DNA of 64,000 nt, from positions 384,181 through 448,180 of the forward strand of contig JABLXZ010000002.1 in assembly GCA_013177935.1 (NCBI GenBank). The letters are read 5' to 3'. Shown piece by piece: positions 1 to 64,000 of this stretch. Below the pieces are notes generated by a model, which was not told the DNA's origin, searched no databases, and saw only the letters and a program-made list of their open reading frames with translations. The DNA comes from a candidate division WOR-3 bacterium (GTDB taxonomy: Bacteria; Hydrothermota; Tepidihabitantia; Tepidihabitantales; Tepidihabitantaceae). Both the position numbers and the translations under genes were made by a program. Positions within the stretch are counted from its first letter, which is position 1; each line of letters begins with the position of its first letter.

Positions 1-201
1 TCCAGATAGATATGGGCTCCGGGGAGCGGTGAGTTTAAAGCATCGGTAACCTTACCTTCAACCGCTCCATGGAAAGCGCTGAGGGTTGATATCAAGAATG
101 CTGTTACGAGTATAACTTTCAAAAGGCACATATTTATTCCCCTTTTTCCCTTGCTGATATTTTGTCACACGGAAGCAAGTGTTATCCTCCGTGGTTAGTT
201 T

Positions 202-3200
202 TTACCGGTGAACAATGAGTTTGTCACGGCAGGATGCGGAGCGGGTTTGAAACTGGTCGCCACTCAGGATTTCGCCAGTTTGAGCGTCAATTTTATAGAG
301 GTAGATGCCGTTGGCAAGAGGGGTGCCGTCGCGGTCGCAGCCATCCCACTCAATCTGGTTGTAGCCGAAACCGCACTCCTGGGGCCCGATGATGCGCACC
401 AGGCGGCCCGAAATGGTGAAGATTTTTACCGTGACCCGAGCCGGGCGCGTAAGGGTGAAAGTAAAAATTGCCCGGTCTTTTACTGGATTGGGAAAGACAA
501 GGCAGGTGTCGATGCGGAGTTGTTCCCGCAGGTCAGTTTTGAGGTAGTAAGTTCCAATACGGCGGTTGAGGAGGTTGTCGGCGACCAGGATAATCAGAGA
601 GTCGAATGTTTGCTCCAGTGTCAAGGGGTAAGAAAACCTGCCGGTGGTGGCGGAGTTGTCGTCGTAGGTGAAGCGGTCGTTTAACTGAATTTGTTTAGCC
701 GGGTCGCTCAGGTACAGTTTTAGTCCATAAGCGGGGTCGGGTAAAAGCAGAACCCCGGACGGGTCAGTAACGGTGCCGTGCAGGGTAAACCTTTTTGGAA
801 CCCAGGTTGTGTCTTTAAGCCGGAGTAGGACATTGTCAGCCCGGAGGGTGATTTCAGGTGCTTGGCTGTCGGTTGTTGGCGCCGGGTTCGGGCTAAGGTA
901 CATCGGTGCGGAGAGTAAGGTTCTGGCGTCGGTTCCGTGCCAGAGGATTGCGGAGATTAAACAGGTTTCGCGTTTGCGGACATATCTGCCATTGCCGACA
1001 ACAATGGTATCCGGATAGTCGGTTTTAGGGACGATGAAGGTTCCTGAAAAGGTGCTGTTTTGGAAGCTGCCGGTGCCACGGAAGATTTCCTGTCCGGGAA
1101 GGATATAGGTGATGTTCGCGGCATCCGAGAAGTAGTACCGTTCTCGGGCGGCTTCGGTTGCTCTGATTTCATAATAACCCTGGTTTAACTCCGGCGTGAT
1201 TTCCCACTGAACCCAGCCACCAGGGTAAAAAGTATCCGGGGTTGCGGTCGGGCGGTTGCCAATCTGGGGGAGTCGCAGTTTTGTTGCCGGGTCCCCAAAG
1301 AGAATGTAGAGGTTACTCTGGAACCAGGCTTCATAGAATGCCGGGCCAATCGGCTCTTCAGGGTGGGCAAGGAGATGGGTAAAAAGTTTGTGGGCAAAGT
1401 TTTCGTTGGAGCCCGAGTAGGTCGCTTTTGAGGCGCCGATAGTGGCGATGCATCCTTCGGCACTGCGTACCAGTTCTTCGGCAATCGCCTCGTATTTGGT
1501 GTCGTCGAAGCGGCCCACGCCACAGGAGCCGAAGAAGGCAAGCGGGTTTCGGCTGCCATTGTTGACCAGCGGAACATCTTCGATATTGAACGCCCGTTCG
1601 TGACACAACTGGAAACCGGCGCCGTGCCCAAAGAAACACCAGAGAAGGGCGCCGAGGTCTAACTGGCGCAAAAGTTCGACTTCAGCCTTGGGCTTTGATT
1701 TGATTGCCTCCAGGGGGTATTCGGTTAAATATACCTTGACAATGTCGAGCTGGTTGCCGGCAAGCGGGGCGATGCGCTCGCAACCTTCGATGTGAATGGT
1801 ACTCTCCCTTTTTGTGGGGTCACCAAGGTACTCGTCATCACCGAGTAAAAGCAGCCGTTTTGCCCAGAGCCCGAGTTCCTGGGTCTCATATCTTTTTACT
1901 TTATCCAGAAACTGACGCAGTTCCTGAGGGGTGCGGCTGGTGACACGGGCGAGAATCATATCCGGACTGGAGCCGCTGCCATCAAAGTCAGCAAACCAGG
2001 CGTCAAGGGCTTTGACATAAGGGTTGTAGACTTCGTAGTCAAGGTCAAAACCGATTTCGTAAGCGGGCACACCGGGGTGTTTTCCCAGCCCGAGGTTGTC
2101 TTTGTAGTCGTAGGTGGCATCACCGGCAAGGAGTCCGTAGGCAGGCTGTTTTGTGGCGAGGAAGGTTTTAATCGCACCGGGCTCTTCCATACCGAAGGCA
2201 TAGTCGTCGTAGATTTGGCTCAACGGGACCGCCTTGGCGCTTGCGCCGGTGATACCTGAGATGTTGTTCTCGCGATAGCGAGCAAATTGCCGGGCAACGG
2301 GTAGAAACTCGTCCGGGCAGATGATGTAGTAGTCGGCTTTCTCCTCCGGATTGCGCAGGGTGCCGGGCTGGCGTTTTTTAAGCGAGACCGGTGTGCGCAG
2401 TCCGGCAGCGGGGCTGCCGAAGAAGTTTCCCGAGCCGTTCCACTGGAAACGGCCCTGGTTTTCCGCAAAGGTTAACGAAATGCGCTGGGGTTGGAACGGA
2501 TTTGTGACATCAAGGATAATAAAATCTTCACCGACACCGCTGATTGAGAAGGCGCCACCGCTGCGGGTGTAAAATTCGATGGCGGATTGATTGCGGGTAA
2601 TCGTCAGGTTTTGAGTGTAGTCCGCCTCGATGTAGTCAAGATAAACATCAGCCGCGCCCAGGAGCGTTACCGTGAGGGTGTCTTTCTTATTTTCGGGAGC
2701 GGCGGCAGCGAGCGGCAGATTTTCAAACACGAACACATTTGCCGGGCAGTTCTGGTTAGTGGCGGCAATTGCCACAGTGTCCAGTATCGTGCCGTTAAGA
2801 TACAGCACCGCATAATAGGTTTCTGAAGTTTTATCGGTCCAGGCGTAAAAACGGACGGTAAGTTTATTTATTGTGTCGCGATTGGGCAGATTGAGTTCGC
2901 GGTAGAAGGTTGCGCTCGGCGCACCGGCGTTGGAGTAGCGTTCCCAGACCCAAAGCAGTCCGGAGCGAGCCGGACAGAGTTTGTCTTCTTCAAGACGAAC
3001 CCGGTTCAGGGCACGGGTTTGCGGATTTGCCGGGTTTGCGGCCGGGACCTGAGCCATCCTTTTTCCATTGTCCGAACCCCAGGTGAGCCAGAACACCCGA
3101 TACCGGGTGTAGTAGTTTTGCTGCCATTCCGTCAAGGAGTCGTTCCAATAGGATGGCGCCCGGGCGTAGAACAGGATTTGGTCCTGGGGGTCAAATTTTC

Positions 3201-4050
3201 CATCTTCAGTACCCGAAACATCGATGGCAACCTCAATCATCGTGTCCGGATATGGTCCGTTCAGGGGATAGGGACCGATGGTGTAAAGCCGGAAGGTGCG
3301 CGGGTCGATTGTTACCGGGTCAAAACCGGCGTTCTTCAAATCGTTGGGGGTGATTTTGTAAATACCGGTCGTCTCGGTTTTCACCTGGCACCAGACCGGA
3401 AACCGGTTGAAGAAGTTGAAAGAGTCCTTTTCTGGTCCGGGTGTTTTCCAGTGGATTGCGGTTTTGCCGTTAAGGAGTAATCGGGTTAGCACCGAATCGA
3501 AGGGGTCGGGCTTGAGATTTTGCCGGGCAGGACGGCTGAAGTTGAGGACACAGTTTACCTGATGGTGAATCAACGCCCTTTTTTGGACCGGATTGTATTG
3601 GACTGGATTCAGTTTGATGCGGGCGACCCTGATGTTGCGGACTGTTTCAATACTCAGCAGTTCTGCTGGGGCTTTGGGCCAGAACTCATCTTTTTCATAC
3701 ATTCCGCCCGGTGCAACCGGTTGTTCGCTCAGTGCTGGTGCCGGGCGAATTTCAACTCCGGTCTGTTTCTCGGTTCTGGCTGTCGAGTATTGAAGCCGGA
3801 CTTCACCTTCCTGAGGCACGCCCACTAAAACGATTTTGCCCGGCAGGTCAGGTTCACCAGGTAGAGCGATGCGGTCGGCATCGGGTAAATCTATTCCGGT
3901 TCTTCCGGTGGTGATGTCAAGGGAGTCGATACAAAACTCAAACTGGACCTGGGTTGGGGTTTCAGAGATTAAGCGGGTTGAACTGGCACCGAAGGTTAAA
4001 AGCGGGAACAGGGATAAAAAAATGATAAGGGCGGGTGCCGATTTTTTCAT
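202..4050 (-). CDS. Large secreted peptidase C25 (gingipain-like) family protein with T9SS C-terminal sorting domain
   Basis: N-terminal signal peptide MKKSAPALIIFLSLFPLLTFGASS; FGHGAG ... 33 aa ... FFGSCGVGRF reproduces the His/Cys dyad spacing of gingipain catalytic domain; C-terminal ~80 aa beta-sandwich tail (KIFTISGRLV...GIYLYKIDAQ) typical of Por/T9SS cargo. Confidence 0.6.
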   Translation of the reverse strand: MKKSAPALIIFLSLFPLLTFGASSTRLISETPTQVQFEFCIDSLDITTGRTGIDLPDADRIALPGEPDLPGKIVLVGVPQEGEVRLQYSTARTEKQTGVEIRPAPALSEQPVAPGGMYEKDEFWPKAPAELLSIETVRNIRVARIKLNPVQYNPVQKRALIHHQVNCVLNFSRPARQNLKPDPFDSVLTRLLLNGKTAIHWKTPGPEKDSFNFFNRFPVWCQVKTETTGIYKITPNDLKNAGFDPVTIDPRTFRLYTIGPYPLNGPYPDTMIEVAIDVSGTEDGKFDPQDQILFYARAPSYWNDSLTEWQQNYYTRYRVFWLTWGSDNGKRMAQVPAANPANPQTRALNRVRLEEDKLCPARSGLLWVWERYSNAGAPSATFYRELNLPNRDTINKLTVRFYAWTDKTSETYYAVLYLNGTILDTVAIAATNQNCPANVFVFENLPLAAAAPENKKDTLTVTLLGAADVYLDYIEADYTQNLTITRNQSAIEFYTRSGGAFSISGVGEDFIILDVTNPFQPQRISLTFAENQGRFQWNGSGNFFGSPAAGLRTPVSLKKRQPGTLRNPEEKADYYIICPDEFLPVARQFARYRENNISGITGASAKAVPLSQIYDDYAFGMEEPGAIKTFLATKQPAYGLLAGDATYDYKDNLGLGKHPGVPAYEIGFDLDYEVYNPYVKALDAWFADFDGSGSSPDMILARVTSRTPQELRQFLDKVKRYETQELGLWAKRLLLLGDDEYLGDPTKRESTIHIEGCERIAPLAGNQLDIVKVYLTEYPLEAIKSKPKAEVELLRQLDLGALLWCFFGHGAGFQLCHERAFNIEDVPLVNNGSRNPLAFFGSCGVGRFDDTKYEAIAEELVRSAEGCIATIGASKATYSGSNENFAHKLFTHLLAHPEEPIGPAFYEAWFQSNLYILFGDPATKLRLPQIGNRPTATPDTFYPGGWVQWEITPELNQGYYEIRATEAARERYYFSDAANITYILPGQEIFRGTGSFQNSTFSGTFIVPKTDYPDTIVVGNGRYVRKRETCLISAILWHGTDARTLLSAPMYLSPNPAPTTDSQAPEITLRADNVLLRLKDTTWVPKRFTLHGTVTDPSGVLLLPDPAYGLKLYLSDPAKQIQLNDRFTYDDNSATTGRFSYPLTLEQTFDSLIILVADNLLNRRIGTYYLKTDLREQLRIDTCLVFPNPVKDRAIFTFTLTRPARVTVKIFTISGRLVRIIGPQECGFGYNQIEWDGCDRDGTPLANGIYLYKIDAQTGEILSGDQFQTRSASCRDKLIVHR

Positions 4051-4083
4051 AACTAAAAAATTTTAATAGTTAAATGTTAGTGG

Positions 4084-5238
4084 TCAAGGTAAAATCAGTC
4101 CTAAAATCGCGCCGGCGAGAAGGAGCCAGATTGGCTCAACCCGGAAACGCAACAGCAAAATCAGGGTGATAACGGCAATGAGCGCCGGAACCAGTCCGGT
4201 TAAGGTGGTTTTGGCAATAAAAACGGTTGACACCAGAAGCATACCGCAGACCGCTGGCATAACCCCGCTGAGAAACGCCTGTGCCCAGGTGTTTCCTCTT
4301 ATCCGGTTGTAGGCGTGAATCAAGCCGAGAAGCATCAGGGCAGAGGGTAGAAATGTTCCAATGGTCGCGATGAGGGCACCGGGCAAGCCGAGCACTTTGA
4401 ACCCGATGAAGGTTGCCATAATTGCGACCGGTCCTGGGGTCATCTGACCGAGCGCGACCGCATCGACGAACTCCTGCATTGTAAGCCAGCCCCGTAACTG
4501 GACCACTTCATGCTGTAAAAATGGGATGGCGGCAAACCCACCGCCAAAGATGACGGTTCCCATTTTGAAGAAGACCAGCGCCAGTTCGCCCGCTTTCTGA
4601 ATTGACGGTCCTAAAGAACTGGCGGTAGTGATAAGAAAGGGAACTGGTGTCAGGGTCATAATTGGAGGGGTTTTCTTGGGCTTAATGCCAGACAGGACGA
4701 TTCCCAGTACCCCACAACCGAGAACAACGAGCAGGACATCACCTTTGAAAAAGAGCGCAATTGCGGCGATTGTGCCAATTATTACTCCCTTTAAACTCTT
4801 GATATTTGACCTGCCAATAGACCAGGTTGCCCAGGCAAGGATGCCGGCAACCACCGGTTGGATACCGGCAAAGATTTTTGCAATCAAAGGCAGCGTACCA
4901 AAGCGGAAATAGAGGATGCCAAGGGCACACATCAGAATAAAGCCGGGTAAAAGCAGGGCGACCGCAGCACAAACCATCCCTTTTATGCCGGCAAGGCGAT
5001 AGCCAATATATTCGGCGTAATTAGAGACGAAAGGACCGGGTAACATCTGACCCATCGCCACCGCGGTTGCGAGTTCCTCATCGCCAATCCACTTTTTCTT
5101 TTCAACAACCTCCTGGCGGATGATTGCCAGCATTCCAGGTCCGCCGCCAAAGCCGATTAAGCCGACTTTAAAGAAGGTCAAGCCAATTTGTTTTAATGAG
5201 ACCGGTTTGGTGTTATCGGTGTCTTGTGAACTGCTCAC
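4084..5238 (-). CDS. chrA: Chromate transporter, CHR family (two fused ChrA halves)
   Basis: Duplicated CHR motifs FGGGPGMLAIIRQEV and FGGGFAAIPFLQHEV, polytopic hydrophobic protein. Confidence 0.75.
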   Translation of the reverse strand: MSSSQDTDNTKPVSLKQIGLTFFKVGLIGFGGGPGMLAIIRQEVVEKKKWIGDEELATAVAMGQMLPGPFVSNYAEYIGYRLAGIKGMVCAAVALLLPGFILMCALGILYFRFGTLPLIAKIFAGIQPVVAGILAWATWSIGRSNIKSLKGVIIGTIAAIALFFKGDVLLVVLGCGVLGIVLSGIKPKKTPPIMTLTPVPFLITTASSLGPSIQKAGELALVFFKMGTVIFGGGFAAIPFLQHEVVQLRGWLTMQEFVDAVALGQMTPGPVAIMATFIGFKVLGLPGALIATIGTFLPSALMLLGLIHAYNRIRGNTWAQAFLSGVMPAVCGMLLVSTVFIAKTTLTGLVPALIAVITLILLLRFRVEPIWLLLAGAILGLILP

Positions 5239-5285
5239 CTGCCAATTTTAGATTGCAGGCAGTAAAACTCAAGAAATGTTGCGGG

Positions 5286-5915
5286 TTACCTTCTGGGTTT
5301 ATATCCCAGTCCGACACCAAGCGAGGCGGCAGGGAGACGCATCGGCCTCCCCCACATCTCACCCGATGTGAGGTTGGCACCGATGTGCAGCAAAAGGTTG
5401 CGCTTCAGGGGTAAGGTGCCGGTTAAACCAAGCGCGATGCCGCGCAGGCCGATGCCGGCGGTGCCGGTAAAATAGGGGTTGAAGTCATAAATATACCAGA
5501 TGTCCAGAAGTCCCGGAAAACCCAGGGTAGTTTGAAGCGCTCCCTTTTTGCCGGTGCGGAACTTGGCGCCGATTTGAAAGTCGTAAATAAGTGGTGAAAA
5601 GTATGGACCCTCATGACTGTGTGTCAACCATATACCGTTACCAACAATACCCTGCAAAACCAGCCCTGCCTTTTCTGAAAATCCGTAGTTCAGGCGCAAG
5701 GTTCCTGCTATGTCTAAGTAGTAATCACTATAGCCGAAACCTATCGGATAAGGTGGTACTGGTGAAAATCCAGAGGTGGCGTATCCGGTGTTCAGGCTTA
5801 TTCCGCCGGTGATTTTAGGTCCGGGCACTATTTCTGCCCGGTCAAAAAACGGGATTGAACACCCCGCCAAAGCCAACAGGACAAGTATCACGAATCGGCA
5901 GCCATTTTTGAACAT
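5286..5915 (-). CDS. Hypothetical lipoprotein / outer-membrane beta-barrel-like protein
   Basis: Lipoprotein signal LLALAGCS, Gly/Tyr-rich alternating pattern, GGAGG SD 5 nt upstream. Confidence 0.45.
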   Translation of the reverse strand: MFKNGCRFVILVLLALAGCSIPFFDRAEIVPGPKITGGISLNTGYATSGFSPVPPYPIGFGYSDYYLDIAGTLRLNYGFSEKAGLVLQGIVGNGIWLTHSHEGPYFSPLIYDFQIGAKFRTGKKGALQTTLGFPGLLDIWYIYDFNPYFTGTAGIGLRGIALGLTGTLPLKRNLLLHIGANLTSGEMWGRPMRLPAASLGVGLGYKPRR

Positions 5916-5946
5916 CCAACCTCCTCAGTGCGGTTTTTACTACCGC

Positions 5947-6594
5947 CTATTTGATAGTTGCCGAAATTAGTTCGCCGTGATAGATAAATGTGTAACCGGC
6001 AAAAGTTTGTTCAAAATGGTACTGGACATTACCCACTCTGTCGGCATACCATTCGTACATTCGTAAGGTGTCGGCACCGGAGATGGAACGGGTTTCAATC
6101 TTCCAGGCATTGCGGTAAGTGCCAGCGGCTACGGTGATGTCTTCCTTCTTCAACACTTCAGCGGTCATATCTTGATTTACCCGCCACTGTTTTCCCGCGG
6201 CAAGCGGTAGTGCCAAAATGGTATCGGGTTCAGTGTCGTCTTTGCTGTCATAGCTCAAAACAAATTTGTCGGTTTCTCTTACATAACAGGTTTCATCAAT
6301 CGTATAGGTGCTTTCGCGCGGATAACGGATGTGAACGGTGCCAACTTTTATCAGTTCAACAACATCTTCCCCTGAACTCAGTTTGTCGTTCTTTGTTGCC
6401 CGGGTATTGATGGTTAAGGTTTGCACCGTGTCCGGTGTGCCGACGGTGCTGGTTGTCATTAAGGTCCAGGCATACCAGTTCCAGGTGCTGCCAATGGAAA
6501 GCGGGTAATAGTCCGGTTTGCTGCCGAAGATGTCGCAGGAGACGAATAAGGCGAGGGTGCCGAACAGGGTCAGGATAATTAGCGCTTTACGCAT
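5947..6594 (-). CDS. Hypothetical lipoprotein
   Basis: Start refined to MRKALIILTLFGTLALFVSC (lipobox) with GGAGG SD; ORF-track start at 6642 probably too long. Confidence 0.45.
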   Translation of the reverse strand: MRKALIILTLFGTLALFVSCDIFGSKPDYYPLSIGSTWNWYAWTLMTTSTVGTPDTVQTLTINTRATKNDKLSSGEDVVELIKVGTVHIRYPRESTYTIDETCYVRETDKFVLSYDSKDDTEPDTILALPLAAGKQWRVNQDMTAEVLKKEDITVAAGTYRNAWKIETRSISGADTLRMYEWYADRVGNVQYHFEQTFAGYTFIYHGELISATIK

Positions 6595-6693
6595 AAGCCT
6601 CCTTTCTGATAAAAGGGTAGAGTCCAAACTCGTTTCTGTCAATCCGGGCGTATTTTGTTGCCCAGAAGAAGTTTTCCGGTATATTTTCCGATA

Positions 6694-7668
6694 ATGAAGG
6701 TTTTAGTTACCGGTGGTGCGGGCTATATTGGCAGCGTTACCAGTTTACTTTTAGCCGAATCCGGTTGTGATGTTGTGGTGTTTGACAACCTGAAAGGCGG
6801 GCATCGTTCCGCAGTTTTGCCGCCAGTGCGGCTGGTTCCGGGTGACCTTGCTGATGCCGATTTGATTGACCGGATAATTAAAGCGGAAAAACCGGACTGT
6901 GTGATGCACTTTGCGGCTTTGATTGCGGTTGGTGAGTCGGTGGAAAAGCCCGATTTGTACTTTTACAACAATGTGGGTTGCGGGCTCAATCTGTTGAATG
7001 CGGTAGGCAGAAACCGGGTGCCGCGATTTATTTTCTCCTCAACCGCGGCGGTTTACGGCACACCGCACGATGTGCCTGTGACAGAAGCCGCGCCCTTGCA
7101 ACCGGAAAATCCGTACGGTGAGACCAAGAGGTTTTTTGAAGAGTTGTTAAAGGTGTATGCCCGCATCTACCGGTTTTCCTATTGCATCCTGCGTTACTTC
7201 AATGTTGCCGGTGCGTATAAAGGGCTGGGTGAAGACCATAGGCCCGAAACCCATCTGATTCCGCGGATTTTGCGCTCGGTTCTGCATCCAGGCGAGACCT
7301 TTGAGATTTACGGTGCGGACTATCCGACCCGGGACGGCACCTGTGTGCGGGACTACATCCACATCTATGACCTGGCACGGGCGCATCTTTTCGCCTTGAG
7401 GGCGCTAAAAGAGGAAAACCTTTTGTTCAACCTTGGGTCGGAAAACGGTTATACCGTCAAAGAGGTTTTTGCCACCTGTGAAAAGGTGGTGGGTGAGAAA
7501 ATTAACTATCGGATTGCGCCCCGCCGGCACGGCGATGTGCCGGTACTGATTGCCTCTTCGGCAAAGATTAAAAGAGAACTGGGCTGGAAGCCGGAGAAAA
7601 CGCTCGAAGATATGGTGCGTGATGCCTGGGAGTGGCACAAAACACACCCCCGGGGTTATTTAGATTGA
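6694..7668 (+). CDS. galE: UDP-glucose 4-epimerase (NAD-dependent epimerase/dehydratase)
   Basis: MKVLVTGGAGYIGS Rossmann motif at refined start, catalytic YxxxK (YGETK), GalE-like length. Confidence 0.8.
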   Translation: MKVLVTGGAGYIGSVTSLLLAESGCDVVVFDNLKGGHRSAVLPPVRLVPGDLADADLIDRIIKAEKPDCVMHFAALIAVGESVEKPDLYFYNNVGCGLNLLNAVGRNRVPRFIFSSTAAVYGTPHDVPVTEAAPLQPENPYGETKRFFEELLKVYARIYRFSYCILRYFNVAGAYKGLGEDHRPETHLIPRILRSVLHPGETFEIYGADYPTRDGTCVRDYIHIYDLARAHLFALRALKEENLLFNLGSENGYTVKEVFATCEKVVGEKINYRIAPRRHGDVPVLIASSAKIKRELGWKPEKTLEDMVRDAWEWHKTHPRGYLD

Positions 7669-7701
7669 CAAGATAGGTAGAGGTTGTTTAAATAATTTAA
7701 T

Positions 7702-8691
7702 ATGAAAAAGGTTGGTATTGCAGGAGCAACCGGTCTCGTTGGCGAAACGCTAATCAGCCTTCTGGAATCAGGACCATATAAAATTGATGAATTAAGGCTT
7801 TTCGCCTCGGAGAAGAGTGCCGGGAGAAAGGTGCAGTTTCGGGATAAGGAAATTGAGGTTAAGACCCTAACGGTTGACGGGTTCAAAGGGCTGGACATCG
7901 CCTTTTTCTGTGTTGAGAACGAACTGGCGCGGCAGTTTGTGCCCGAGGTGGCGAAGTTCTGTCCGGTGATTGACAAGTCAAGCGAGTTCCGGCTGAAAGA
8001 GGATGTGCCGCTTGTGGTGCCCGAGGTTAATCCCGACGCAGTTAAAGAGCACAAAAACATCATCGGCAATCCTAACTGCACAACGATTCCGCTCGTGGTT
8101 GCGGTCAATCCCCTGCACCAGGAGTTCGGGTTAAAAGAGATTTTTCTTGCTACCTATCAGTCGGTATCGGGTGCGGGTCGGGCAGCGGTCGAGCAACTTT
8201 ATTACGAGAGCGAGTTTTTCTGTGTCCAGCGCCAGCCCGACACCGAAGGAAGCCCGTTTCCGGTGCAGATTGTGGACAATGTGATTCCCTGGATTGGCGG
8301 CGGTGATAGGTCTGGTATGAGCGGTGAGGAGCAAAAGACGGTTCTCGAAACGCGGAAAATCCTCGGGCTTGCGGATTTGAAAATCAACTCAACCTGTGTC
8401 CGGGTGCCGATTACGGTCGGGCACAGCCTTGCGGTTACCTGCCGGTTTGAGAATAAGGTAAACCGGGAAAGGGCGCTGGAACTGCTTAAGAAGGCGCCCG
8501 GTGTCGTGTTAAAAGAGGGTATAGAACCGCTTACACCGCTTCACTGTCGCGGTAAAAACGAGGTGTTTGTCAGTCGGGTGCGGCAGGGCGCAAACGAGAA
8601 TGACTTAAACCTCTGGATTGTTGCCGACAACCTGTACAAGGGTGCGGCGACCAATGCCCTGCAGATTGCCGAACTTTTGTTTAAATCTTAA
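7702..8691 (+). CDS. asd: Aspartate-semialdehyde dehydrogenase
   Basis: N-terminal GIAGATGLVGE NAD(P)-binding motif, active-site GNPNCTTI cysteine motif. Confidence 0.8.
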   Translation: MKKVGIAGATGLVGETLISLLESGPYKIDELRLFASEKSAGRKVQFRDKEIEVKTLTVDGFKGLDIAFFCVENELARQFVPEVAKFCPVIDKSSEFRLKEDVPLVVPEVNPDAVKEHKNIIGNPNCTTIPLVVAVNPLHQEFGLKEIFLATYQSVSGAGRAAVEQLYYESEFFCVQRQPDTEGSPFPVQIVDNVIPWIGGGDRSGMSGEEQKTVLETRKILGLADLKINSTCVRVPITVGHSLAVTCRFENKVNRERALELLKKAPGVVLKEGIEPLTPLHCRGKNEVFVSRVRQGANENDLNLWIVADNLYKGAATNALQIAELLFKS

Positions 8692-8701
8692 AAGGGGGCA
8701 G

Positions 8702-10687
8702 ATGAAAAGTTTTCTTTTCTGTTTTCTAACTATTTTGCTCGTGCCGGGCGCAATTTTTGCCCAAGCCGAGTTTGACCAATTTATACCCGAGCACGGCTGG
8801 CGAAACCAGTTTCCACCTGGTACAACTTTTGCCGAGTCGCTGCACACTTACGATGTCCGGCATTACCGGCTTGACTTTGACCTGCCGATGAGTGATGCCA
8901 GTTACCGTTGTTTTGAACGGGTGACAATAAAAAGCAATGTTTCGTCCCTTGACACTTTCAGTCTGGACTTTGCCGGGTTGGTTTGCGATTCGGTGAAAAG
9001 GGGTCCGGTGGCGTTAACTTTTTCCACCCCGCCGGAACGGCTTTTAATTCAACTTGATAGCCCCTTGGCGCTCGGTGAGTCCACGGCGATTGACATTTTT
9101 TTCCATCGGGAAGCGAGCGCACCACAGCGGGGTTTTTTCTTTGCGCGGCCGCCCACGGTGCTTTATGCCCATGCGATGACCTGTGGCTGTCCTCGTGACA
9201 ACCATTACTGGTTTGCCTGCTGGGACTGGCCCAGCGATAAGGCGGAGCGGGGTTGTGAAATCAATATCACGGTGCCGGACACCTTTCAGGCATGTGCCAA
9301 CGGGCTGCTTGATTCAATAACCAGTGCCCCGGGTGGGAAAAAGACCTACTGGTGGCGTCACACCTATCCCATCGCTACATATCTGATGACCTTTTCCGCT
9401 TCAAGGTTCGCCTTTTGGGATACGGTGGTTGTCTGTCCGAATGGTGACACCGTTCCTTTAATGTACTTTATGTGGCCCCGGGATTCGGCGGCAACCCGCA
9501 CCGGTTATCGGCTGGTGCCGGATATGATGCTCTATTTCAGCGATACCAGTCGGTTTGGTCCTTATCCGTTTGAGCGGTATGGCATGGTGCCGGGGTATTA
9601 TGGGTTTCCCTGGGGTGGAATGGAGCATCAGACCCAGGTGATGATTCACACCAGTTATATTGGTGGTGGTGAGGCGACCATCTGTCATGAACTTGCCCAT
9701 ATGTGGTGGGGCGATATGGTTACCCATATCGGTTATGCTGATGTCTGGCTCAATGAAGGGTTTGCCTCCTGGGCAGAGTGTTTATATATGGGGCACCTGA
9801 ACGGAAGGAATTACTTCCAGAATTACATTGCGGTTAAGGCGCGGCAGTACTTCACCCAGCACCGCAGCCGGGACTTTCCGATTTACAATCCGCCCTGGAG
9901 TGAAATCTACAACTACGGGATTGTTTACTGTAAGGGCTCCTGGATATTGCGGATGCTGCAGTTTCTTACCGGTGATACCACCTGGCAAACGCCCGGGATA
10001 CTGTTTCGGGCGCTGCGGGTTTATGCTGACTCATTTAAGTACGGCACGGTGTCAACCGCCGATTTCCAGCGGATTGTGGAACAGGTTACCGGCATTGACT
10101 TCGACACCTTTTTCAACGAGTGGGTTTATGACCGGGGCTATCCGAAATTTCATTTATACTGGACAAAAAGGGCGCAGGCAGACTCGTATCAGGTGGTGAT
10201 TAACCTTTATCAGCGCAATGACACCAACTCGGCACCGCTGTTCCACATTCCGCTGCCCATCAGGTTTAACTGCGTCGGGGAAAGCGTGCTGGCGACACTG
10301 GATGTTCAGGACACACTGGTCGTTGACACATTTGTGCTGGCACAGGAGCCATTGAGCATCACCCCGGACCCGGACAACTGGATTTTAGACAGTTGCTATG
10401 TGACGCCGGTTGGATTAGAGGAAGAGGCAGGGGTTGCAGTTCGGCTCCAGGGTGTCCAGCCCAATCCGGCACGAGCCCGGGTACGGTTTATTTTGAACCG
10501 GGCAGGCACGACACCCATTGAGATTTACGACCACACAGGCCGTTTGGTGGTGAAGGTTCAACCGGGCAGAGAAACAGTGGAATGGAACGGTGTTGACCAA
10601 AAGGGGAATCAGGTACCCGCCGGGGTTTACTTTGCCCGTTTGGGCAGAGAAGAGGTACTACCGGTGCGGTTTGTTCTTTTAAGATAA
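8702..10687 (+). CDS. M1-family zinc aminopeptidase with T9SS C-terminal sorting domain
   Basis: HELAHMWWGD ... WLNEGFASWAE (HExxH+E gluzincin M1 signature); signal peptide MKSFLFCFLTILLVPGAIFA at refined start; T9SS-type tail. Confidence 0.7.
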   Translation: MKSFLFCFLTILLVPGAIFAQAEFDQFIPEHGWRNQFPPGTTFAESLHTYDVRHYRLDFDLPMSDASYRCFERVTIKSNVSSLDTFSLDFAGLVCDSVKRGPVALTFSTPPERLLIQLDSPLALGESTAIDIFFHREASAPQRGFFFARPPTVLYAHAMTCGCPRDNHYWFACWDWPSDKAERGCEINITVPDTFQACANGLLDSITSAPGGKKTYWWRHTYPIATYLMTFSASRFAFWDTVVVCPNGDTVPLMYFMWPRDSAATRTGYRLVPDMMLYFSDTSRFGPYPFERYGMVPGYYGFPWGGMEHQTQVMIHTSYIGGGEATICHELAHMWWGDMVTHIGYADVWLNEGFASWAECLYMGHLNGRNYFQNYIAVKARQYFTQHRSRDFPIYNPPWSEIYNYGIVYCKGSWILRMLQFLTGDTTWQTPGILFRALRVYADSFKYGTVSTADFQRIVEQVTGIDFDTFFNEWVYDRGYPKFHLYWTKRAQADSYQVVINLYQRNDTNSAPLFHIPLPIRFNCVGESVLATLDVQDTLVVDTFVLAQEPLSITPDPDNWILDSCYVTPVGLEEEAGVAVRLQGVQPNPARARVRFILNRAGTTPIEIYDHTGRLVVKVQPGRETVEWNGVDQKGNQVPAGVYFARLGREEVLPVRFVLLR

Positions 10688-10700
10688 AGGGAGAAAAAAC

Positions 10701-10731
10701 AAAAGGGGCGGCAGAACGCCGCCCCTTTTTT
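10701..10731. terminator. Bidirectional rho-independent terminator between convergent genes
   Basis: AAAAGGGGCGGCagaacGCCGCCCCTTTTTT hairpin with flanking A and T runs. Confidence 0.7.
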
Positions 10732-10740
10732 CGTCTCGGT

Positions 10741-12204
10741 CTAAGGTTCCCGGATATCGCCGTCAACACAGTCGTAAAATGTGTTGTTGGCACGGAGTTC
10801 CGCGGGTGATGGATATTCGCTACCGGTAAGATAGATGCCATAGGCGGCGCTGTGGCCGATTGAGTCGCCCTGAATTTGGGGCAGGGCGTCGTCGATGTAG
10901 ATGTTGCCATAGCCGTCACCGGCGCCATATTCAATTGTGCAGTTGATAAGTTTAGCATCGGTGTCAATGGTGTTGTCGTAAAATCCGATTGACTGCCAGT
11001 CGCCCCGGCTGGGTGATGGTGATGAGCTGATAAATCGGATGCGGCCGCTGGTGCCATCGGCATTAATTGCACCTCTGCCGCTGTAGCCGCAGTAAAACTC
11101 CACTTCGGGCATAAGTTGAATCGTTGTACCGGGCGCGATGGTCAGAACCGGGTTGTTGGTGTTGCTGCCAACGCTGACATCGCTGTTGATAACATAAGGG
11201 ACACCGGGATTTATCCAGGTGCCGGAGGTGATAACCGAGCCTCCTTTAATCAGGATACCATTCTGGGTGTTACCAGTGAAACTGTTGCCGGTGCCAATGG
11301 TCCGGGCATATTCGGCATGGATGCGCAAGGGAAACTGGTTGCAACTGGTAATGGTGTTGTTGGTAAAGGTCTGGAAACCGGCATCATCGGTGAGATAAAC
11401 ACCGTAATTTCCGCTGTAACGGAAGGTGCAGTTGGTAATTTTAACGCTGGTGATGGCGCTGGCGTAGAGCTCGCCGGGCCAGCTTGACGAGCCGCCACCG
11501 TATTCAAATGTGCAGTAACTGAAACTGGAGGTGCTCATCGCGAGGTCATAAAGTCCCACATTGTACCAGTCGCCTGGTGCTGGCGTGGCAACATTTGAGG
11601 TGAAAAGGATGGTGGAGTCCGGAGTGCCGTTGGCAATGATGGCACCGGCGGTGCCGGCGTAGCCGGTATAAAGTTCAGTTTCCGGAGCAAATTTGACAAT
11701 GCAGCCCGGTTTGATGGTCAGGGTGGCGTTGTTTTCAACCGAGATGTCGTTGTCAATGATGTGCGGGTTGCCTGAAGGGTACCAGGTTTCGTCCTGGGTG
11801 ATTGTGCCGGAGTGGTGCGTTGGTCCGGTGCCGCCGCCACCGCCGGCAATAACAATTGTGATGGCGGTTGATGTTGCCGAATTATCCGCCGCATCATAGG
11901 CTTTGGCATAGACAGTGTGAACCGAGCCAGGTGTTTCGGCAGCAGCGTCCCAGATGTAGCGGAAGGTGTCGGCGGTGCCAGCCTGGTCTGAGCCCTTTAG
12001 GGTGTTGTCGATAAAAAATTCAACTTTGGTTACCGCTTTGTTGTCAGTGGCATAGGCTTTAATCAAGATGTTACCGGCGGCAATGGTATCGTTGTTTAAT
12101 GGACTGACAATTGTAACTTGGGGGTTGGTGGTGTCACTGGTCACGCAGGTTGCCAGTATCGCAACCAGTGCGGCGACCACAGAGAGGATAGTAACTTTTC
12201 TCAT
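10741..12204 (-). CDS. Secreted right-handed parallel beta-helix repeat protein with N-terminal Ig-like domain
   Basis: Signal peptide; repeated NxT/GxY beta-helix rungs (pectate-lyase-like), Ig-like N-terminal segment. Confidence 0.5.
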   Translation of the reverse strand: MRKVTILSVVAALVAILATCVTSDTTNPQVTIVSPLNNDTIAAGNILIKAYATDNKAVTKVEFFIDNTLKGSDQAGTADTFRYIWDAAAETPGSVHTVYAKAYDAADNSATSTAITIVIAGGGGGTGPTHHSGTITQDETWYPSGNPHIIDNDISVENNATLTIKPGCIVKFAPETELYTGYAGTAGAIIANGTPDSTILFTSNVATPAPGDWYNVGLYDLAMSTSSFSYCTFEYGGGSSSWPGELYASAITSVKITNCTFRYSGNYGVYLTDDAGFQTFTNNTITSCNQFPLRIHAEYARTIGTGNSFTGNTQNGILIKGGSVITSGTWINPGVPYVINSDVSVGSNTNNPVLTIAPGTTIQLMPEVEFYCGYSGRGAINADGTSGRIRFISSSPSPSRGDWQSIGFYDNTIDTDAKLINCTIEYGAGDGYGNIYIDDALPQIQGDSIGHSAAYGIYLTGSEYPSPAELRANNTFYDCVDGDIREP

Positions 12205-12525
12205 CTCGACTCCTTTTAGGTTAGAGCTCTTGAATACCTTGTCTTAATTAAGAAAGACAAACGGCATCCGCCAATACTATACCCGGTGCCGGGGTTTTGT
12301 CAAATGGATAATGACCAGTGGGATAAACGCCGGCAGTTGCCGGTCCCGTCTTTGACTGGTATTAAACCTTGCGAACTAAGACCAGTGGCGGCGCAACAAT
12401 GGCAAAACACACAATATCCAACATCATCCCCGATACCGCCCCGGGGTTGGGTATGGAAAATTAAGCCCCAGTTGCCTAACGCTTTAAAATACGAAATGTT
12501 AGAAGAAAAAAGTGCGTTCAGCGGT

Positions 12526-12545
12526 AGTATACTTTAAAGTATACT
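12526..12545. promoter_or_regulatory. 20-bp perfect palindrome AGTATACTTTAAAGTATACT in divergent intergenic region (candidate operator)
   Basis: Exact self-complementarity read directly; core 17-mer GTATACTTTAAAGTATA recurs at 51718-51734. Confidence 0.5.
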
Positions 12546-12642
12546 TAGTTCCGGACGCAAATTTTCAATCGATGCTGGGAATGGGTGATGCTTGACCAGG
12601 GATTTTTAATCGGGAAAATTATAGAGTGAAAGGAGTTGTAAG

Positions 12643-13152
12643 ATGAAAAGGTTAATTGTCATTGTCAGCGCGCTGCTTTTTATCGTCTGTGGTGGACAGA
12701 AGCCGGCACAAACTGAGGCGCCGTCAACGGTTTCGGACACAGTAAGTTTGAAAACAGCCGAAACGGCTAAGCCGGAGTCAACCGGGTCAGCAGTTGCTCC
12801 AGAACCGACACCGGCAACGCCGGCAGAAAATGTTTCGCCAGAAAAGGTGGCGGGAAAGAGTGAAAAGCCGGCAGAACTGCCCAAACTGTGGGACTTTTTT
12901 GCAACCTGGTGTCCGCCCTGTAAGAAGCAGGCACCGATTGTGGAGGAGATTGCCCGTGAGTTTGAGGGCGTGGTTGAGGTCCGTTCCATTGACACCGACA
13001 AGGAGCAGGAACTGGCACGCAAATTCAACATTCAGGCGATTCCAACGCTGGTATTTTTGGACCCATCAGGCAAGGAACTTTCCCGTAATGTCGGCTTGAT
13101 GAGCAAAGACTCAATCATCGCCCGGTTCAAGACGCACGGGTTTATCAAGTAG
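12643..13152 (+). CDS. Membrane-anchored thioredoxin-family thiol-disulfide oxidoreductase
   Basis: WCPPC active site, N-terminal lipoprotein-like signal, Pro/Ala/Glu-rich linker, AAAGGAG SD. Confidence 0.7.
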   Translation: MKRLIVIVSALLFIVCGGQKPAQTEAPSTVSDTVSLKTAETAKPESTGSAVAPEPTPATPAENVSPEKVAGKSEKPAELPKLWDFFATWCPPCKKQAPIVEEIAREFEGVVEVRSIDTDKEQELARKFNIQAIPTLVFLDPSGKELSRNVGLMSKDSIIARFKTHGFIK

Positions 13153-13395
13153 GGCAGAAGAAAAAGGCACTATTTACTTTTTATACGGGTTTTTAGACAA
13201 ACCTTCTGGTTTTATCGAATAGCAACGCAATCTTTATCCAAATAGATTGAAAACTTTGCGAAACCATTTCATAGAACAGTGTTTATAAGAAGACCGGTCA
13301 ATCTTAACAGCGGGAACAACGCACCTAAAATGACGGGGTTCAGTTAGCTTGATAAAATAATACTTTACAAAAGAAAAAAGTCAGTTAATAATATA

Positions 13396-14034
13396 ATGGT
13401 GGTAGTGAATATGATCGGCAGATGCTCGCGTTGGAAAAAATGCAAAGCGGGTAAAAACCCAAAGATAGGGTGTTATGGGTGTGGATTTAAACATTTTGAG
13501 AATATATTAAATGAGAACAAAGAAAATAAAATGTTACAATTTTTAGCAGAAAAATTTTTTGATTTATGCTCGGAAAGACAAAATCGGGGAGGAAGGATTG
13601 CTCTTGATAAACCAATAAATGAGTTGCTCATAAAAGAGATTCAAGAGCTTAACGAGTTGAATATCGAAGACCTTACACTGACCATTAATGGAGAGGAGGT
13701 CAATTTTAAGGTTAAGTGTGACGGGAAATTTGAGTATAACAAAATATACTTTTTTTACGAGGTCAAAGGATTAGGAGAGGGTTCCAATGATATACTCTCT
13801 GCAATCACTGCTGCCCAGTTATTAAAGGAGGCAATAGGAAGTAACTACCACTATTATTATATTGGGATTACTAGAAACAACTCCAATAACGCCTTTCGCA
13901 ATAAGAAGAAGAGTAAGATTTACCCATATGTGAAATGGGCAGAAAATAAAGGTTTTTTGAAGTTCTATAGCATTGTAGACATTCAAGAACTTGTAAACGA
14001 AATTAAACAGGTAATTAATAAAAAAGAATCTTAA
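13396..14034 (+). CDS. Hypothetical protein with N-terminal Cys4 zinc-ribbon, first gene of AT-rich RM islet (possible nuclease/accessory)
   Basis: CSRWKKC...GCYGCG zinc-ribbon-like motif; K/N/I-rich AT codon usage; possible D...EVK PD-(D/E)xK-like motif; function not recognisable. Confidence 0.4.
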   Translation: MVVVNMIGRCSRWKKCKAGKNPKIGCYGCGFKHFENILNENKENKMLQFLAEKFFDLCSERQNRGGRIALDKPINELLIKEIQELNELNIEDLTLTINGEEVNFKVKCDGKFEYNKIYFFYEVKGLGEGSNDILSAITAAQLLKEAIGSNYHYYYIGITRNNSNNAFRNKKKSKIYPYVKWAENKGFLKFYSIVDIQELVNEIKQVINKKES

Positions 14035-14069
14035 AAGGCGGCATCATCTTACACGCATAAGAAGAGATT

Positions 14070-14918
14070 ATGACCCATCATAAGTTGATAATTGGCAATT
14101 GCATGAGTATGAAAGAGATTCCAGATGAGAGTGTCCATCTGATGGTTACTTCCCCACCATATTTCAATGCACCTTTTGACTATAAAGGGCTATTTAAAAA
14201 TTATGACCAGTACCTTGGTGTTCTTAATAGGGTAGCCAAAGAAGTTTATAGAGTATTAAAAGAAGGCAGGATTGCTGTCTTAAACATTGATGATATGCTT
14301 GTCAATAGTGAAAAGTTTCCTATTGTTGCGGATGCAACGAAAATATTTCAAAGTGCGGGTTTCCGGTATCGGGATAGGATTATCTGGAAAAAACCTGATG
14401 GCTATTTAAGAATCAGCAGGAGAAGCGGGGTACTTCTCCAAAATCCTTATCCGATGTACTTTTACCCGGATAATCTTTTAGAAAGTATAATTATTTTTCA
14501 AAAAGGGAAATTTAACTATCATTCCATCCCCAAGGAAATTAGGGAAGCATCAAAGATAGACCTAAAGGAATTTTCTGATAACAAATGGTATATGACATTA
14601 TGGGAAATGGTTAATGTTTTGCCCAACTCGCCGTTAGAAAAGGAAATTGCGGCATTTCCCGAAGAGTTGCCTTATAGGATAATTAAACTATTTTCGTATA
14701 AAGGAGAAACAGTCTTAGACCCGTTTGTCGGCAGTGGTACCACAATGAAGGTTGCCCGAGAACTCGGCAGAAACAGTATCGGGATTGAGATAAAAAAGTC
14801 ATTGATTCCGATTATCAAGAAAAAGGTGGGTTTTGAAGGACAGTTGAAGATTGAGAACAGCGATGACACATTTGAGGTTATAATAAGGGAAGGCGTCAAG
14901 TATGGATGTGTCGGCTAA
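14070..14918 (+). CDS. Beta-class N4-cytosine/N6-adenine DNA methyltransferase (Type II RM)
   Basis: Motif IV SPPY near N-terminus (MVTSPPYFN) and motif I FVGSGTT near C-terminus = beta-class amino-MTase order. Confidence 0.8.
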   Translation: MTHHKLIIGNCMSMKEIPDESVHLMVTSPPYFNAPFDYKGLFKNYDQYLGVLNRVAKEVYRVLKEGRIAVLNIDDMLVNSEKFPIVADATKIFQSAGFRYRDRIIWKKPDGYLRISRRSGVLLQNPYPMYFYPDNLLESIIIFQKGKFNYHSIPKEIREASKIDLKEFSDNKWYMTLWEMVNVLPNSPLEKEIAAFPEELPYRIIKLFSYKGETVLDPFVGSGTTMKVARELGRNSIGIEIKKSLIPIIKKKVGFEGQLKIENSDDTFEVIIREGVKYGCVG

Positions 14919-15975
14919 AATTACCGGCATTAAATATTCGCCCCTTTTATGCCGAAATCTGAATACATATTCATTAAGGCAACTTGATGAGGCGTTATCA
15001 AGAGATAGCGCTTTTATTTTAAATGTGGATAACATGGGGCAAGTTGCAGTAAGTTGGTGGGTTTCAGCGAAGAGAACAAGGTCTTATCCTTACGCCCGGG
15101 TTTACGATACCCTTAGCTTTCAAGGTAAAAAAGTCACCATAATCCCAATTGTGAAAGATGAAGGAAAAGAAGGAGACCGAGACTTTTTACAGTGGGATAC
15201 TATTTCGTTAATGAGTTTATTAGGTGTTTACACAATTATCTCTTATTACAATTATGCGGAAAGAAGTCGTAGATATCGGCACAAAATAACAAGCCAGCGG
15301 TTTGATATCACACACCTTACAAGGGAAGTAAACAACCTTATGTCCTATCAATCAGATGCCTTACATTGGAACCTTGCTCAAATTGAGAATGTTGGAGAGA
15401 TAGGCAAACGGGCAATTGATTCCTATGAAAGGATTTCAAAAGAGCTTGGTGTTGAAATGCACTCCAGAGAGTCAGCCAGGGAAAGAATTGCAGAGCTCCT
15501 TAAAGGTAAAGAAAATTTTATGACGCTTTCGAGAGATTTGGCGAGGAAAGCACAAGAACGGGAATCGCAAACAAACCAACCCAAAGAAAAGTTATCCGGA
15601 ATAAAAGCAACTCTAACGATAAAAAACTATATTGGCGGTTATTATTTTTTTACCTGCGACGAGGTTAATATCGAAAAGGGAGTTATACAGTTAATAGAGG
15701 GAAAACATAGCAAGCAAAGCATCATTCCTTCATTGGAAGACATAAAAGATGGATTAGTGAAAATGATTTTATTTACTAATTTGACGGAAGTGAAAATTGG
15801 GGATGTTAAGTATAAGCCTGTCTCGATCTTAAAACTTACAAGCGACCGGAAGTTTTCATTAGCATCTTTAAGCAAGTCAAGGGTAAACGATTTACGACTT
15901 CTGAAAAGAGAAGCGATAGTGAATAATTTTAAGGTATTGGTAAACAATATCGATTTGCAGGAAATTGATATATGA
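14902..15975 (+). CDS. Candidate cognate Type II restriction endonuclease (hypothetical)
   Basis: Overlaps MTase by 17 nt (translational coupling), same AT-rich codon usage; possible PD-x13-ExK (CDEV...IEGK); no recognisable family. Confidence 0.4.
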   Translation: MDVSAKITGIKYSPLLCRNLNTYSLRQLDEALSRDSAFILNVDNMGQVAVSWWVSAKRTRSYPYARVYDTLSFQGKKVTIIPIVKDEGKEGDRDFLQWDTISLMSLLGVYTIISYYNYAERSRRYRHKITSQRFDITHLTREVNNLMSYQSDALHWNLAQIENVGEIGKRAIDSYERISKELGVEMHSRESARERIAELLKGKENFMTLSRDLARKAQERESQTNQPKEKLSGIKATLTIKNYIGGYYFFTCDEVNIEKGVIQLIEGKHSKQSIIPSLEDIKDGLVKMILFTNLTEVKIGDVKYKPVSILKLTSDRKFSLASLSKSRVNDLRLLKREAIVNNFKVLVNNIDLQEIDI

Positions 15976-16123
15976 GAAGGACGATTAGCGGTGGATAATA
16001 CACCGAAAAGGTGTGCACATAATGGAATGCACAATGATTTTAATGCAATATAACAAAAGATATAACACATTCATAGCAGGTAGAACCTTGCAAATAGGCT
16101 ATTTTTGAGGAGCACAAAACCTA

Positions 16124-16151
16124 TTGACAAAAATTAATTTTGCATTATAAT
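16124..16151 (+). promoter_or_regulatory. Sigma70-like promoter TTGACA-N16-TATAAT
   Basis: Consensus hexamers read directly, ~85 nt upstream of start at 16236. Confidence 0.55.
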
Positions 16152-16235
16152 TAAACTGGACGCAGAGTTTGATGAGTACTGAAGTTAAGCGCGACGCTAA
16201 AGCCACTCACTTTTTAAAGTGGGGAAGGAGGTGAT

Positions 16236-18899
16236 ATGGTAAATAAACCGTTGTGTTTGTTAATCGGTTTAGCCCTTTTGTTTTCGGTTTTGGTTAGTTC
16301 CCCGGTTACAAAGTTGCCACCCTCCACCCCAAGCCAAAACAATTCCGAGACTTTTTATCTAAACAACAACCGCTTTGTCACCAGAATTTATGCCCAACCT
16401 ATTGACCAGCATCGTGAGAGTGAAAGGCTGCCGGTTATGGCAGAATCAACCCGGCGCGCCTATCCTCAGAATGACGGTTTCTGGACCGGCAATGTGAGGA
16501 CCAGAACCAACAATTGGGAAAAAAACTCGGGGGATATTGTCGCGACCAGTCAACCCCAAAGCGCCTCCCAGTGGTGGTATCAAGGCTGGTTTAAATTTGA
16601 CCTGTCCACCATTCCGGACGATGCGATAATTGACACGGTGAGTCTTAATTACTACTGCTACGAAGCGGCAAGCGGTCCCAGTACCTTTATCCGTCTGTTG
16701 CCTGGTGACCCGGTGCCGCAAACACCTCAAACGCTCTGGAACTGGATAACGACCGGTACCGCACTAACTCTCGCCCAGACGCATGGACTGGGCTGGATAA
16801 CGCGCGTTCTGAACAGTACGGGCCGCGCCGCGGTAGAGTCCTGCTTGACCCAGAACTGGATTGCGCTTGGTTTGCACGAATGGACCAACCGCACCGGAGC
16901 GATTTTAAGGGCGTATGGTATTGGTACCGGGCAGTACGTTCCTTACCTTGAAATCGCTTACAACCTGCCAGCGCGCACCGATATTTCTGCGGAAGAGGTG
17001 CTGGAACCGGTGGGTAATATCCCTCAGGGAACAATAATCGTACCGACCGGAAGGTGGCGTAATCGGCAACCCCATCCGGATGATTACTATGCCTGGTTTA
17101 TCTTCATTAGCCCGACAAATCAACGCTACACATTGCCCGGAAAGTTTGTCCAGGGGCACCCGGGTTTGAGTGATACTATTCTGTTCTTTACCCCGTTTGC
17201 TTTAAACGATACCGGCCGCTGGACCGTTAAATGTTCCACTTATGCCGAGGGCGATATTGACCAGAATAACGATGTTATTCTACGGTTCTTCCGGGTATTC
17301 TCCAGTGGTTCTGGGAATAACTTTGATGTGGCGGTCACCGAAATTTTTTCGCCGGTTGGGGTTTATGACACCAACGCAACGATTGTGCCCCGCGCCTCCT
17401 GGAAGAATAACTCTGCCAATTCAGCGACATTTTATGCCTATGTGGGCTTGACCAATCCAGCCGGTATTAGAACATACACCAATTCGTATATTGTTACCAA
17501 TCTGCCGGCAGGGGCTGATACTACAATTGAATTTGTTCCTTATAATGTGGGTATGGATACCGGGCGCTGGGCGGTATGTTGTTCGACCGTGGCAATCGGT
17601 GACACATATCCGGATAACGACTGGCGTCTTGGTCAATTTGCCGTTTATGAGGGTGGTGGTGCCAACCAAGCGGGCTGGTATGAAAAAACACCGATGCCGT
17701 TACAGCCTTCGGGTAAATCGATAAAAGACGGTGGCTGGCTGACCTTTGACCAGGGAAGCGGTTTACTTTTCGCTGCCAAGGGGAATAAGACCGGTGATTT
17801 CTACTGTTATGACCCGCAGGCTGATACCTGGCACGAACTGAACTTCTGGCCCGGGGGAATAGAAGGTAAAGGTCCGTCAAAGGGTGCGGTCGGTATTGCG
17901 GATGGGTATGGCCGGATTTTTGCGGTAAAAGGAAACAACACCCGGGGGTTCTGGTGCTATTATCATGAAGGGGACTCCTGGCGTCAACTTCCGGATGTGC
18001 CGCTTGGACCATCAAACAAAAAGGTCAAGGGGGGCAGTGATGTTGTGTATGTTGAACAGGGAGGTACGCCTTTTGTTTATCTCTTGAAGGGGTATAAAAA
18101 TGAGTTTTATCGTTTTAACTTAACGACCGACTCCTGGGAGCTTTTGCCCGAAGCACCCCAGGCGATTCACCCGAAATGGGACAAAGGGTCGTGGCTGGTG
18201 TACGATGGCAATCAGTACATATATGCGCACAAAGCAAAGTATCACGAATTCTGGCGGTTTGACCTTTACACCCTTACCTGGGATACAACGCGGCTGCAGG
18301 GGATGCCATTTTTGAGCCGGACCGGGAAAAACAAAAAAGCAAAGGATGGCAGTAGTGCGGCATATCGGGATGGCGCGATATTTGCATTAAAGGGTGGCAA
18401 TACCTGTGAGTTCTACTGCTATGACATTATCGGCGATACCTGGACCGAGCTGGCACCAATGCCCGAGGTTGGTTCAACCGGCAGAAAGAAAAGGGTGAAG
18501 GGCGGCGGCGACATTACCGTATATTCGCCAACTATGATTTTTGCCCTGAAAGGTAACAAAACCCGGGAACTTTGGTGCTATTACACGCCGACATTAAATT
18601 CGGCGGCGCCCTTACAGGGGATAACCAGTGCCTCCTCAACGCCGCGATTTGATTTTGGTCTCTTTCCCAATCCCTGCCGTGCTAACGAAGTCACTGTTTT
18701 CTGTCCGGATACACGAAGCGGCTTATTGACAATCTCGCTTTACGACATAACCGGCGCGCTCCGCCTGAAAAAACAGTTAAACCTCACAAAAACTGCCGGG
18801 CGCACCCTGGACCTGTCGTCGATACCTAACGGCATCTACTGGGTAAAATTAGAACAGGGCAAAAGGGCACGGGCGCAGAAGTTAGTTGTCAATCGGTAG
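16236..18899 (+). CDS. Large secreted beta-propeller (Kelch-like) / CARDB-like repeat protein with T9SS C-terminal domain; paralog of 46891..50931
   Basis: Signal peptide, repeated KGxxxEFxxYD...W propeller blades, C-terminal T9SS tail; C-terminal 300 aa ~60 percent identical to 46891 ORF. Confidence 0.6.
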   Translation: MVNKPLCLLIGLALLFSVLVSSPVTKLPPSTPSQNNSETFYLNNNRFVTRIYAQPIDQHRESERLPVMAESTRRAYPQNDGFWTGNVRTRTNNWEKNSGDIVATSQPQSASQWWYQGWFKFDLSTIPDDAIIDTVSLNYYCYEAASGPSTFIRLLPGDPVPQTPQTLWNWITTGTALTLAQTHGLGWITRVLNSTGRAAVESCLTQNWIALGLHEWTNRTGAILRAYGIGTGQYVPYLEIAYNLPARTDISAEEVLEPVGNIPQGTIIVPTGRWRNRQPHPDDYYAWFIFISPTNQRYTLPGKFVQGHPGLSDTILFFTPFALNDTGRWTVKCSTYAEGDIDQNNDVILRFFRVFSSGSGNNFDVAVTEIFSPVGVYDTNATIVPRASWKNNSANSATFYAYVGLTNPAGIRTYTNSYIVTNLPAGADTTIEFVPYNVGMDTGRWAVCCSTVAIGDTYPDNDWRLGQFAVYEGGGANQAGWYEKTPMPLQPSGKSIKDGGWLTFDQGSGLLFAAKGNKTGDFYCYDPQADTWHELNFWPGGIEGKGPSKGAVGIADGYGRIFAVKGNNTRGFWCYYHEGDSWRQLPDVPLGPSNKKVKGGSDVVYVEQGGTPFVYLLKGYKNEFYRFNLTTDSWELLPEAPQAIHPKWDKGSWLVYDGNQYIYAHKAKYHEFWRFDLYTLTWDTTRLQGMPFLSRTGKNKKAKDGSSAAYRDGAIFALKGGNTCEFYCYDIIGDTWTELAPMPEVGSTGRKKRVKGGGDITVYSPTMIFALKGNKTRELWCYYTPTLNSAAPLQGITSASSTPRFDFGLFPNPCRANEVTVFCPDTRSGLLTISLYDITGALRLKKQLNLTKTAGRTLDLSSIPNGIYWVKLEQGKRARAQKLVVNR

Positions 18900-18984
18900 T
18901 AACGCGCGGTATCGGACAATTTACCGTCAGTGATTTAGGGTATTTCCCGGGTTGAGACCAGAGCAATAAATAGGAAGTTAGCCG

Positions 18985-19296
18985 ATGCTAAAGGGTAAAC
19001 TGAAAAATGAGCCTGGTTATCTTGAAACCTGGGGAACAATTAAAGGGCTTCTGGAGGTGTGGGAAAAGGGTCAAGACCTTGAGGTCAGGGGTTTCTGCAC
19101 CGATATTGTGGAACTGTACAGCTGGCTTTTGCCTTCAATCGCCGCTGCCCATCCCCGGCAGGAGATTTACCTCGGTGCGATTCGGATTTGTGAGACCGAA
19201 ACAGAGCGGGAAATACTCAAGCAGGAAATTCGATTGTATCTGGAGGCGCAATCCGGGAAAATGGAGCGGGTAACACCAAGCCGTCAGGTAAGATAG
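18985..19296 (+). CDS. Hypothetical small protein
   Basis: ORF bracketed by intergenic region with AGGAAG SD and a downstream terminator. Confidence 0.35.
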   Translation: MLKGKLKNEPGYLETWGTIKGLLEVWEKGQDLEVRGFCTDIVELYSWLLPSIAAAHPRQEIYLGAIRICETETEREILKQEIRLYLEAQSGKMERVTPSRQVR

Positions 19297-19311
19297 TAAA
19301 CGCCCGAAAAG

Positions 19312-19342
19312 CAAAGCGGGGCGAAAACTCGCCCCGCTTTTT
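19312..19342. terminator. Bidirectional rho-independent terminator
   Basis: AGCGGGGCGaaaactCGCCCCGCTTTTT between convergent genes. Confidence 0.7.
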
Positions 19343-19357
19343 GTTCTGTTGCAATAG

Positions 19358-20482
19358 TTACTTTCGTTCGTCCATTGTCCAGGGTAGAGGTGGGTCGGTT
19401 TCAATGGTGTTCAGGTCGGTGATTGTGCCGTTGACCGCATTCAGTTTGAACACATGCCACCACATCCGGTTGTTCGCTGGTTCGGTGGGAACATTGTAGG
19501 TACGGATGAGGTTGCCGTACTGATAAATCCGGACCACAGCACCGGAACCGGTGATTGTGCTGTCTGATGACCACTGATGGACCGCGTAGATGTATTCGCC
19601 CGGGAATGCCTGAGTGATAGTGATGTGTTCTGGTCCATAACTGGTTACATCGTCAACATCAAGCGAGCAGTAGGGTGCGATATGACTATAGCCTTTGCGA
19701 CCGAAGTAGACATGCCAGGAGTCACCTTCAATTTCCGGGGTCCAGATGTGGGAGTCAAGGTCGCGCGGATATTCACCCCAGGTCAATGCGATGGTGTAAG
19801 GATAGGCGGTGTCGGTGACAACAAAGCCCAGAGGCTCAGACCAGTCTGACACACCACCCAGTTTATCCTGTGCCTGAACTGAGACATAGTAAACGCCACC
19901 CTGTGCCCAGGAGTAAGAAGCGGAGTCCAGTGCGCCACTGGGAACCGGCACACCCCAATCTGAGGTGTCGCCGTTGCCCCAGTAAAACCGGAACTGAACC
20001 GCATCACCATCCGGGTCGGTGGTTGTCGCCGAGAAGTAGTAGGTTCGTCCTTTGACGCCGCTTATTGGTCCGGTTGGTATTGCCGGAGTTACAGGGTCCT
20101 GGTTGGCGCGCACCGTAACAACGAGCGCTGCTGACCAGTCGGACACATTGCCCTTGGTGTCTTTTGCCCGGGCAACAACTGAATATGTTCCCGCAGCATT
20201 CCAGAAGATTGATATCAACACCGAATCACCGCTCGGCACAAAAACGCTCCAGGCAGAGGTGTCGCTGGCAGCGGAGCCGTACTTGAATTGGTAGGAAATA
20301 CTGTCGCCATCAGGGTCAGTTGTTTTGGCGCTGTACACACCGATGATGCCGATTCCCCTCATATCAGGTCCGTTTGGCTTGGCTGGTTTGTTAGGCACGC
20401 CAACACGGCCAAATAGGTTGCAGCCGGCAGTTGCCAAAATTACGGCAAACATTGCCAGAGCCAAGAACTTTTTGGTATGCAT
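19358..20482 (-). CDS. Lipoprotein with tandem PKD/cadherin-like domains
   Basis: Start refined to MHTKKFLALAMFAVILATAGC (lipobox, GGAG SD); two TTDPDGD-containing Ig-like repeats. Confidence 0.5.
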   Translation of the reverse strand: MHTKKFLALAMFAVILATAGCNLFGRVGVPNKPAKPNGPDMRGIGIIGVYSAKTTDPDGDSISYQFKYGSAASDTSAWSVFVPSGDSVLISIFWNAAGTYSVVARAKDTKGNVSDWSAALVVTVRANQDPVTPAIPTGPISGVKGRTYYFSATTTDPDGDAVQFRFYWGNGDTSDWGVPVPSGALDSASYSWAQGGVYYVSVQAQDKLGGVSDWSEPLGFVVTDTAYPYTIALTWGEYPRDLDSHIWTPEIEGDSWHVYFGRKGYSHIAPYCSLDVDDVTSYGPEHITITQAFPGEYIYAVHQWSSDSTITGSGAVVRIYQYGNLIRTYNVPTEPANNRMWWHVFKLNAVNGTITDLNTIETDPPLPWTMDERK

Positions 20483-20539
20483 TAATAACTCCTTAGTTAG
20501 TTTTACAGCCTGCAAAACAATAGCGGATAAATTTCTTAA

Positions 20540-20578
20540 TGTCAAATTGTTTGACAGACAATAAAGTATGTGTATTAT
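20540..20578 (+). promoter_or_regulatory. ars promoter with ArsR-type operator: palindrome TGTCAAAttgTTTGACA overlapping -35 TTGACA, -10 TATTAT
   Basis: 7-3-7 inverted repeat read directly; immediately upstream of arsR; tandem TGCACATA TGCACATA at transcript start. Confidence 0.55.
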
Positions 20579-20587
20579 TGTGCACAT

Positions 20588-20905
20588 ATGCACATAAAGA
20601 CAGGTCTGAGCCCTGATGTTGTGTTTGCGGCGCTGGCGCACCCGGTGCGGCTGGAGATTTTAGCACTGCTTGCTCAGGGTCAGGGGTGCTTATGCAGTGG
20701 TAATGAGATGTGTGTTTGTGAAATCGCCCCGCATCTGGAGCGGGATCGGACGGTGATTTCAAGGCATCTGGCTATTCTGGAGCGGGCTGGGATTCTTGAG
20801 TCAAGACAGGAGGGAAGAAAGGTGATTTATCGGATTGCTGACCCGAGGGTTTTACAGTTGATTGAAATCGTTCAGGATATGGTAAAGAGGGAGGATAAAA
20901 GATGA
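20588..20905 (+). CDS. arsR: ArsR/SmtB family metalloregulator
   Basis: HTH region ALAHPVRLEILALL, metal-sensing Cys cluster CLCSGNEMCVCE; start moved to ATG 20588 because ORF-track start overlaps the -10. Confidence 0.7.
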   Translation: MHIKTGLSPDVVFAALAHPVRLEILALLAQGQGCLCSGNEMCVCEIAPHLERDRTVISRHLAILERAGILESRQEGRKVIYRIADPRVLQLIEIVQDMVKREDKR

Positions 20906-20990
20906 AAAAAAGATGGGCTAACATTGCCGTGATCGTGTTGCTTGTTGTTGTGGTGGGTGCAGTTTTATTTGTCTAATATGGAGTGCATAG

Positions 20991-22160
20991 ATGAAAGAAA
21001 GGTACAGGTTTCTAATCATCCTCGGGGTTTTTCTTCTTTTCTATTTTCTACCTTTTGAGCGGAGTCGGGTTCAGAATGCAATTCTTGAAGGTTTTCTGAT
21101 GCTCCAGGACTATGCCCGGCTCCATGTGCTTTTGTGCCTTGTTCCTGCCTTCTTTATTGCGGGGGCGATACAGAACTTTATCTCAAAAGAGGCGGTGTTA
21201 AAGTACTTCGGTCCCAAAGGAAACAAGGTGCTTGCCTATTCCATTGCCTCAATATCCGGTGCGATTCTTGCGGTCTGCTCCTGCACGGTTTTGCCGATGT
21301 TTATGGGCATCTACTATGCGGGTGCGGGCTTAGGGGTGGCGACAACATTTCTCTATTCGGGTCCGGCGATTAATGTCTTAGCGATAATTATGACCGGCAG
21401 GGTTCTTGGTTTAGAACTGGGTGCGGCAAGGGCGATTGGTGCGGTTGTTTTTTCGGTGGTTATCGGGCTTTTGATGGCGGCAATTTTCTTTCGTTCGGAA
21501 AAACAGCGGGCTGAGGCGGCGGAGTTTTCAATCAGCACGGAGCCGCCAAGGCGTCGGTTATGGCAGAATGTCCTTTACTTCGGGGCGATGATTTTTTTCC
21601 TCGTATTTGCCAACTGGGGCAAGCCCAAAGAACCGATTGGCTTCTTCAACACGGTCTATTCGGTGAAGTGGTTTCTTGCCGGGGGTTTTCTTGTACTGAC
21701 TTTGCTAATGGTCTGGCGCTGGTTTAATGGTGAGGAGCGCAAATCCTGGGTTTTAGCCACCTGGGGTTTTGCCAGGCAGATTCTACCTTTGCTTCTTGCC
21801 GGGGTGTTTGTTGCTGGATTCTTACTGGGCAGACCGGGTTTGAATCGGGGTGTAATTCCCGATTCGGTGATTGCCGGGCTCGTGGGCGGAAACTCGTTGT
21901 TCGCCAACCTTTTTGCCTCGGTCTCTGGTGCCCTGATGTACTTTGCGACTCTGACCGAGATTCCAATCCTGCAGGGGCTTTTGGGTTCAGGAATGGGTAA
22001 GGGTCCGGCACTGGCACTACTCCTTTCCGGCCCGGCGCTCTCCCTGCCTTCAATGATTGTCATCATCAGGACAATTGGATTTAAAAAAGCGATTACCTAT
22101 ATCCTTCTGGTGGTTATTCTGTCAACCGTTGTCGGAATCGTTTATGGCGCATTATTTTAG
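20991..22160 (+). CDS. arsP: ArsP-like/DUF318 permease (putative organoarsenical efflux)
   Basis: Polytopic membrane protein with CSC motif (AVCSCTVLP) resembling ArsP TPFCSCS; ars operon context. Confidence 0.55.
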   Translation: MKERYRFLIILGVFLLFYFLPFERSRVQNAILEGFLMLQDYARLHVLLCLVPAFFIAGAIQNFISKEAVLKYFGPKGNKVLAYSIASISGAILAVCSCTVLPMFMGIYYAGAGLGVATTFLYSGPAINVLAIIMTGRVLGLELGAARAIGAVVFSVVIGLLMAAIFFRSEKQRAEAAEFSISTEPPRRRLWQNVLYFGAMIFFLVFANWGKPKEPIGFFNTVYSVKWFLAGGFLVLTLLMVWRWFNGEERKSWVLATWGFARQILPLLLAGVFVAGFLLGRPGLNRGVIPDSVIAGLVGGNSLFANLFASVSGALMYFATLTEIPILQGLLGSGMGKGPALALLLSGPALSLPSMIVIIRTIGFKKAITYILLVVILSTVVGIVYGALF

Positions 22161-22219
22161 ACGCAATGCGAAAAAATGGTTTCAAACTGGCTGGAACCAA
22201 CAGTTTAGGATTGGAGGCG

Positions 22220-22627
22220 ATGATGATTAAAATTCTTTTCGCCTGCGTGGGCAACTCCTGCCGGAGTCAGATGGCAGAGGGGTTTTGCCGGGCGTTGGGC
22301 AGTGATGTGGAGTGTGCTTCGGCAGGAACTCAGCCCGAAGAAGCAGTTTCTGTTGAGGCGATTAGGGTGATGCAGGAGGTGGGGATTGATATATCAAAGG
22401 CAAAGCCGAAAAGTTTTGGCGACCTGCCCGATTTAAAGTTTGACTATCTGGTGACGATGGGTTGTGAGGTGGAATGCCCGTATATTCCCGGCGTAAAAAG
22501 GATTGAGTGGAACATCCCGGACCCGAAGGGCAAGAGTCTGGATGAGTTCCGTCGGGTACGGGAGATAATAAGACAGGAGGTGGTGAAACTGTTTGCCGAT
22601 ATCGGCAGGCTGAGAGAAAAAAGATGA
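22220..22627 (+). CDS. arsC: Arsenate reductase, LMW-PTP family (thioredoxin-coupled)
   Basis: P-loop CVGNSCRS (CX5R) at N-terminus; GGAGG SD before refined start MMIKILF. Confidence 0.75.
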   Translation: MMIKILFACVGNSCRSQMAEGFCRALGSDVECASAGTQPEEAVSVEAIRVMQEVGIDISKAKPKSFGDLPDLKFDYLVTMGCEVECPYIPGVKRIEWNIPDPKGKSLDEFRRVREIIRQEVVKLFADIGRLREKR

Positions 22628-22663
22628 ACCCGAATTGGGAAATTAGCAAAAAGGAGGAGCAAG

Positions 22664-22900
22664 ATGAACATTCAGATTCTTGGTGTTGGTTGTCCCCGCT
22701 GCACTGAACTGGAGAAGCGGGTGATTGACACTCTGGCAGAACTGCAAATCGCTGCCAGTGTGGAAAAGGTGACCGACATTAAAAAGTTTGCGGCAATGGG
22801 TGTGTTGATGACCCCGGGTTTGGTGATTGACGGCAAAGTGGTAAGTCAGGGGAAAGTTCTGTCCAAAGAGGAACTGAAAAAACTGCTTACCGGTAAATAG
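22664..22900 (+). CDS. Small thioredoxin-fold protein (redox-active disulfide protein 2-like)
   Basis: GCPRC CxxC motif in 78-aa protein, AAGGAGG SD, ars operon context. Confidence 0.65.
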   Translation: MNIQILGVGCPRCTELEKRVIDTLAELQIAASVEKVTDIKKFAAMGVLMTPGLVIDGKVVSQGKVLSKEELKKLLTGK

Positions 22901-22910
22901 GGTGCGATAA

Positions 22911-23141
22911 TTGAAAAACATCTTACGCCGCTTTGCCGGTATCTTCCGCTTCTTCGGACTCTGGGTTGGAATTGGCGGCACCTATGCGCTGCTGGCTAAC
23001 ACCTGCCCCTGTTGTGGTAGGGCAAGTTGTCCGGTTGGTCTGGGCATCGCTGCCTTTTTTGGCGCGCTCGGCTCGTTTCTGATTCTCAAAGGCAAAACGT
23101 TTATCCAGCGGCTCTTGTGGTGGTTGCACAAAAACGGTTGA
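22911..23141 (+). CDS. Small membrane protein with CPCC motif (hypothetical)
   Basis: Two hydrophobic segments, CPCCGRASC motif; last gene of ars cluster. Confidence 0.4.
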   Translation: MKNILRRFAGIFRFFGLWVGIGGTYALLANTCPCCGRASCPVGLGIAAFFGALGSFLILKGKTFIQRLLWWLHKNG

Positions 23142-23206
23142 CTTTTTAGGTTGCCTTATACTACAATTATAAAAGAGGCAGGTGTTTATCTTTAGGGAAG
23201 AAAAGT

Positions 23207-25714
23207 ATGAGCGGTTCTAAGTGGCAGTTTGTTTCTATCGGGATTTTCCTTACCCTGACCTGGGCGCAGCCGGCAATAGAATGGCGTTCAATCGGAATGG
23301 GTGGTGGTGGCTGGTTTACAACTATCGCTATTGACACCCTGAACCCGGGTACAGTTTATGTTGGTTCGGATGTGGGCGGGTTTTATAAGTCAACCGATTA
23401 CGGCTCTTCCTGGCGGATACTCAACAACGGTTTGATTGACTACTATGTAGAAAAGATTGTGCCCCATCCCCAAAATCCCAATGTGATTTATCTTGGTACC
23501 TGGGGCGGTGTCCACAAATCAACCGATGGCGGTGAAACCTGGGTGCCAAAACGGGACGGTTTTCCTGTGCCCAGCCGGTCAAATTACACCGCACCGATTG
23601 GGGCACTGACCTTTGACCCGACAAATCCTAATGTAATTTATGCGGGAATCGGTATGCCCCGGCTTATGTACACCGAATCCCGCTGGATTCAGACCTCGAC
23701 CAAAGGAGCGATTTTCAAAAGCACTGATGGTGGCGAAACCTGGCAGATGCTAAGAGGCACAACCGGTATTGATACCACGGCGATGTTTTATTCCCTTGCG
23801 GTTGACCCGCACAATCCGAATGTGATTTTTGCCGGTACCCATTTAGGTGTTTATCGCAGCACCGACGCCGGGTTGACCTGGGAGATGAAAAATTCCGGTT
23901 TGCCCCCAATGCCGGACAGTGTTGTCGTGCGGGAGGTTGCGATTGACCCGGTTGACACGGGCAGGGTTTACGCCGCACTCTGTCCAATTAATGATAGTGA
24001 ACGCAACTCGGTGTGTAGCGGGATATGGTTGACAACCAATTATGGCGAAATGTGGCAGCCCTGCACCACCGGTGCCTGGCGGATTAACTTCCGGCGGATA
24101 GTTGTTAACCATAAGAATCCGAATGTCCTTTACGCCGGTGCGCTTTATGGTTATGGCGGGCGCGGCGGTGTTTACAAAAGCACCAATCGCGGCCAAAACT
24201 GGGTTCGGGTAACGAATAACAACAATGTCAGCCGGGGCTGGATTTACTTCTGGGGTTATACACCTGATGGTCTGGCGCTGGACCAGAGGGACACAGCGAT
24301 AATTTTCTATTGTAATTCCCATGCGGTGATGAAGTCAACCGATGCGGGTGGTAACTGGACTTACTGTTACGCTGAGTCGCTGGGCAATGGTAACTGGCGT
24401 GGCACCGGTCTTGAGGTAACCTGTCTGCGCCAGGTTGTTCCTGACCCGGTGGACTCAAATACTATTTACTTTGCAATGAACGATGTCGGACTGATAAAGT
24501 CAACCGACCGGGGCGCTTCGTTCCGGTATATCTTTGCGCCGATGTATCCCTACGGCAACACCACCTATACCATTGCCATTCATCCTGCTAATCACAACAT
24601 CCTCTATGCGGGCACCGGACCCTGGACCTGGGTTTATGGTAAACTCTGGCGCTCGACCGATGCGGGTGCAACCTGGACACTGCTTTCTGGTTTGCCGGAC
24701 ACCGGTTACAAAAGTACCATCCTGATTGACCCGAACAGTACCGAAGACTCCACCATTCTTTATGTCTGGGTGGCAAAATGGGGTGTATACAAGTCAACCG
24801 ATGGCGGTGAGAACTGGAAGCGCAAGGACAACGGGTTGAATATCACCATCCGCAGCGACTCGTTTATCCACAGCCATCCGCAGATGATGGCGATGGCGTC
24901 TAATGAGCCGAACACCCTTTACCTGTGTCTGCCCAAACGGGGCAAAATTTATAAAACCACCGATGGCGGTGACCACTGGTTTGAACTTCCTTTGTCCAGA
25001 AGGCTGGAAACCTGGGGTGTGGCGGTTTCACCGCTCAATGGTGCGGTGTTTCTGATAGCACGTGCCTCAATGTATGGTGGCGTTTACCGCTCATTTGATG
25101 GCGGTATGACCTGGGACTCCATACCCCGTTTCCGGATTGATGGTTATCGTCCCTGTGTGCGGACGGTTGCCTTCAGTCCGTTTGATACCAATCTGGTGGC
25201 GCTGGGTACTCTTGACTGGGCTCAGAATGACTCCTGTACCGGCTGGGGCGTTTATCTTTCCACGGACCAGGGTGAGACCTGGTTTGAGGCAAATCAGGGG
25301 CTGGGAAATCGGCGGATTTATTATCTTGCCTTTGATTTGTTCAACCCGCAACTTTTGTATGCGGGCACCAGTGGTAACGGTGTTTTTGCCGCCTCAATCA
25401 GTACAGTGGCAACAGCGGAAGCAAAAACCAGGGGAGGGAAAGATTACTATCTTCGGGTTTGCCCCAGTGTTGTCAATCAACAAACTCGGATTAGTTTTGT
25501 TCTTCCCAACCAGACCGATATCAGCCTTGCCATTTACGATGCGCTGGGTAGAAAGGTTTCTAACCTTTGCAACCAGCGCCTTGGTCCGGGTCAATATGAG
25601 TTCACCTGGCAGGGAGATTTACCAAACGGTCGTTTCGTAAACAACGGGGTTTACTTTGTGGTTCTTAACGCCGACACCGAAGTGTTGCGGCAGAAAATAA
25701 CAATTAGCCAATAG
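23207..25714 (+). CDS. BNR/Asp-box repeat beta-propeller protein with T9SS C-terminal domain
   Basis: At least 8 SxDxGxTW Asp-box repeats (STDGGETW, STDAGLTW ...), signal peptide, T9SS tail. Confidence 0.65.
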   Translation: MSGSKWQFVSIGIFLTLTWAQPAIEWRSIGMGGGGWFTTIAIDTLNPGTVYVGSDVGGFYKSTDYGSSWRILNNGLIDYYVEKIVPHPQNPNVIYLGTWGGVHKSTDGGETWVPKRDGFPVPSRSNYTAPIGALTFDPTNPNVIYAGIGMPRLMYTESRWIQTSTKGAIFKSTDGGETWQMLRGTTGIDTTAMFYSLAVDPHNPNVIFAGTHLGVYRSTDAGLTWEMKNSGLPPMPDSVVVREVAIDPVDTGRVYAALCPINDSERNSVCSGIWLTTNYGEMWQPCTTGAWRINFRRIVVNHKNPNVLYAGALYGYGGRGGVYKSTNRGQNWVRVTNNNNVSRGWIYFWGYTPDGLALDQRDTAIIFYCNSHAVMKSTDAGGNWTYCYAESLGNGNWRGTGLEVTCLRQVVPDPVDSNTIYFAMNDVGLIKSTDRGASFRYIFAPMYPYGNTTYTIAIHPANHNILYAGTGPWTWVYGKLWRSTDAGATWTLLSGLPDTGYKSTILIDPNSTEDSTILYVWVAKWGVYKSTDGGENWKRKDNGLNITIRSDSFIHSHPQMMAMASNEPNTLYLCLPKRGKIYKTTDGGDHWFELPLSRRLETWGVAVSPLNGAVFLIARASMYGGVYRSFDGGMTWDSIPRFRIDGYRPCVRTVAFSPFDTNLVALGTLDWAQNDSCTGWGVYLSTDQGETWFEANQGLGNRRIYYLAFDLFNPQLLYAGTSGNGVFAASISTVATAEAKTRGGKDYYLRVCPSVVNQQTRISFVLPNQTDISLAIYDALGRKVSNLCNQRLGPGQYEFTWQGDLPNGRFVNNGVYFVVLNADTEVLRQKITISQ

Positions 25715-25722
25715 GGAGAAAT

Positions 25723-25842
25723 ATGGGCAGCGAAAAGAAGTGCCAGAAGCCGGGAAACCTGAAGGGTAAGCCGGAAAAGTGCACGCCCGAACAGGTTCGC
25801 AAGTGCCACGGCACGACTAAAAATCACCCCTGCGCGAAGTAG
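25723..25842 (+). CDS. Putative 39-aa Cys/Lys-rich small peptide
   Basis: MGSEKKCQKPGNLKGKPEKCTPEQVRKCHGTTKNHPCAK preceded by AGGGAG SD at 6 nt; not in ORF track (below length cutoff). Confidence 0.3.
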   Translation: MGSEKKCQKPGNLKGKPEKCTPEQVRKCHGTTKNHPCAK

Positions 25843-25871
25843 GCGGCAGGGATTTACGGATTTAAGTACTC

Positions 25872-26438
25872 CTACTGTTTCAGGAGTTTAAACGTATTAG
25901 TTTCTGACTCCCGGCCAAGAAAAGTTGCATCATCAAGGTTTTTGACATCACCCTCCATCTGCAATGAGGTGTAGATGAAATTGTACTCCTCGCGGGGCAT
26001 TGTGTGCTCCACCTTAAAACTCTGGACGCTGTTTGTTATTGCGCCATTCGCGGTAGCCACTGGCCAGTTGAGCAGTAGCACGACAGGCGATTTTAAATTC
26101 AGTTTTTTATAATAAGAGATATTTTCCGCCGCAAGGGTGGGTTCGGGTGCTGCTGGGTCGCCACTTGGGGTGGGCAAATGCTCCTGGACCACTTCGCTTA
26201 ACCCAAACTCAATGTCCAGAATCTCGTGATTGACCGGATTGTACTTTACGCACATAAATGGTTTGCCGGTGACTTTCAGCGCCCGTTCGCCCCACATATT
26301 CAGACAGTAATAACTGTTGGGAATGTCTCCTTTCCAGTATTCATAGCGATTGCCGGAGATAAGGTTACACGCCAGTAACAAAACCAATGCCAATGCTACA
26401 GGCAAAATCCAGGTGCCGGAACGAACGATTCGCTTCAT
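25872..26438 (-). CDS. Hypothetical secreted protein
   Basis: N-terminal signal/TM segment, GGAGG SD. Confidence 0.4.
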   Translation of the reverse strand: MKRIVRSGTWILPVALALVLLLACNLISGNRYEYWKGDIPNSYYCLNMWGERALKVTGKPFMCVKYNPVNHEILDIEFGLSEVVQEHLPTPSGDPAAPEPTLAAENISYYKKLNLKSPVVLLLNWPVATANGAITNSVQSFKVEHTMPREEYNFIYTSLQMEGDVKNLDDATFLGRESETNTFKLLKQ

Positions 26439-26652
26439 AATTACCTCCTTTAAGTTTTCAATTTTTATAATATTATTTGATAGTCTGTCAATAAATAACT
26501 CTTTTGGGCGGGGGGTGGTAATTGACGACCCAGAGAACGCCTTTGCCGGAGTGTTTCAAAACCTTGCCGCACGGCTAACTGAACAATGAAAGCGGGTATT
26601 TGACCGGTGGGCGAACTCGGTTAGGATTAGTCAACAAGAAAGCGAGGTTGAT

Positions 26653-27132
26653 GTGAAAGCCATTGACATTGTAAAGTTAATTATCAGCATCGCCCTGCCC
26701 CTGGCAGCAGGCGCGCTCGGCAATATCGCCACGGCGCCGGCAATTCCTGACTGGTATCAGAGTTTAAACAAACCGGTGTTCAACCCGCCGAGATGGCTCT
26801 TCGGTCCTGCCTGGACATTGCTTTTTATCCTGATGGGTATCGCTCTGTTTTTAGTCTGGCGCAAAGGGTTTAATGCCCCGGGTATCAAACTGGCGCTACT
26901 CGTTTTTGTGATTCAGTTGGTGCTCAATGTCCTCTGGTCGTTTCTCTTCTTTGGCTTACGCTCCCCCCTTGCTGGACTCGTGGAGATTGTTATCCTCTGG
27001 CTGGCGATTCTTCTTACCATCATTCTCTTCTTCCGGATTTCTGTCCCTGCCGGTATCTTACTTTTGCCTTACATTGGCTGGGTCACCTTTGCCACTGTCC
27101 TCAACGCCGCGATAGTAAAACTGAATTCGTGA
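26653..27132 (+). CDS. tspO: TspO/MBR tryptophan-rich sensory protein
   Basis: Five TM segments with conserved Trp pattern (WYQSLNKPVFNPPRWLFGPAWTLLF...LWSF), GTG start. Confidence 0.7.
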   Translation: MKAIDIVKLIISIALPLAAGALGNIATAPAIPDWYQSLNKPVFNPPRWLFGPAWTLLFILMGIALFLVWRKGFNAPGIKLALLVFVIQLVLNVLWSFLFFGLRSPLAGLVEIVILWLAILLTIILFFRISVPAGILLLPYIGWVTFATVLNAAIVKLNS

Positions 27133-27300
27133 AAAGACTTAGTACGTTTTACTGATTAATTAAACTTTTTCTTAAACGCTTGCGTGATATGCTGTCTTAC
27201 CTTTTCTCAACAAGGAACAAAGGATCTCTAGATAATTTTTTGTGAAGGGAAGTTTTGCGCTAAGCAAAAACATGGACTATCGCCCCCCAGAAAAATGGAA

Positions 27301-29430
27301 TTAAAAATTGGTTTCATAATTTGGCGTTTTGTTCATATTTTGTAAAGTGTTTACCATTTCCGACAAAATTTTTCGGACAGTATTTATATTCCCCATTTTT
27401 TCTTGGCATACGGCTTGCCAAAGCATTGCTTTGATCATACCGGCTTTGTGATTCTCAGTTTTATAAGTTTCGAAAGTTTTAATAAATAAGCCAATTGCTT
27501 CTTGCAGATTTCCCTCGTAGTACATTTTTATACCTAAACAACACCCTAAATTTGCTATACCTTCTGTTTCTGAAAATTCCATTGATAGCTCTCTTCCCCA
27601 CTCAAAAAATTTTTTTGCTTCTTCAATTAACCTATTTACCTCTGTGAAATTTTTTGTTCGACTGTGCATTATGACTTCAGCTAAACGGTGTTTTTGAAAA
27701 AAGAACCAGCTTGATTTCTGCAGAGGAATTTGGAGCGACAGCCTATAAAAGAAAACTGAGATTCGAGCGACAATTGGGATAAAAAATTTTAGTATTTTGG
27801 TAATGAATTTTCTGCTACTTTTTGTCGCGTACAATAACGTTAGATAAAATAATCCTTCGACGATAAAATGAAAAAAATCAGCGCATTCGAAGTATAACAT
27901 GGAAGTAAATGTTCCAATGTCAAAGTCAGTCAATTTTGTTCGCCATATTCGTGTTTTCAAAACAGAGACGGCGAAGCAATAACAGGCATATAGATAATAC
28001 TTTAATGCCAAAACTTTTCTTAACCCTTTCTTTGTGCATGTATGCTTAAATAGCCCCATGTAGTCAGACCCATTTCTAATTGTTTCATGGATGAACGCAG
28101 CCAGCCGCCTCTCAGGTTTATATGTCGTATATGGCAAATATTCAATTGCTTGGTTACGTTCTTTTATAGCTAAAGTTAAGTTCCCTGCATTTCTGTAAAC
28201 TTCTCCCAAGTTTGATGAAAAAGCGTATCTTAGGTCAAAATTATTTTTTGGGATGTCTCCCCGCAAGGTCTGAAGTAGCTTCTCTGCTATTTCCCACAGT
28301 CCTGGTTTTTCCAAAATATTAGCCAAAATTAATCTCGCCGTAGCGGGGTGAAAAAAATATTTCCTTGTGTAATAATCAATAAATGTATTAATTTCATTTA
28401 TTCTGATGAGCGCCAATTCGCGCTCCCTTATTTTAATTTCATCAAAAGAGGAAATATTTATCTTAGGGAAAATAATAGTAGATAAATCTAAATTCAATCG
28501 TTTAGCAATATTGTGGAGTATTTTACTTAAATCGCCCACAAGAATGTAATGTTCCCGATGGGACAAAAATTTTATAATTTCTTTGAAACTCTGATTATCT
28601 AAAATAGATTTTTTAGGAGTATGCCATATTACTTTTTTATTTGACTTGGTACGAGCAATAACTGGGAAAACATCAATGTCGTTATTACTATAACCCATAA
28701 AGAAAATATCATAATTAGCTGAAACTGATTGTAAAAATTCTGTTTTATACGAGGGTAAGCCTATGCCTACCATTTCTACCGTGGCTAATAACTTGGTATT
28801 TTGCGGATCTTCTGTTTCATCTAACGTGCCGTGCAATTTGTATAGGTAATTATTTTTGTTGGGATAACGTAAAGCGTTCGAGTAAATTTTAGATTCATGA
28901 CCTCCCATTTGTTCGGGTACAATTAAAGGGACACCTAAGAGATGAAAGGCGTTTTCCACCAAATTATCAAAGTTTACTGTGATGAAGTGCCTACAATATC
29001 CGTATTTTGCCATTAACGCGAGGAAATAATGTCTGTAATTTGGGCCATAATTTTCTTTAAGGTATTTTGGCTTCAAAATATCGTAAAACTCTAATGAAGT
29101 TTCGCCTATCGTCCTTGATATAAAGTCTAATAATACTTCTAATGCAAGTCTTTTGACTTCATTGGTACCTTTTTCAGTGAGTATATTCTCGATTCCTGCT
29201 TCTCTGAAAAGCATATTCCTAATAAGTTGTTTGAGTCCGGGCAATACAAGATTCGAGGATAATTCACAATTATCAGAGAGAGGTAATAGAGAGGGATATT
29301 CTAAAGAGATTCCTGCTCCAAAGAAGAAAATAAGACAAGAATTTCTAAGCGAATTTGCAATTTCCTCTAATGCCTCGTCAAGATTGCGGGATACGATTAA
29401 AGTACTCTTTTCTACCTTATAGCACTCCAT
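27301..29430 (-). CDS. SIR2-domain (defense-type, SIR2_2/DSR-like) protein with ~400-aa C-terminal alpha-helical/TPR-like domain; candidate NADase anti-phage effector
   Basis: N-terminal SIR2 motifs GAGIS (FFFGAGISLEYP), TVNFDNL (cf. TTNYDxL) and KLHGT (cf. KLHGS) in the order and spacing of ThsA/DSR SIR2 domains; AT-rich codon usage; flanked by AT-rich non-coding DNA. Confidence 0.6.
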   Translation of the reverse strand: MECYKVEKSTLIVSRNLDEALEEIANSLRNSCLIFFFGAGISLEYPSLLPLSDNCELSSNLVLPGLKQLIRNMLFREAGIENILTEKGTNEVKRLALEVLLDFISRTIGETSLEFYDILKPKYLKENYGPNYRHYFLALMAKYGYCRHFITVNFDNLVENAFHLLGVPLIVPEQMGGHESKIYSNALRYPNKNNYLYKLHGTLDETEDPQNTKLLATVEMVGIGLPSYKTEFLQSVSANYDIFFMGYSNNDIDVFPVIARTKSNKKVIWHTPKKSILDNQSFKEIIKFLSHREHYILVGDLSKILHNIAKRLNLDLSTIIFPKINISSFDEIKIRERELALIRINEINTFIDYYTRKYFFHPATARLILANILEKPGLWEIAEKLLQTLRGDIPKNNFDLRYAFSSNLGEVYRNAGNLTLAIKERNQAIEYLPYTTYKPERRLAAFIHETIRNGSDYMGLFKHTCTKKGLRKVLALKYYLYACYCFAVSVLKTRIWRTKLTDFDIGTFTSMLYFECADFFHFIVEGLFYLTLLYATKSSRKFITKILKFFIPIVARISVFFYRLSLQIPLQKSSWFFFQKHRLAEVIMHSRTKNFTEVNRLIEEAKKFFEWGRELSMEFSETEGIANLGCCLGIKMYYEGNLQEAIGLFIKTFETYKTENHKAGMIKAMLWQAVCQEKMGNINTVRKILSEMVNTLQNMNKTPNYETNF

Positions 29431-29629
29431 AAATTACCTTTTATTCAGTTTTTTGTCTTGGCCTGCTACATATCCAACTTTGATATGAATGCCTAAATTA
29501 CCATATAAACGCTGTTGGATATTTGGCATCGTTGATATTTATAATTTATTTACATCACAAAGTCAAGGATTTTGGGTAAAAGTTTGCGATGGTCCGGGGC
29601 GGAAGGTTAGGTCCCGAAAAAGTCCCTTT

Positions 29630-31003
29630 TTAGTGCCGGAGCAGGCGTAAGCCGTTGATGGGCTGGAACCACGCCTGGACGCGAATGTCCTGATTGGAGA
29701 TTCTTATCTGGGTCACTTTGACAATTGCATAGTAGTCGTCTTCGGTGCGAATGGCAAAGGAGACCGGTGCAGTGTTGAGCCGGATGATGTTATGGTAGGA
29801 TGTGTCGCCGGCAGGTGGCACTGGTCCCTGTTCATCGGCGAGCAGGGCGAGCGCGGTCTGGCGCCAGGGTCCGGCAGGCACATTGGCGCTGGTGTCATAA
29901 GGTGCGATGTTGGGGCTGGCAACAAAGTAGAAAGGTCCGTTGGAGCCAAGAGCGAAGTCGGTGCAGAACCAGTCAATTGAGTCGCAGTACAGGGTGTCGT
30001 CCATCGGATAAGCCTTGCCCGTGCCGGTCAAGCGGTTCCAGCCGTAGCCCGGTTTATCTGGTCCAGAAAGTTCGCCCACAGTCACGGAGCCGGTCTGGAC
30101 CGGTATGGTGGAAAGGGGAACGGTGTCTTCGTAAACGGTGGCGCCAAAGACCGCAGCGATTTTGTACATTCCGGTTAAGCCGTGCGGGTTGTGTTCCACG
30201 CTCAAAGCGGTGGTTTCAGCGACGGTGCTCCAGCCGGTGCCGCCAATCTCTTTGAACTGCAACCGGTAAAAGTTGGGCACACCTTCAACCGGCGGTTGCC
30301 AGGACAGGCGCACGGTGGTGTCGGTTGCGGCTTCAATTGTGAAGGCGGTTGGCGGACCACCCGGAATCGCCACGACCGTAACAAGAAGGGTGTCGGACCA
30401 GTTGGTCATCTGCATCCGGCTGTCGCGGGCGCGCACCGCTACCGCATAGATGCCCGCAGTGTCAAAGGTGTGGTTGACGAAAAGGTATGTGTCGCTTGGC
30501 ACCGGTCCGCGCCAGTCGTCAACTGTGCCGCCCCAGTCAATCTGGTACCACAAACTGTCGTTCTGGGGATGGGAGGCACGAAAGCGGTATTGATAGGATA
30601 CGCCGGTGGTGCAGAAGGCAGGACCAGCCGGCTTTTCCGGAACTCCGGGCGGCAGTAAGCGGATGTTGATAATCAAACTGTCGCTCCAGGGCGACTCTTT
30701 CAGTTGCGGGTCCCGGGCGATTGCCTTGATGGTGTAGGTGCCGGTGTCCGGATAGGTATGGGAACGCCGCACAGGCTGGCCGCTGGCATAGAATGGTGAC
30801 CAGTCAATACTGGAGGTGTCGCCCCAGACGATTTTGTAGGAGACCTCTTTGCCTTCGGGGTCAGTGGCGACAAAGGTAAAGGTGACGGTGTCATAGGGAC
30901 GGGCGGTTGTGGGACCGGAGATTTCCGGTGCGGTTGGTGGCTGGTTGGTGACACAGTTGACAATCACCAGTATCAGACACAAGAAAAACAGGCTTTTGTT
31001 CAT
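29630..31003 (-). CDS. Secreted protein with tandem PKD/FN3-like Ig domains
   Basis: Signal peptide, repeated TDPEG/W-x-D Ig-like modules. Confidence 0.45.
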   Translation of the reverse strand: MNKSLFFLCLILVIVNCVTNQPPTAPEISGPTTARPYDTVTFTFVATDPEGKEVSYKIVWGDTSSIDWSPFYASGQPVRRSHTYPDTGTYTIKAIARDPQLKESPWSDSLIINIRLLPPGVPEKPAGPAFCTTGVSYQYRFRASHPQNDSLWYQIDWGGTVDDWRGPVPSDTYLFVNHTFDTAGIYAVAVRARDSRMQMTNWSDTLLVTVVAIPGGPPTAFTIEAATDTTVRLSWQPPVEGVPNFYRLQFKEIGGTGWSTVAETTALSVEHNPHGLTGMYKIAAVFGATVYEDTVPLSTIPVQTGSVTVGELSGPDKPGYGWNRLTGTGKAYPMDDTLYCDSIDWFCTDFALGSNGPFYFVASPNIAPYDTSANVPAGPWRQTALALLADEQGPVPPAGDTSYHNIIRLNTAPVSFAIRTEDDYYAIVKVTQIRISNQDIRVQAWFQPINGLRLLRH

Positions 31004-31058
31004 AAAAACTCCTTTCGGCAGGATGGGTGTTTAAGAGGCACTGCCCAATAATATCGTG

Positions 31059-32438
31059 TTATTTTAAAAGTGTCAAGCGGGCGGTGTGCACATCTTCCGG
31101 TGTCTGGAGCAGGGCAAAGTAGGTGCCGGCGGTCAGGTTTCGGGCGTTGAGATGAATGCGGTGTTCGCCGGATGCGAGCCAGTTCTGTTTCAGCAGAATC
31201 TGCTCCCTGCCCAGGGGGTCAAATAGGGCAAGTTTTATCGGGCTTGCCTTTTTCAGGTGAAATTTGAGGCAAATCTGATTGGGCGAAGATAAAAAGGCGG
31301 TCAGATTGGTTGTGAGGCGGCTGGTGTTGCCATCTTCACCGATGCCGGGAATCAGGTTGAATGTCTCCATAATACTGCCGTCGGCACGCACCACTTCACA
31401 GGTGACAAGGTCGCCCGCGACATCAACGATGACAAACTGGTAGTTCGCTTCCCGATAAACGGTATAGGGCTGAATTGAGTCCCATTCGGTATGGAGCGGG
31501 GCGCCACCGCCGCCGCTGGTGATGTAGTGGATGCCATTGACCAGACTGTGCTCATAGGCGTGGACATGGCCATTGAACACCGCGCGCACCCGAAACCGTT
31601 CAAAAAGCGGGCAGAGGTACTCCTGGACCTGTTCATTATTGGAATGGTTGGAACTGGTGGTAAAGGGTGGTTCGTGAAAGGTGACAAAGATGTGTCGGAT
31701 TGTGGGGTTGGCGCTATCGGCAAGGAGATGGGCAAGGAGCCACTCGTACTGCTCACTGCCGGGTGCAAAGTCGGAGTAGTTGTCAAGAAAGTAAAAGGCG
31801 GCGTTGCTGTACTGGAAGTGATACCACCGTTCATTGCCGGGGAGAAAAAAGTTGTCAAACCAGTTTGGTAGCGTTCTTATGTCGTGATTACCAAGAACCG
31901 GGTAAAGTGGTGCCTGACGCAAAAGCGCCTGTTCAATCTGGAAAAATGTCCGGTACTCTTCAACTGTGCCGTTGTCGGTCAGGTCGCCGGCATTGAGCAC
32001 AAATTGAGCAGGCGGGCTGGTCAAGACCATCCGGTCAATTACCGCCTGATGTGCGGCGCTGTCGGTGCGATTGTCGGCGTAAACAAGAAAGCGAAAAGGT
32101 GCCGGAGCAGAACGCCGGGTAAAAAATGTGGCGTCGGCGGTCGTGTCCGGTCCGGAAATCACCTGATAGTGGTAAACGGTGTCGGGAAGTAGCTGGTTCA
32201 AAACAAGGTGGTGCGCGGTTGTTGGTGCGGTTTCTGAGATTTCCAGCGGGTAGTTGGTGTTAAGACCATACCGCACTTTGCCGATGTTTGACTCCGCAGA
32301 TTGCCAGACCACAGTTATTGTGGAGTCGGTCAGGTTCTGCAGATAGGGCGGATGGACAAAAAGGCCAAATGCGGTACCGACAATGAACAGCAGAACGAGA
32401 TAAACTTTACCTGATGCCATATGCATAGATAATAACAT
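31059..32438 (-). CDS. Calcineurin-like metallophosphoesterase (purple acid phosphatase-like) with T9SS C-terminal domain
   Basis: Metallophosphatase motifs YADNR...GDLTDNG...GNHD...GHVH; T9SS tail; true start may be M5/M7 (MASGKVYLVLLF). Confidence 0.65.
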   Translation of the reverse strand: MLLSMHMASGKVYLVLLFIVGTAFGLFVHPPYLQNLTDSTITVVWQSAESNIGKVRYGLNTNYPLEISETAPTTAHHLVLNQLLPDTVYHYQVISGPDTTADATFFTRRSAPAPFRFLVYADNRTDSAAHQAVIDRMVLTSPPAQFVLNAGDLTDNGTVEEYRTFFQIEQALLRQAPLYPVLGNHDIRTLPNWFDNFFLPGNERWYHFQYSNAAFYFLDNYSDFAPGSEQYEWLLAHLLADSANPTIRHIFVTFHEPPFTTSSNHSNNEQVQEYLCPLFERFRVRAVFNGHVHAYEHSLVNGIHYITSGGGGAPLHTEWDSIQPYTVYREANYQFVIVDVAGDLVTCEVVRADGSIMETFNLIPGIGEDGNTSRLTTNLTAFLSSPNQICLKFHLKKASPIKLALFDPLGREQILLKQNWLASGEHRIHLNARNLTAGTYFALLQTPEDVHTARLTLLK

Positions 32439-32852
32439 AATTATATCATTCGAGCAATGTTTAACATACGGCAGGAAAAGATGTTATGCGGCAAGAGATA
32501 AAATTTATAATATAACTATCCTTTTTTCAAATGGTTATTGAATTTTGCCGTCCAGTGGGCAGTCCGGGGGTAATTCCCGGGATAGTCTCTTACGCCCTTT
32601 TCGGGGCATTTTTCCCCGCTATTTTTATGGTGCTGGTTGGTACTGTCTTTGTTGTTGCCCTGCTGGCTCGTTGCCCATATATTTAGAGCCCGATTTTCAC
32701 TGTTATTAACGGGTCAATTTCTTATCGGGTCTCAAGCGTGGTTTAAGGGCGGACATCAGGGATAGTTTTCAGTATCGTCGTTCAAATAACTTCCAGTTGA
32801 ACAGCCGGGTTACACCTGTAGTAAATCTTCCTGTTTCTTTAAGGCTGTGCCT

Positions 32853-33689
32853 TCAGTGCAGTATCATTCCCAGTGAGAATGATAGGGCGCCAAGCCAGTT
32901 TGATGTGTAGCCGGTGCTGTTGGGGTTTTCCGGTTTCTTCTGGGTGCCTTCGGCGCCGCCGCCGAGATAGCGCAGGTTGACAAAGCCATCAAGGAACCGG
33001 TTGATGCGACCACCCAGGCGTAAGGAGCCGTCAAGGATTGCGCCCTTGAAACTGCTTTCGACATTGGTGGAGCCGGTGACAACAGTGCCCTGCGCATAGA
33101 TGCCATCAACTTCTGCTGCCCACCAGAGATAGCGGTTTAAAGGCATCCAGATGCGCGCTTTTAGCGCCGGTACCGGACCAAGGTTGTTGTAAACCCGCTG
33201 TTTGGTGCCGTCAAGCGCGGTGAAGGAGATGGAGGCGTTGCGCAATTGAAGGGAAAGACCGATTCCCAGTTCCTGGTCGGCATCACGCAAAAGGTCGTAG
33301 AGCCAGCTGATGCGGTAGAAGTCAAATCCGTAGCGTAAACTCATCGGTGTGCCGGCAGGAAATGTGTCGGAGTCAAGAATCAGTTGTTCAGGCAGGGTGG
33401 TCAGGGTGCGGACATCAAGCGGTTGATAGAGGAATACAAAGGTATGGCGCGGTTTTAAGTGCAGTTCAAATGAGCCGCGCTGGAAAGGGAAGAGGTTTTT
33501 CTGGCCACCGTTCTGGACATAGTCAAAGGTTGTGCCATCAGGTCCAAAGCGGATTGAGTGTTTCTGGAACCGGAATGCCCCGGTTTCGTATATTGCCCGC
33601 AGTTCGTAGTTGTGCGCGGGATTGTTAATCTGGGCACAGGCGGGCAGGATAAGTGCCGCCAGGAATAGGATGCTAACAAAATTCTTCAT
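32853..33689 (-). CDS. Hypothetical outer-membrane beta-barrel protein
   Basis: Signal peptide, alternating amphipathic beta strands, C-terminal aromatic residue. Confidence 0.4.
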   Translation of the reverse strand: MKNFVSILFLAALILPACAQINNPAHNYELRAIYETGAFRFQKHSIRFGPDGTTFDYVQNGGQKNLFPFQRGSFELHLKPRHTFVFLYQPLDVRTLTTLPEQLILDSDTFPAGTPMSLRYGFDFYRISWLYDLLRDADQELGIGLSLQLRNASISFTALDGTKQRVYNNLGPVPALKARIWMPLNRYLWWAAEVDGIYAQGTVVTGSTNVESSFKGAILDGSLRLGGRINRFLDGFVNLRYLGGGAEGTQKKPENPNSTGYTSNWLGALSFSLGMILH

Positions 33690-33893
33690 TTTGACCTCCT
33701 TTGAGAGATATTACAGTTATTGTTGAGTTTGTTCAATAAAATCTGCGATGAGGAGGAAAATCAAAGGCGATTGGAAAAGTTGACAGAGTGGTTAAGAAGA
33801 CTTATACTGTTGATAGAAAACTCGTCCCCCCTTTGGCAACGGGAGAGGTTGAGTTAATTTTCCGCCAATGCCCGTAAACTATAAGGAGGTTTA

Positions 33894-35576
33894 ATGCAAC
33901 GGGCTAAAGTTATTTCGGTTCTGCTGTTAACATTTGGCACCCTCGTCTGGGCGGCAGAACAAGCCAGTTCCATTGGAACTGTAAATCGGGGTGCGTTTGA
34001 CCCGCGGGTTAAGGCGTTGCGGCAGGAGCAGGAACAGGTAAAGGACAATCCGACAAAGGTGAGGGAGATTGAGAATCGAATTCAAGAAATCTATCTTGAA
34101 TACGACCAGTCGGGTGGCAGGGCAGATAATGCCATAATCCTTGCCGCCAACGACGAGCAACAGTTATTTTCTGATGGACCGGATGTGGTGATTGACACCG
34201 GTACCATCTGGGCAACCGCTGCCGACTACGAGATGGACGGCACGATGTGGGTGGCATATTCCCGGGAGCGTGATTCAAGTGTGCGGGTGGTGAAGTCAAC
34301 CGACCATGGCAGTACCTGGCAACCGGTAATAGGATTTTATACCAATCCCCGTTCTTTAATTAAACGGCTGGGAATGGTGGTTGGTGCCGGAGATTCGGCA
34401 TTTGTGTATGTTGGGGTTATTCACCCGAATAACAACGGTGATATGCTCTGCATCCGGTTCAATCGTGATGGCAGCGGTTTCACAGGTTTCATGGCGCTTC
34501 AGGGTGCGGACACCATCAACAACTTCACAATGTGCCGGGACTATGTTTACCCTTACTATTTATATATCTGCGCGGGCGACGAAGACAATACACAGGAGTT
34601 GGATGATTTCATGCTGCGTTCCACCGACTTTGCCAAAAACTGGACTACGACAAACACATTTCGTTTTGTCAGCTGGGGTTCCTATCAGGCGGGTGCGGGT
34701 TCTTATCTCTACCTTGCAGGATATCCAGGTTTCAGTCCCGCTCGCGGGCGTGTTAATCTATTAGTAAATAGGTTTTTTGGCGTACCCGACTCCTGGCATG
34801 AACGGCAGGTTCAGTATGATACATTTGAAGTTGCGGACCCGGTGATGGCACCTTCATTTGTTACACCACCCCAGAACGCGGTGATCTGGGTGGTATATGC
34901 GCACAATTATCTGAACTCGGGCGACTGGGACATCATGTATGCGTATTCAACCGATGCGGGCAACTCCTGGAGTTCCAGTTACTATCTTGCGAGCAGGACT
35001 GACCGCTATGAGCGGTATCCAGACCTCAAGAACTACACATCGGTTGGTAACGAGTATGTCAACGCCTCTTATGTCAGTGAGGCGACTTACCGTTATGTTT
35101 ACCGGCACTGGGCAGCACAGAGTGACCCGGTTAACTGGTCTGACACCTTGCGGATTAACTCCAATTCCGCAGGAACCGGTAGAGAGATAAAGCCCCTGTT
35201 AGTGTATTCACCGGGTGCGCCCGCTACCGGTGCCGGGTGTGTATTTGTTGGTCAGGGTTTGCGGGGTCTCTACTGGAACGCACCCTGGATGGTTGGTATT
35301 CAGGGGGAGAATGCCGCACTGTCAGTAAATAAGAGCGGTTTTGAGGTGCTGCCCAATCCGGTTACCAATCACACCACATTTTTCTGGAGCGGCAATGCTT
35401 CCCGGTTGACAGTCTATGATGCCAGCGGCAGACAGGTGTGGTATTGCAACAATCCAACAAGCGGTGTGCAGTGGAACCGAACCGATTTGTCCGGAAAGCG
35501 GGTGAGTGCAGGAGTTTACTTTGCGCAACTGACCAGGGCGAATGGTATCAGCAAAAGTACCCTGGTGGTGAAATAA
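33894..35576 (+). CDS. Secreted sialidase-like/BNR-propeller protein with T9SS C-terminal domain; paralog of 37834..39528
   Basis: STDHGSTW and STDAGNSW Asp-boxes, conserved block GD.A.V.VG...PYYLY shared with 37834 ORF, T9SS tail. Confidence 0.55.
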   Translation: MQRAKVISVLLLTFGTLVWAAEQASSIGTVNRGAFDPRVKALRQEQEQVKDNPTKVREIENRIQEIYLEYDQSGGRADNAIILAANDEQQLFSDGPDVVIDTGTIWATAADYEMDGTMWVAYSRERDSSVRVVKSTDHGSTWQPVIGFYTNPRSLIKRLGMVVGAGDSAFVYVGVIHPNNNGDMLCIRFNRDGSGFTGFMALQGADTINNFTMCRDYVYPYYLYICAGDEDNTQELDDFMLRSTDFAKNWTTTNTFRFVSWGSYQAGAGSYLYLAGYPGFSPARGRVNLLVNRFFGVPDSWHERQVQYDTFEVADPVMAPSFVTPPQNAVIWVVYAHNYLNSGDWDIMYAYSTDAGNSWSSSYYLASRTDRYERYPDLKNYTSVGNEYVNASYVSEATYRYVYRHWAAQSDPVNWSDTLRINSNSAGTGREIKPLLVYSPGAPATGAGCVFVGQGLRGLYWNAPWMVGIQGENAALSVNKSGFEVLPNPVTNHTTFFWSGNASRLTVYDASGRQVWYCNNPTSGVQWNRTDLSGKRVSAGVYFAQLTRANGISKSTLVVK

Positions 35577-35596
35577 AGAGTTAGCGGGAAGTTGAA

Positions 35597-35623
35597 CGGG
35601 GCGGCGCAATGCCGCCCCTTTTT
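35597..35623. terminator. Bidirectional rho-independent terminator
   Basis: GGGGCGGCGcaatGCCGCCCCTTTTT between convergent genes. Confidence 0.7.
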
Positions 35624-37475
35624 ACTGTTCAATTTTCTCTATCTGATAGACCGCAATCTGACGGTTAACATCCATTAACAGCAGGGTGAAGCGGTAGCCG
35701 GCAGAGATGTAACTTTCACCATCTGCCATATACGCCATAAACTCCGGATGCCACGCCGGGTCCTGAAAAACCCAGAAGGCAAGCGCAGGCAGGCAGGCAT
35801 CAAACTCTTCTTGCCCCTGTTTTGCCCGGAGGTACAGTTCGGTATAACTGAGTACCTGCGGCGCCAGGGGGCGTGCGGCGTTGACCGTGGAAGTTTTATG
35901 ATAACGGCTGGGCAGAAAGACCGAGCGTAAAGTGCCTTTGATAAGCGGCTTAACTTCGGCACAGGCGGCAATCAGGAGGCTTTCGGTCGCCGCGGTGGGC
36001 GCGGTGACCGGAAAGACCGCAAGGTTACTGCCCAGTTCGGGCTGATTGGAAACCAGTGGCATGCCCCAGCCGCCATCAAACACCCAGATGGTCCGGTTAT
36101 CACGGAAAGGGTAGTAGTGGAAAAGCGAGTCAAGCGCGGTGAGGAACTGGAGCCGGTTAAAACTCCACTCGGTGCTGGACACCACAAGATACTCCCCGTA
36201 GTTGAACTCCCAGAAAGGACCAACCGTCTTGCCAAAGAACGGTACCGGTTTGGTGTGGTCGGCAAGGTAGTAACTCAACAGGACGCTGCTCTGATAGTCG
36301 GCGAAGATGGTGTCGCCTTCTGGGGCGTTGTCTTTTAGAGTTGCAATCGCCCGGTGCATAAGTTCTTGACGGGCGTTTGGTCGGGAGATGTGCTGTGCCG
36401 GCGGCGTGAGAAAGATGTTGGTTGCGAGCATCAGGATGCCGGCGCTGGCGGGTTTGAGCCAGTCAATTTTAGGTATTGAACTTAATGCGGCGGTGATGCC
36501 GATTACGACAAAAAGGGCAAGGACGATTGAATGCCGGGTGCCGCCATAGGGCAAGAGATGGAAAAAGGCGCAGAGGATATTAATAACAAATGGTGCGATG
36601 AGCAGAATGGTCAGGTTCCAGCGGCGTTTGATGATGGTGAATACGGTGCCAAAAAGAAACAAAAGTAGTCCGACAATACCGAAGGGACGGGAAGAAAAGA
36701 GATAGGAGAATAAGTCAAAGGTGGTGCGGAGAAGGAAGCGGATGGGTGATTCCAGTTCTGGATGGAAGTAAGAGGCGCGGAGCCAGCCGGTCAGGGCAAA
36801 CTGCTGCATCGGGCTACCTTTTAGATGCACGATGTGGGTAAAGTAGAAGAAGGCATAGGTTATAAGTGCGAACAGCTGACCCAAGCCGCCCCAGAGCCAG
36901 AGCCGCTTTTTTACCTTCTTGCTTATCGCCCGGAACAGAAAAAGGATGCCAAGTGCAGCCGAAAGCACCAGACCGGAGTACTGAGTGGCGCCCGCCAGTG
37001 CCGAGAAAATTCCGGAAAGAAAAAGGGCACCAGGACGGGATTGGGAAAAGCCGAGTTCCATAAGGTAAAGGGCGACGGTCATTAAGAAAAGGAGCAGGGC
37101 GTACTGGCGAACTTCGGCAGAAAGTCCGACCACCGCGGGCAGGAAGGCAAACAAAATCGCACCGGACAGGGCGCTTTGTTGATTCATTTTTAAGCGGAGG
37201 AACTTGTAGAAGAAATAGACCGCAGCGGTGCCGGTGAGAACCGAAAACAGCCTGAGCCATAGTTCCGAAGTTCCGAGCAGACGCCAGAAGTAGAGAAGGA
37301 TAAAGGTTAATGGCGGATGGGGCTGGGTTAAACCGGCTTGAATTACTGCGCTCAGGTTCGGTTGATTGGCAACGAGAAATACAATCGCTTCATCCGGGTT
37401 GAGAAATGTGCCGCGGGCGGTTAACAGCCGCAAAAGCAACCCGCCAGCAAGGATTGGGATTATAAGGTAACGCAC
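35622..37475 (-). CDS. GT-C family membrane glycosyltransferase (ArnT/PMT-like, GT39/GT83)
   Basis: About 12 TM segments; N-terminal-loop DE motif (FLNPDEAIVF) typical of ArnT/PMT; large C-terminal periplasmic domain. Confidence 0.6.
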   Translation of the reverse strand: MRYLIIPILAGGLLLRLLTARGTFLNPDEAIVFLVANQPNLSAVIQAGLTQPHPPLTFILLYFWRLLGTSELWLRLFSVLTGTAAVYFFYKFLRLKMNQQSALSGAILFAFLPAVVGLSAEVRQYALLLFLMTVALYLMELGFSQSRPGALFLSGIFSALAGATQYSGLVLSAALGILFLFRAISKKVKKRLWLWGGLGQLFALITYAFFYFTHIVHLKGSPMQQFALTGWLRASYFHPELESPIRFLLRTTFDLFSYLFSSRPFGIVGLLLFLFGTVFTIIKRRWNLTILLIAPFVINILCAFFHLLPYGGTRHSIVLALFVVIGITAALSSIPKIDWLKPASAGILMLATNIFLTPPAQHISRPNARQELMHRAIATLKDNAPEGDTIFADYQSSVLLSYYLADHTKPVPFFGKTVGPFWEFNYGEYLVVSSTEWSFNRLQFLTALDSLFHYYPFRDNRTIWVFDGGWGMPLVSNQPELGSNLAVFPVTAPTAATESLLIAACAEVKPLIKGTLRSVFLPSRYHKTSTVNAARPLAPQVLSYTELYLRAKQGQEEFDACLPALAFWVFQDPAWHPEFMAYMADGESYISAGYRFTLLLMDVNRQIAVYQIEKIEQ

Positions 37476-37628
37476 GCTAAATCTTCTTTGTACAAAAGGT
37501 TAAGTCAAGAACGCGCGGCCAGAAGGTTTACAATTAAGTGCAGTGCACGCCGTAAACATTGATTACTGCGGGTCAGTATCAGGAGAAGCGAAAACCTATC
37601 ATTCACTAACCGAGCCATCACAACCTAA

Positions 37629-37661
37629 CAGGCAGGGCGGTAAACCCCGCCCTGCCTTTTT
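37629..37661 (+). terminator. Orphan plus-strand rho-independent terminator (no upstream plus-strand CDS)
   Basis: GGCAGGGCGGtaaaCCCCGCCCTGCCTTTTT; T-run only on plus strand. Confidence 0.5.
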
Positions 37662-37833
37662 CCGTCCCGGACCGGAACACGATATTAAAGGATTGAAAAC
37701 CGTTACGCAAAGGTTTGCTTGACTTTAATGTTAGATAGATTACACTTTAATCGAAGTATCCCTGAAGCAGTCCACCAACGGGTGCTGAGATGCCTTAAGG
37801 ATATTTCACAAGTAAAAAGAAAAGGAGCATAAG

Positions 37834-39528
37834 ATGAGAAGTATGATAGTCACGCTGGCATTAGTTTTAATGCTCAGCAGTATCTGGGCGGCGGTTGACC
37901 GCAACGCCCCGGGCACTCTGTTTCAAGACCGATTTCCCGTTTTTCAGAACGGAGGTTCATCGGAAGGAGCGGTTCCGTACCGATTCACAAACGAAGGCGA
38001 TGCACTACCTGGACAGGTTGATAAACCAGCAGCACCCGCTTTTGGCGCGCCGCCCCAAATTTTAGAAATGACTGATGAGGGGAATCCGGTTGAACCCAAG
38101 CCATTGTGGGGAGAGGATATTCAGGTTTATGATGGCGGAATCAAAAGCCCAGTACCAGCGGGTTCGGAGCGGATGATTGCCTATGACCAGACCCACGCCG
38201 GTGTTCTGTTTGCGGCATTTGTGGTTGAGAATGGTGACACAATCAGGATTTACCGATCAACCGATAGCGGCAATACCTGGAGTAATTGGAATGGGGTGCA
38301 GCATCCGAGCAATGTGCTGAGTTCACCAGAACTGGTTGTCGCAGAGGGCGACTCCAGTTTTGTATTCCTTTTTTTCCGCACATCGGCGAATAATGGCGAT
38401 GCTTACTGTGCCAGATTCGGATTAACCGGCGGTATTAATATGTTTTCGGTTAAGGTGGATAGCGATACCATTGTCAATCTTGCCGCATGCAAGGACAACG
38501 GCAATCCTTATTATCTCTATGTTACTTATGAGTTACATGATGGCACTTATGATGTTTGGCTGATGCGTTCAACCAATTATGGAATAACCTGGACCGCACC
38601 ATCGGGTTTTGTTAATGATACCCGTATTCCACCTAAACCGGACATCGCGGTCGGTTACAACAACCGGGTCTATGTCTCTTGGCTTGATAAACGGCAGAGT
38701 TCGGTTGACTCGGCTTCTTTCCGGATTAAGCGTTCTACGGACCGGGGGAATACCTGGGAGCAGTCAAGGCAGGTGGGAGGACCGCAGGTGCGGGTGTTTG
38801 ATGGCGTGATTGGAGCGGATAATACCGACCCGAGCATCTGGCTGGTTCATGTCCGGGATATGGAGCCCTTTAATGGGATGGGGCTGGGTGTATTCTATTA
38901 CTACACCACGACTGATGACACAATCTGGTATTACGGTGGTGATGAAGGTATTGGCCACGGTGATACCGATAACAACGAAAAGATGCCCAGTATCGCTACC
39001 CATTGGTCATCGGGCGTTCCGACCGTATGTTATGCCATCGTGCCATCGGAATCACTGATGTTCACCTGGTGTCCTGGAGATACGAACTGGACAACGCCGC
39101 ACAAGGTGAACAACCATCGGCACACCGGCAATTTTGCACCAGCCGCCGGGTGGAAAAATGTCGGTTCCGCTTCTTTTTCAACTGTGCTCTATGCCGGTGT
39201 TGGACCAGAGGACCTGTGGTTTGACTCCTGGGATAATACAACCGGAGTGAATGAGGAGAATCCGGCAGGAATCAAACAGGTGGTTGCGGTGAAACCAAAC
39301 CCGGCAACGGGTAGAGCGGTAATCAACTGGGCAACTGTTAGCAGCGGCACAGTGCAACTGACGATTCACGATGTTACGGGCAGACGAGTTGCAACACTCG
39401 TTCAGGGACATTTGAATCCGGGTGATTACCAGACGGTCTGGAACTGCGCGGATGTGCCCGCAGGTGTTTATCTGTACCGGTTGAATGGAACATCAGCGGA
39501 AACAGGCAGGATTGTAGTTTCCCATTAA
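37834..39528 (+). CDS. Secreted sialidase-like/BNR-propeller protein with T9SS C-terminal domain; paralog of 33894..35576
   Basis: Asp-boxes STDSGNTW, STNYGITW, STDRGNTW; T9SS tail; AAAGGAG SD. Confidence 0.55.
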   Translation: MRSMIVTLALVLMLSSIWAAVDRNAPGTLFQDRFPVFQNGGSSEGAVPYRFTNEGDALPGQVDKPAAPAFGAPPQILEMTDEGNPVEPKPLWGEDIQVYDGGIKSPVPAGSERMIAYDQTHAGVLFAAFVVENGDTIRIYRSTDSGNTWSNWNGVQHPSNVLSSPELVVAEGDSSFVFLFFRTSANNGDAYCARFGLTGGINMFSVKVDSDTIVNLAACKDNGNPYYLYVTYELHDGTYDVWLMRSTNYGITWTAPSGFVNDTRIPPKPDIAVGYNNRVYVSWLDKRQSSVDSASFRIKRSTDRGNTWEQSRQVGGPQVRVFDGVIGADNTDPSIWLVHVRDMEPFNGMGLGVFYYYTTTDDTIWYYGGDEGIGHGDTDNNEKMPSIATHWSSGVPTVCYAIVPSESLMFTWCPGDTNWTTPHKVNNHRHTGNFAPAAGWKNVGSASFSTVLYAGVGPEDLWFDSWDNTTGVNEENPAGIKQVVAVKPNPATGRAVINWATVSSGTVQLTIHDVTGRRVATLVQGHLNPGDYQTVWNCADVPAGVYLYRLNGTSAETGRIVVSH

Positions 39529-39540
39529 ACGCCGCTGATT

Positions 39541-39576
39541 AAAGGGGCAGGATGTGTTTAATCCTGCCCCTTTTTC
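39541..39576 (+). terminator. Rho-independent terminator
   Basis: GGGGCAGGATgtgtttaATCCTGCCCCTTTTT. Confidence 0.7.
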
Positions 39577-39641
39577 TGTTGGTAACCGGTATCACGGGCG
39601 CACCTTCTTAATCGATGGTCAGCATCAGCCGGATAATTGAT

Positions 39642-39670
39642 TTGACTTTCAAAGATGGGGTAATTATAAT
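39642..39670 (+). promoter_or_regulatory. Sigma70-like promoter TTGACT-N17-TATAAT upstream of rpmA
   Basis: Consensus hexamers read directly, ~45 nt upstream of rpmA start. Confidence 0.55.
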
Positions 39671-39715
39671 GTAATCTTGTACAGATTTTAGTAGAATTAA
39701 GAGAAAGGAGCGTTT

Positions 39716-39973
39716 ATGGCGCATAAGAAGGGTGGCGGTACCGCCAAAAATGGCCGCGACAGTGCGGGCAAGCGGCTGGGTGTAAAGGCTTATGGCGGTG
39801 AGTTTGTACGCACCGGTGAGGTGCTGGTGCGGCAGCGCGGGACCAGGATTCTGCCGGGCAAAAATGTTGGTCGGGGTAGCGATGACACACTTTATGCCCT
39901 GCAGGATGGGGTGGTCCGCTTTGAATGGGCAAGCCGGGATAAGAAGCGGATTTCGGTCTATCCGGCGAATTAA
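39716..39973 (+). CDS. rpmA: 50S ribosomal protein L27
   Basis: [24 protein letters not shown] canonical bL27 N-terminus, 85 aa. Confidence 0.9.
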
Positions 39974-40002
39974 AGGATGACATTTTCCGCAAAGGGGATG
40001 CA

Positions 40003-40659
40003 ATGAAGGTCAAGTGGTTGGGCCATGCCGCATTCCTTTTTACCACTGATGAGGGGTTGAAGATTCTTACCGACCCTTATGTGCCCGGTGCTTATGATGG
40101 CGCGGTCGGGTACGGCAAGATTCAGGAGGTGGCGGACATTGTTACGGTCAGCCATGAGCACGCGGACCACAATGGCGCGCGCGATTTGCCGGGAAGACCG
40201 CAGGTTCTGAAAGGCGAGGGTGAATGGACGATAAAAGGGGTGAAGATAAAAGGGGTTGCGACCTTTCACGACCCGGTAAAGGGCAAAGAGCGGGGCACAA
40301 ACACCGTCTTTATCTATGATGTTGACAACCTGCGTCTGGTGCACCTGGGTGATTTGGGGCACATTCCTGATAAGGCGGTGTTGTCGGTTCTGGGCAGGGT
40401 TGATGTCATCTTAGTGCCAGTGGGTGGTGTGTTTACGATTGACGCCCATCAGGCGGCTGAACTTGTCAGACTGGTTAAACCCCGGCTGGTAATTCCGATG
40501 CACTACAAGACACCGAAATTAGGGTTTGGTATCGCCGGGGTTGATGAGTTTTTGAAACTGGCGCCCGGAGTGAAGCAGACTGGCAAATCTGAGGTTGAGG
40601 TGAAAGCGGAACTGCTACCGGCAGGGACCGAAACCTGGGTGCTTTTACCAGCACTGTAA
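40003..40659 (+). CDS. MBL-fold metallo-hydrolase
   Basis: HxHxDH motif (SHEHADHNG), ~220 aa. Confidence 0.6.
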   Translation: MKVKWLGHAAFLFTTDEGLKILTDPYVPGAYDGAVGYGKIQEVADIVTVSHEHADHNGARDLPGRPQVLKGEGEWTIKGVKIKGVATFHDPVKGKERGTNTVFIYDVDNLRLVHLGDLGHIPDKAVLSVLGRVDVILVPVGGVFTIDAHQAAELVRLVKPRLVIPMHYKTPKLGFGIAGVDEFLKLAPGVKQTGKSEVEVKAELLPAGTETWVLLPAL

Positions 40660-40665
40660 GCGGAG

Positions 40666-41538
40666 GTGATGGTGGCGCAATCGGGTAACAGTCAATGCCG
40701 GGAGATTCCTTTTGAACTGGTGAAAGAGACGGTTGCCCGGTTGTGTATTGAGGCGAACTGCGTTTTAGGCGCGGATATGGTGCGGGCGCTGGAGAATGGC
40801 TTAAAGGCAGAAGAGTCGGAGACCGGCAAGGAGATTTTCCGGCAATTGCTGAAGAATCAGGAGATTGCCCGCGCCGATATGATGCCGATATGTCAGGACA
40901 CCGGTTGGGCGGTTGTCTGGGTTGAGATTGGTTCTGAGGTGCGAATTACCGGTGGTGAGCTGGGCACCGCGATTCAGGAAGGGGTGGCAAAAGGCTATAC
41001 CGAAGGTTATTTGAGAAAGTCAATTGTTGCGGACCCGTTGCGCCGAAAAAACACCGGCAACAACACGCCGGCGATTGTTTACTATGAGATTGTGCCCGGT
41101 AACCAGTTGAAGATAACAGTGCAGCCCAAAGGTGGGGGTAGTGAAAATATGAGTGAGGTGAAGATGCTCTCTGCCGCGGATGGGGTTGAAGGGATAAAGC
41201 GATTTGTGGTGGACCGGGTGTGGCGCTCGCAGGCGAACCCGTGTCCGCCGATTATCGTGGGCGTTGGTATTGGCGGGACATTTGAGAAGTGTGCACAACT
41301 GGCAAAACGGGCACTTTTACGCGAGGTGGGTTCGGTGCATCCGGACCCGTTTTATGCGCAACTGGAAGAGGAGTTGCTTAATGAAATCAACCGGCTGGGA
41401 ATTGGTCCGCAGGGTCTTGGGGGCAGGATTACTGCTCTGGCGGTGTTCATTGAGGCTTTCCCCTGTCACATTGCGATGATGCCCTGTGCGGTCAATATCA
41501 ACTGCCATGCGGCAAGGCATAAGAGTGCGGTTTTATGA
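40666..41538 (+). CDS. fumA: Class I fumarate hydratase / Fe-S hydro-lyase alpha subunit
   Basis: Fe-S hydro-lyase signature MPICQDTGWAVVWVEIG with conserved Cys ligands; followed by beta subunit with overlapping stop/start. Confidence 0.7.
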   Translation: MMVAQSGNSQCREIPFELVKETVARLCIEANCVLGADMVRALENGLKAEESETGKEIFRQLLKNQEIARADMMPICQDTGWAVVWVEIGSEVRITGGELGTAIQEGVAKGYTEGYLRKSIVADPLRRKNTGNNTPAIVYYEIVPGNQLKITVQPKGGGSENMSEVKMLSAADGVEGIKRFVVDRVWRSQANPCPPIIVGVGIGGTFEKCAQLAKRALLREVGSVHPDPFYAQLEEELLNEINRLGIGPQGLGGRITALAVFIEAFPCHIAMMPCAVNINCHAARHKSAVL

Positions 41539-42098
41539 CGGGTGAGCGTAAAAGAATCAGTACACCGTTGACCGATGATGTGGTCCGGCTTTTGCGTGCC
41601 GGAGATGCGGTGCTTTTGTCGGGCAGGGTTTACACCGCCCGGGACCTGGCACACAAAAGACTGGTGGAGAGTTTAGAGCGGGGTGAAAAACTGCCGTTTG
41701 AGATTCAGGGTGCGGTTATTTACTATGTTGGTCCCAGTCCGGCAAAACCGGGCAAACCAATTGGTGCGTGCGGGCCAACCACATCTTATCGGATGGACCC
41801 TTACACCCCGAAACTTTTGTCGGTCGGACTCAAAGGGATGATTGGCAAGGGCAACCGCAGTCCGGCAGTGATTGAGGCGATAAGGCGGCACGGTGCGGTT
41901 TACTTTGCCGCGGTGGGTGGTGCGGCAGCGCTTCTTGCCCAGTGCGTGAAACAGGCAACGCCGATCGCCTACGAGGATTTAGGTCCGGAAGCAATCCAGG
42001 AACTTTTAGTTGAAAACCTGCCGCTGATTGTGGTCAATGACTGTTATGGTGGCGACCTTTACGAGGAGGGCGTGAGGAGGTTTCGAAAGGAGGGTTGA
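41535..42098 (+). CDS. fumB: Class I fumarate hydratase / Fe-S hydro-lyase beta subunit
   Basis: ~185-aa beta-type catalytic domain, translationally coupled (ATGA overlap) to alpha subunit. Confidence 0.65.
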   Translation: MTGERKRISTPLTDDVVRLLRAGDAVLLSGRVYTARDLAHKRLVESLERGEKLPFEIQGAVIYYVGPSPAKPGKPIGACGPTTSYRMDPYTPKLLSVGLKGMIGKGNRSPAVIEAIRRHGAVYFAAVGGAAALLAQCVKQATPIAYEDLGPEAIQELLVENLPLIVVNDCYGGDLYEEGVRRFRKEG

Positions 42099-42856
42099 GG
42101 ATTATGGAAAAGCAAAAGACCAAAGGACGCCGGGCTAAGATAAAAGAGAACCAGGAGCAGGTACCGGGAAACGGTTCGCAGCAGTTTGTGACGATATATG
42201 TGATGGGTGAGGCGTATCAGGTGCCCAAAGAGTTGACGATTATGAAGGCGATGGAGTATGCCGGTTATCGGTTTATCCGGGGGTGCGGGTGCCGGGGAGG
42301 TTTTTGCGGTGCCTGCGGCACGGTGTATCGAACCAAAGACTCCTATAAACTGAAGGTTGGGCTCGCCTGCCAGACGGTGGTGGAAGATGGGATGTATCTG
42401 ACCCAGATTCCCTTTTATCCGGCAAACAAAAAGATTTACAACATTGACGAACTCAAAGCGGACACCCAGGTTTTGGTGCGGTACTATCCGGAACTGATGC
42501 GCTGTATCGCCTGCAACTCCTGCACAAAAATCTGTCCCCAGGACATTGATGTGATGGGTTATGTGCAGGCGGCGATTAGGGGCGACATCGCTAAGGTCGC
42601 AGATATGTCGTTTGACTGTATTATGTGCGGGCTCTGTGCCAGCCGCTGTCCAGCCGAGATTGTCCATTACAATGTGGCACTACTTGCCCGCCGGCTTTAC
42701 GGTGCGAAGATTGCACCCCGGGCGGCGCATCTTCAGGAACGGCTGAAGGAGATTGAAACCGGGGCGTTTGAGCCGGGGCTGGACAAACTGACAAGGATGA
42801 GTGAAGAAGAGCTTTCCCGTCTCTACTACGAGGCGCGGGATATTGAACCGGAGTAA
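42095..42856 (+). CDS. Succinate dehydrogenase/fumarate reductase iron-sulfur subunit
   Basis: [2Fe-2S] CGCRGGFCGACG plus two ferredoxin-type clusters CIACNSCTKICP / CIMCGLCASRCP. Confidence 0.7.
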   Translation: MRIMEKQKTKGRRAKIKENQEQVPGNGSQQFVTIYVMGEAYQVPKELTIMKAMEYAGYRFIRGCGCRGGFCGACGTVYRTKDSYKLKVGLACQTVVEDGMYLTQIPFYPANKKIYNIDELKADTQVLVRYYPELMRCIACNSCTKICPQDIDVMGYVQAAIRGDIAKVADMSFDCIMCGLCASRCPAEIVHYNVALLARRLYGAKIAPRAAHLQERLKEIETGAFEPGLDKLTRMSEEELSRLYYEARDIEPE

Positions 42857-42859
42857 AAG

Positions 42860-44488
42860 ATGTATCCAGAGTCAATGCAGGAGTCAATAAAAAAACTGGA
42901 GGCGACCAGGCAGGAGCGAATCAAGCAGGGGAAGATTCCGTTGCTTGATGCCGAAAGTAAGAAGGCGCTCTTGAAGTCGTTCCATCCCGATTACATTGAG
43001 ACCAGTATGCGGGCGCTCACCGTTGGTCCAAACAAGGGCGACCGAACACCGCACGAACTGGCAGACCTGCTGGAAGCCTGGCCCCTGGTTGAGCCGAAGC
43101 GGTTTGACCCGGACAATCCAAAGTTTGATGTTGATGTGTTAATTATCGGTGGTGGTGGTGCCGGCGTGGCAGCGGCGTTAACTGCGGCAGAGTACGGGGC
43201 AAAGGTGCTTTTGACCACGAAACTGCGGCTTGGTGATGCCAATACGATGATGGCACAGGGCGGAATTCAGGCGGCAGACAAGCCGAACGACTCGCCGGAA
43301 AGGCACTACCTTGATGTTTTGGGTGGGGGGCATTTCAAAAATATTCCGGAACTGGCACGGGCGCTGGTTACCGACGCACCGGGCATCATCGCCTGGCTGG
43401 AAAAGTTGGGGGTGATGTTTGACAAAGAGCCGGACGGCACGATGAAGACGATTCACGGCGGTGGCACATCCCGTAAGCGGATGCACGCCTGCCGGGACTA
43501 CACCGGTGCCGAGATTATGCGCACCCTGCGGGACGAGTTTCGCAACCGGGAACTGATGGTCCTGGAGTTCTGTGCGGCGCTGGAACTTTTGACCGACGAT
43601 GAGGGCGCCTGCACCGGTGCGGCGTTTGTCAACTTAGATACGAATGAGTTGTTCACGGTGCGGGCAAAGACGGTGATTCTCGCGACCGGCGGCTGTGGCA
43701 GACTGCACATTCAGGGGTTCCCCTGCACCAACCATTATGGCGCAACCGCGGATGGTCTGGTTTTAGCCTATCGGGCAGGGGCAAAACTGGCGTTTATCGA
43801 CACGATTCAGTACCATCCCACCGGTGTTGCCTATCCGGAGCAGATTGTCGGGCAGTTGATTACCGAAAAGGTGCGCGGGCTTGGTGCCCATCTGGTCAAT
43901 GTGCACGGCAACCGGTTTATCTACGAACTGGAGAGCCGGGACATTACCGCATCGGCAATCATCCGGGAGTGCGTGGGCAGAAAAAACGGGGTTGTGACCC
44001 CAACTGGCAGGCTTGGAGTGTGGCTTGATACACCGCTGATTGAAATCCTTAAAGGTGAAGGTGCGGTCAAGGCTAATCTGCCCGCGATGTACCACCAGTT
44101 TGCCCGGTTCGGGATTTATATGGACAAAGAGCCGATTTTGACCTATCCCACCCAGCACTATCAGAACGGTGGGGTTTTAATCAACGACCAGGGCGAGACC
44201 GGGGTAAAGAACCTTTATGCCGCGGGTGAAGTGGCAGGTGGTATTCATGGCAGAAACCGGCTGATGGGCAACTCGCTTCTGGACATCCTGGTTTTTGGTC
44301 GCAGGGCGGGCAGAAGTGCGGCGGAAAAGGCAAAAAAGACAGCGGTGCGCAGTTGCGGGTTCAAGCATCTGAGCCAGTTTGAGGCGGAATTGAAAAAGGC
44401 AGGGGTGCCGAAAAACCGGCGCTCACCGATGGTCTTACCCGAATACCGCAGACCCGAACTGCAGACCCCGCTGGCGTTTGTCGAATAG
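42860..44488 (+). CDS. Succinate dehydrogenase/fumarate reductase flavoprotein subunit (FAD-binding)
   Basis: N-terminal FAD dinucleotide fold VLIIGGGGAGVAAAL, ~540 aa, downstream of Fe-S subunit. Confidence 0.65.
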   Translation: MYPESMQESIKKLEATRQERIKQGKIPLLDAESKKALLKSFHPDYIETSMRALTVGPNKGDRTPHELADLLEAWPLVEPKRFDPDNPKFDVDVLIIGGGGAGVAAALTAAEYGAKVLLTTKLRLGDANTMMAQGGIQAADKPNDSPERHYLDVLGGGHFKNIPELARALVTDAPGIIAWLEKLGVMFDKEPDGTMKTIHGGGTSRKRMHACRDYTGAEIMRTLRDEFRNRELMVLEFCAALELLTDDEGACTGAAFVNLDTNELFTVRAKTVILATGGCGRLHIQGFPCTNHYGATADGLVLAYRAGAKLAFIDTIQYHPTGVAYPEQIVGQLITEKVRGLGAHLVNVHGNRFIYELESRDITASAIIRECVGRKNGVVTPTGRLGVWLDTPLIEILKGEGAVKANLPAMYHQFARFGIYMDKEPILTYPTQHYQNGGVLINDQGETGVKNLYAAGEVAGGIHGRNRLMGNSLLDILVFGRRAGRSAAEKAKKTAVRSCGFKHLSQFEAELKKAGVPKNRRSPMVLPEYRRPELQTPLAFVE

Positions 44489-44505
44489 TTTATAAATAAT
44501 AAAAC

Positions 44506-44533
44506 AAAAGGCGGGCAAAACGCCCGCCTTTAC
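44506..44533. terminator. Bidirectional rho-independent terminator
   Basis: AAAAGGCGGGCaaaaCGCCCGCCTTT between convergent genes. Confidence 0.65.
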
Positions 44534-44547
44534 TTTCTTTCAGTTTC

Positions 44548-45183
44548 TCAGTTCAATAATAGGAGTTTCCCCTGCCATGTGATGTATTCGGAACGGACCT
44601 TCAGGATATAGACACCTTTTGATAGATGACAGACATTGAGATGAGCAGCGCCGGAACCGGCTGGGGTAATTGAGCGAGTAAGAACTAAAGTGCCGTTAGG
44701 TGCGTAGATTTGGACAATTGCCCGATTTGTTGGTGGAAGTCCGTTTACCTGAATCCAGCCTTTGGGTGCAGGATTAGGAGTAACCGTAAGGTGAAATACA
44801 TTGTGATTAATTGGGCCATTCAATCCGCTGAGCGTTGTGTCAAAGCGCACCGCACTTCCTTCTATGTCATACCAGGTGTCACAGAGAACTTGGTCAATGA
44901 CAAATGAACGGGGCATACCGTTGATTTGAGCAAACAGTTCGATTCTTATGGGCCATTGCTCCTTGGGAGAAAACTGAAATGTGTCAAGAGAACTTGGCGG
45001 ACCACCCCAGCCCGGAGTTGATTCCATTACCGGTTGAGGCTGAAGGAAAAAGTACCAGCGCATGCTGTCAATCTGAGTAGAATTCATACCGGTGTTAAGG
45101 TAGCCGTAGATGTCCAGCGCCGGCAGTCGGACAGGAATGAGCAAGACAACTAAAACTACGGCGGGAATCAATCCTTTTTTCAT
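44548..45183 (-). CDS. Hypothetical secreted protein with T9SS-like C-terminal domain
   Basis: Start refined to MKKGLIPAVVLVVLL (AGGAG SD); C-terminal beta tail (KGVYILKVRSE...). Confidence 0.45.
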   Translation of the reverse strand: MKKGLIPAVVLVVLLIPVRLPALDIYGYLNTGMNSTQIDSMRWYFFLQPQPVMESTPGWGGPPSSLDTFQFSPKEQWPIRIELFAQINGMPRSFVIDQVLCDTWYDIEGSAVRFDTTLSGLNGPINHNVFHLTVTPNPAPKGWIQVNGLPPTNRAIVQIYAPNGTLVLTRSITPAGSGAAHLNVCHLSKGVYILKVRSEYITWQGKLLLLN

Positions 45184-45249
45184 ATTCACTCCTTTCCCTT
45201 TTCCCAAGTAGAATTATACCAGAATTTAGCGCTAAAGTCCAGTGTGAGG

Positions 45250-46578
45250 TTATTCAAGTTTAATGAACTTCGCGGTATTGGTTTCGCCTTGGCGCACAAA
45301 ATAGACACCGGGCATAAGGTTGCTGATGTTGTTTTCTCCCGGGGTTAATATGACGGTTAATTTGCCGGTGGCGTCGTACAGGGCAACGGGCGTGGTGCTT
45401 AAAACCCGGAGGGTATTGTATGCCGGATTAGGAGTAATGAGTTTGGTTTTCGGTTGGCACAAACCTTCGGTGCCGTTTTCTTCTATGCCGAGGGAGTTAA
45501 AGCGATAAAAAACTTCAACATTACCGGTCTGGCGGCTGGTCCAGAAGGCGTGGAGGTCGTTCATTCCGTCAACTGCGATTTGAGGTTTGGCACGAGTGCC
45601 TTCGGCATCACCCGATATTTTCACCGTATCGGACCAAGAAGAGCCATTGTCGGTGGAATAAAACCAGAGGACGCGATTGTCTTCTTTAAGACTGAGCGCA
45701 TGGGTTACGCCGGTGGGTAAAAATGCGATATCGTTGATAAGGGCGCGCAGGGTTGTTTCATTAAGCCAGTTGTCGCCGCCATCGGTGGACCGTCGGAAAT
45801 TGCGGGTCTGGCCAAAAATTGTAAAGGATAGGAATAGATAATTACCATTAGCCCAGATGCCTACGGGAACCGTCTGACTGGAGGTCGAAATTTGCCGCGG
45901 TGAATTCCATGTTGTGCCATTATCGGTGGAACGGAGATAATAGGTTTGGGCGTTACCCATACCGCCATAGGCGTAAGCGATATGAATTGCGCTGCCACTG
46001 GTAGCAGCACAGATGCTCTGGAAACCGGTCTGAGTGATAACATCAGTACGGTTCCAGTTTGTCCCGCCATCGGTTGACTTGTAGAGTTCTAATTGAGGCG
46101 GGGTGGTGGGTTTAACATTTAGTATATATACATTTTGGGGACCATTTGTTAATAAAAGAGGGACATCAACTTCAGCGGTTACCTGTTGAGCGGTGGACCA
46201 GGTTGCGCCGGCGTCGGTCGAGCGTCGATACCACAATCCGCCATCAGCCCGGCGATTGATAAAGTGCACATTACCGGAACTATCGGCAGCGATGCTGAAT
46301 GTATAACTATAAGGCATCTCGTCAATTACAGACGGCGAAGCCCATGTTGCTCCCCGGTCTGTGGAGCGAAGATAGAGTACTTTCCTATCGCCGCCAACCA
46401 CATCAGAATAAACGATATGCAGGTTATTACCCATTACCGCTACCGCTCTACCAGAGAAGGGCATATTGGAGTTGTCTGGTGAGACGGTTAGCTGACGGAT
46501 TGCTCCCCAGTCGGCATAGGCATTGAGGCTACAAATCAGCATCAAACCGATGCTTATTACTATTGGCAGTCTTTGCAT
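45250..46578 (-). CDS. BNR/Asp-box repeat beta-propeller protein with T9SS C-terminal domain
   Basis: Six Asp-boxes (STDRGATW, STDAGATW, STDGGTNW, STDNGTTW, STDGGDNW, STDNGSSW); start refined to MQRLPIVISIGLMLICSLNAYA with GGAGG SD. Confidence 0.6.
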   Translation of the reverse strand: MQRLPIVISIGLMLICSLNAYADWGAIRQLTVSPDNSNMPFSGRAVAVMGNNLHIVYSDVVGGDRKVLYLRSTDRGATWASPSVIDEMPYSYTFSIAADSSGNVHFINRRADGGLWYRRSTDAGATWSTAQQVTAEVDVPLLLTNGPQNVYILNVKPTTPPQLELYKSTDGGTNWNRTDVITQTGFQSICAATSGSAIHIAYAYGGMGNAQTYYLRSTDNGTTWNSPRQISTSSQTVPVGIWANGNYLFLSFTIFGQTRNFRRSTDGGDNWLNETTLRALINDIAFLPTGVTHALSLKEDNRVLWFYSTDNGSSWSDTVKISGDAEGTRAKPQIAVDGMNDLHAFWTSRQTGNVEVFYRFNSLGIEENGTEGLCQPKTKLITPNPAYNTLRVLSTTPVALYDATGKLTVILTPGENNISNLMPGVYFVRQGETNTAKFIKLE

Positions 46579-46736
46579 TTTTCTTCCTCCTTTTTTATCT
46601 TTTTTATAATAATACATTAGTGGTGTGCGACCGGGTTGTGTGCCGTTATAAACCACAGGTAATAAATATACCAAATTAATTTTTATTGTCAAATAAAACC
46701 CGTTGCTGGAATTGTGACGGTCTTTTAAAAAATTGC

Positions 46737-46764
46737 TTGACAAGAGGAATTATAGAAATATAAT
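46737..46764 (+). promoter_or_regulatory. Sigma70-like promoter TTGACA-N16-TATAAT
   Basis: Same architecture as promoter at 16124; ~125-nt leader contains 8-bp hairpin ATGAGGTG/CACCTCAT. Confidence 0.55.
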
Positions 46765-46890
46765 ATATACGCTCACCAAAAGGGTGACATCCGAATTAAA
46801 ATGGGTGAGAGAATGCACCTGAAAATATGAGGTGGCACAAAACACCTCATAAGGTGCGGTAAAAAGTAAAAACCAAAAAAGGAGGCTTGG

Positions 46891-49800
46891 ATGAACAGAA
46901 GCATAGGAATGGGCGTTCTGACGCTGCTCGTTTTGACCGGCGTCGGGTTTGCGCTCACTCCGACCCTACCACCGGCATCCCTTACCGATTTGCCGCCGGA
47001 GGTTGCCTATGCACAGACCGTTCAGTTCTGGGTTACGGGTGACGGTCAGGTAATTCACACCCCGACCCTGAAGGATGTGCAGGAGGCAATTGAGGCGGGA
47101 ATTCTGGCGCCGGGAACGGTTCTTGGTAACGGCGGCGGTGAGCCTCAGCCCTTACCGGTTGACGAGTTTATGTGGCCCATGCATGGACACGATGTCTACC
47201 AGAACGCATGGAACCCATTAATCCCTCAGGATACACTGCGTTCGCTCTGGACTGCGACCTATACAAGCGCGGCTTGGGCACCATGGTTCGGCTATCCAGC
47301 AATCGCTGCCGGGAAAGTGGTTTATGTCGATTGCGGCACGGGCTATCTATACTGCCGTGATATAACCGATGGAACCGTAATTTGGAGCACCCAAGTTCAG
47401 GCATCCTCTTACTATCCTGGTTCACCGGTGATTTTTGAGGGTACCGGCGGTCAGCTCTGGGTCGCAGTTCCGAACTATGGAACAAGCGGCAACACCCCAA
47501 GGGTTAGCTGCTATCGGCTGGATAACGGTCAATCGGTCTGGACAGCAGCAGTACCGCTGGGTTCTGCTGGTGCCAGTAGTACGAACCTCAACTTCAACCG
47601 TCCGGTTTACTATAATGGCTACATCTATCACATAACCCTTGAATTTAGTACTCCCTACGGTGGCGTACTCTATCGGGTGAACGCTCTGACCGGCGACACA
47701 ATGCGGTTAAGCACCCGGGGTTCTTCCTGCGGTGGTGCTCTTACCATCGACCCGAATGGTCAGTATGGTTACTGGCCCTGCTGGAACCCGGCATCGCCTT
47801 CCAACCCGAAGATTATGAAGATCAACCTGGCGACGGGCGCGCTGGTTGACTCCACGCCGGTGATTACCGACTATCCAAGAGGTTCGGTAGCAATTAACCC
47901 GACAACGAGAAGGCTGTTCTGTGGTGGTTCCGCTTCCACTTCCGGTTCTGGTTCCATTCGCTGCTATAATGCCGATAATCTTGCTGCCGGTCCGATATGG
48001 ACCTTCACAACCAGTGGCGGGCACGACATCCAGTACCCGGCGATTGACTATGAAAATGTATATTACACCACACAGTCTACACCCGGCCGTCTGTATGCGG
48101 TAAAGCAGTCGGATGGTACCGGTGCCTGGAACACGCAGGGATACATTACGGTTCCTGACAACAGCGCAATATACGATGGTGTACCTTGTGTCACCGGCGC
48201 GGTCGGTTCAACCCGTTATGTTTACCTGACACCAGGGTACTACACTGGTGCCAACATCTGGGTGGTCAATGCGGCTAATGGTAACACGGTGCAGTATCGG
48301 CAGGTATCATCCAGTGAGTATATGTTCACTGGTGCGTCTCGGCCCGCTGGGTACTTTGTTTCCAAATCGGGTTACGGAACGATATTCTGTTTCCGTTCAC
48401 CGAACGACCTGACAATCCGCAATCATGACATCGCAGCCTATCGCATTGACATTCCAGAGGGTGTCAAACTTACACCCGGACAGACAATCACACCTACAGT
48501 AACCTACATCAACTACGGCACCAACAATGAGGCGAACTTCCTGGTGGCTTTCCGGGTGGACTCGGCAGACCAGAACCTTTATCTTGAAGGTGTACTGATT
48601 ACCGACTCGGTCCTTTCCGGTGACACATTCAGCGTAACTTTCCCGGATTGGACACCGGCGAATCAGTACTGGGCTGGATACCAGATTAAGGCGTGGGTGG
48701 AACTGACAGGCGATGAGGCACCAGGCAACGACACGGTGCGGCGCGCCTGTATGACTACGACCGACACCTGCTACTCCTACCGCAGCAACAATGCGCCCTC
48801 AATTGACGGCTATCTTGCCGCGGGCGAATGGGACGACGCCTACTATGTGAATGTTTCCAATATTGCCGGATGGGGTGGAATGACACAGAGTAGTAATGCC
48901 GCCTGGATGCGGTTGAAGCACGACGGCAATAACCTCTACCTCGCATTCGGTATGCCGCAGGCGATGACCCGTGATGCCGGAGACCAGATTGGTTTCTATC
49001 TGGATGAGAGTGGTGATGGTGAATGGGCAACCGACAACTCGGAAGGCAACTACTGGTTCTGGGTGAACCAGTACAACAATGACGAGGTGCTATACCGCTG
49101 GCATACCCCGGACACCTTCGGTCAGCAGTTAACCGTGCCGGGTGCTCAGTCTGCATCTGGTACTCTCAATGGCTATCTGGTGTTTGAGGTGAAGGTGCCG
49201 TTTGGTACACTGCCTTACCAGATTTCGATGAATCCGGTGAATGACACCGGCAAGTTGTGGCTGTTTAGCCTTGACGGCTCTTCGTTCTACGGCTGGTGGC
49301 CCGCTGATATGCCTGATACCCTCTGGCGACAGCCGATGTATTACGGTACATTCATCCTGCGCACCCTGCAGACCGGTGATGTGGGTGTGAAGTCGATTGA
49401 TGCCCCGCGCAGCGCTCGTCCGGGCGATGCGGTTGTGCCCAAGGCGACCTGGAAGAACTTTGGCACAACATCAATGAACTTCACCGCCTACTACCTGATG
49501 AACGACCCGAGCGGGACAAGGGTTTACTCCGAGTCTCAGACCGCAACCCTGGCGGGTGGCGCTGAGATTCAGTTGACCTTCCCGTCCTATGTGGTCAACA
49601 CTGAGGGTGATTGGGCGGTTAAGTGCTCAACCGTTGCCGGCGGTGATGTCAATGCCGCAAACGACATCAGGACCGGCACATTCCGGGTGAGCACCGCACC
49701 ACCGGTAACTCCGGGCTGGGTTGAGGTGAAGTCGATTCCGGGTGCGCCGAAAGACGGTGCGTTCCTTGCATTCAATCCGGACAACGGGTTGATTTATGCG

Positions 49801-50931
49801 GCACGCGGCTACAAGTCCGGCGACTTCTACGCCTATGACCCGAACGCGGACAGTGCGGGTAACTGGACAACTCTGACTCCGATTCCGGCGACCGAGGGTA
49901 AACTGCCTTACAAGGGTGCGAACGGCTGCTATGGTGACGGCTATATCTACGCCACCATCGGCAACAACACCCAGGGCTTCCTGCGTTACTCGATTGAGGG
50001 TAACTCCTGGGAGCCGCTGGCAGCGGTACCGCTGGGTGCGAGTGGCAAGAAGGTCAAAGGTGGTACCGACCTCGTGTATGTGGACGGCTATGTGTACCTG
50101 TTGAAGGGTTACAAGACCGACTTCTTCCGGTACAATGTTGCCGCCTCTGCCTGGGAGTCGCTGCCTTCAGCACCGGCTGGTACTCGTCCGAAATGGGACA
50201 AGGGCTCCTGGCTGGTCTGGGATGGTCAGAACACGCTCTATGCTCACAAGGCGAAGTACGGTGAGATGTGGACATTTGACCTGACAACCCAGCAGTGGGG
50301 CACCGCGTCACTTCCGGGTATGCCGACCTCAAGCAGCAAGACCGGCAAGAACAAGAAGTCCAAGGACGGTTCTGATGGCGCCTACTACAACGGCTACATC
50401 TATGCGCTCAAGGGTGGCAACACCGTTGAGTGGTGGCGTTATGAGGTTGCCGGTAATGCCTGGACCGAACTTGACCCGATGCCGGAGGTTGGTTCTACCG
50501 GCAAGAAGAAACGGGTCAAGGCGGGTGGCGCACTTGCTGGCTACGGTGACAACCCAATCTTCTTTGCCCTGAAGGGTGGCAAAATCCAGGAGTTCTGGCG
50601 CTACTACGACACCACAGTGGTGGTGTATGCTGCGAAGCCGGAGCGCTCGGGCGTGATGGCGGAGCAGGTGAATGCGAACCGGTTTGGGTTCAGCGTGGCG
50701 CCGAATCCGGTGGTCAAGGGTTATGGCTTGCTCTCCTACAGCGTGCCGCAGCAGGCACCGGCGCGGTTGACGGTGTATGATGTGACCGGTCGAGATGTGA
50801 TGCATCTCACCTTTGTCGCTTCGGGCACCGGCACGCGCAACCTTGACCTGCGGTCGCTGGCAGCGGGTGTGTATCTGGTGAAGTTTGAGAGCGCCGGATA
50901 CAACGCGAGCCAGAAGCTCATCGTCCGGTAG
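46891..50931 (+). CDS. Giant secreted multi-domain protein (PQQ-like propeller, CARDB-like, Kelch-like propeller) with T9SS C-terminal domain; paralog of 16236..18899
   Basis: Signal peptide; N-terminal PQQ/BamB-like repeats; C-terminal 300 aa ~60 percent identical to 16236 ORF incl. KWDKGSWLV and PMPEVGSTGKKKRVK blocks; T9SS tail; AAAGGAGG SD. Confidence 0.6.
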   Translation: MNRSIGMGVLTLLVLTGVGFALTPTLPPASLTDLPPEVAYAQTVQFWVTGDGQVIHTPTLKDVQEAIEAGILAPGTVLGNGGGEPQPLPVDEFMWPMHGHDVYQNAWNPLIPQDTLRSLWTATYTSAAWAPWFGYPAIAAGKVVYVDCGTGYLYCRDITDGTVIWSTQVQASSYYPGSPVIFEGTGGQLWVAVPNYGTSGNTPRVSCYRLDNGQSVWTAAVPLGSAGASSTNLNFNRPVYYNGYIYHITLEFSTPYGGVLYRVNALTGDTMRLSTRGSSCGGALTIDPNGQYGYWPCWNPASPSNPKIMKINLATGALVDSTPVITDYPRGSVAINPTTRRLFCGGSASTSGSGSIRCYNADNLAAGPIWTFTTSGGHDIQYPAIDYENVYYTTQSTPGRLYAVKQSDGTGAWNTQGYITVPDNSAIYDGVPCVTGAVGSTRYVYLTPGYYTGANIWVVNAANGNTVQYRQVSSSEYMFTGASRPAGYFVSKSGYGTIFCFRSPNDLTIRNHDIAAYRIDIPEGVKLTPGQTITPTVTYINYGTNNEANFLVAFRVDSADQNLYLEGVLITDSVLSGDTFSVTFPDWTPANQYWAGYQIKAWVELTGDEAPGNDTVRRACMTTTDTCYSYRSNNAPSIDGYLAAGEWDDAYYVNVSNIAGWGGMTQSSNAAWMRLKHDGNNLYLAFGMPQAMTRDAGDQIGFYLDESGDGEWATDNSEGNYWFWVNQYNNDEVLYRWHTPDTFGQQLTVPGAQSASGTLNGYLVFEVKVPFGTLPYQISMNPVNDTGKLWLFSLDGSSFYGWWPADMPDTLWRQPMYYGTFILRTLQTGDVGVKSIDAPRSARPGDAVVPKATWKNFGTTSMNFTAYYLMNDPSGTRVYSESQTATLAGGAEIQLTFPSYVVNTEGDWAVKCSTVAGGDVNAANDIRTGTFRVSTAPPVTPGWVEVKSIPGAPKDGAFLAFNPDNGLIYAARGYKSGDFYAYDPNADSAGNWTTLTPIPATEGKLPYKGANGCYGDGYIYATIGNNTQGFLRYSIEGNSWEPLAAVPLGASGKKVKGGTDLVYVDGYVYLLKGYKTDFFRYNVAASAWESLPSAPAGTRPKWDKGSWLVWDGQNTLYAHKAKYGEMWTFDLTTQQWGTASLPGMPTSSSKTGKNKKSKDGSDGAYYNGYIYALKGGNTVEWWRYEVAGNAWTELDPMPEVGSTGKKKRVKAGGALAGYGDNPIFFALKGGKIQEFWRYYDTTVVVYAAKPERSGVMAEQVNANRFGFSVAPNPVVKGYGLLSYSVPQQAPARLTVYDVTGRDVMHLTFVASGTGTRNLDLRSLAAGVYLVKFESAGYNASQKLIVR

Positions 50932-50949
50932 TAGAGACCGGTTAAAAGT

Positions 50950-50982
50950 GAAGGGGGGCTTTAAGCCCCCCTTCTTTTTTAT
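50950..50982. terminator. Bidirectional rho-independent terminator
   Basis: AAGGGGGGCTTtAAGCCCCCCTTCTTTTTT between convergent genes. Confidence 0.7.
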
Positions 50983-50995
50983 TTAAGTTGTTAAC

Positions 50996-51541
50996 TTAAT
51001 GGATGACGAGAAAGCGGCGCACGATGTTGGGCTGTTCAGTGGAACGGAAGAAATAAATCCCGGGTGTCAGAGGCCGGGAGCGCACCACCATTCCCGAAGC
51101 GTTCAGGATTTCAATCCGGGAGTCGGCAAGCAGGTTGTTGAGCAGAGCCGGAAAGGCAATCATACCCGGTGTCTCCTCAATGCCGGTCTGACCCTGAAAC
51201 TTGATTTTCACCAGGTCAAACGGCGGTGGGAACGAGTACCAGGAGTCGTTAACCGGACGGTAGATGCTATCAGAAACGGGCATCCCGGCAACCATTGCAG
51301 AGTATTTTATTATTGCGGGCCAGCCCGGAAACTCCGGGAACTGGAATGGATTGGTTTCGCCCGGATTAGCTTCCCAGCCCGGGGTTGGGAACCAGGTTCC
51401 GGTGGAGCCATAGAAAAAGTAGACCGAATCGACTACAACCGGTTCTGTTTCGGTTGTCAGGTAGCCGGTAATCTGCCACTGGGCGGTGCTCAGCGTCACC
51501 AATCCCAGAGCGATGAGGGTGATAAAGAACTTCTGTTTCAA
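50996..51541 (-). CDS. Small secreted protein with T9SS-like C-terminal domain
   Basis: Signal peptide MKQKFFITLIALGLVTLSTA, AAGGAGG SD, beta-rich C-terminal tail. Confidence 0.45.
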   Translation of the reverse strand: MKQKFFITLIALGLVTLSTAQWQITGYLTTETEPVVVDSVYFFYGSTGTWFPTPGWEANPGETNPFQFPEFPGWPAIIKYSAMVAGMPVSDSIYRPVNDSWYSFPPPFDLVKIKFQGQTGIEETPGMIAFPALLNNLLADSRIEILNASGMVVRSRPLTPGIYFFRSTEQPNIVRRFLVIH

Positions 51542-51718
51542 AATTACCTCCTTTTTAATGCAATAAGTTTAGTAACACCGTTTTTTAATGTCAAGGAAAA
51601 AAGTCGGGCAGGGTTGCGTTCTTAAATCAAAGGAAGAGGTTTGCGAAGTAAAATTTGCTGGGCAGATATTATAAAGGAAGGTTTAAACCGTGATACGCGG
51701 TTTTGTTTTTCCAACCTG

Positions 51719-51734
51719 TATACTTTAAAGTATA
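51719..51734. promoter_or_regulatory. 16-bp palindrome TATACTTTAAAGTATA (second copy of motif at 12526)
   Basis: Perfect palindrome; shares 17-mer GTATACTTTAAAGTATA with 12527-12543. Confidence 0.45.
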
Positions 51735-52284
51735 ATAGCCGTAAATGGCTGTTTTCATATAACATATTGTAATTTAGATAGTTAACATAATGGGATACAA
51801 TTTTCCCTACCCAACCCCGGGGTAGTCTCCGGAATGGTATGGGAAATTGAAGTTGAGGTGGTTTTGGGGTGAGAACCTGATTCACCTGACCGGCTAATAA
51901 TCGGCACCATTAACGGGTTTGAGTGCAGGGTAAAATTGGGTTGGGTGGTGATAAGATAGAAGACCGGAAAACCGGGCGGGGTGGGTTGAGCCGAATTTCA
52001 GGCTTGACCGGGTATAATTTGCCAGTTAAAATTGGGATGATGAACTCAGTTAGAGCCGTGGTTTGCAGGAGGTGGCGTAGATGAACCGCCCATTTTACCG
52101 GAGCGGTCTGCTCCACCTTCAAGGACAGAATAGCGCGGCTCGTTTAGTTTCCCCAAAACAGTCAGGGACCGGCAGTCGGGAAAGATGAAGCTCCGGTTTT
52201 GTGCCGGCGGTCTGCCGGTTCGTAAAAGTAAGCACCAACTAAAAGCCCAACAAAAAAACAACCAGACAAAACAAAGGAGGTAAA

Positions 52285-53076
52285 ATGGCAAAGCGTTACG
52301 ACTATACCGGTAAGGATGTCCAGGAGGTTTATGACGGTCCGGGCGGTCTGCTCTGGGAAGCGGTGATGGGCGAGCAGATTCACTCAGGCGGACCAGAGGC
52401 AACCGACCGTCTGGCAAAGGCGCTGGGACTGAAACCCGGGATGCAGGTGCTTGATGTGTGCAGTGCGCTGGGCGCGCCGGCAAGGCACATCGCCCAGAAG
52501 TACGGGGTTAAGGTTACCGGTCTTGACTTTACCAGGACGATGCTGGAGAAGGCAAGACAGCGGACCAAAGAGGCAGGGCTTGACCATCTGATTACCTTTG
52601 TTGAAGGCACTGCGCTTGATATGCCGTTCAAGGCGAACACCTTTGATGTGGTCTGGGGTCAGGAGGCGTGGTGCTATGTTACGGACAAGGACCTCCTGGC
52701 GCGGGAGTGTTATCGGGTGTTGAAACCGGGCGGCAAGATTGGTTTTACCGACTGGGTGATTACCGGCAAAATTGAGGAGGACCTGCTCGCAAAACTTTAC
52801 GAGTCGATGGCGTTTCCCTATATGGAGACATTTGAAGGGTGGCAGGAGGTTTTGAAGCGCGCCGGGTTTAAGGTGCTTGATGCCCAGGACCAGACTGAGG
52901 AGTTTGCCCGCTGCTTTGATGAGTACAAGGTGATGGTGGAAGAGAAACTGAAACCGGCGATTCTGCAAAACTTTGGCAAGGACTTGTTTGATTTTGCGGT
53001 CAACCTGGTGAATATGTGGCGCGATGCGGCGCATCGGCATCAGGTAGGCAGAGGGTTTTACATCGGGCAGAAGTGA
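52285..53076 (+). CDS. Class I SAM-dependent methyltransferase
   Basis: Motif I VLDVCSALGAP and downstream acidic-loop motifs; AAAGGAGG SD. Confidence 0.6.
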   Translation: MAKRYDYTGKDVQEVYDGPGGLLWEAVMGEQIHSGGPEATDRLAKALGLKPGMQVLDVCSALGAPARHIAQKYGVKVTGLDFTRTMLEKARQRTKEAGLDHLITFVEGTALDMPFKANTFDVVWGQEAWCYVTDKDLLARECYRVLKPGGKIGFTDWVITGKIEEDLLAKLYESMAFPYMETFEGWQEVLKRAGFKVLDAQDQTEEFARCFDEYKVMVEEKLKPAILQNFGKDLFDFAVNLVNMWRDAAHRHQVGRGFYIGQK

Positions 53077-53226
53077 CCAGGCGTATTCTATTCTGGGTGC
53101 TAATCGGGCTCGGTACCGGCGCGCTGGTTTTTGGCTCTTTCATTGGTGCCTGGGCACGGATTGGCTACTTCAGCAGTCAGATATGCCTCTCCTGTATGGG
53201 TTTGGTTTAATAAAAAGGAGGTGTTT

Positions 53227-55026
53227 ATGAGGGGTAAGTTGCTGATAGTTGCCGGGCTGTTTTTGCTATCCGGCACAGTAATGGCAACGCAGCGGGTGAT
53301 GGTGATGGAGGACTTCACCGCCACCTGGTGTACCTATTGTCCGGGCGCGGCACGCGGTGCTGAGGAGTTGAAGTTTCGGGCGTTTGATTCGGTGGTGGTG
53401 ATTGCCTATCACTCGTCAACCAGCGACCCGTTTTACACCCCAGAGGCGGCGAGCCGGATGAGTTATTATGGCGTGACCGGCTATCCGACGATGCGGCTTG
53501 ATGGCGGACAGGCGGTGGTTGGAGGTCTGCATTACGGCACGATGTATCCGGCATACCGGCAGTTCTTTGACACCCGAAAACTGGAGCCGAGTCCGCTCGA
53601 TATCAGATTGACGGTCACCTATGATTCTTCATCAAGGAGCGGGGTGTTGACAATCGTGGTTCGGAATACCAGTTCCAGCGCGGTCAGCGGTCAGTTGCAC
53701 ACCGTTCTTACCGAAAGTCACATCTACTACCCCTGGCAGGGGATGGATAGCCTGCACGATGTCCAGAGGTTGATGCTTCCTAACGCTGCGGGCGAGGCGA
53801 TAACGGTCAACCCCGGGGATTCGGTGGTGCGAACAAGGAATTTCACCATCAATTCGGGCTGGGTGGCAAGGAACTGCGAATTTGTCGTTTTCGTCCAGAA
53901 CAACACCACGAAGTGGATGTATCAGGGTGCGAGTATCGAAGTGATACCGGAGCCGGAACTGGAGTTTGTCGGTTATCAGCCGGTACTGCCCCGCCCTGGG
54001 CAAAACTTCAATCTGACGCTCGGGTTGCGTAACATCGGCAGTGGGGCGCTGAGCGGTGCCAGTGCGGTGCTGTCAACCGATGACCCGTATCTTACCGTTC
54101 TCCAGGGCACGAGCAGTTTCGGGCAAATCAACCGGGGTGCGGAAGGTTATTGTAACACGCCGTTTCAACTGCAGGTGAGTTCTTCGTGCCCGGACCCGCA
54201 TCAGGCGACACTAAAACTGGTAATTACAACAACCGATATGGTGGTTGATACGGTGACATTTCCTTTGAACATCACCACGAGCCCGGGTTTTGCCGATGAT
54301 ATGGAGCACGGCATCGGTGGCTGGACCCATAGCGGCACCCGGGACAACTGGCACCTTTCGAATTACCGCGCCTCTTCACCCAGTTACTCCTGGTACTGTG
54401 GGGTAGAGTCAAACCACCAGTACACAAACGAGAACGATGCCCGACTTGTGACGCCGTTTTTCACCCTGGGCGACTCTGCCTGGGTGCGGTTCCAGCATTA
54501 CTACGACACGGAGGCGGACTTTGATTTCTGTGTGCTGGAGATAAACAACGGTTCACCGTTCTGGGTGCCGGTCGGGATGTGGAGCGGGTCAAGTAACGGC
54601 TGGCAAGAGGAGGCGTTCGATTTAAGCCCGTTGCGCAATCAGACGGTGCGGTTGCGGTTCCGGTTTATCAGCGACTACAATGTTACGGGCGAGGGCTGGT
54701 ATGTTGACGACTTTGAGTGTGGTACAAGGGTCGGCGTTGCCGAACAAGAAGGGCAAAAGGTGCTGCCCGTGCTGGCGGTGAGCAGTCCGGTACGAACGCG
54801 GGCTAAGGTGCGGTTTGTTTTGCCCGCCGGGGTCAAGGCGGAGGCGCGGGTTTACGACATCAGCGGGAAACTGGTGCGACAACTGAGTGACAACCTTAGT
54901 GGCAGCGGAACCGTGGTCTGGAATCTGACCGATGTCACAGGCAGGATGGTGAGTGCTGGTGGCTACTTTATCCGGATGAGTTATGACAACACCACGGTCT
55001 GTGTACCGATGGTGGTGGTGCGATAA
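53227..55026 (+). CDS. Secreted thioredoxin-fold (WCxYC) multidomain protein with T9SS C-terminal domain
   Basis: Start refined to MRGKLLIVAGLFLLSGTVMA (AAAGGAGG SD); TATWCTYCPG redox motif; T9SS tail. Confidence 0.5.
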   Translation: MRGKLLIVAGLFLLSGTVMATQRVMVMEDFTATWCTYCPGAARGAEELKFRAFDSVVVIAYHSSTSDPFYTPEAASRMSYYGVTGYPTMRLDGGQAVVGGLHYGTMYPAYRQFFDTRKLEPSPLDIRLTVTYDSSSRSGVLTIVVRNTSSSAVSGQLHTVLTESHIYYPWQGMDSLHDVQRLMLPNAAGEAITVNPGDSVVRTRNFTINSGWVARNCEFVVFVQNNTTKWMYQGASIEVIPEPELEFVGYQPVLPRPGQNFNLTLGLRNIGSGALSGASAVLSTDDPYLTVLQGTSSFGQINRGAEGYCNTPFQLQVSSSCPDPHQATLKLVITTTDMVVDTVTFPLNITTSPGFADDMEHGIGGWTHSGTRDNWHLSNYRASSPSYSWYCGVESNHQYTNENDARLVTPFFTLGDSAWVRFQHYYDTEADFDFCVLEINNGSPFWVPVGMWSGSSNGWQEEAFDLSPLRNQTVRLRFRFISDYNVTGEGWYVDDFECGTRVGVAEQEGQKVLPVLAVSSPVRTRAKVRFVLPAGVKAEARVYDISGKLVRQLSDNLSGSGTVVWNLTDVTGRMVSAGGYFIRMSYDNTTVCVPMVVVR

Positions 55027-55029
55027 GGG

Positions 55030-55791
55030 ATGCGGGTGCAAAGGGGCAGGTTGCTGTTTTTCTTCAGCAGCCTGCCCCTGATTTTGGGCTGTTCAGATGC
55101 GCCGTTGATTCCACTCGTGCCCACCAATCGGGTGGTGCTGGTTGAGTTTTTTACCTGGCAGCGGTGCGTTTACTGCCCTTATGCGGCACAGGCACTGGAC
55201 AGTTTGACAAAGGAGTTTTCGGACAGTGTGGCAATAATTGCCTATCACCGGCGCGTTGCGGGCGACACCCTTTCTCCGGAGTATGTTGAGGAGCGGCGTC
55301 AGTTCTATTACGAGTCCGGCGGTGAGCCGGCAACGGTTTTTGATGGCGGTCCGGTGGTGCGCACGCCTGGACCGGAGTACAACTACGAGACATTTAAGAA
55401 TTACATTCTCGGGGCGAAGGCGGTTTTGCCCGGGGTGGAACTGGTGATTACGACGCAGCGCGACTCTTCTCGGGCAACAGTTCTCGCCCGTGTTTTCGGG
55501 GTCGATTCGACACCGGAAGAGAGTTTGCGGCTTTATCTGGTGATAACCGAAGATTCGATACGAACGGTTTTACCCGGTGCAACCGACTCGGTTTTTAACA
55601 ATGTGATGCGGCTGATGCTGCCGGATGTCAATGGTTGGTCGTGCTGGTTGCGCCGGGGCGACAGTTTGCAATTTGACCAGACGGTACCGCTGCCGTCCTA
55701 CTGGAATCACCAGCGGTTGAGTGTTGTGGGTTTTGTGCAACAACCCTCAACCGGGCGGGTTTTACAGGCGTGTAAAAAGAGACTGGATTGA
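55030..55791 (+). CDS. Thioredoxin-fold (CxYC) protein paralogous to N-terminus of 53227 ORF
   Basis: FTWQRCVYCPYAA motif and conserved IAYH block shared with preceding gene. Confidence 0.45.
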   Translation: MRVQRGRLLFFFSSLPLILGCSDAPLIPLVPTNRVVLVEFFTWQRCVYCPYAAQALDSLTKEFSDSVAIIAYHRRVAGDTLSPEYVEERRQFYYESGGEPATVFDGGPVVRTPGPEYNYETFKNYILGAKAVLPGVELVITTQRDSSRATVLARVFGVDSTPEESLRLYLVITEDSIRTVLPGATDSVFNNVMRLMLPDVNGWSCWLRRGDSLQFDQTVPLPSYWNHQRLSVVGFVQQPSTGRVLQACKKRLD

Positions 55792-55800
55792 TAAAAGGAG

Positions 55801-56385
55801 GTGAAGATGAGAAGGATGTTTTTTTGTCTCTTAATTTTTGCCGGATTGGTGACACCGGCTAAAGCCGATTACAGTTTTAGTTTTGTGTGCCGGAGCGAGA
55901 CTTTGCAGCAGGTGGTGCCGGAAGGAGTTGCCGTTTACTACTTCACCCTGACCAACACCGGAACCGAGCCGGACATTTACCTTTTTGACTGCCGGGTTTT
56001 ACAGGAGGTGCCGGGCTGGAGCGCCATCTACTGTTTGCGCGGGCGGTGTGTTGAACCCGGGATACCGATGTTTGACACGCTGGCGCCGGGTGAAGCGGAC
56101 ACGACAATTGACATCACGGTGTTCACGACCAGTACCGAGGGTGAGCAGGTGATTCAAATGACGGTTACCTCTCAAGGCGACCCGTCACAGGTCAGTTCAA
56201 TTAGAACTTATACCCGGGTAAGTTGCGGTATTGAGGAAGGGGTAACTCGTTTTGGGTATAAGGCGGTGCCGGGTCTGGTTTTTGATTATGCGGGAAGAAG
56301 GGTGCGGGCGGTATTGACGCCCGGTATCTATTTTGTCCGTCGGGATGACGGTGGTGGTTTTCAGAAGGTTGTAGTTTTGCGTTAG
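55801..56385 (+). CDS. Hypothetical secreted protein with T9SS-like C-terminal tail
   Basis: Signal peptide MKMRRMFFCLLIFAGLVTPAKA, AAAGGAGG SD. Confidence 0.45.
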   Translation: MKMRRMFFCLLIFAGLVTPAKADYSFSFVCRSETLQQVVPEGVAVYYFTLTNTGTEPDIYLFDCRVLQEVPGWSAIYCLRGRCVEPGIPMFDTLAPGEADTTIDITVFTTSTEGEQVIQMTVTSQGDPSQVSSIRTYTRVSCGIEEGVTRFGYKAVPGLVFDYAGRRVRAVLTPGIYFVRRDDGGGFQKVVVLR

Positions 56386-56394
56386 GATATTAAT

Positions 56395-57435
56395 TTGAGA
56401 AAAAGGGGGCTTTTGAGTTTTGCCCGCGCTGCGGGCTGTGCGGGCAAGGCGTGTCAGGCTGACCTGTTTGCCATTTTAGACGGGTTACCCGGTTTTAAAC
56501 ATCCCGATTTGCTGGTGAGCGGCGCAACCGCAGACGATGCCGGGGTGTTTCGGCTGGATAAAAGACGGGCGCTGGTTCTGACTGTGGATGTTTTACCCCC
56601 GGTTGCAGATGAGCCTTATGTGTTCGGGCAGATTGCAGCGGCAAACTCCCTTTCTGATGTGTATGCGATGGGCGGTATGCCGCTTGCCGCACTGGCAGTT
56701 CTCGGGGTACCGGTTAAAGAGATTGAGTTTGAGACCGTGCGGAGGGTGCTTGCCGGTGCCTGGGACAAGGTTAAGGAGGCGGGTGCGGTTGTTGCGGGCG
56801 GTCACACGGTAAGAGACCAGGAGTTAAAGTTCGGTCTGGCTGTTACCGGGATTGTTCATCCGGCAAAGGTTGTGACCAATGCCGGTGCCAGACCTGGGGA
56901 CCGGTTGTTTTTGACCAAACCGCTCGGAACCGGGGTTATTACAACCGCCCAGAAGAACCGCCGGGCGCCACCGTATCTCGTGGCGCGGGCAAACCGATTG
57001 ATGGCGCAGTTGAACCGGCTGGCAGCAGAGGCGATGACCACAGTCGGGGTAAGCGCGGCAACCGACATTACCGGTTTCGGGTTGCTGGGTCATTGCTGGG
57101 AGATGGCACAGGCGAGCGGGGTTGACATAGTTATCAACGCAACAGCGGTGCCGTTTATTCCCGGAGTGAAGAAACTGGCTCAGGAGGGATGGTTTTGCGA
57201 AGGGACCTTGAACAATTATAAGTTTATGAAAAGCCGTGCCGATTTTGCCCCGGGGATAGACAAAACGATGCGTCTTTTACTGTGCGACGCCCAGACTTCA
57301 GGCGGTTTGTTGATTGCCGTGCCAGAAAAGAAGGTAAGGCGACTTATCAACGAGTTGGTGAGAGCCGGAGTTGATGGTGTCCGGGCGGTGGGTGAGGTGC
57401 GAGCCGGAACCGGAAGGGTACGGGTGGTCGAATGA
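56395..57435 (+). CDS. selD: Selenide, water dikinase (selenophosphate synthetase), Cys-type
   Basis: N-terminus LLSFARAAGCAGKACQADL aligns with E. coli SelD SHGAGCGCKISPKVL; PurM-like DDAGV motif; apparent TTG start. Confidence 0.65.
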   Translation: MRKRGLLSFARAAGCAGKACQADLFAILDGLPGFKHPDLLVSGATADDAGVFRLDKRRALVLTVDVLPPVADEPYVFGQIAAANSLSDVYAMGGMPLAALAVLGVPVKEIEFETVRRVLAGAWDKVKEAGAVVAGGHTVRDQELKFGLAVTGIVHPAKVVTNAGARPGDRLFLTKPLGTGVITTAQKNRRAPPYLVARANRLMAQLNRLAAEAMTTVGVSAATDITGFGLLGHCWEMAQASGVDIVINATAVPFIPGVKKLAQEGWFCEGTLNNYKFMKSRADFAPGIDKTMRLLLCDAQTSGGLLIAVPEKKVRRLINELVRAGVDGVRAVGEVRAGTGRVRVVE

Positions 57436-57480
57436 TAAGTTTGTTGCCGAAAGTTTTTGATTTCCTATAATATCTGACTT

Positions 57481-58119
57481 ATGGCAGAGAGAGCGGATTT
57501 ATTCTCCTTGCTCGTCGATGCGGTTGTTGCCCTGAAACCGGAACAGGTGCAGCGGTTGTGCGCAGAGGCTTTGCGTCAGGGTGTGCAACCGGAGGAGGTG
57601 CTGGAGAAGGGGCTGGCACGGGGTATGCGGGTGGTGGGTGAGAAGTTTGCGGCAAAAGAGTATTTTGTGCCCGAGGTGCTTTTGGCATCAAAGGCGATGT
57701 ATGCCGGGTTTGACATCATAAAAGAGAAAATGGCACCAAAAACCAAAAACCCGGGCCGGGTGGCGCTGGGTGTGGTGCAGGGCGACATCCACGATATCGG
57801 CAAGAATATTGTCAAGGTGATGGTGCAGGCGGCAGGGTTTGAGGTCGTGGATTTGGGCAGGAATGTGCCGATTGAGCGGTTTGTTGCCGCAGCGGAAGAG
57901 GGGGTGCAGATTATCGGAATGTCATCTTTAATGACGACGACGATGCCCAATATGGCAAAGGTGATTGAGGCGCTGAAAAAGAAGGGGTTACGGGAAAGGG
58001 TCAAGGTGCTGGTTGGCGGCGCACCGGTGACGCGCCTCTTTGCCGAACGGATTGGTGCGGACGGCTATGCGCCGGATGCCCACAGCGCGGTGGTAGAGGT
58101 GGAGCGGCTGTTGAAATAA
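57481..58119 (+). CDS. Corrinoid (B12-binding) protein of methyltransferase system
   Basis: B12-binding DxHxxG motif (GDIHDIGKN), ~210-aa two-domain (helical cap + Rossmann) layout like MtaC/MtbC. Confidence 0.7.
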   Translation: MAERADLFSLLVDAVVALKPEQVQRLCAEALRQGVQPEEVLEKGLARGMRVVGEKFAAKEYFVPEVLLASKAMYAGFDIIKEKMAPKTKNPGRVALGVVQGDIHDIGKNIVKVMVQAAGFEVVDLGRNVPIERFVAAAEEGVQIIGMSSLMTTTMPNMAKVIEALKKKGLRERVKVLVGGAPVTRLFAERIGADGYAPDAHSAVVEVERLLK

Positions 58120-58122
58120 GGC

Positions 58123-59115
58123 GTGGAACGGGCAAGGGAGCGGTTAAATACCGTTTTGCAAGCAGAACGGTCCAGAGTCACGCCGCCGGTGGTGTTTCCG
58201 ATTGTCGTGGCAAATCATGCGGCTCGGGTTGCGGGTGAAAGGTTGCGCCGTGCCCTGACCGATAGTTGGGTTCTTGCTGAGGTACTCTATCATGCGTATC
58301 GGCTCTACAATTACGACCTGATAATGGTGTTCGCTGATGTTCTAATTGAGGCGGAGGCGATGGGGTGTGAGATTGAGATGGTGGAGGATGAACCGCCAAT
58401 TTTAGCACGACCCGCAGGCACCGCGGCACAGGTTGCCGATGTGGAGCGCGGGTGCCGGATGAAGGTAATTCTTGATGCAACCGGTGAACTGGTCAAAAGG
58501 GTGGGCAAAGAGGTGTATGTGTTGACATCGCTCAAGGGTCCATTTTCCCTTGCCAGTTTTCTTGCGGGACCCGAGGAGTTTCTCGAAAGTTTGATTTCGG
58601 CACCGGAAAGGGCAGAGTGGTTTTTACAAAGGGCGAGCGAGAACCAGAAAAATTTTGCCCGGGCGATTGTGCAGCGGGGTGGAGTACCGTTTATCGGCGA
58701 CCCAATGGCTTCCGGTAGTATTATCAGTCCAGGTTTGTTTGCGCGGTTTGCCCTGCCCTATTTAAAGGAACTGGTGGCAGAGATTCATCGGTTGGGCTGT
58801 TGGACCGGGTTGCATATCTGCGGGGACACGACCGGGATTTTGCGGATGATGCGCGACAGCGGTGCTGAAATATTAAGTGTGGATGAGATGGATATCAGTT
58901 TTGTCCGTCAGGAGGTCGGTCCGGACCGGGTAATTATGGGCAATGTTTCAACCGGCTTGCTGGAGAGCGGGACACCAGAAGAGGTGCAGCAGGCGGCTCG
59001 GGACTGTCTGAAAAAGGGGTTGCCCAGGATGATTCTTGCCAGCGCCTGCGATGTGCCAGCCGGGGCACCGGTGGCGAATGTCCAGGCGCTGGTGTCTGCA
59101 GCGCAGGGGTGGTGA
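58123..59115 (+). CDS. URO-D-family methylcobamide methyltransferase (MtaA/MtbA/MtoB-like)
   Basis: URO-D/MtaA-like length and conserved blocks; immediately follows corrinoid protein. Confidence 0.55.
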   Translation: MERARERLNTVLQAERSRVTPPVVFPIVVANHAARVAGERLRRALTDSWVLAEVLYHAYRLYNYDLIMVFADVLIEAEAMGCEIEMVEDEPPILARPAGTAAQVADVERGCRMKVILDATGELVKRVGKEVYVLTSLKGPFSLASFLAGPEEFLESLISAPERAEWFLQRASENQKNFARAIVQRGGVPFIGDPMASGSIISPGLFARFALPYLKELVAEIHRLGCWTGLHICGDTTGILRMMRDSGAEILSVDEMDISFVRQEVGPDRVIMGNVSTGLLESGTPEEVQQAARDCLKKGLPRMILASACDVPAGAPVANVQALVSAAQGW

Positions 59116-60518
59116 TGAGAGTGCGCTGTGTTCCAAACGGAATGAAATCCCTTCAAGAGCTGCTCTGGGCAAAAGGGGTGAATTTATCCGGTGATTGTGG
59201 CGGCAGGGGCAGGTGCGGTAAGTGCCGGGTGCGGCTCGTGCCGGATGGTAAAACGGTGCTTGCCTGTCAGTTTGTTCCCAAACATCCAGTCACGGTTGAG
59301 GTTGAGCAAGGGTTTAACCGGTACAACGCTCGGGTTAAGAGGAGCAGGTCAGCGCCCAGCCCAATGAACAAGGATTTGGTGCTGGTTGCGGACATTGGCA
59401 CAACAACTTTAAGGCTGGCAGTAATTGACCAGGCACAGGGGCGTCGGGTTAAAACCGAGACGCAGTTAAATCCGCAGATAAGATTTGGTACGGATGTTCT
59501 TACCCGGATAGGTGCGGCAAGCAAGGTGCAGCGGGCAGGGGTGAATGAGTCGCTTCAGGAGTTTATGGACCGGAACGGAGTTCCCCGGTCAGGTCTGGTC
59601 ACGGTGGTGGGTAATACGGTGATGATGCACTTTGTTTTTGGCAAGAGTCCGAAAGGTCTGGGGCAATTCCCTTATCGCACAAGGTTGCCCTTGAGGCGGG
59701 TGATTCAAGGTGCCCGAAACGGATTGAAGTTGCGCACCCTGCCGCTGCTCGGTTCGTTCATCGGCAGCGACTGCACCGCCGCAATTTTTGCCGCGGGGAT
59801 ACACAAAACCGAACGGCTGACGCTTTTAGTTGATGCCGGAACTAATGGTGAGGTGGTTTTGGGTAACCGGCACAAAATTGTTGCCTGTTCCACCGCAGCC
59901 GGACCGGCTTTTGAAGGGGCAACTTTGAGTTGTGGTGTGCTTGCGGTACCAGGGGCAATTAAGAGTTGCCGGTTGCGGCGGGGCATATGGGTCGTGAAGA
60001 CGGTGGGAAGTAAAGTTCCAACTGGAATCTGTGGTTCGGGCGTACTGGATGTTATTGCTGAAGCGTTGCGCGTAGGTTTGATTGAGCCCGGGGGTAGACT
60101 GAACCAGGGCGAGCGGCTTCAAATTTATGGTAAGGAACCGGCAGGTGTTTATCTCACGCAGGCGGACATCAGAGAGGTGCAACTGGCAAAGGCGGCGATT
60201 GCCACGGGCATAAAGTTGTTGTGGCAAGAGTGGTCGGGAAGGAAAATCGAGCGGGTGGTGATTACCGGTCGGTTTGGCGGTAAGTTAAACCACCGGGCAG
60301 CAATGGCGATTGGGCTTTTGCCGGTTTTGCCGGAGTCGGTGATTTACCAGAAACCAGACCTGGCACTGGCAGGAGCGATAAAGGCGGTGCTTGAGCCGGA
60401 AGTGCTAAAACAGGCTGAGGAGTTGAGTAATCGGGTGACCGAGATTCGGCTTGCGGAGCATCCCGATTTTGAAAAGATGTTTGTTGAATCACTGGCGTTA
60501 ACAGAATGGCACTCTTAG
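59109..60518 (+). CDS. RACo/RamA-like reductive activator of corrinoid proteins (N-terminal [2Fe-2S] ferredoxin + ASKHA ATPase domain)
   Basis: Plant-type 2Fe-2S motif CGGRGRCGKCRV...C followed by ~400-aa ASKHA-like region. Confidence 0.55.
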   Translation: MVMRVRCVPNGMKSLQELLWAKGVNLSGDCGGRGRCGKCRVRLVPDGKTVLACQFVPKHPVTVEVEQGFNRYNARVKRSRSAPSPMNKDLVLVADIGTTTLRLAVIDQAQGRRVKTETQLNPQIRFGTDVLTRIGAASKVQRAGVNESLQEFMDRNGVPRSGLVTVVGNTVMMHFVFGKSPKGLGQFPYRTRLPLRRVIQGARNGLKLRTLPLLGSFIGSDCTAAIFAAGIHKTERLTLLVDAGTNGEVVLGNRHKIVACSTAAGPAFEGATLSCGVLAVPGAIKSCRLRRGIWVVKTVGSKVPTGICGSGVLDVIAEALRVGLIEPGGRLNQGERLQIYGKEPAGVYLTQADIREVQLAKAAIATGIKLLWQEWSGRKIERVVITGRFGGKLNHRAAMAIGLLPVLPESVIYQKPDLALAGAIKAVLEPEVLKQAEELSNRVTEIRLAEHPDFEKMFVESLALTEWHS

Positions 60519-61627
60519 AAAGAAAACGGCTGGAAGGTTTGCGCGCGGAACGGCTTGAGGAACTGAAGAGTTTGAAGGCGCAGGGGAAAAAGGTGGTGGG
60601 TTACTTCTGCCTTTATGCGCCGGTGGAAATTATCCAGGCGGCGGGCGCGGTTCCGGTGCGGCTGGCGCGTGCCGATTATCAGAGTGAACTGGAAGGCGAG
60701 CGGTTTCTGCGGGCGGATGCCTGTCCGTTTTGTAAGGCGAGTCTGGGGAAGTTTGCCCACGACCCGTTGTATCAACTAATTGACGCTGTGGTCAGTGTCA
60801 ATACCTGTGATATGATGCGCCGGTTGCCGGAGTCGATAACGGCAAACTTTTCGTTGCCGGTGTTTTCGCTTTATCTGCCGCGCACCAGTGAACCGTTTCC
60901 CAATCGGTTGAGTGCGTTTCAAGCCGGATTGGTGGACTTGAAGGAGTGGTTGGGCAGTTTGACCGGTCAGGAGTGGCAAAACGAGCGGCTGAAAGAAGCG
61001 ATTAATGAGATGAACCAGTTGCGGCGCAAACTTCAGGAACTGGACCAGAGCCGGGCGGAAAAACCGCCGAAAATTCGGGGCGGTGAACTGTTTGATATCG
61101 TAGCACTGGCAACACTGCTACCACCCAGAAGGATGCTAAATTTGCTGAATGAGTTGTTATCAATGGTTTGGGCGGCGCCAGGAACGGTGGACAAGAATCG
61201 GGTCCGGCTGCTGTTGACCGGTAGTATCTTATCAGAAGAGGACCGGACACTAATCGAAATTGTTGAAGAAGGAGCGGATATTGTTGCGGATACGGTATGT
61301 ACCGGTAGTAGATGGTTTCACGAGGAGTTAAAGGTTGAAGAGGAGCCGTTTGCCGGGCTTGCCCGCTTTTATTTTAATCGAACACCGTGCGCCTGCCGCA
61401 GGCCCAACAATGCGCTTTTTGATTACATCAGAGAGCAGGTACAGGAGCGAAAGGTTCAGGGGATTGTCAACAAGAGTTTGCTTTACTGCGACGCCTATCG
61501 TTTTGAGGGAAAATGGCTGCGCCAGGAGATTGGCATTCCGGTGCTGGAGGTTGATGGCGACTATTCCCAGGAGAACCTCCAGCAGTTGCGCACCCGGATT
61601 GAGGCGTTTCTTGAGATGTTGCGATGA
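60506..61627 (+). CDS. 2-hydroxyacyl-CoA dehydratase / benzoyl-CoA reductase subunit-like (HgdB/BcrC family) protein
   Basis: Family-typical length and Cys-containing blocks (YFCLYAPVEII, CPFC, NTCDMM); overlapping start with upstream and downstream genes. Confidence 0.4.
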   Translation: MALLERKRLEGLRAERLEELKSLKAQGKKVVGYFCLYAPVEIIQAAGAVPVRLARADYQSELEGERFLRADACPFCKASLGKFAHDPLYQLIDAVVSVNTCDMMRRLPESITANFSLPVFSLYLPRTSEPFPNRLSAFQAGLVDLKEWLGSLTGQEWQNERLKEAINEMNQLRRKLQELDQSRAEKPPKIRGGELFDIVALATLLPPRRMLNLLNELLSMVWAAPGTVDKNRVRLLLTGSILSEEDRTLIEIVEEGADIVADTVCTGSRWFHEELKVEEEPFAGLARFYFNRTPCACRRPNNALFDYIREQVQERKVQGIVNKSLLYCDAYRFEGKWLRQEIGIPVLEVDGDYSQENLQQLRTRIEAFLEMLR

Positions 61628-63036
61628 GGAAACTGGATTATTACGACCCGGAACCGGCGCGGATTACATTTGATGAGTGGGACGATTTGTTTCAGAAAAT
61701 CCCGGACGAGTTGATTGAAAAATTTCACTACTTTGCACCCAATCAGGAGGCATGGTCAAAATACCTTTTCCCCCCGCAGGTCTTTGCCATCTACGGAGCA
61801 AGGCATCTGCGCCGTCTGAAGTTTGACAACTCGCTTGCCGCATTGCGAATGTGGGGTTTTGTCCAGAATGAGATTGAACGGCTGTTTCGTGCCCGACAGA
61901 TTGGGAAAAAGGTTGTGGCGGTGATGGGCGATTTAGGACCACTAGCGGTGATTGTGGATTCGGTGGGGGCAAAGCCGGGTTCGGATAAAGACGATAGGGA
62001 GTGTGTGGCGTTTTATCCGGACTGCTGGTGGTGGACCCCTTTTGCGATGGAGAGTAAGGTGTTACTGGAAAAGGCGGCAGAGTTAGGTATCGGCGATGCC
62101 ACCTGTTTTTCCCGGGCGGCACTGGGCGCCTTTGCCAAGCACAGTTACTTTCCGGACCCGGATTTGGTGATTGCGGCAACCGGTGCATCGTGCGACGACT
62201 ATTCTGGGGTGGAGAGCCTGGTGGCAAAGATGGTGCCCGAGGTTATTTGGGTGGAAACACCACCCCGCTGCGTTGAATCCAAGGCAAGGGAAAGGGTTGA
62301 GTTGATGCTGGTTGAGGAGTATCAACGGGTGATTGAAAAACTTGAGGGGCTGACCGGTGTCAAGGTGACCGAGGAGATGTTGCAACAGGGGGTGCGACGG
62401 GCAAATCATTTGCGTCGTCTTACCCAGCGGTTTAAGGAACTGGCTTACGGTTATGGTGTGTTCCCGGCGCTGGAAACGATGGTTGTGGAGTTTGGCTGTC
62501 TGCACGGCTACTCCGATTTTGCGGAGTGGACCGCGATTGTCGAGCATCTGGTAGAGACCGCCACAGTGCGATTGCAGCAGGGTAAAACGGTGCTGGCGGG
62601 TGACAGTTTGCGGATTGGCTGGGTGACACCACCCGCCGACCCGTTGCTTTTGTGTTATGTTGAAGACCAGGGAGCACGGGTTGTCGCGACCGAATATGTG
62701 ATTAATCAGGCATTGAGTTTGATTGATGAGACGGTACCGCCCCTTTTAGGTATCGCCCGGTCCCTGCTCAACGCTTCTTTGATTGGTTCGTCAAGAGAAA
62801 GGGCGGCGATGTTTGTCCGGGCAGCGCAGCAATGGCAAGCCGAAGGTGTGATTGTTTCCGGAATTTTAGGTGGTTCGCACTGCGCGATGGAGTCGCGATT
62901 GATTGGTGATTATATTAAACAGAAACTGGACATTCCGATTCTGGAGTTTGATGTTGCGCCGCCGAATAAGGCGATTGACCGTCAAACCCAGACCAGGATT
63001 GACGCATTTCTGGAACTGGTGCGGAGCCGGCGATGA
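61624..63036 (+). CDS. 2-hydroxyacyl-CoA dehydratase / BcrB-like family protein (partner of 60506 ORF)
   Basis: Paralogous architecture to preceding gene, translationally coupled (ATGA overlaps). Confidence 0.4.
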   Translation: MRKLDYYDPEPARITFDEWDDLFQKIPDELIEKFHYFAPNQEAWSKYLFPPQVFAIYGARHLRRLKFDNSLAALRMWGFVQNEIERLFRARQIGKKVVAVMGDLGPLAVIVDSVGAKPGSDKDDRECVAFYPDCWWWTPFAMESKVLLEKAAELGIGDATCFSRAALGAFAKHSYFPDPDLVIAATGASCDDYSGVESLVAKMVPEVIWVETPPRCVESKARERVELMLVEEYQRVIEKLEGLTGVKVTEEMLQQGVRRANHLRRLTQRFKELAYGYGVFPALETMVVEFGCLHGYSDFAEWTAIVEHLVETATVRLQQGKTVLAGDSLRIGWVTPPADPLLLCYVEDQGARVVATEYVINQALSLIDETVPPLLGIARSLLNASLIGSSRERAAMFVRAAQQWQAEGVIVSGILGGSHCAMESRLIGDYIKQKLDIPILEFDVAPPNKAIDRQTQTRIDAFLELVRSRR

Positions 63037-64000
63037 AGGAGTTGCTCAATCCCCGGGAACGGTTTTCTCTGCTCGTGATTGACGAACCTCAGGACCGGGT
63101 GCCGATTTTTCCGTTATTGACCGCCCGTGCCGCAAAATTTTGCGGGGTGAGTTTGCGCGACTACTACACCGATGGGTTGATGATGGCGCAATGTCAGTTG
63201 CGCGCCCGGGAGTTTTACAACACCGACTTCATCTCAATTTTTTCTGAGGTGGGTTTGATTGCCGAGGCAATAGGTTCGGAGTTTGTTTATCCGGAAGACG
63301 ACCTGCCGGTGCTGGCGCGTCCGCGCTGGAACACAGTTGAAGATGCCGCCCGGGGTTTGAAGAGCGAAATGGCGCTTGCGGGTCGGGTGAAGGTTTATCT
63401 GGATGCGATTAGTTATGTCTGGGAGGCGATTGCCGATGTTGTGCCGGTTCTTGCTTATGTACCGGCGCCTTTTACCACCGCCCAGCAGTTAATAGAGCCC
63501 GAGGAGTTTCTGGTTGCCCTGCTGGAAAAACCGGAACTGGTAAAGGTAGTCCTTGACCGTGTGACCCAACTGGTAAAGGCGTTTTCCCGACTATTGATTC
63601 GCGCCGGCGCGTTGCCCATTTTGGTTGACCCACTCGCTTCCGGTAGTGTGCTCAGCCCCAGGGAGTATCAGGAGTTTGCCCTGCCCGCCGAAAAGGCGGT
63701 AATAGATTTCTGGCACCGTTATGACCTGGATGTGGTTTTACACATCTGTGGCGACACGAGTGCAATCGTGATGATGATGCCGGAAACCGGCGCGGATTTG
63801 ATTAGCGTTGATAAGGTGGACCTTGGCTCGGTTATTGCGACGGTGGGAGAAAAGGTGCGGGTCATTGGCAATTTTGATACGACCGAGTTGTGGCTGGGAA
63901 CACCAAAGGAGATTGGCGATAAGGTTAGGGAGATGGTCGCGCAGGCGAAGGGCTGTCCGCGTGGTTATGTGGCAGCGACCGGGTGTGAGGTGCCAATCGC
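63033..64000 (+). CDS. Second URO-D-family methyltransferase (partial, runs off window end)
   Basis: Alignable to 58123 ORF (YNTDFISIFSEVGLIAEAIG vs YNYDLIMVFADVLIEAEAMG); no stop before window end. Confidence 0.5.
   Translation, partial: MKELLNPRERFSLLVIDEPQDRVPIFPLLTARAAKFCGVSLRDYYTDGLMMAQCQLRAREFYNTDFISIFSEVGLIAEAIGSEFVYPEDDLPVLARPRWNTVEDAARGLKSEMALAGRVKVYLDAISYVWEAIADVVPVLAYVPAPFTTAQQLIEPEEFLVALLEKPELVKVVLDRVTQLVKAFSRLLIRAGALPILVDPLASGSVLSPREYQEFALPAEKAVIDFWHRYDLDVVLHICGDTSAIVMMMPETGADLISVDKVDLGSVIATVGEKVRVIGNFDTTELWLGTPKEIGDKVREMVAQAKGCPRGYVAATGCEVPI

Follow-up and report, generated by a model that had tools for sequence, protein, structure and literature searches.

Results

The window analysed here, 64,000 nucleotides of a candidate division WOR-3 bacterial contig, ends in a block of seven genes (56395-64000), all on the forward strand. 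These encode a selenide water dikinase (SelD), a corrinoid protein, a URO-D family methyltransferase (MlpA), a RACo-type activase, two HGD-D family proteins (HGD1 and HGD2) and a second URO-D methyltransferase (MlpB), each lying where the original prediction placed it. The tight packing that it described is also evident, with junction overlaps of 1 or 7 nt (depending on the RACo start chosen) and 13 nt, and two ATGA overlaps. An identical contig, L001, extends past the window end, completing MlpB and continuing into an ATPase gene, downstream of which lie convergent housekeeping genes. Between selD and the corrinoid gene, which are 45 nt apart, is a forward-strand promoter-like site (TTGCCG-16-TATAAT, 57444-57471; L001 5625-5652) that is a consensus match only, with 12 such sites found against 6.8 expected. 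No selA, selB, yedE or tRNA-Sec is present in the window itself.

In profile searches SelD (56395-57435) scores 356 bits with TIGR00476 (cut-off 125) and 315 bits with NF002098 (cut-off 299), and is the Cys15/Lys18 form rather than Sec. Further upstream on the same strand is a class I SAM-dependent methyltransferase of 263 residues with Methyltransf_11/25 domains (52285-53076), which among solved structures matches phosphoethanolamine N-methyltransferases best (E 6e-30) and has sub-cut-off similarity to arsenite, DVU_1556-type and 'corrinoid protein-associated methyltransferase' models. It is a member of the conserved neighbourhood and, at 61-96% identity, its best conserved component. In 13 WOR-3 loci it lies immediately 5' of the corrinoid gene, and another 7 have it no more than ~5 kb away. 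It was probably the first gene of the ancestral cluster. The selenide-salvage path proposed below gives it no role. Between it and selD, three forward-strand genes (53131-56385) encode secreted/outer-membrane proteins of 631 (Omp28 and MAM-like), 253 (Omp28) and 194 residues, the first two with a CxxC motif. The trio is a recurrent insert at this position, found upstream of the cluster in ~10 loci, and its membership of the methyl-transfer system is uncertain.

The corrinoid methyl carrier (57481-58119, 212 residues) combines B12-binding_2 and B12-binding domains (TIGR02370, 207.5 bits), and its DxHxxG motif at residue 102, which bears out the predicted B12 binding, is kept in 29 of 29 orthologs. 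MlpA (58123-59115, 330 residues; URO-D 216 bits) matches the MtaA structure 4AY7 (E 4e-27) with the His-x-Cys and Cys ligands aligned, and its His-Cys-Cys zinc site is retained in 13 of 13 orthologs checked. MlpB (63033-64000, cut by the window end; 353 residues in L001; URO-D 210 bits) is likewise a zinc-dependent MtaA-like enzyme, with His-Cys-Cys in 10 of 10 orthologs. A heme-pathway decarboxylase identity is ruled out for both by these ligands and by hemE TIGR01464 scores of 68 and 83 bits (cut-off 303), in agreement with their prediction as corrinoid methyltransferases. The activase (59109-60518, 469 residues) carries Fer2 (23 bits), Raco_middle (96 bits) and RACo_C_ter (212 bits) domains, consistent with the RamA/RACo assignment made earlier. 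The cluster contains no MT1 or pterin-binding methyltransferase and no Mlp3 or other obvious methyl-unloading enzyme, and no H4folate or CoM branch gene occurs in or after it. The original prediction proposed looking downstream for a substrate-specific MT1; L001 beyond the window shows an HgdC-type ATPase and no MT1.

HGD1 (60506-61627, 373 residues) is a double-cubane-type HGD-D subunit (NF040772, 244 bits; cut-off 350) with cluster cysteines at 35/73/101/265/295/328, and its top solved match is DCCP (6ENO/7YYL, ~1e-44). Of 33 cluster orthologs, 31 keep all six, and the seventh cysteine of DCCP has no counterpart. HGD1 of L020 and L022 has lost exactly the three cysteines other than C73/C101/C328, a pattern of loss that defines two sub-cubanes. 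HGD2 (61624-63036, 470 residues; HGD-D 125 bits) is a divergent partner so far named only from WOR-3, related to the HGD1 family with an hhalign probability of 99.5%. Its only homologous cluster cysteines are 161/190/420, the equivalents of HGD1 C73/C101/C328, and an invariant Cys134 lies in a family-specific FYPDC[WIT]WW insertion. The AF2 model (pLDDT 78, pTM 0.85) gives Foldseek matches to DCCP, HadB, BzdO and MbdO, superposing best on HadB and MbdO (TM 0.69). In profile classification the equivalog models of characterised relatives fall far short of their cut-offs (HadC 104 vs 700, BzdN 99 vs 454 and BzdO 19 vs 449 bits). The double-cubane alternative raised in the original prediction holds for HGD1, which has the six [8Fe-9S] cysteines. 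The pair is not a classic homodimeric double-cubane protein, HGD2 having only three homologous cysteines and a new invariant cysteine. With its three-Cys cluster, extra cysteine and Trp-rich insertion, HGD2 looks like a catalytic subunit that binds substrate, and its ligand could be a CoA ester as for BzdO and HadB.

Six nucleotides after MlpB in L001 is an HgdC-type (BcrAD_BadFG) ATPase of 259 residues (extrapolated to 64101-64880, beyond the window), which scores 249 bits with TIGR00241 (cut-off 125) and has Cys127 and Cys166. The HGD pair thus has its own activator, making it unnecessary to invoke the RACo ASKHA protein for this purpose as had been suggested.

Forty-one WOR-3 species genomes share the core order CoP-MlpA-(RACo)-HGD1-HGD2-MlpB-ATPase in colinear form, with flanks that differ between two clades; an arrangement that recurs in this way is not chance. 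At all 41 loci methyltransferase genes flank HGD1/HGD2 on both sides with overlapping stop and start codons. RACo is missing from the cluster in nine loci that keep HGD1-HGD2-ATPase (L015, L017, L022, L030-L033, L035, L041). A nearby selD is found at 16 of the 41 loci, and none was seen in about half of those with enough upstream DNA. In the distant clade selD is on one side of the cluster and selA (554 bits) on the other, with selB (354 bits) after selA, and in L036 yedE (344 bits) is directly 5' of the corrinoid gene. Separately, canonical seven-Cys DCCPs adjoin selD in some WOR-3 loci.

Discussion

We favour, with moderate confidence, a model where the locus represents a WOR-3 version of an mlp gene cluster and performs corrinoid-dependent methyl transfer on a selenium (or sulfur) nucleophile, most likely salvaging selenide from methylated selenium compounds for SelD and selenocysteine. 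Clusters of this kind, with a proposed role in stripping the methyl from methyl-selenium or methyl-sulfur compounds (Kountz and Balskus 2023, PMC10418091) and often accompanied by DCCP, DCCP-R, selD and selABC (PMC10418091, PMC11097638), have already been described; the WOR-3 layout is new. Given the selD, selA, selB and yedE links, the soft His-Cys-Cys zinc site and the lack of an MT1 or H4folate methyltransferase, they provide a better fit than the Mta/Mts/Mto-type methylotrophic or O-demethylase signature originally read here. ClMlp2 methylates selenide from methylcobalamin, and M. voltae requires sdmABC to use dimethylselenide (PMC10418091, PMC11097638). The choice of selenium over sulfur is one that we infer solely from gene neighbourhood.

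In the proposed path, one His-Cys-Cys Mlp would bind a methyl-selenium compound and hand the methyl over to the corrinoid protein in its Co(I) state. The second Mlp would either strip a second methyl group or move the methyl from methyl-Co(III) to a thiol acceptor, while corrinoid that slips to Co(II) would be re-reduced by RACo and ATP, and the released selenide would pass to SelD. The embedded ATP-driven, low-potential reductase would channel electrons from an HgdC-type ATPase dimer through HGD1, whose [8Fe-9S] double cubane is a probable electron store, to HGD2, with a predicted single three-Cys [4Fe-4S] cluster, open iron site and invariant cysteine in an architecture like that of BzdN/BzdO. 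We may guess that this reductase acts on the selenium substrate before the methyltransferases do, in a demanding reduction such as the reductive cleavage of a C-Se, Se-Se or Se-S bond or the conversion of Se(0) to selenide.

The same machinery could instead act on methyl-sulfur, in the form of methanethiol, dimethylsulfide, methylthio-alkanes or methionine salvage, with the HGD reductase as a counterpart of the nitrogenase-like MarHDK of non-selenium mlp clusters in reductive C-S cleavage. The zinc site suits sulfur as well as selenium, ClMlp2 has weak sulfide activity, and sulfur or methionine salvage is the role assigned to some published clusters that have an ATP-driven reductase nearby (PMC10418091). 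No selD was seen within reach at roughly half of the WOR-3 loci. We nonetheless consider sulfur unlikely, if worth keeping in view, as selD, selA, selB and yedE recur beside the cluster in two clades with different gene arrangements, the neighbourhoods examined show no genes of methionine salvage or sulfur assimilation, and double-cubane proteins are almost confined to SelD-containing genomes (955 of 970 strong cases; bioRxiv 10.1101/2022.07.06.499078).

Two further readings are improbable to a similar degree. HGD1/HGD2 and their ATPase might serve the corrinoid, regenerating Co(I) with low-potential electrons so as to back up or replace RACo, as the nine RACo-less loci and the need of the Co(II)/Co(I) couple for energised electrons of the kind these ATPases supply (PMC7317905) would allow. 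However, most loci would then hold two redundant systems, genomes without RACo in the cluster could carry its gene at another site, and HGD2 resembles a substrate-binding subunit. Equally, the SAM methyltransferase and/or the corrinoid system might run in the methylating direction, detoxifying or volatilising selenide or another metalloid. The conservation of the SAM methyltransferase, its weak similarity to the arsenite and related models and the direction of the ClMlp2 assay (PMC10418091) are consistent with this, but a position beside selD, selA and selB suggests selenium supply rather than disposal, there is no methyl donor enzyme to load the corrinoid, and the enzyme's nearest solved relatives act on small amines.

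Catabolic methylotrophy or O-demethylation (Mta/Mto/Mtv-like), feeding methyl groups into energy metabolism, has the same make-up of URO-D methyltransferase, corrinoid protein and activase, yet is very improbable, since neither an MtaB, MttB or MtvB type MT1 nor a gene of the H4folate or CoM branch lies in or after the cluster, and in O-demethylase URO-D enzymes carboxylates take the place of the Cys ligands (PMC10418091) where all orthologs here are His-Cys-Cys. Least probable of all is an unrelated 2-hydroxyacyl-CoA dehydratase or aryl-CoA reductase merely sitting inside the operon, which the HGD-D family membership and the HadB/MbdO superposition of HGD2 might suggest but which is opposed by the methyltransferase genes on both flanks at every locus, the low HadC, BzdN and BzdO scores and the lack of CoA-transferase, acyl-CoA dehydrogenase or dienoyl-CoA pathway genes near the cluster.

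The selenium-linked mlp variant that we favour is closest to the type 1 mlp clusters (Kountz and Balskus 2023, bioRxiv, PMC10418091) and to sdmABC of M. voltae and M. maripaludis. Common features are several MtaA-like His-Cys-Cys zinc methyltransferases with a corrinoid protein and a bacterial-type Ram/RACE activase, no H4folate methyltransferase, anaerobic hosts and frequent selD/selAB neighbours. The HGD genes, originally considered unexpected in this context, also have precedent in the double-cubane proteins and reductases inside some published clusters (PMC10418091), although none was found beside six sampled canonical Firmicutes clusters. Lacking Mlp3, the WOR-3 cluster falls outside the strict type 1 definition; it also has no Mlp1 or CobW, its two Mlps form their own clades, a two-gene reductase pair is fixed in the operon, a SAM methyltransferase is conserved nearby, and WOR-3 is absent from the published organism list. 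Its activase shares the N-terminal [2Fe-2S], middle and C-terminal ASKHA ATPase domains of RACo/RamA, but is short (469 residues against ~600 in canonical clusters) and falls below the equivalog cut-offs for AcsV and RamA (228 vs 800 and 98 vs 500 bits).

By analogy, HGD1/HGD2 resembles the BzdN/BzdO heterodimer of benzoyl-CoA reductase. BzdNO/MbdNO, the class I catalytic dimer (PMC11971306; PDB 8S02, 9G87), also pairs a six-Cys [8Fe-9S] subunit with a three-Cys single [4Fe-4S] subunit driven by an HgdC/BcrAD-type ATPase, and the BzdN ligands (36/73/100/263/293/327; PMC11971306) nearly match the HGD1 numbering. The sequence relation is distant, as the BzdN and BzdO model scores reflect, and WOR-3 has one ATPase gene rather than two, no aromatic-degradation genes, and a Cys134/Trp-rich insertion of HGD2's own. 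HGD1 itself is nearer DCCP (157 bits) than BzdN (103 bits), and with DCCP and DCCP-R of Carboxydothermus hydrogenoformans (PDB 6ENO, 7YYL; PMC7317905, PMC9351452) it shares six cluster-binding cysteines, an adjacent ATP-dependent reductase with two cluster cysteines and a comparative-genomic link to SelD. DCCP, however, is a one-gene homodimer with a seven-Cys motif, whereas HGD1 lacks the seventh cysteine, scores below the family cut-off and is partnered by a divergent paralog without one sub-cubane.

Gene content and continuation of the operon

The end of the window was predicted to encode SelD, a corrinoid protein, two URO-D-like methyltransferases, a RACo-type activase and two HGD-D family proteins, and ORF listing with profile searches recovers every one of these genes, all on the + strand. 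The selD gene (56395-57435) scores 356 bits against TIGR00476 (cut-off 125), and the N-terminal motif of its product reads GCAGK, the Cys/Lys motif of the Cys form. It is followed by the corrinoid protein CoP (57481-58119), which has both B12-binding domains and, at residue 102, the DxHxxG motif on which the original prediction depended. MlpA (58123-59115; URO-D family, 216 bits) leads into the RACo-type activase (59109-60518), which carries Fer2 (23 bits, cut-off 21), Raco_middle (96, cut-off 27) and RACo_C_ter (212, cut-off 27) domains, as RACo/Ram proteins do. HGD1 (60506-61627; HGD-D family, 273 bits), HGD2 (61624-63036; HGD-D family, 125 bits) and MlpB (URO-D family; from 63033, cut by the window end) complete the series, and the anticipated overlap of stops and starts is seen at four junctions of the operon.

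An exact look-up of HGD2 found identical DNA in L001, a Logan contig of 23 kb that extends past the window end. Full-length MlpB is 353 aa there, and six bases after it begins a gene for a 259-aa BcrAD_BadFG ATPase that scores 249 bits against TIGR00241 (cut-off 125), as expected of an HgdC/BcrAD archerase. Its Cys127 and Cys166 are taken, from the example of HgdC, as putative ligands of a bridging [4Fe-4S] cluster. The assignment also draws on C115/C152 of DCCP-R (PMC9351452). As this HgdC-type ATPase directly follows MlpB, the reductase pair has its own activator, and the earlier proposal that the ASKHA domain of RACo might serve both systems is not needed. Beyond the ATPase lie convergent genes for an AAT-domain protein, GcpE and EPSP synthase; the recommended downstream check found no substrate-specific MT1, pterin-binding methyltransferase or transporter after the cluster in L001. 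Within the window itself there is no selA, selB, yedE, FtrB, ABC transporter or tRNA-Sec, and a promoter and terminator scan gave weak consensus matches only. In a scan of 48000-64000, the co-directional genes that run from about position 50000 as far as the end of the window show a strongly positive GC skew (0.13-0.32) throughout.

Canonical mlp clusters have activases of ~600 aa. The one in the window falls short of these by about 130 residues, the missing stretch being located after the [2Fe-2S] domain and ahead of the middle domain. Nine related loci (L015, L017, L022, L030-L033, L035 and L041) have no RACo gene inside the cluster; they keep CoP, HGD1, HGD2 and MlpB, and most also MlpA and the ATPase.

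A SAM methyltransferase at 52285-53076 was left out of the original prediction. In 13 loci its gene immediately precedes that of CoP, and in another 7 the two are within ~5 kb of each other; its conservation, at 61-96% identity, is the highest in the set. Among proteins of solved structure it is closest to phosphoethanolamine N-methyltransferases (E 6e-30), and it falls far under the cut-offs of all specific NCBIfam models. In the window, three secreted CxxC/Omp28-type proteins and selD separate it from CoP, and about 10 loci show this insert again. The three secreted/outer-membrane proteins occupy 53131-56385, between the SAM methyltransferase and selD, and two of them have an Omp28 domain with a thioredoxin-like CxxC motif (FTATWCTYCPGA, FFTWQRCVYCPYAA). 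Several large secreted proteins with Por_Secre_tail (T9SS) sorting domains lie further upstream (44548-50931) and fit the cell-surface-rich gene content of this WOR-3 contig.

The methyltransferases and the mlp clusters

The mlp gene clusters were defined by Kountz and Balskus (bioRxiv 2023; PMC10418091), who describe them in more than 100 anaerobic genera, often with selD, selABC, DCCP and DCCP-R, and who showed methylcobalamin:selenide methyl transfer by ClMlp2. The same authors linked them to the Methanococcus dimethylselenide-utilisation genes sdmABC (PMC10418091; see also PMC11097638). The HGD genes had been called unexpected in such a context, but an association of this kind has already been described (PMC10418091; bioRxiv 10.1101/2022.07.06.499078). 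WOR-3 is absent from the published organism list of mlp clusters (PMC10418091), and our literature search found no paper on this cluster in WOR-3 and none for DVU_1556.

Alignment of MlpA and MlpB to MtaA (4AY7, E 4e-27) shows that both retain His-x-Cys and the distal Cys, and this His-Cys-Cys Zn site is present in 13/13 MlpA and 10/10 MlpB orthologs checked by alignment to MtaA. A role as HemE in haem synthesis is rejected by scores against TIGR01464 of 68 (MlpA) and 83 bits (MlpB), far from the cut-off of 303, and by the retained Zn ligands, as the original prediction required. Neither protein reaches the MtaA equivalog (151 and 118 bits for MlpA and MlpB respectively, cut-off 400), the MtbA equivalog (130 and 121, cut-off 600) or TIGR01463 (208 and 169, cut-off 235).

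Reference clusters were taken from Acetoanaerobium noterae (a mislabelled chromosome in a plasmid collection) and from the contexts of its Mlp2 relatives in Clostridium formicaceticum, Sporomusa ovata, Gottschalkia acidurici, Anaerovirgula multivorans and one MAG. All six read (CobW)-Mlp1(289 aa)-Mlp2(356)-CoP-Mlp3(343)-Ram(~600), the C. ljungdahlii order, and none of these six canonical clusters is adjoined by HGD genes or by the WOR-3 SAM enzyme. Against NF004889 (cut-off 244), A. noterae Mlp3 scores 424 bits, MlpA 210 and MlpB 166. Neighbour-joining (NJ) trees place Mlp1+Mlp3 (90-93%), Mlp2 (100%), MlpA (92%) and MlpB (100%) in separate clades; neither WOR-3 clade joins Mlp3 in either of the two trees, leaving the WOR-3 cluster with no member of the Mlp3 clade. 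In the tree of 39 sequences MlpB groups at 96% with Mlp2 and an auxiliary Mlp as their sister, with support of only 24-35% when 48 are used, and it is 28-32% identical to Mlp2 proteins, which share 62-99% among themselves. One-to-one BLAST orthology with Mlp1/2/3 was rejected as not clean, MlpA and MlpB being mutual best matches at 38%. No pterin-binding gene or H4folate methyltransferase is found in L001, and selD, selA, selB and yedE neighbour the cluster. The cluster is thus of the mlp type but, as scores and NJ trees keep MlpA and MlpB apart from Mlp3, falls outside the strict type 1 rule (Mlp2 + Mlp3).

Conservation and selenium-related neighbours

Searches with WOR-3 queries returned hundreds of orthologs, exclusively from WOR-3, and every named homolog of HGD2 is from candidate division WOR-3 or Ca. 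Stahlbacteria. With one genome scanned per species, 41 loci were found, all from WOR-3 or unnamed MAGs, plus one labelled Planctomycetia. In metagenomes the marker HGD2 yields over 800 clusters of sequences (90% identity), a figure that adds 388 from one search to 464 from another whose hit sets may overlap. By tblastn of the window proteins, the order CoP-MlpA-(RACo)-HGD1-HGD2-MlpB-ATPase is colinear in essentially all sufficiently long loci.

The loci form two clades that differ in their flanks. Housekeeping genes lie downstream of the cluster in the clade of the window; in a distant clade, where HGD2 is ~46% identical, the order reads selD, FtrB-like, SAM methyltransferase, CoP, MlpA, (RACo), HGD1, HGD2, MlpB, ATPase, selA (554 bits), selB (354 bits). 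A yedE gene (344 bits) immediately precedes CoP in one locus, and selD is near the cluster in 16. Because the core and the selenium genes are kept together in differing surroundings, their linkage reflects function and not an order of genes passed on by descent.

The FtrB-like protein of 100 aa (L030:6248-6550; also in L020, L032-L035, L041 and L042) resembles the beta subunit of ferredoxin-thioredoxin reductase: it has the motif CPC...CPC...CxC, scores 51.5 bits against PF02943 and weakly matches a 'double-selenoprotein' FtrB model. Most of these eight loci have it near the SAM methyltransferase, several of them directly upstream. Four loci have an ABC transporter beside the cluster (L037:1379-5023, L028:22-3285 and, downstream of the ATPase, L042 and L024), which comprises a permease, an ATPase and an NMT1-type binding protein that contains a PCCC motif and weakly resembles SaoX, together with an outer-membrane protein; an uptake route for the substrate is possible. 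Peptoclostridium acidaminophilum (L044; NZ_CP007453.1 382518-407408) has a minimal pair of a corrinoid protein and one URO-D methyltransferase ~7 kb from yedE, tusA, DUF3343 and selD, which is another selenium-linked corrinoid methyltransferase context.

Proposed function and implications

The observation behind the original prediction is confirmed and extended, and its interpretation is supported in part. Beside the observed domain make-up, motifs, synteny and selenium-gene linkage we place a model in which the Mlps would transfer methyl groups between the corrinoid and an atom of selenium (or sulfur), RACo would repair the Co(II) corrinoid, selenide would feed SelD and the ATPase-driven HGD1/HGD2 reductase would perform a low-potential step on the substrate. 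The reaction of the reductase is a guess and might be the reductive cleavage of a C-Se, Se-Se or Se-S bond, or the reduction of Se(0). Selenium salvage is the reading that we favour, with slightly better than an even chance of being correct. A sulfur version of the same machinery is unlikely beside the recurrent selenium genes.

With a fairly low probability, HGD1, HGD2 and the ATPase form a new BzdNO-like [8Fe-9S]/[4Fe-4S] reductase whose task would be to reduce a selenium (or sulfur) compound at low potential, in one operon with the corrinoid methyl transfer to which this step would be coupled. Reductive C-Se cleavage, for example, would yield methylselenol for demethylation by the Mlps. Double-cubane cluster proteins still await a physiological function (PMC9351452, PMC7317905), and their statistical tie to SelD, which Haft and Gwadz found in the genomes of 955 of 970 strong double-cubane proteins (bioRxiv 10.1101/2022.07.06.499078), awaits an explanation. 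If true, such a reductase would give double-cubane-type enzymes a first physiological role beyond the breakdown of aromatic compounds, and would account for the fact that they almost always occur alongside SelD. The WOR-3 operon fixes a double-cubane-type reductase between two Se/S-type corrinoid methyltransferases and, in one clade, also between selD and selA-selB. The nine-gene set (SAM methyltransferase, selD, CoP, MlpA, RACo, HGD1, HGD2, MlpB and ATPase) could lend itself to reconstitution and offers a compact test bed for the physiological role of these reductases. With the WOR-3 operon, mlp-type clusters are also known from an uncultured phylum that sediments and hot springs commonly harbour, which bears on selenium cycling in anoxic habitats.

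Comparison of the HGD1/HGD2 pair with known systems

A 2-hydroxyacyl-CoA dehydratase (HgdAB/HadBC) is rejected by the six cysteines of HGD1, a HadC model score of 104 bits against 700 and the lack of a nearby CoA-transferase. The best solved match of HGD1 is the DCCP of C. hydrogenoformans (~1e-44), with BzdN (2e-28) and HadC behind. Cysteines 35, 73, 101, 265, 295 and 328, the six of a double cubane, are kept in 31/33 cluster orthologs, and to that extent the suggested alternative of a double-cubane-type reductase stands. The pair departs from DCCP in three respects: the DCCP motif has a seventh Cys (PMC7317905), which is replaced at HGD1 position 54 by Ala, Leu or Met in all cluster orthologs; HGD1 (244 bits) and HGD2 (70 bits) are below the NF040772 family cut-off of 350; and DCCP is a homodimer of one gene product, whereas WOR-3 has, as read from the genes, two paralogous genes that are always paired. 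A reductase gene is present, as for DCCP. Canonical seven-Cys DCCPs with their own BcrAD ATPase occur next to selD, in addition to HGD1/HGD2, at L033:4445-5746, L040:1391-2662 and L037:18-977.

HGD2 has only four invariant cysteines, 134, 161, 190 and 420. In a profile-profile alignment of the two families (hhalign, probability 99.5%), Cys161, Cys190 and Cys420 match Cys73, Cys101 and Cys328 of HGD1, although HMMER sets Cys420 three residues off the family Cys; HGD2 has residues other than Cys at HGD1 positions 35, 265 and 295. Cys134 lies inside the HGD2-specific insertion FYPDC[WIT]WW. A second, 10-residue insertion (AKPGSDKDDR; residues 117-126, window 61972-62001) is confined, in a 15-sequence alignment, to the window HGD2 and its closest relative. 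The AlphaFold2 model of HGD2 (pLDDT 78, pTM 0.85) finds DCCP, HadB, BzdO and MbdO as structural matches.

The HGD1 orthologs at L020:8790-9941 and L022:5591-6667 have lost exactly Cys 35, 265 and 295, a pattern which shows that these three serve one sub-cubane and the other three the second. Both subunits in the L020 and L022 genomes would then carry only single cubanes.

The comparison set for the BzdNO type is BzdN Cys36/73/100/263/293/327, the [8Fe-9S] ligands, together with Cys95/128/380 for the O-type subunit (PMC11971306). The cysteine numbering of HGD1 is almost the same as that of the BzdN ligands, and the pair combines a six-Cys with a three-Cys subunit, the match of the HGD2 cysteines to BzdO being made via homology to HGD1, as direct sequence alignment of HGD2 to BzdO or HadB was not obtained. 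The pair is outside the BzdNO family by sequence (99 bits against 454 for TIGR03190, 19 against 449 for TIGR03191) and by context, with no aromatic-degradation gene neighbours found at the cluster. Its predicted design is nonetheless that of BzdN/BzdO, with a putative double-cubane electron store beside a single open-site [4Fe-4S] cluster, which suggests that this arrangement arose more than once or predates aromatic degradation.
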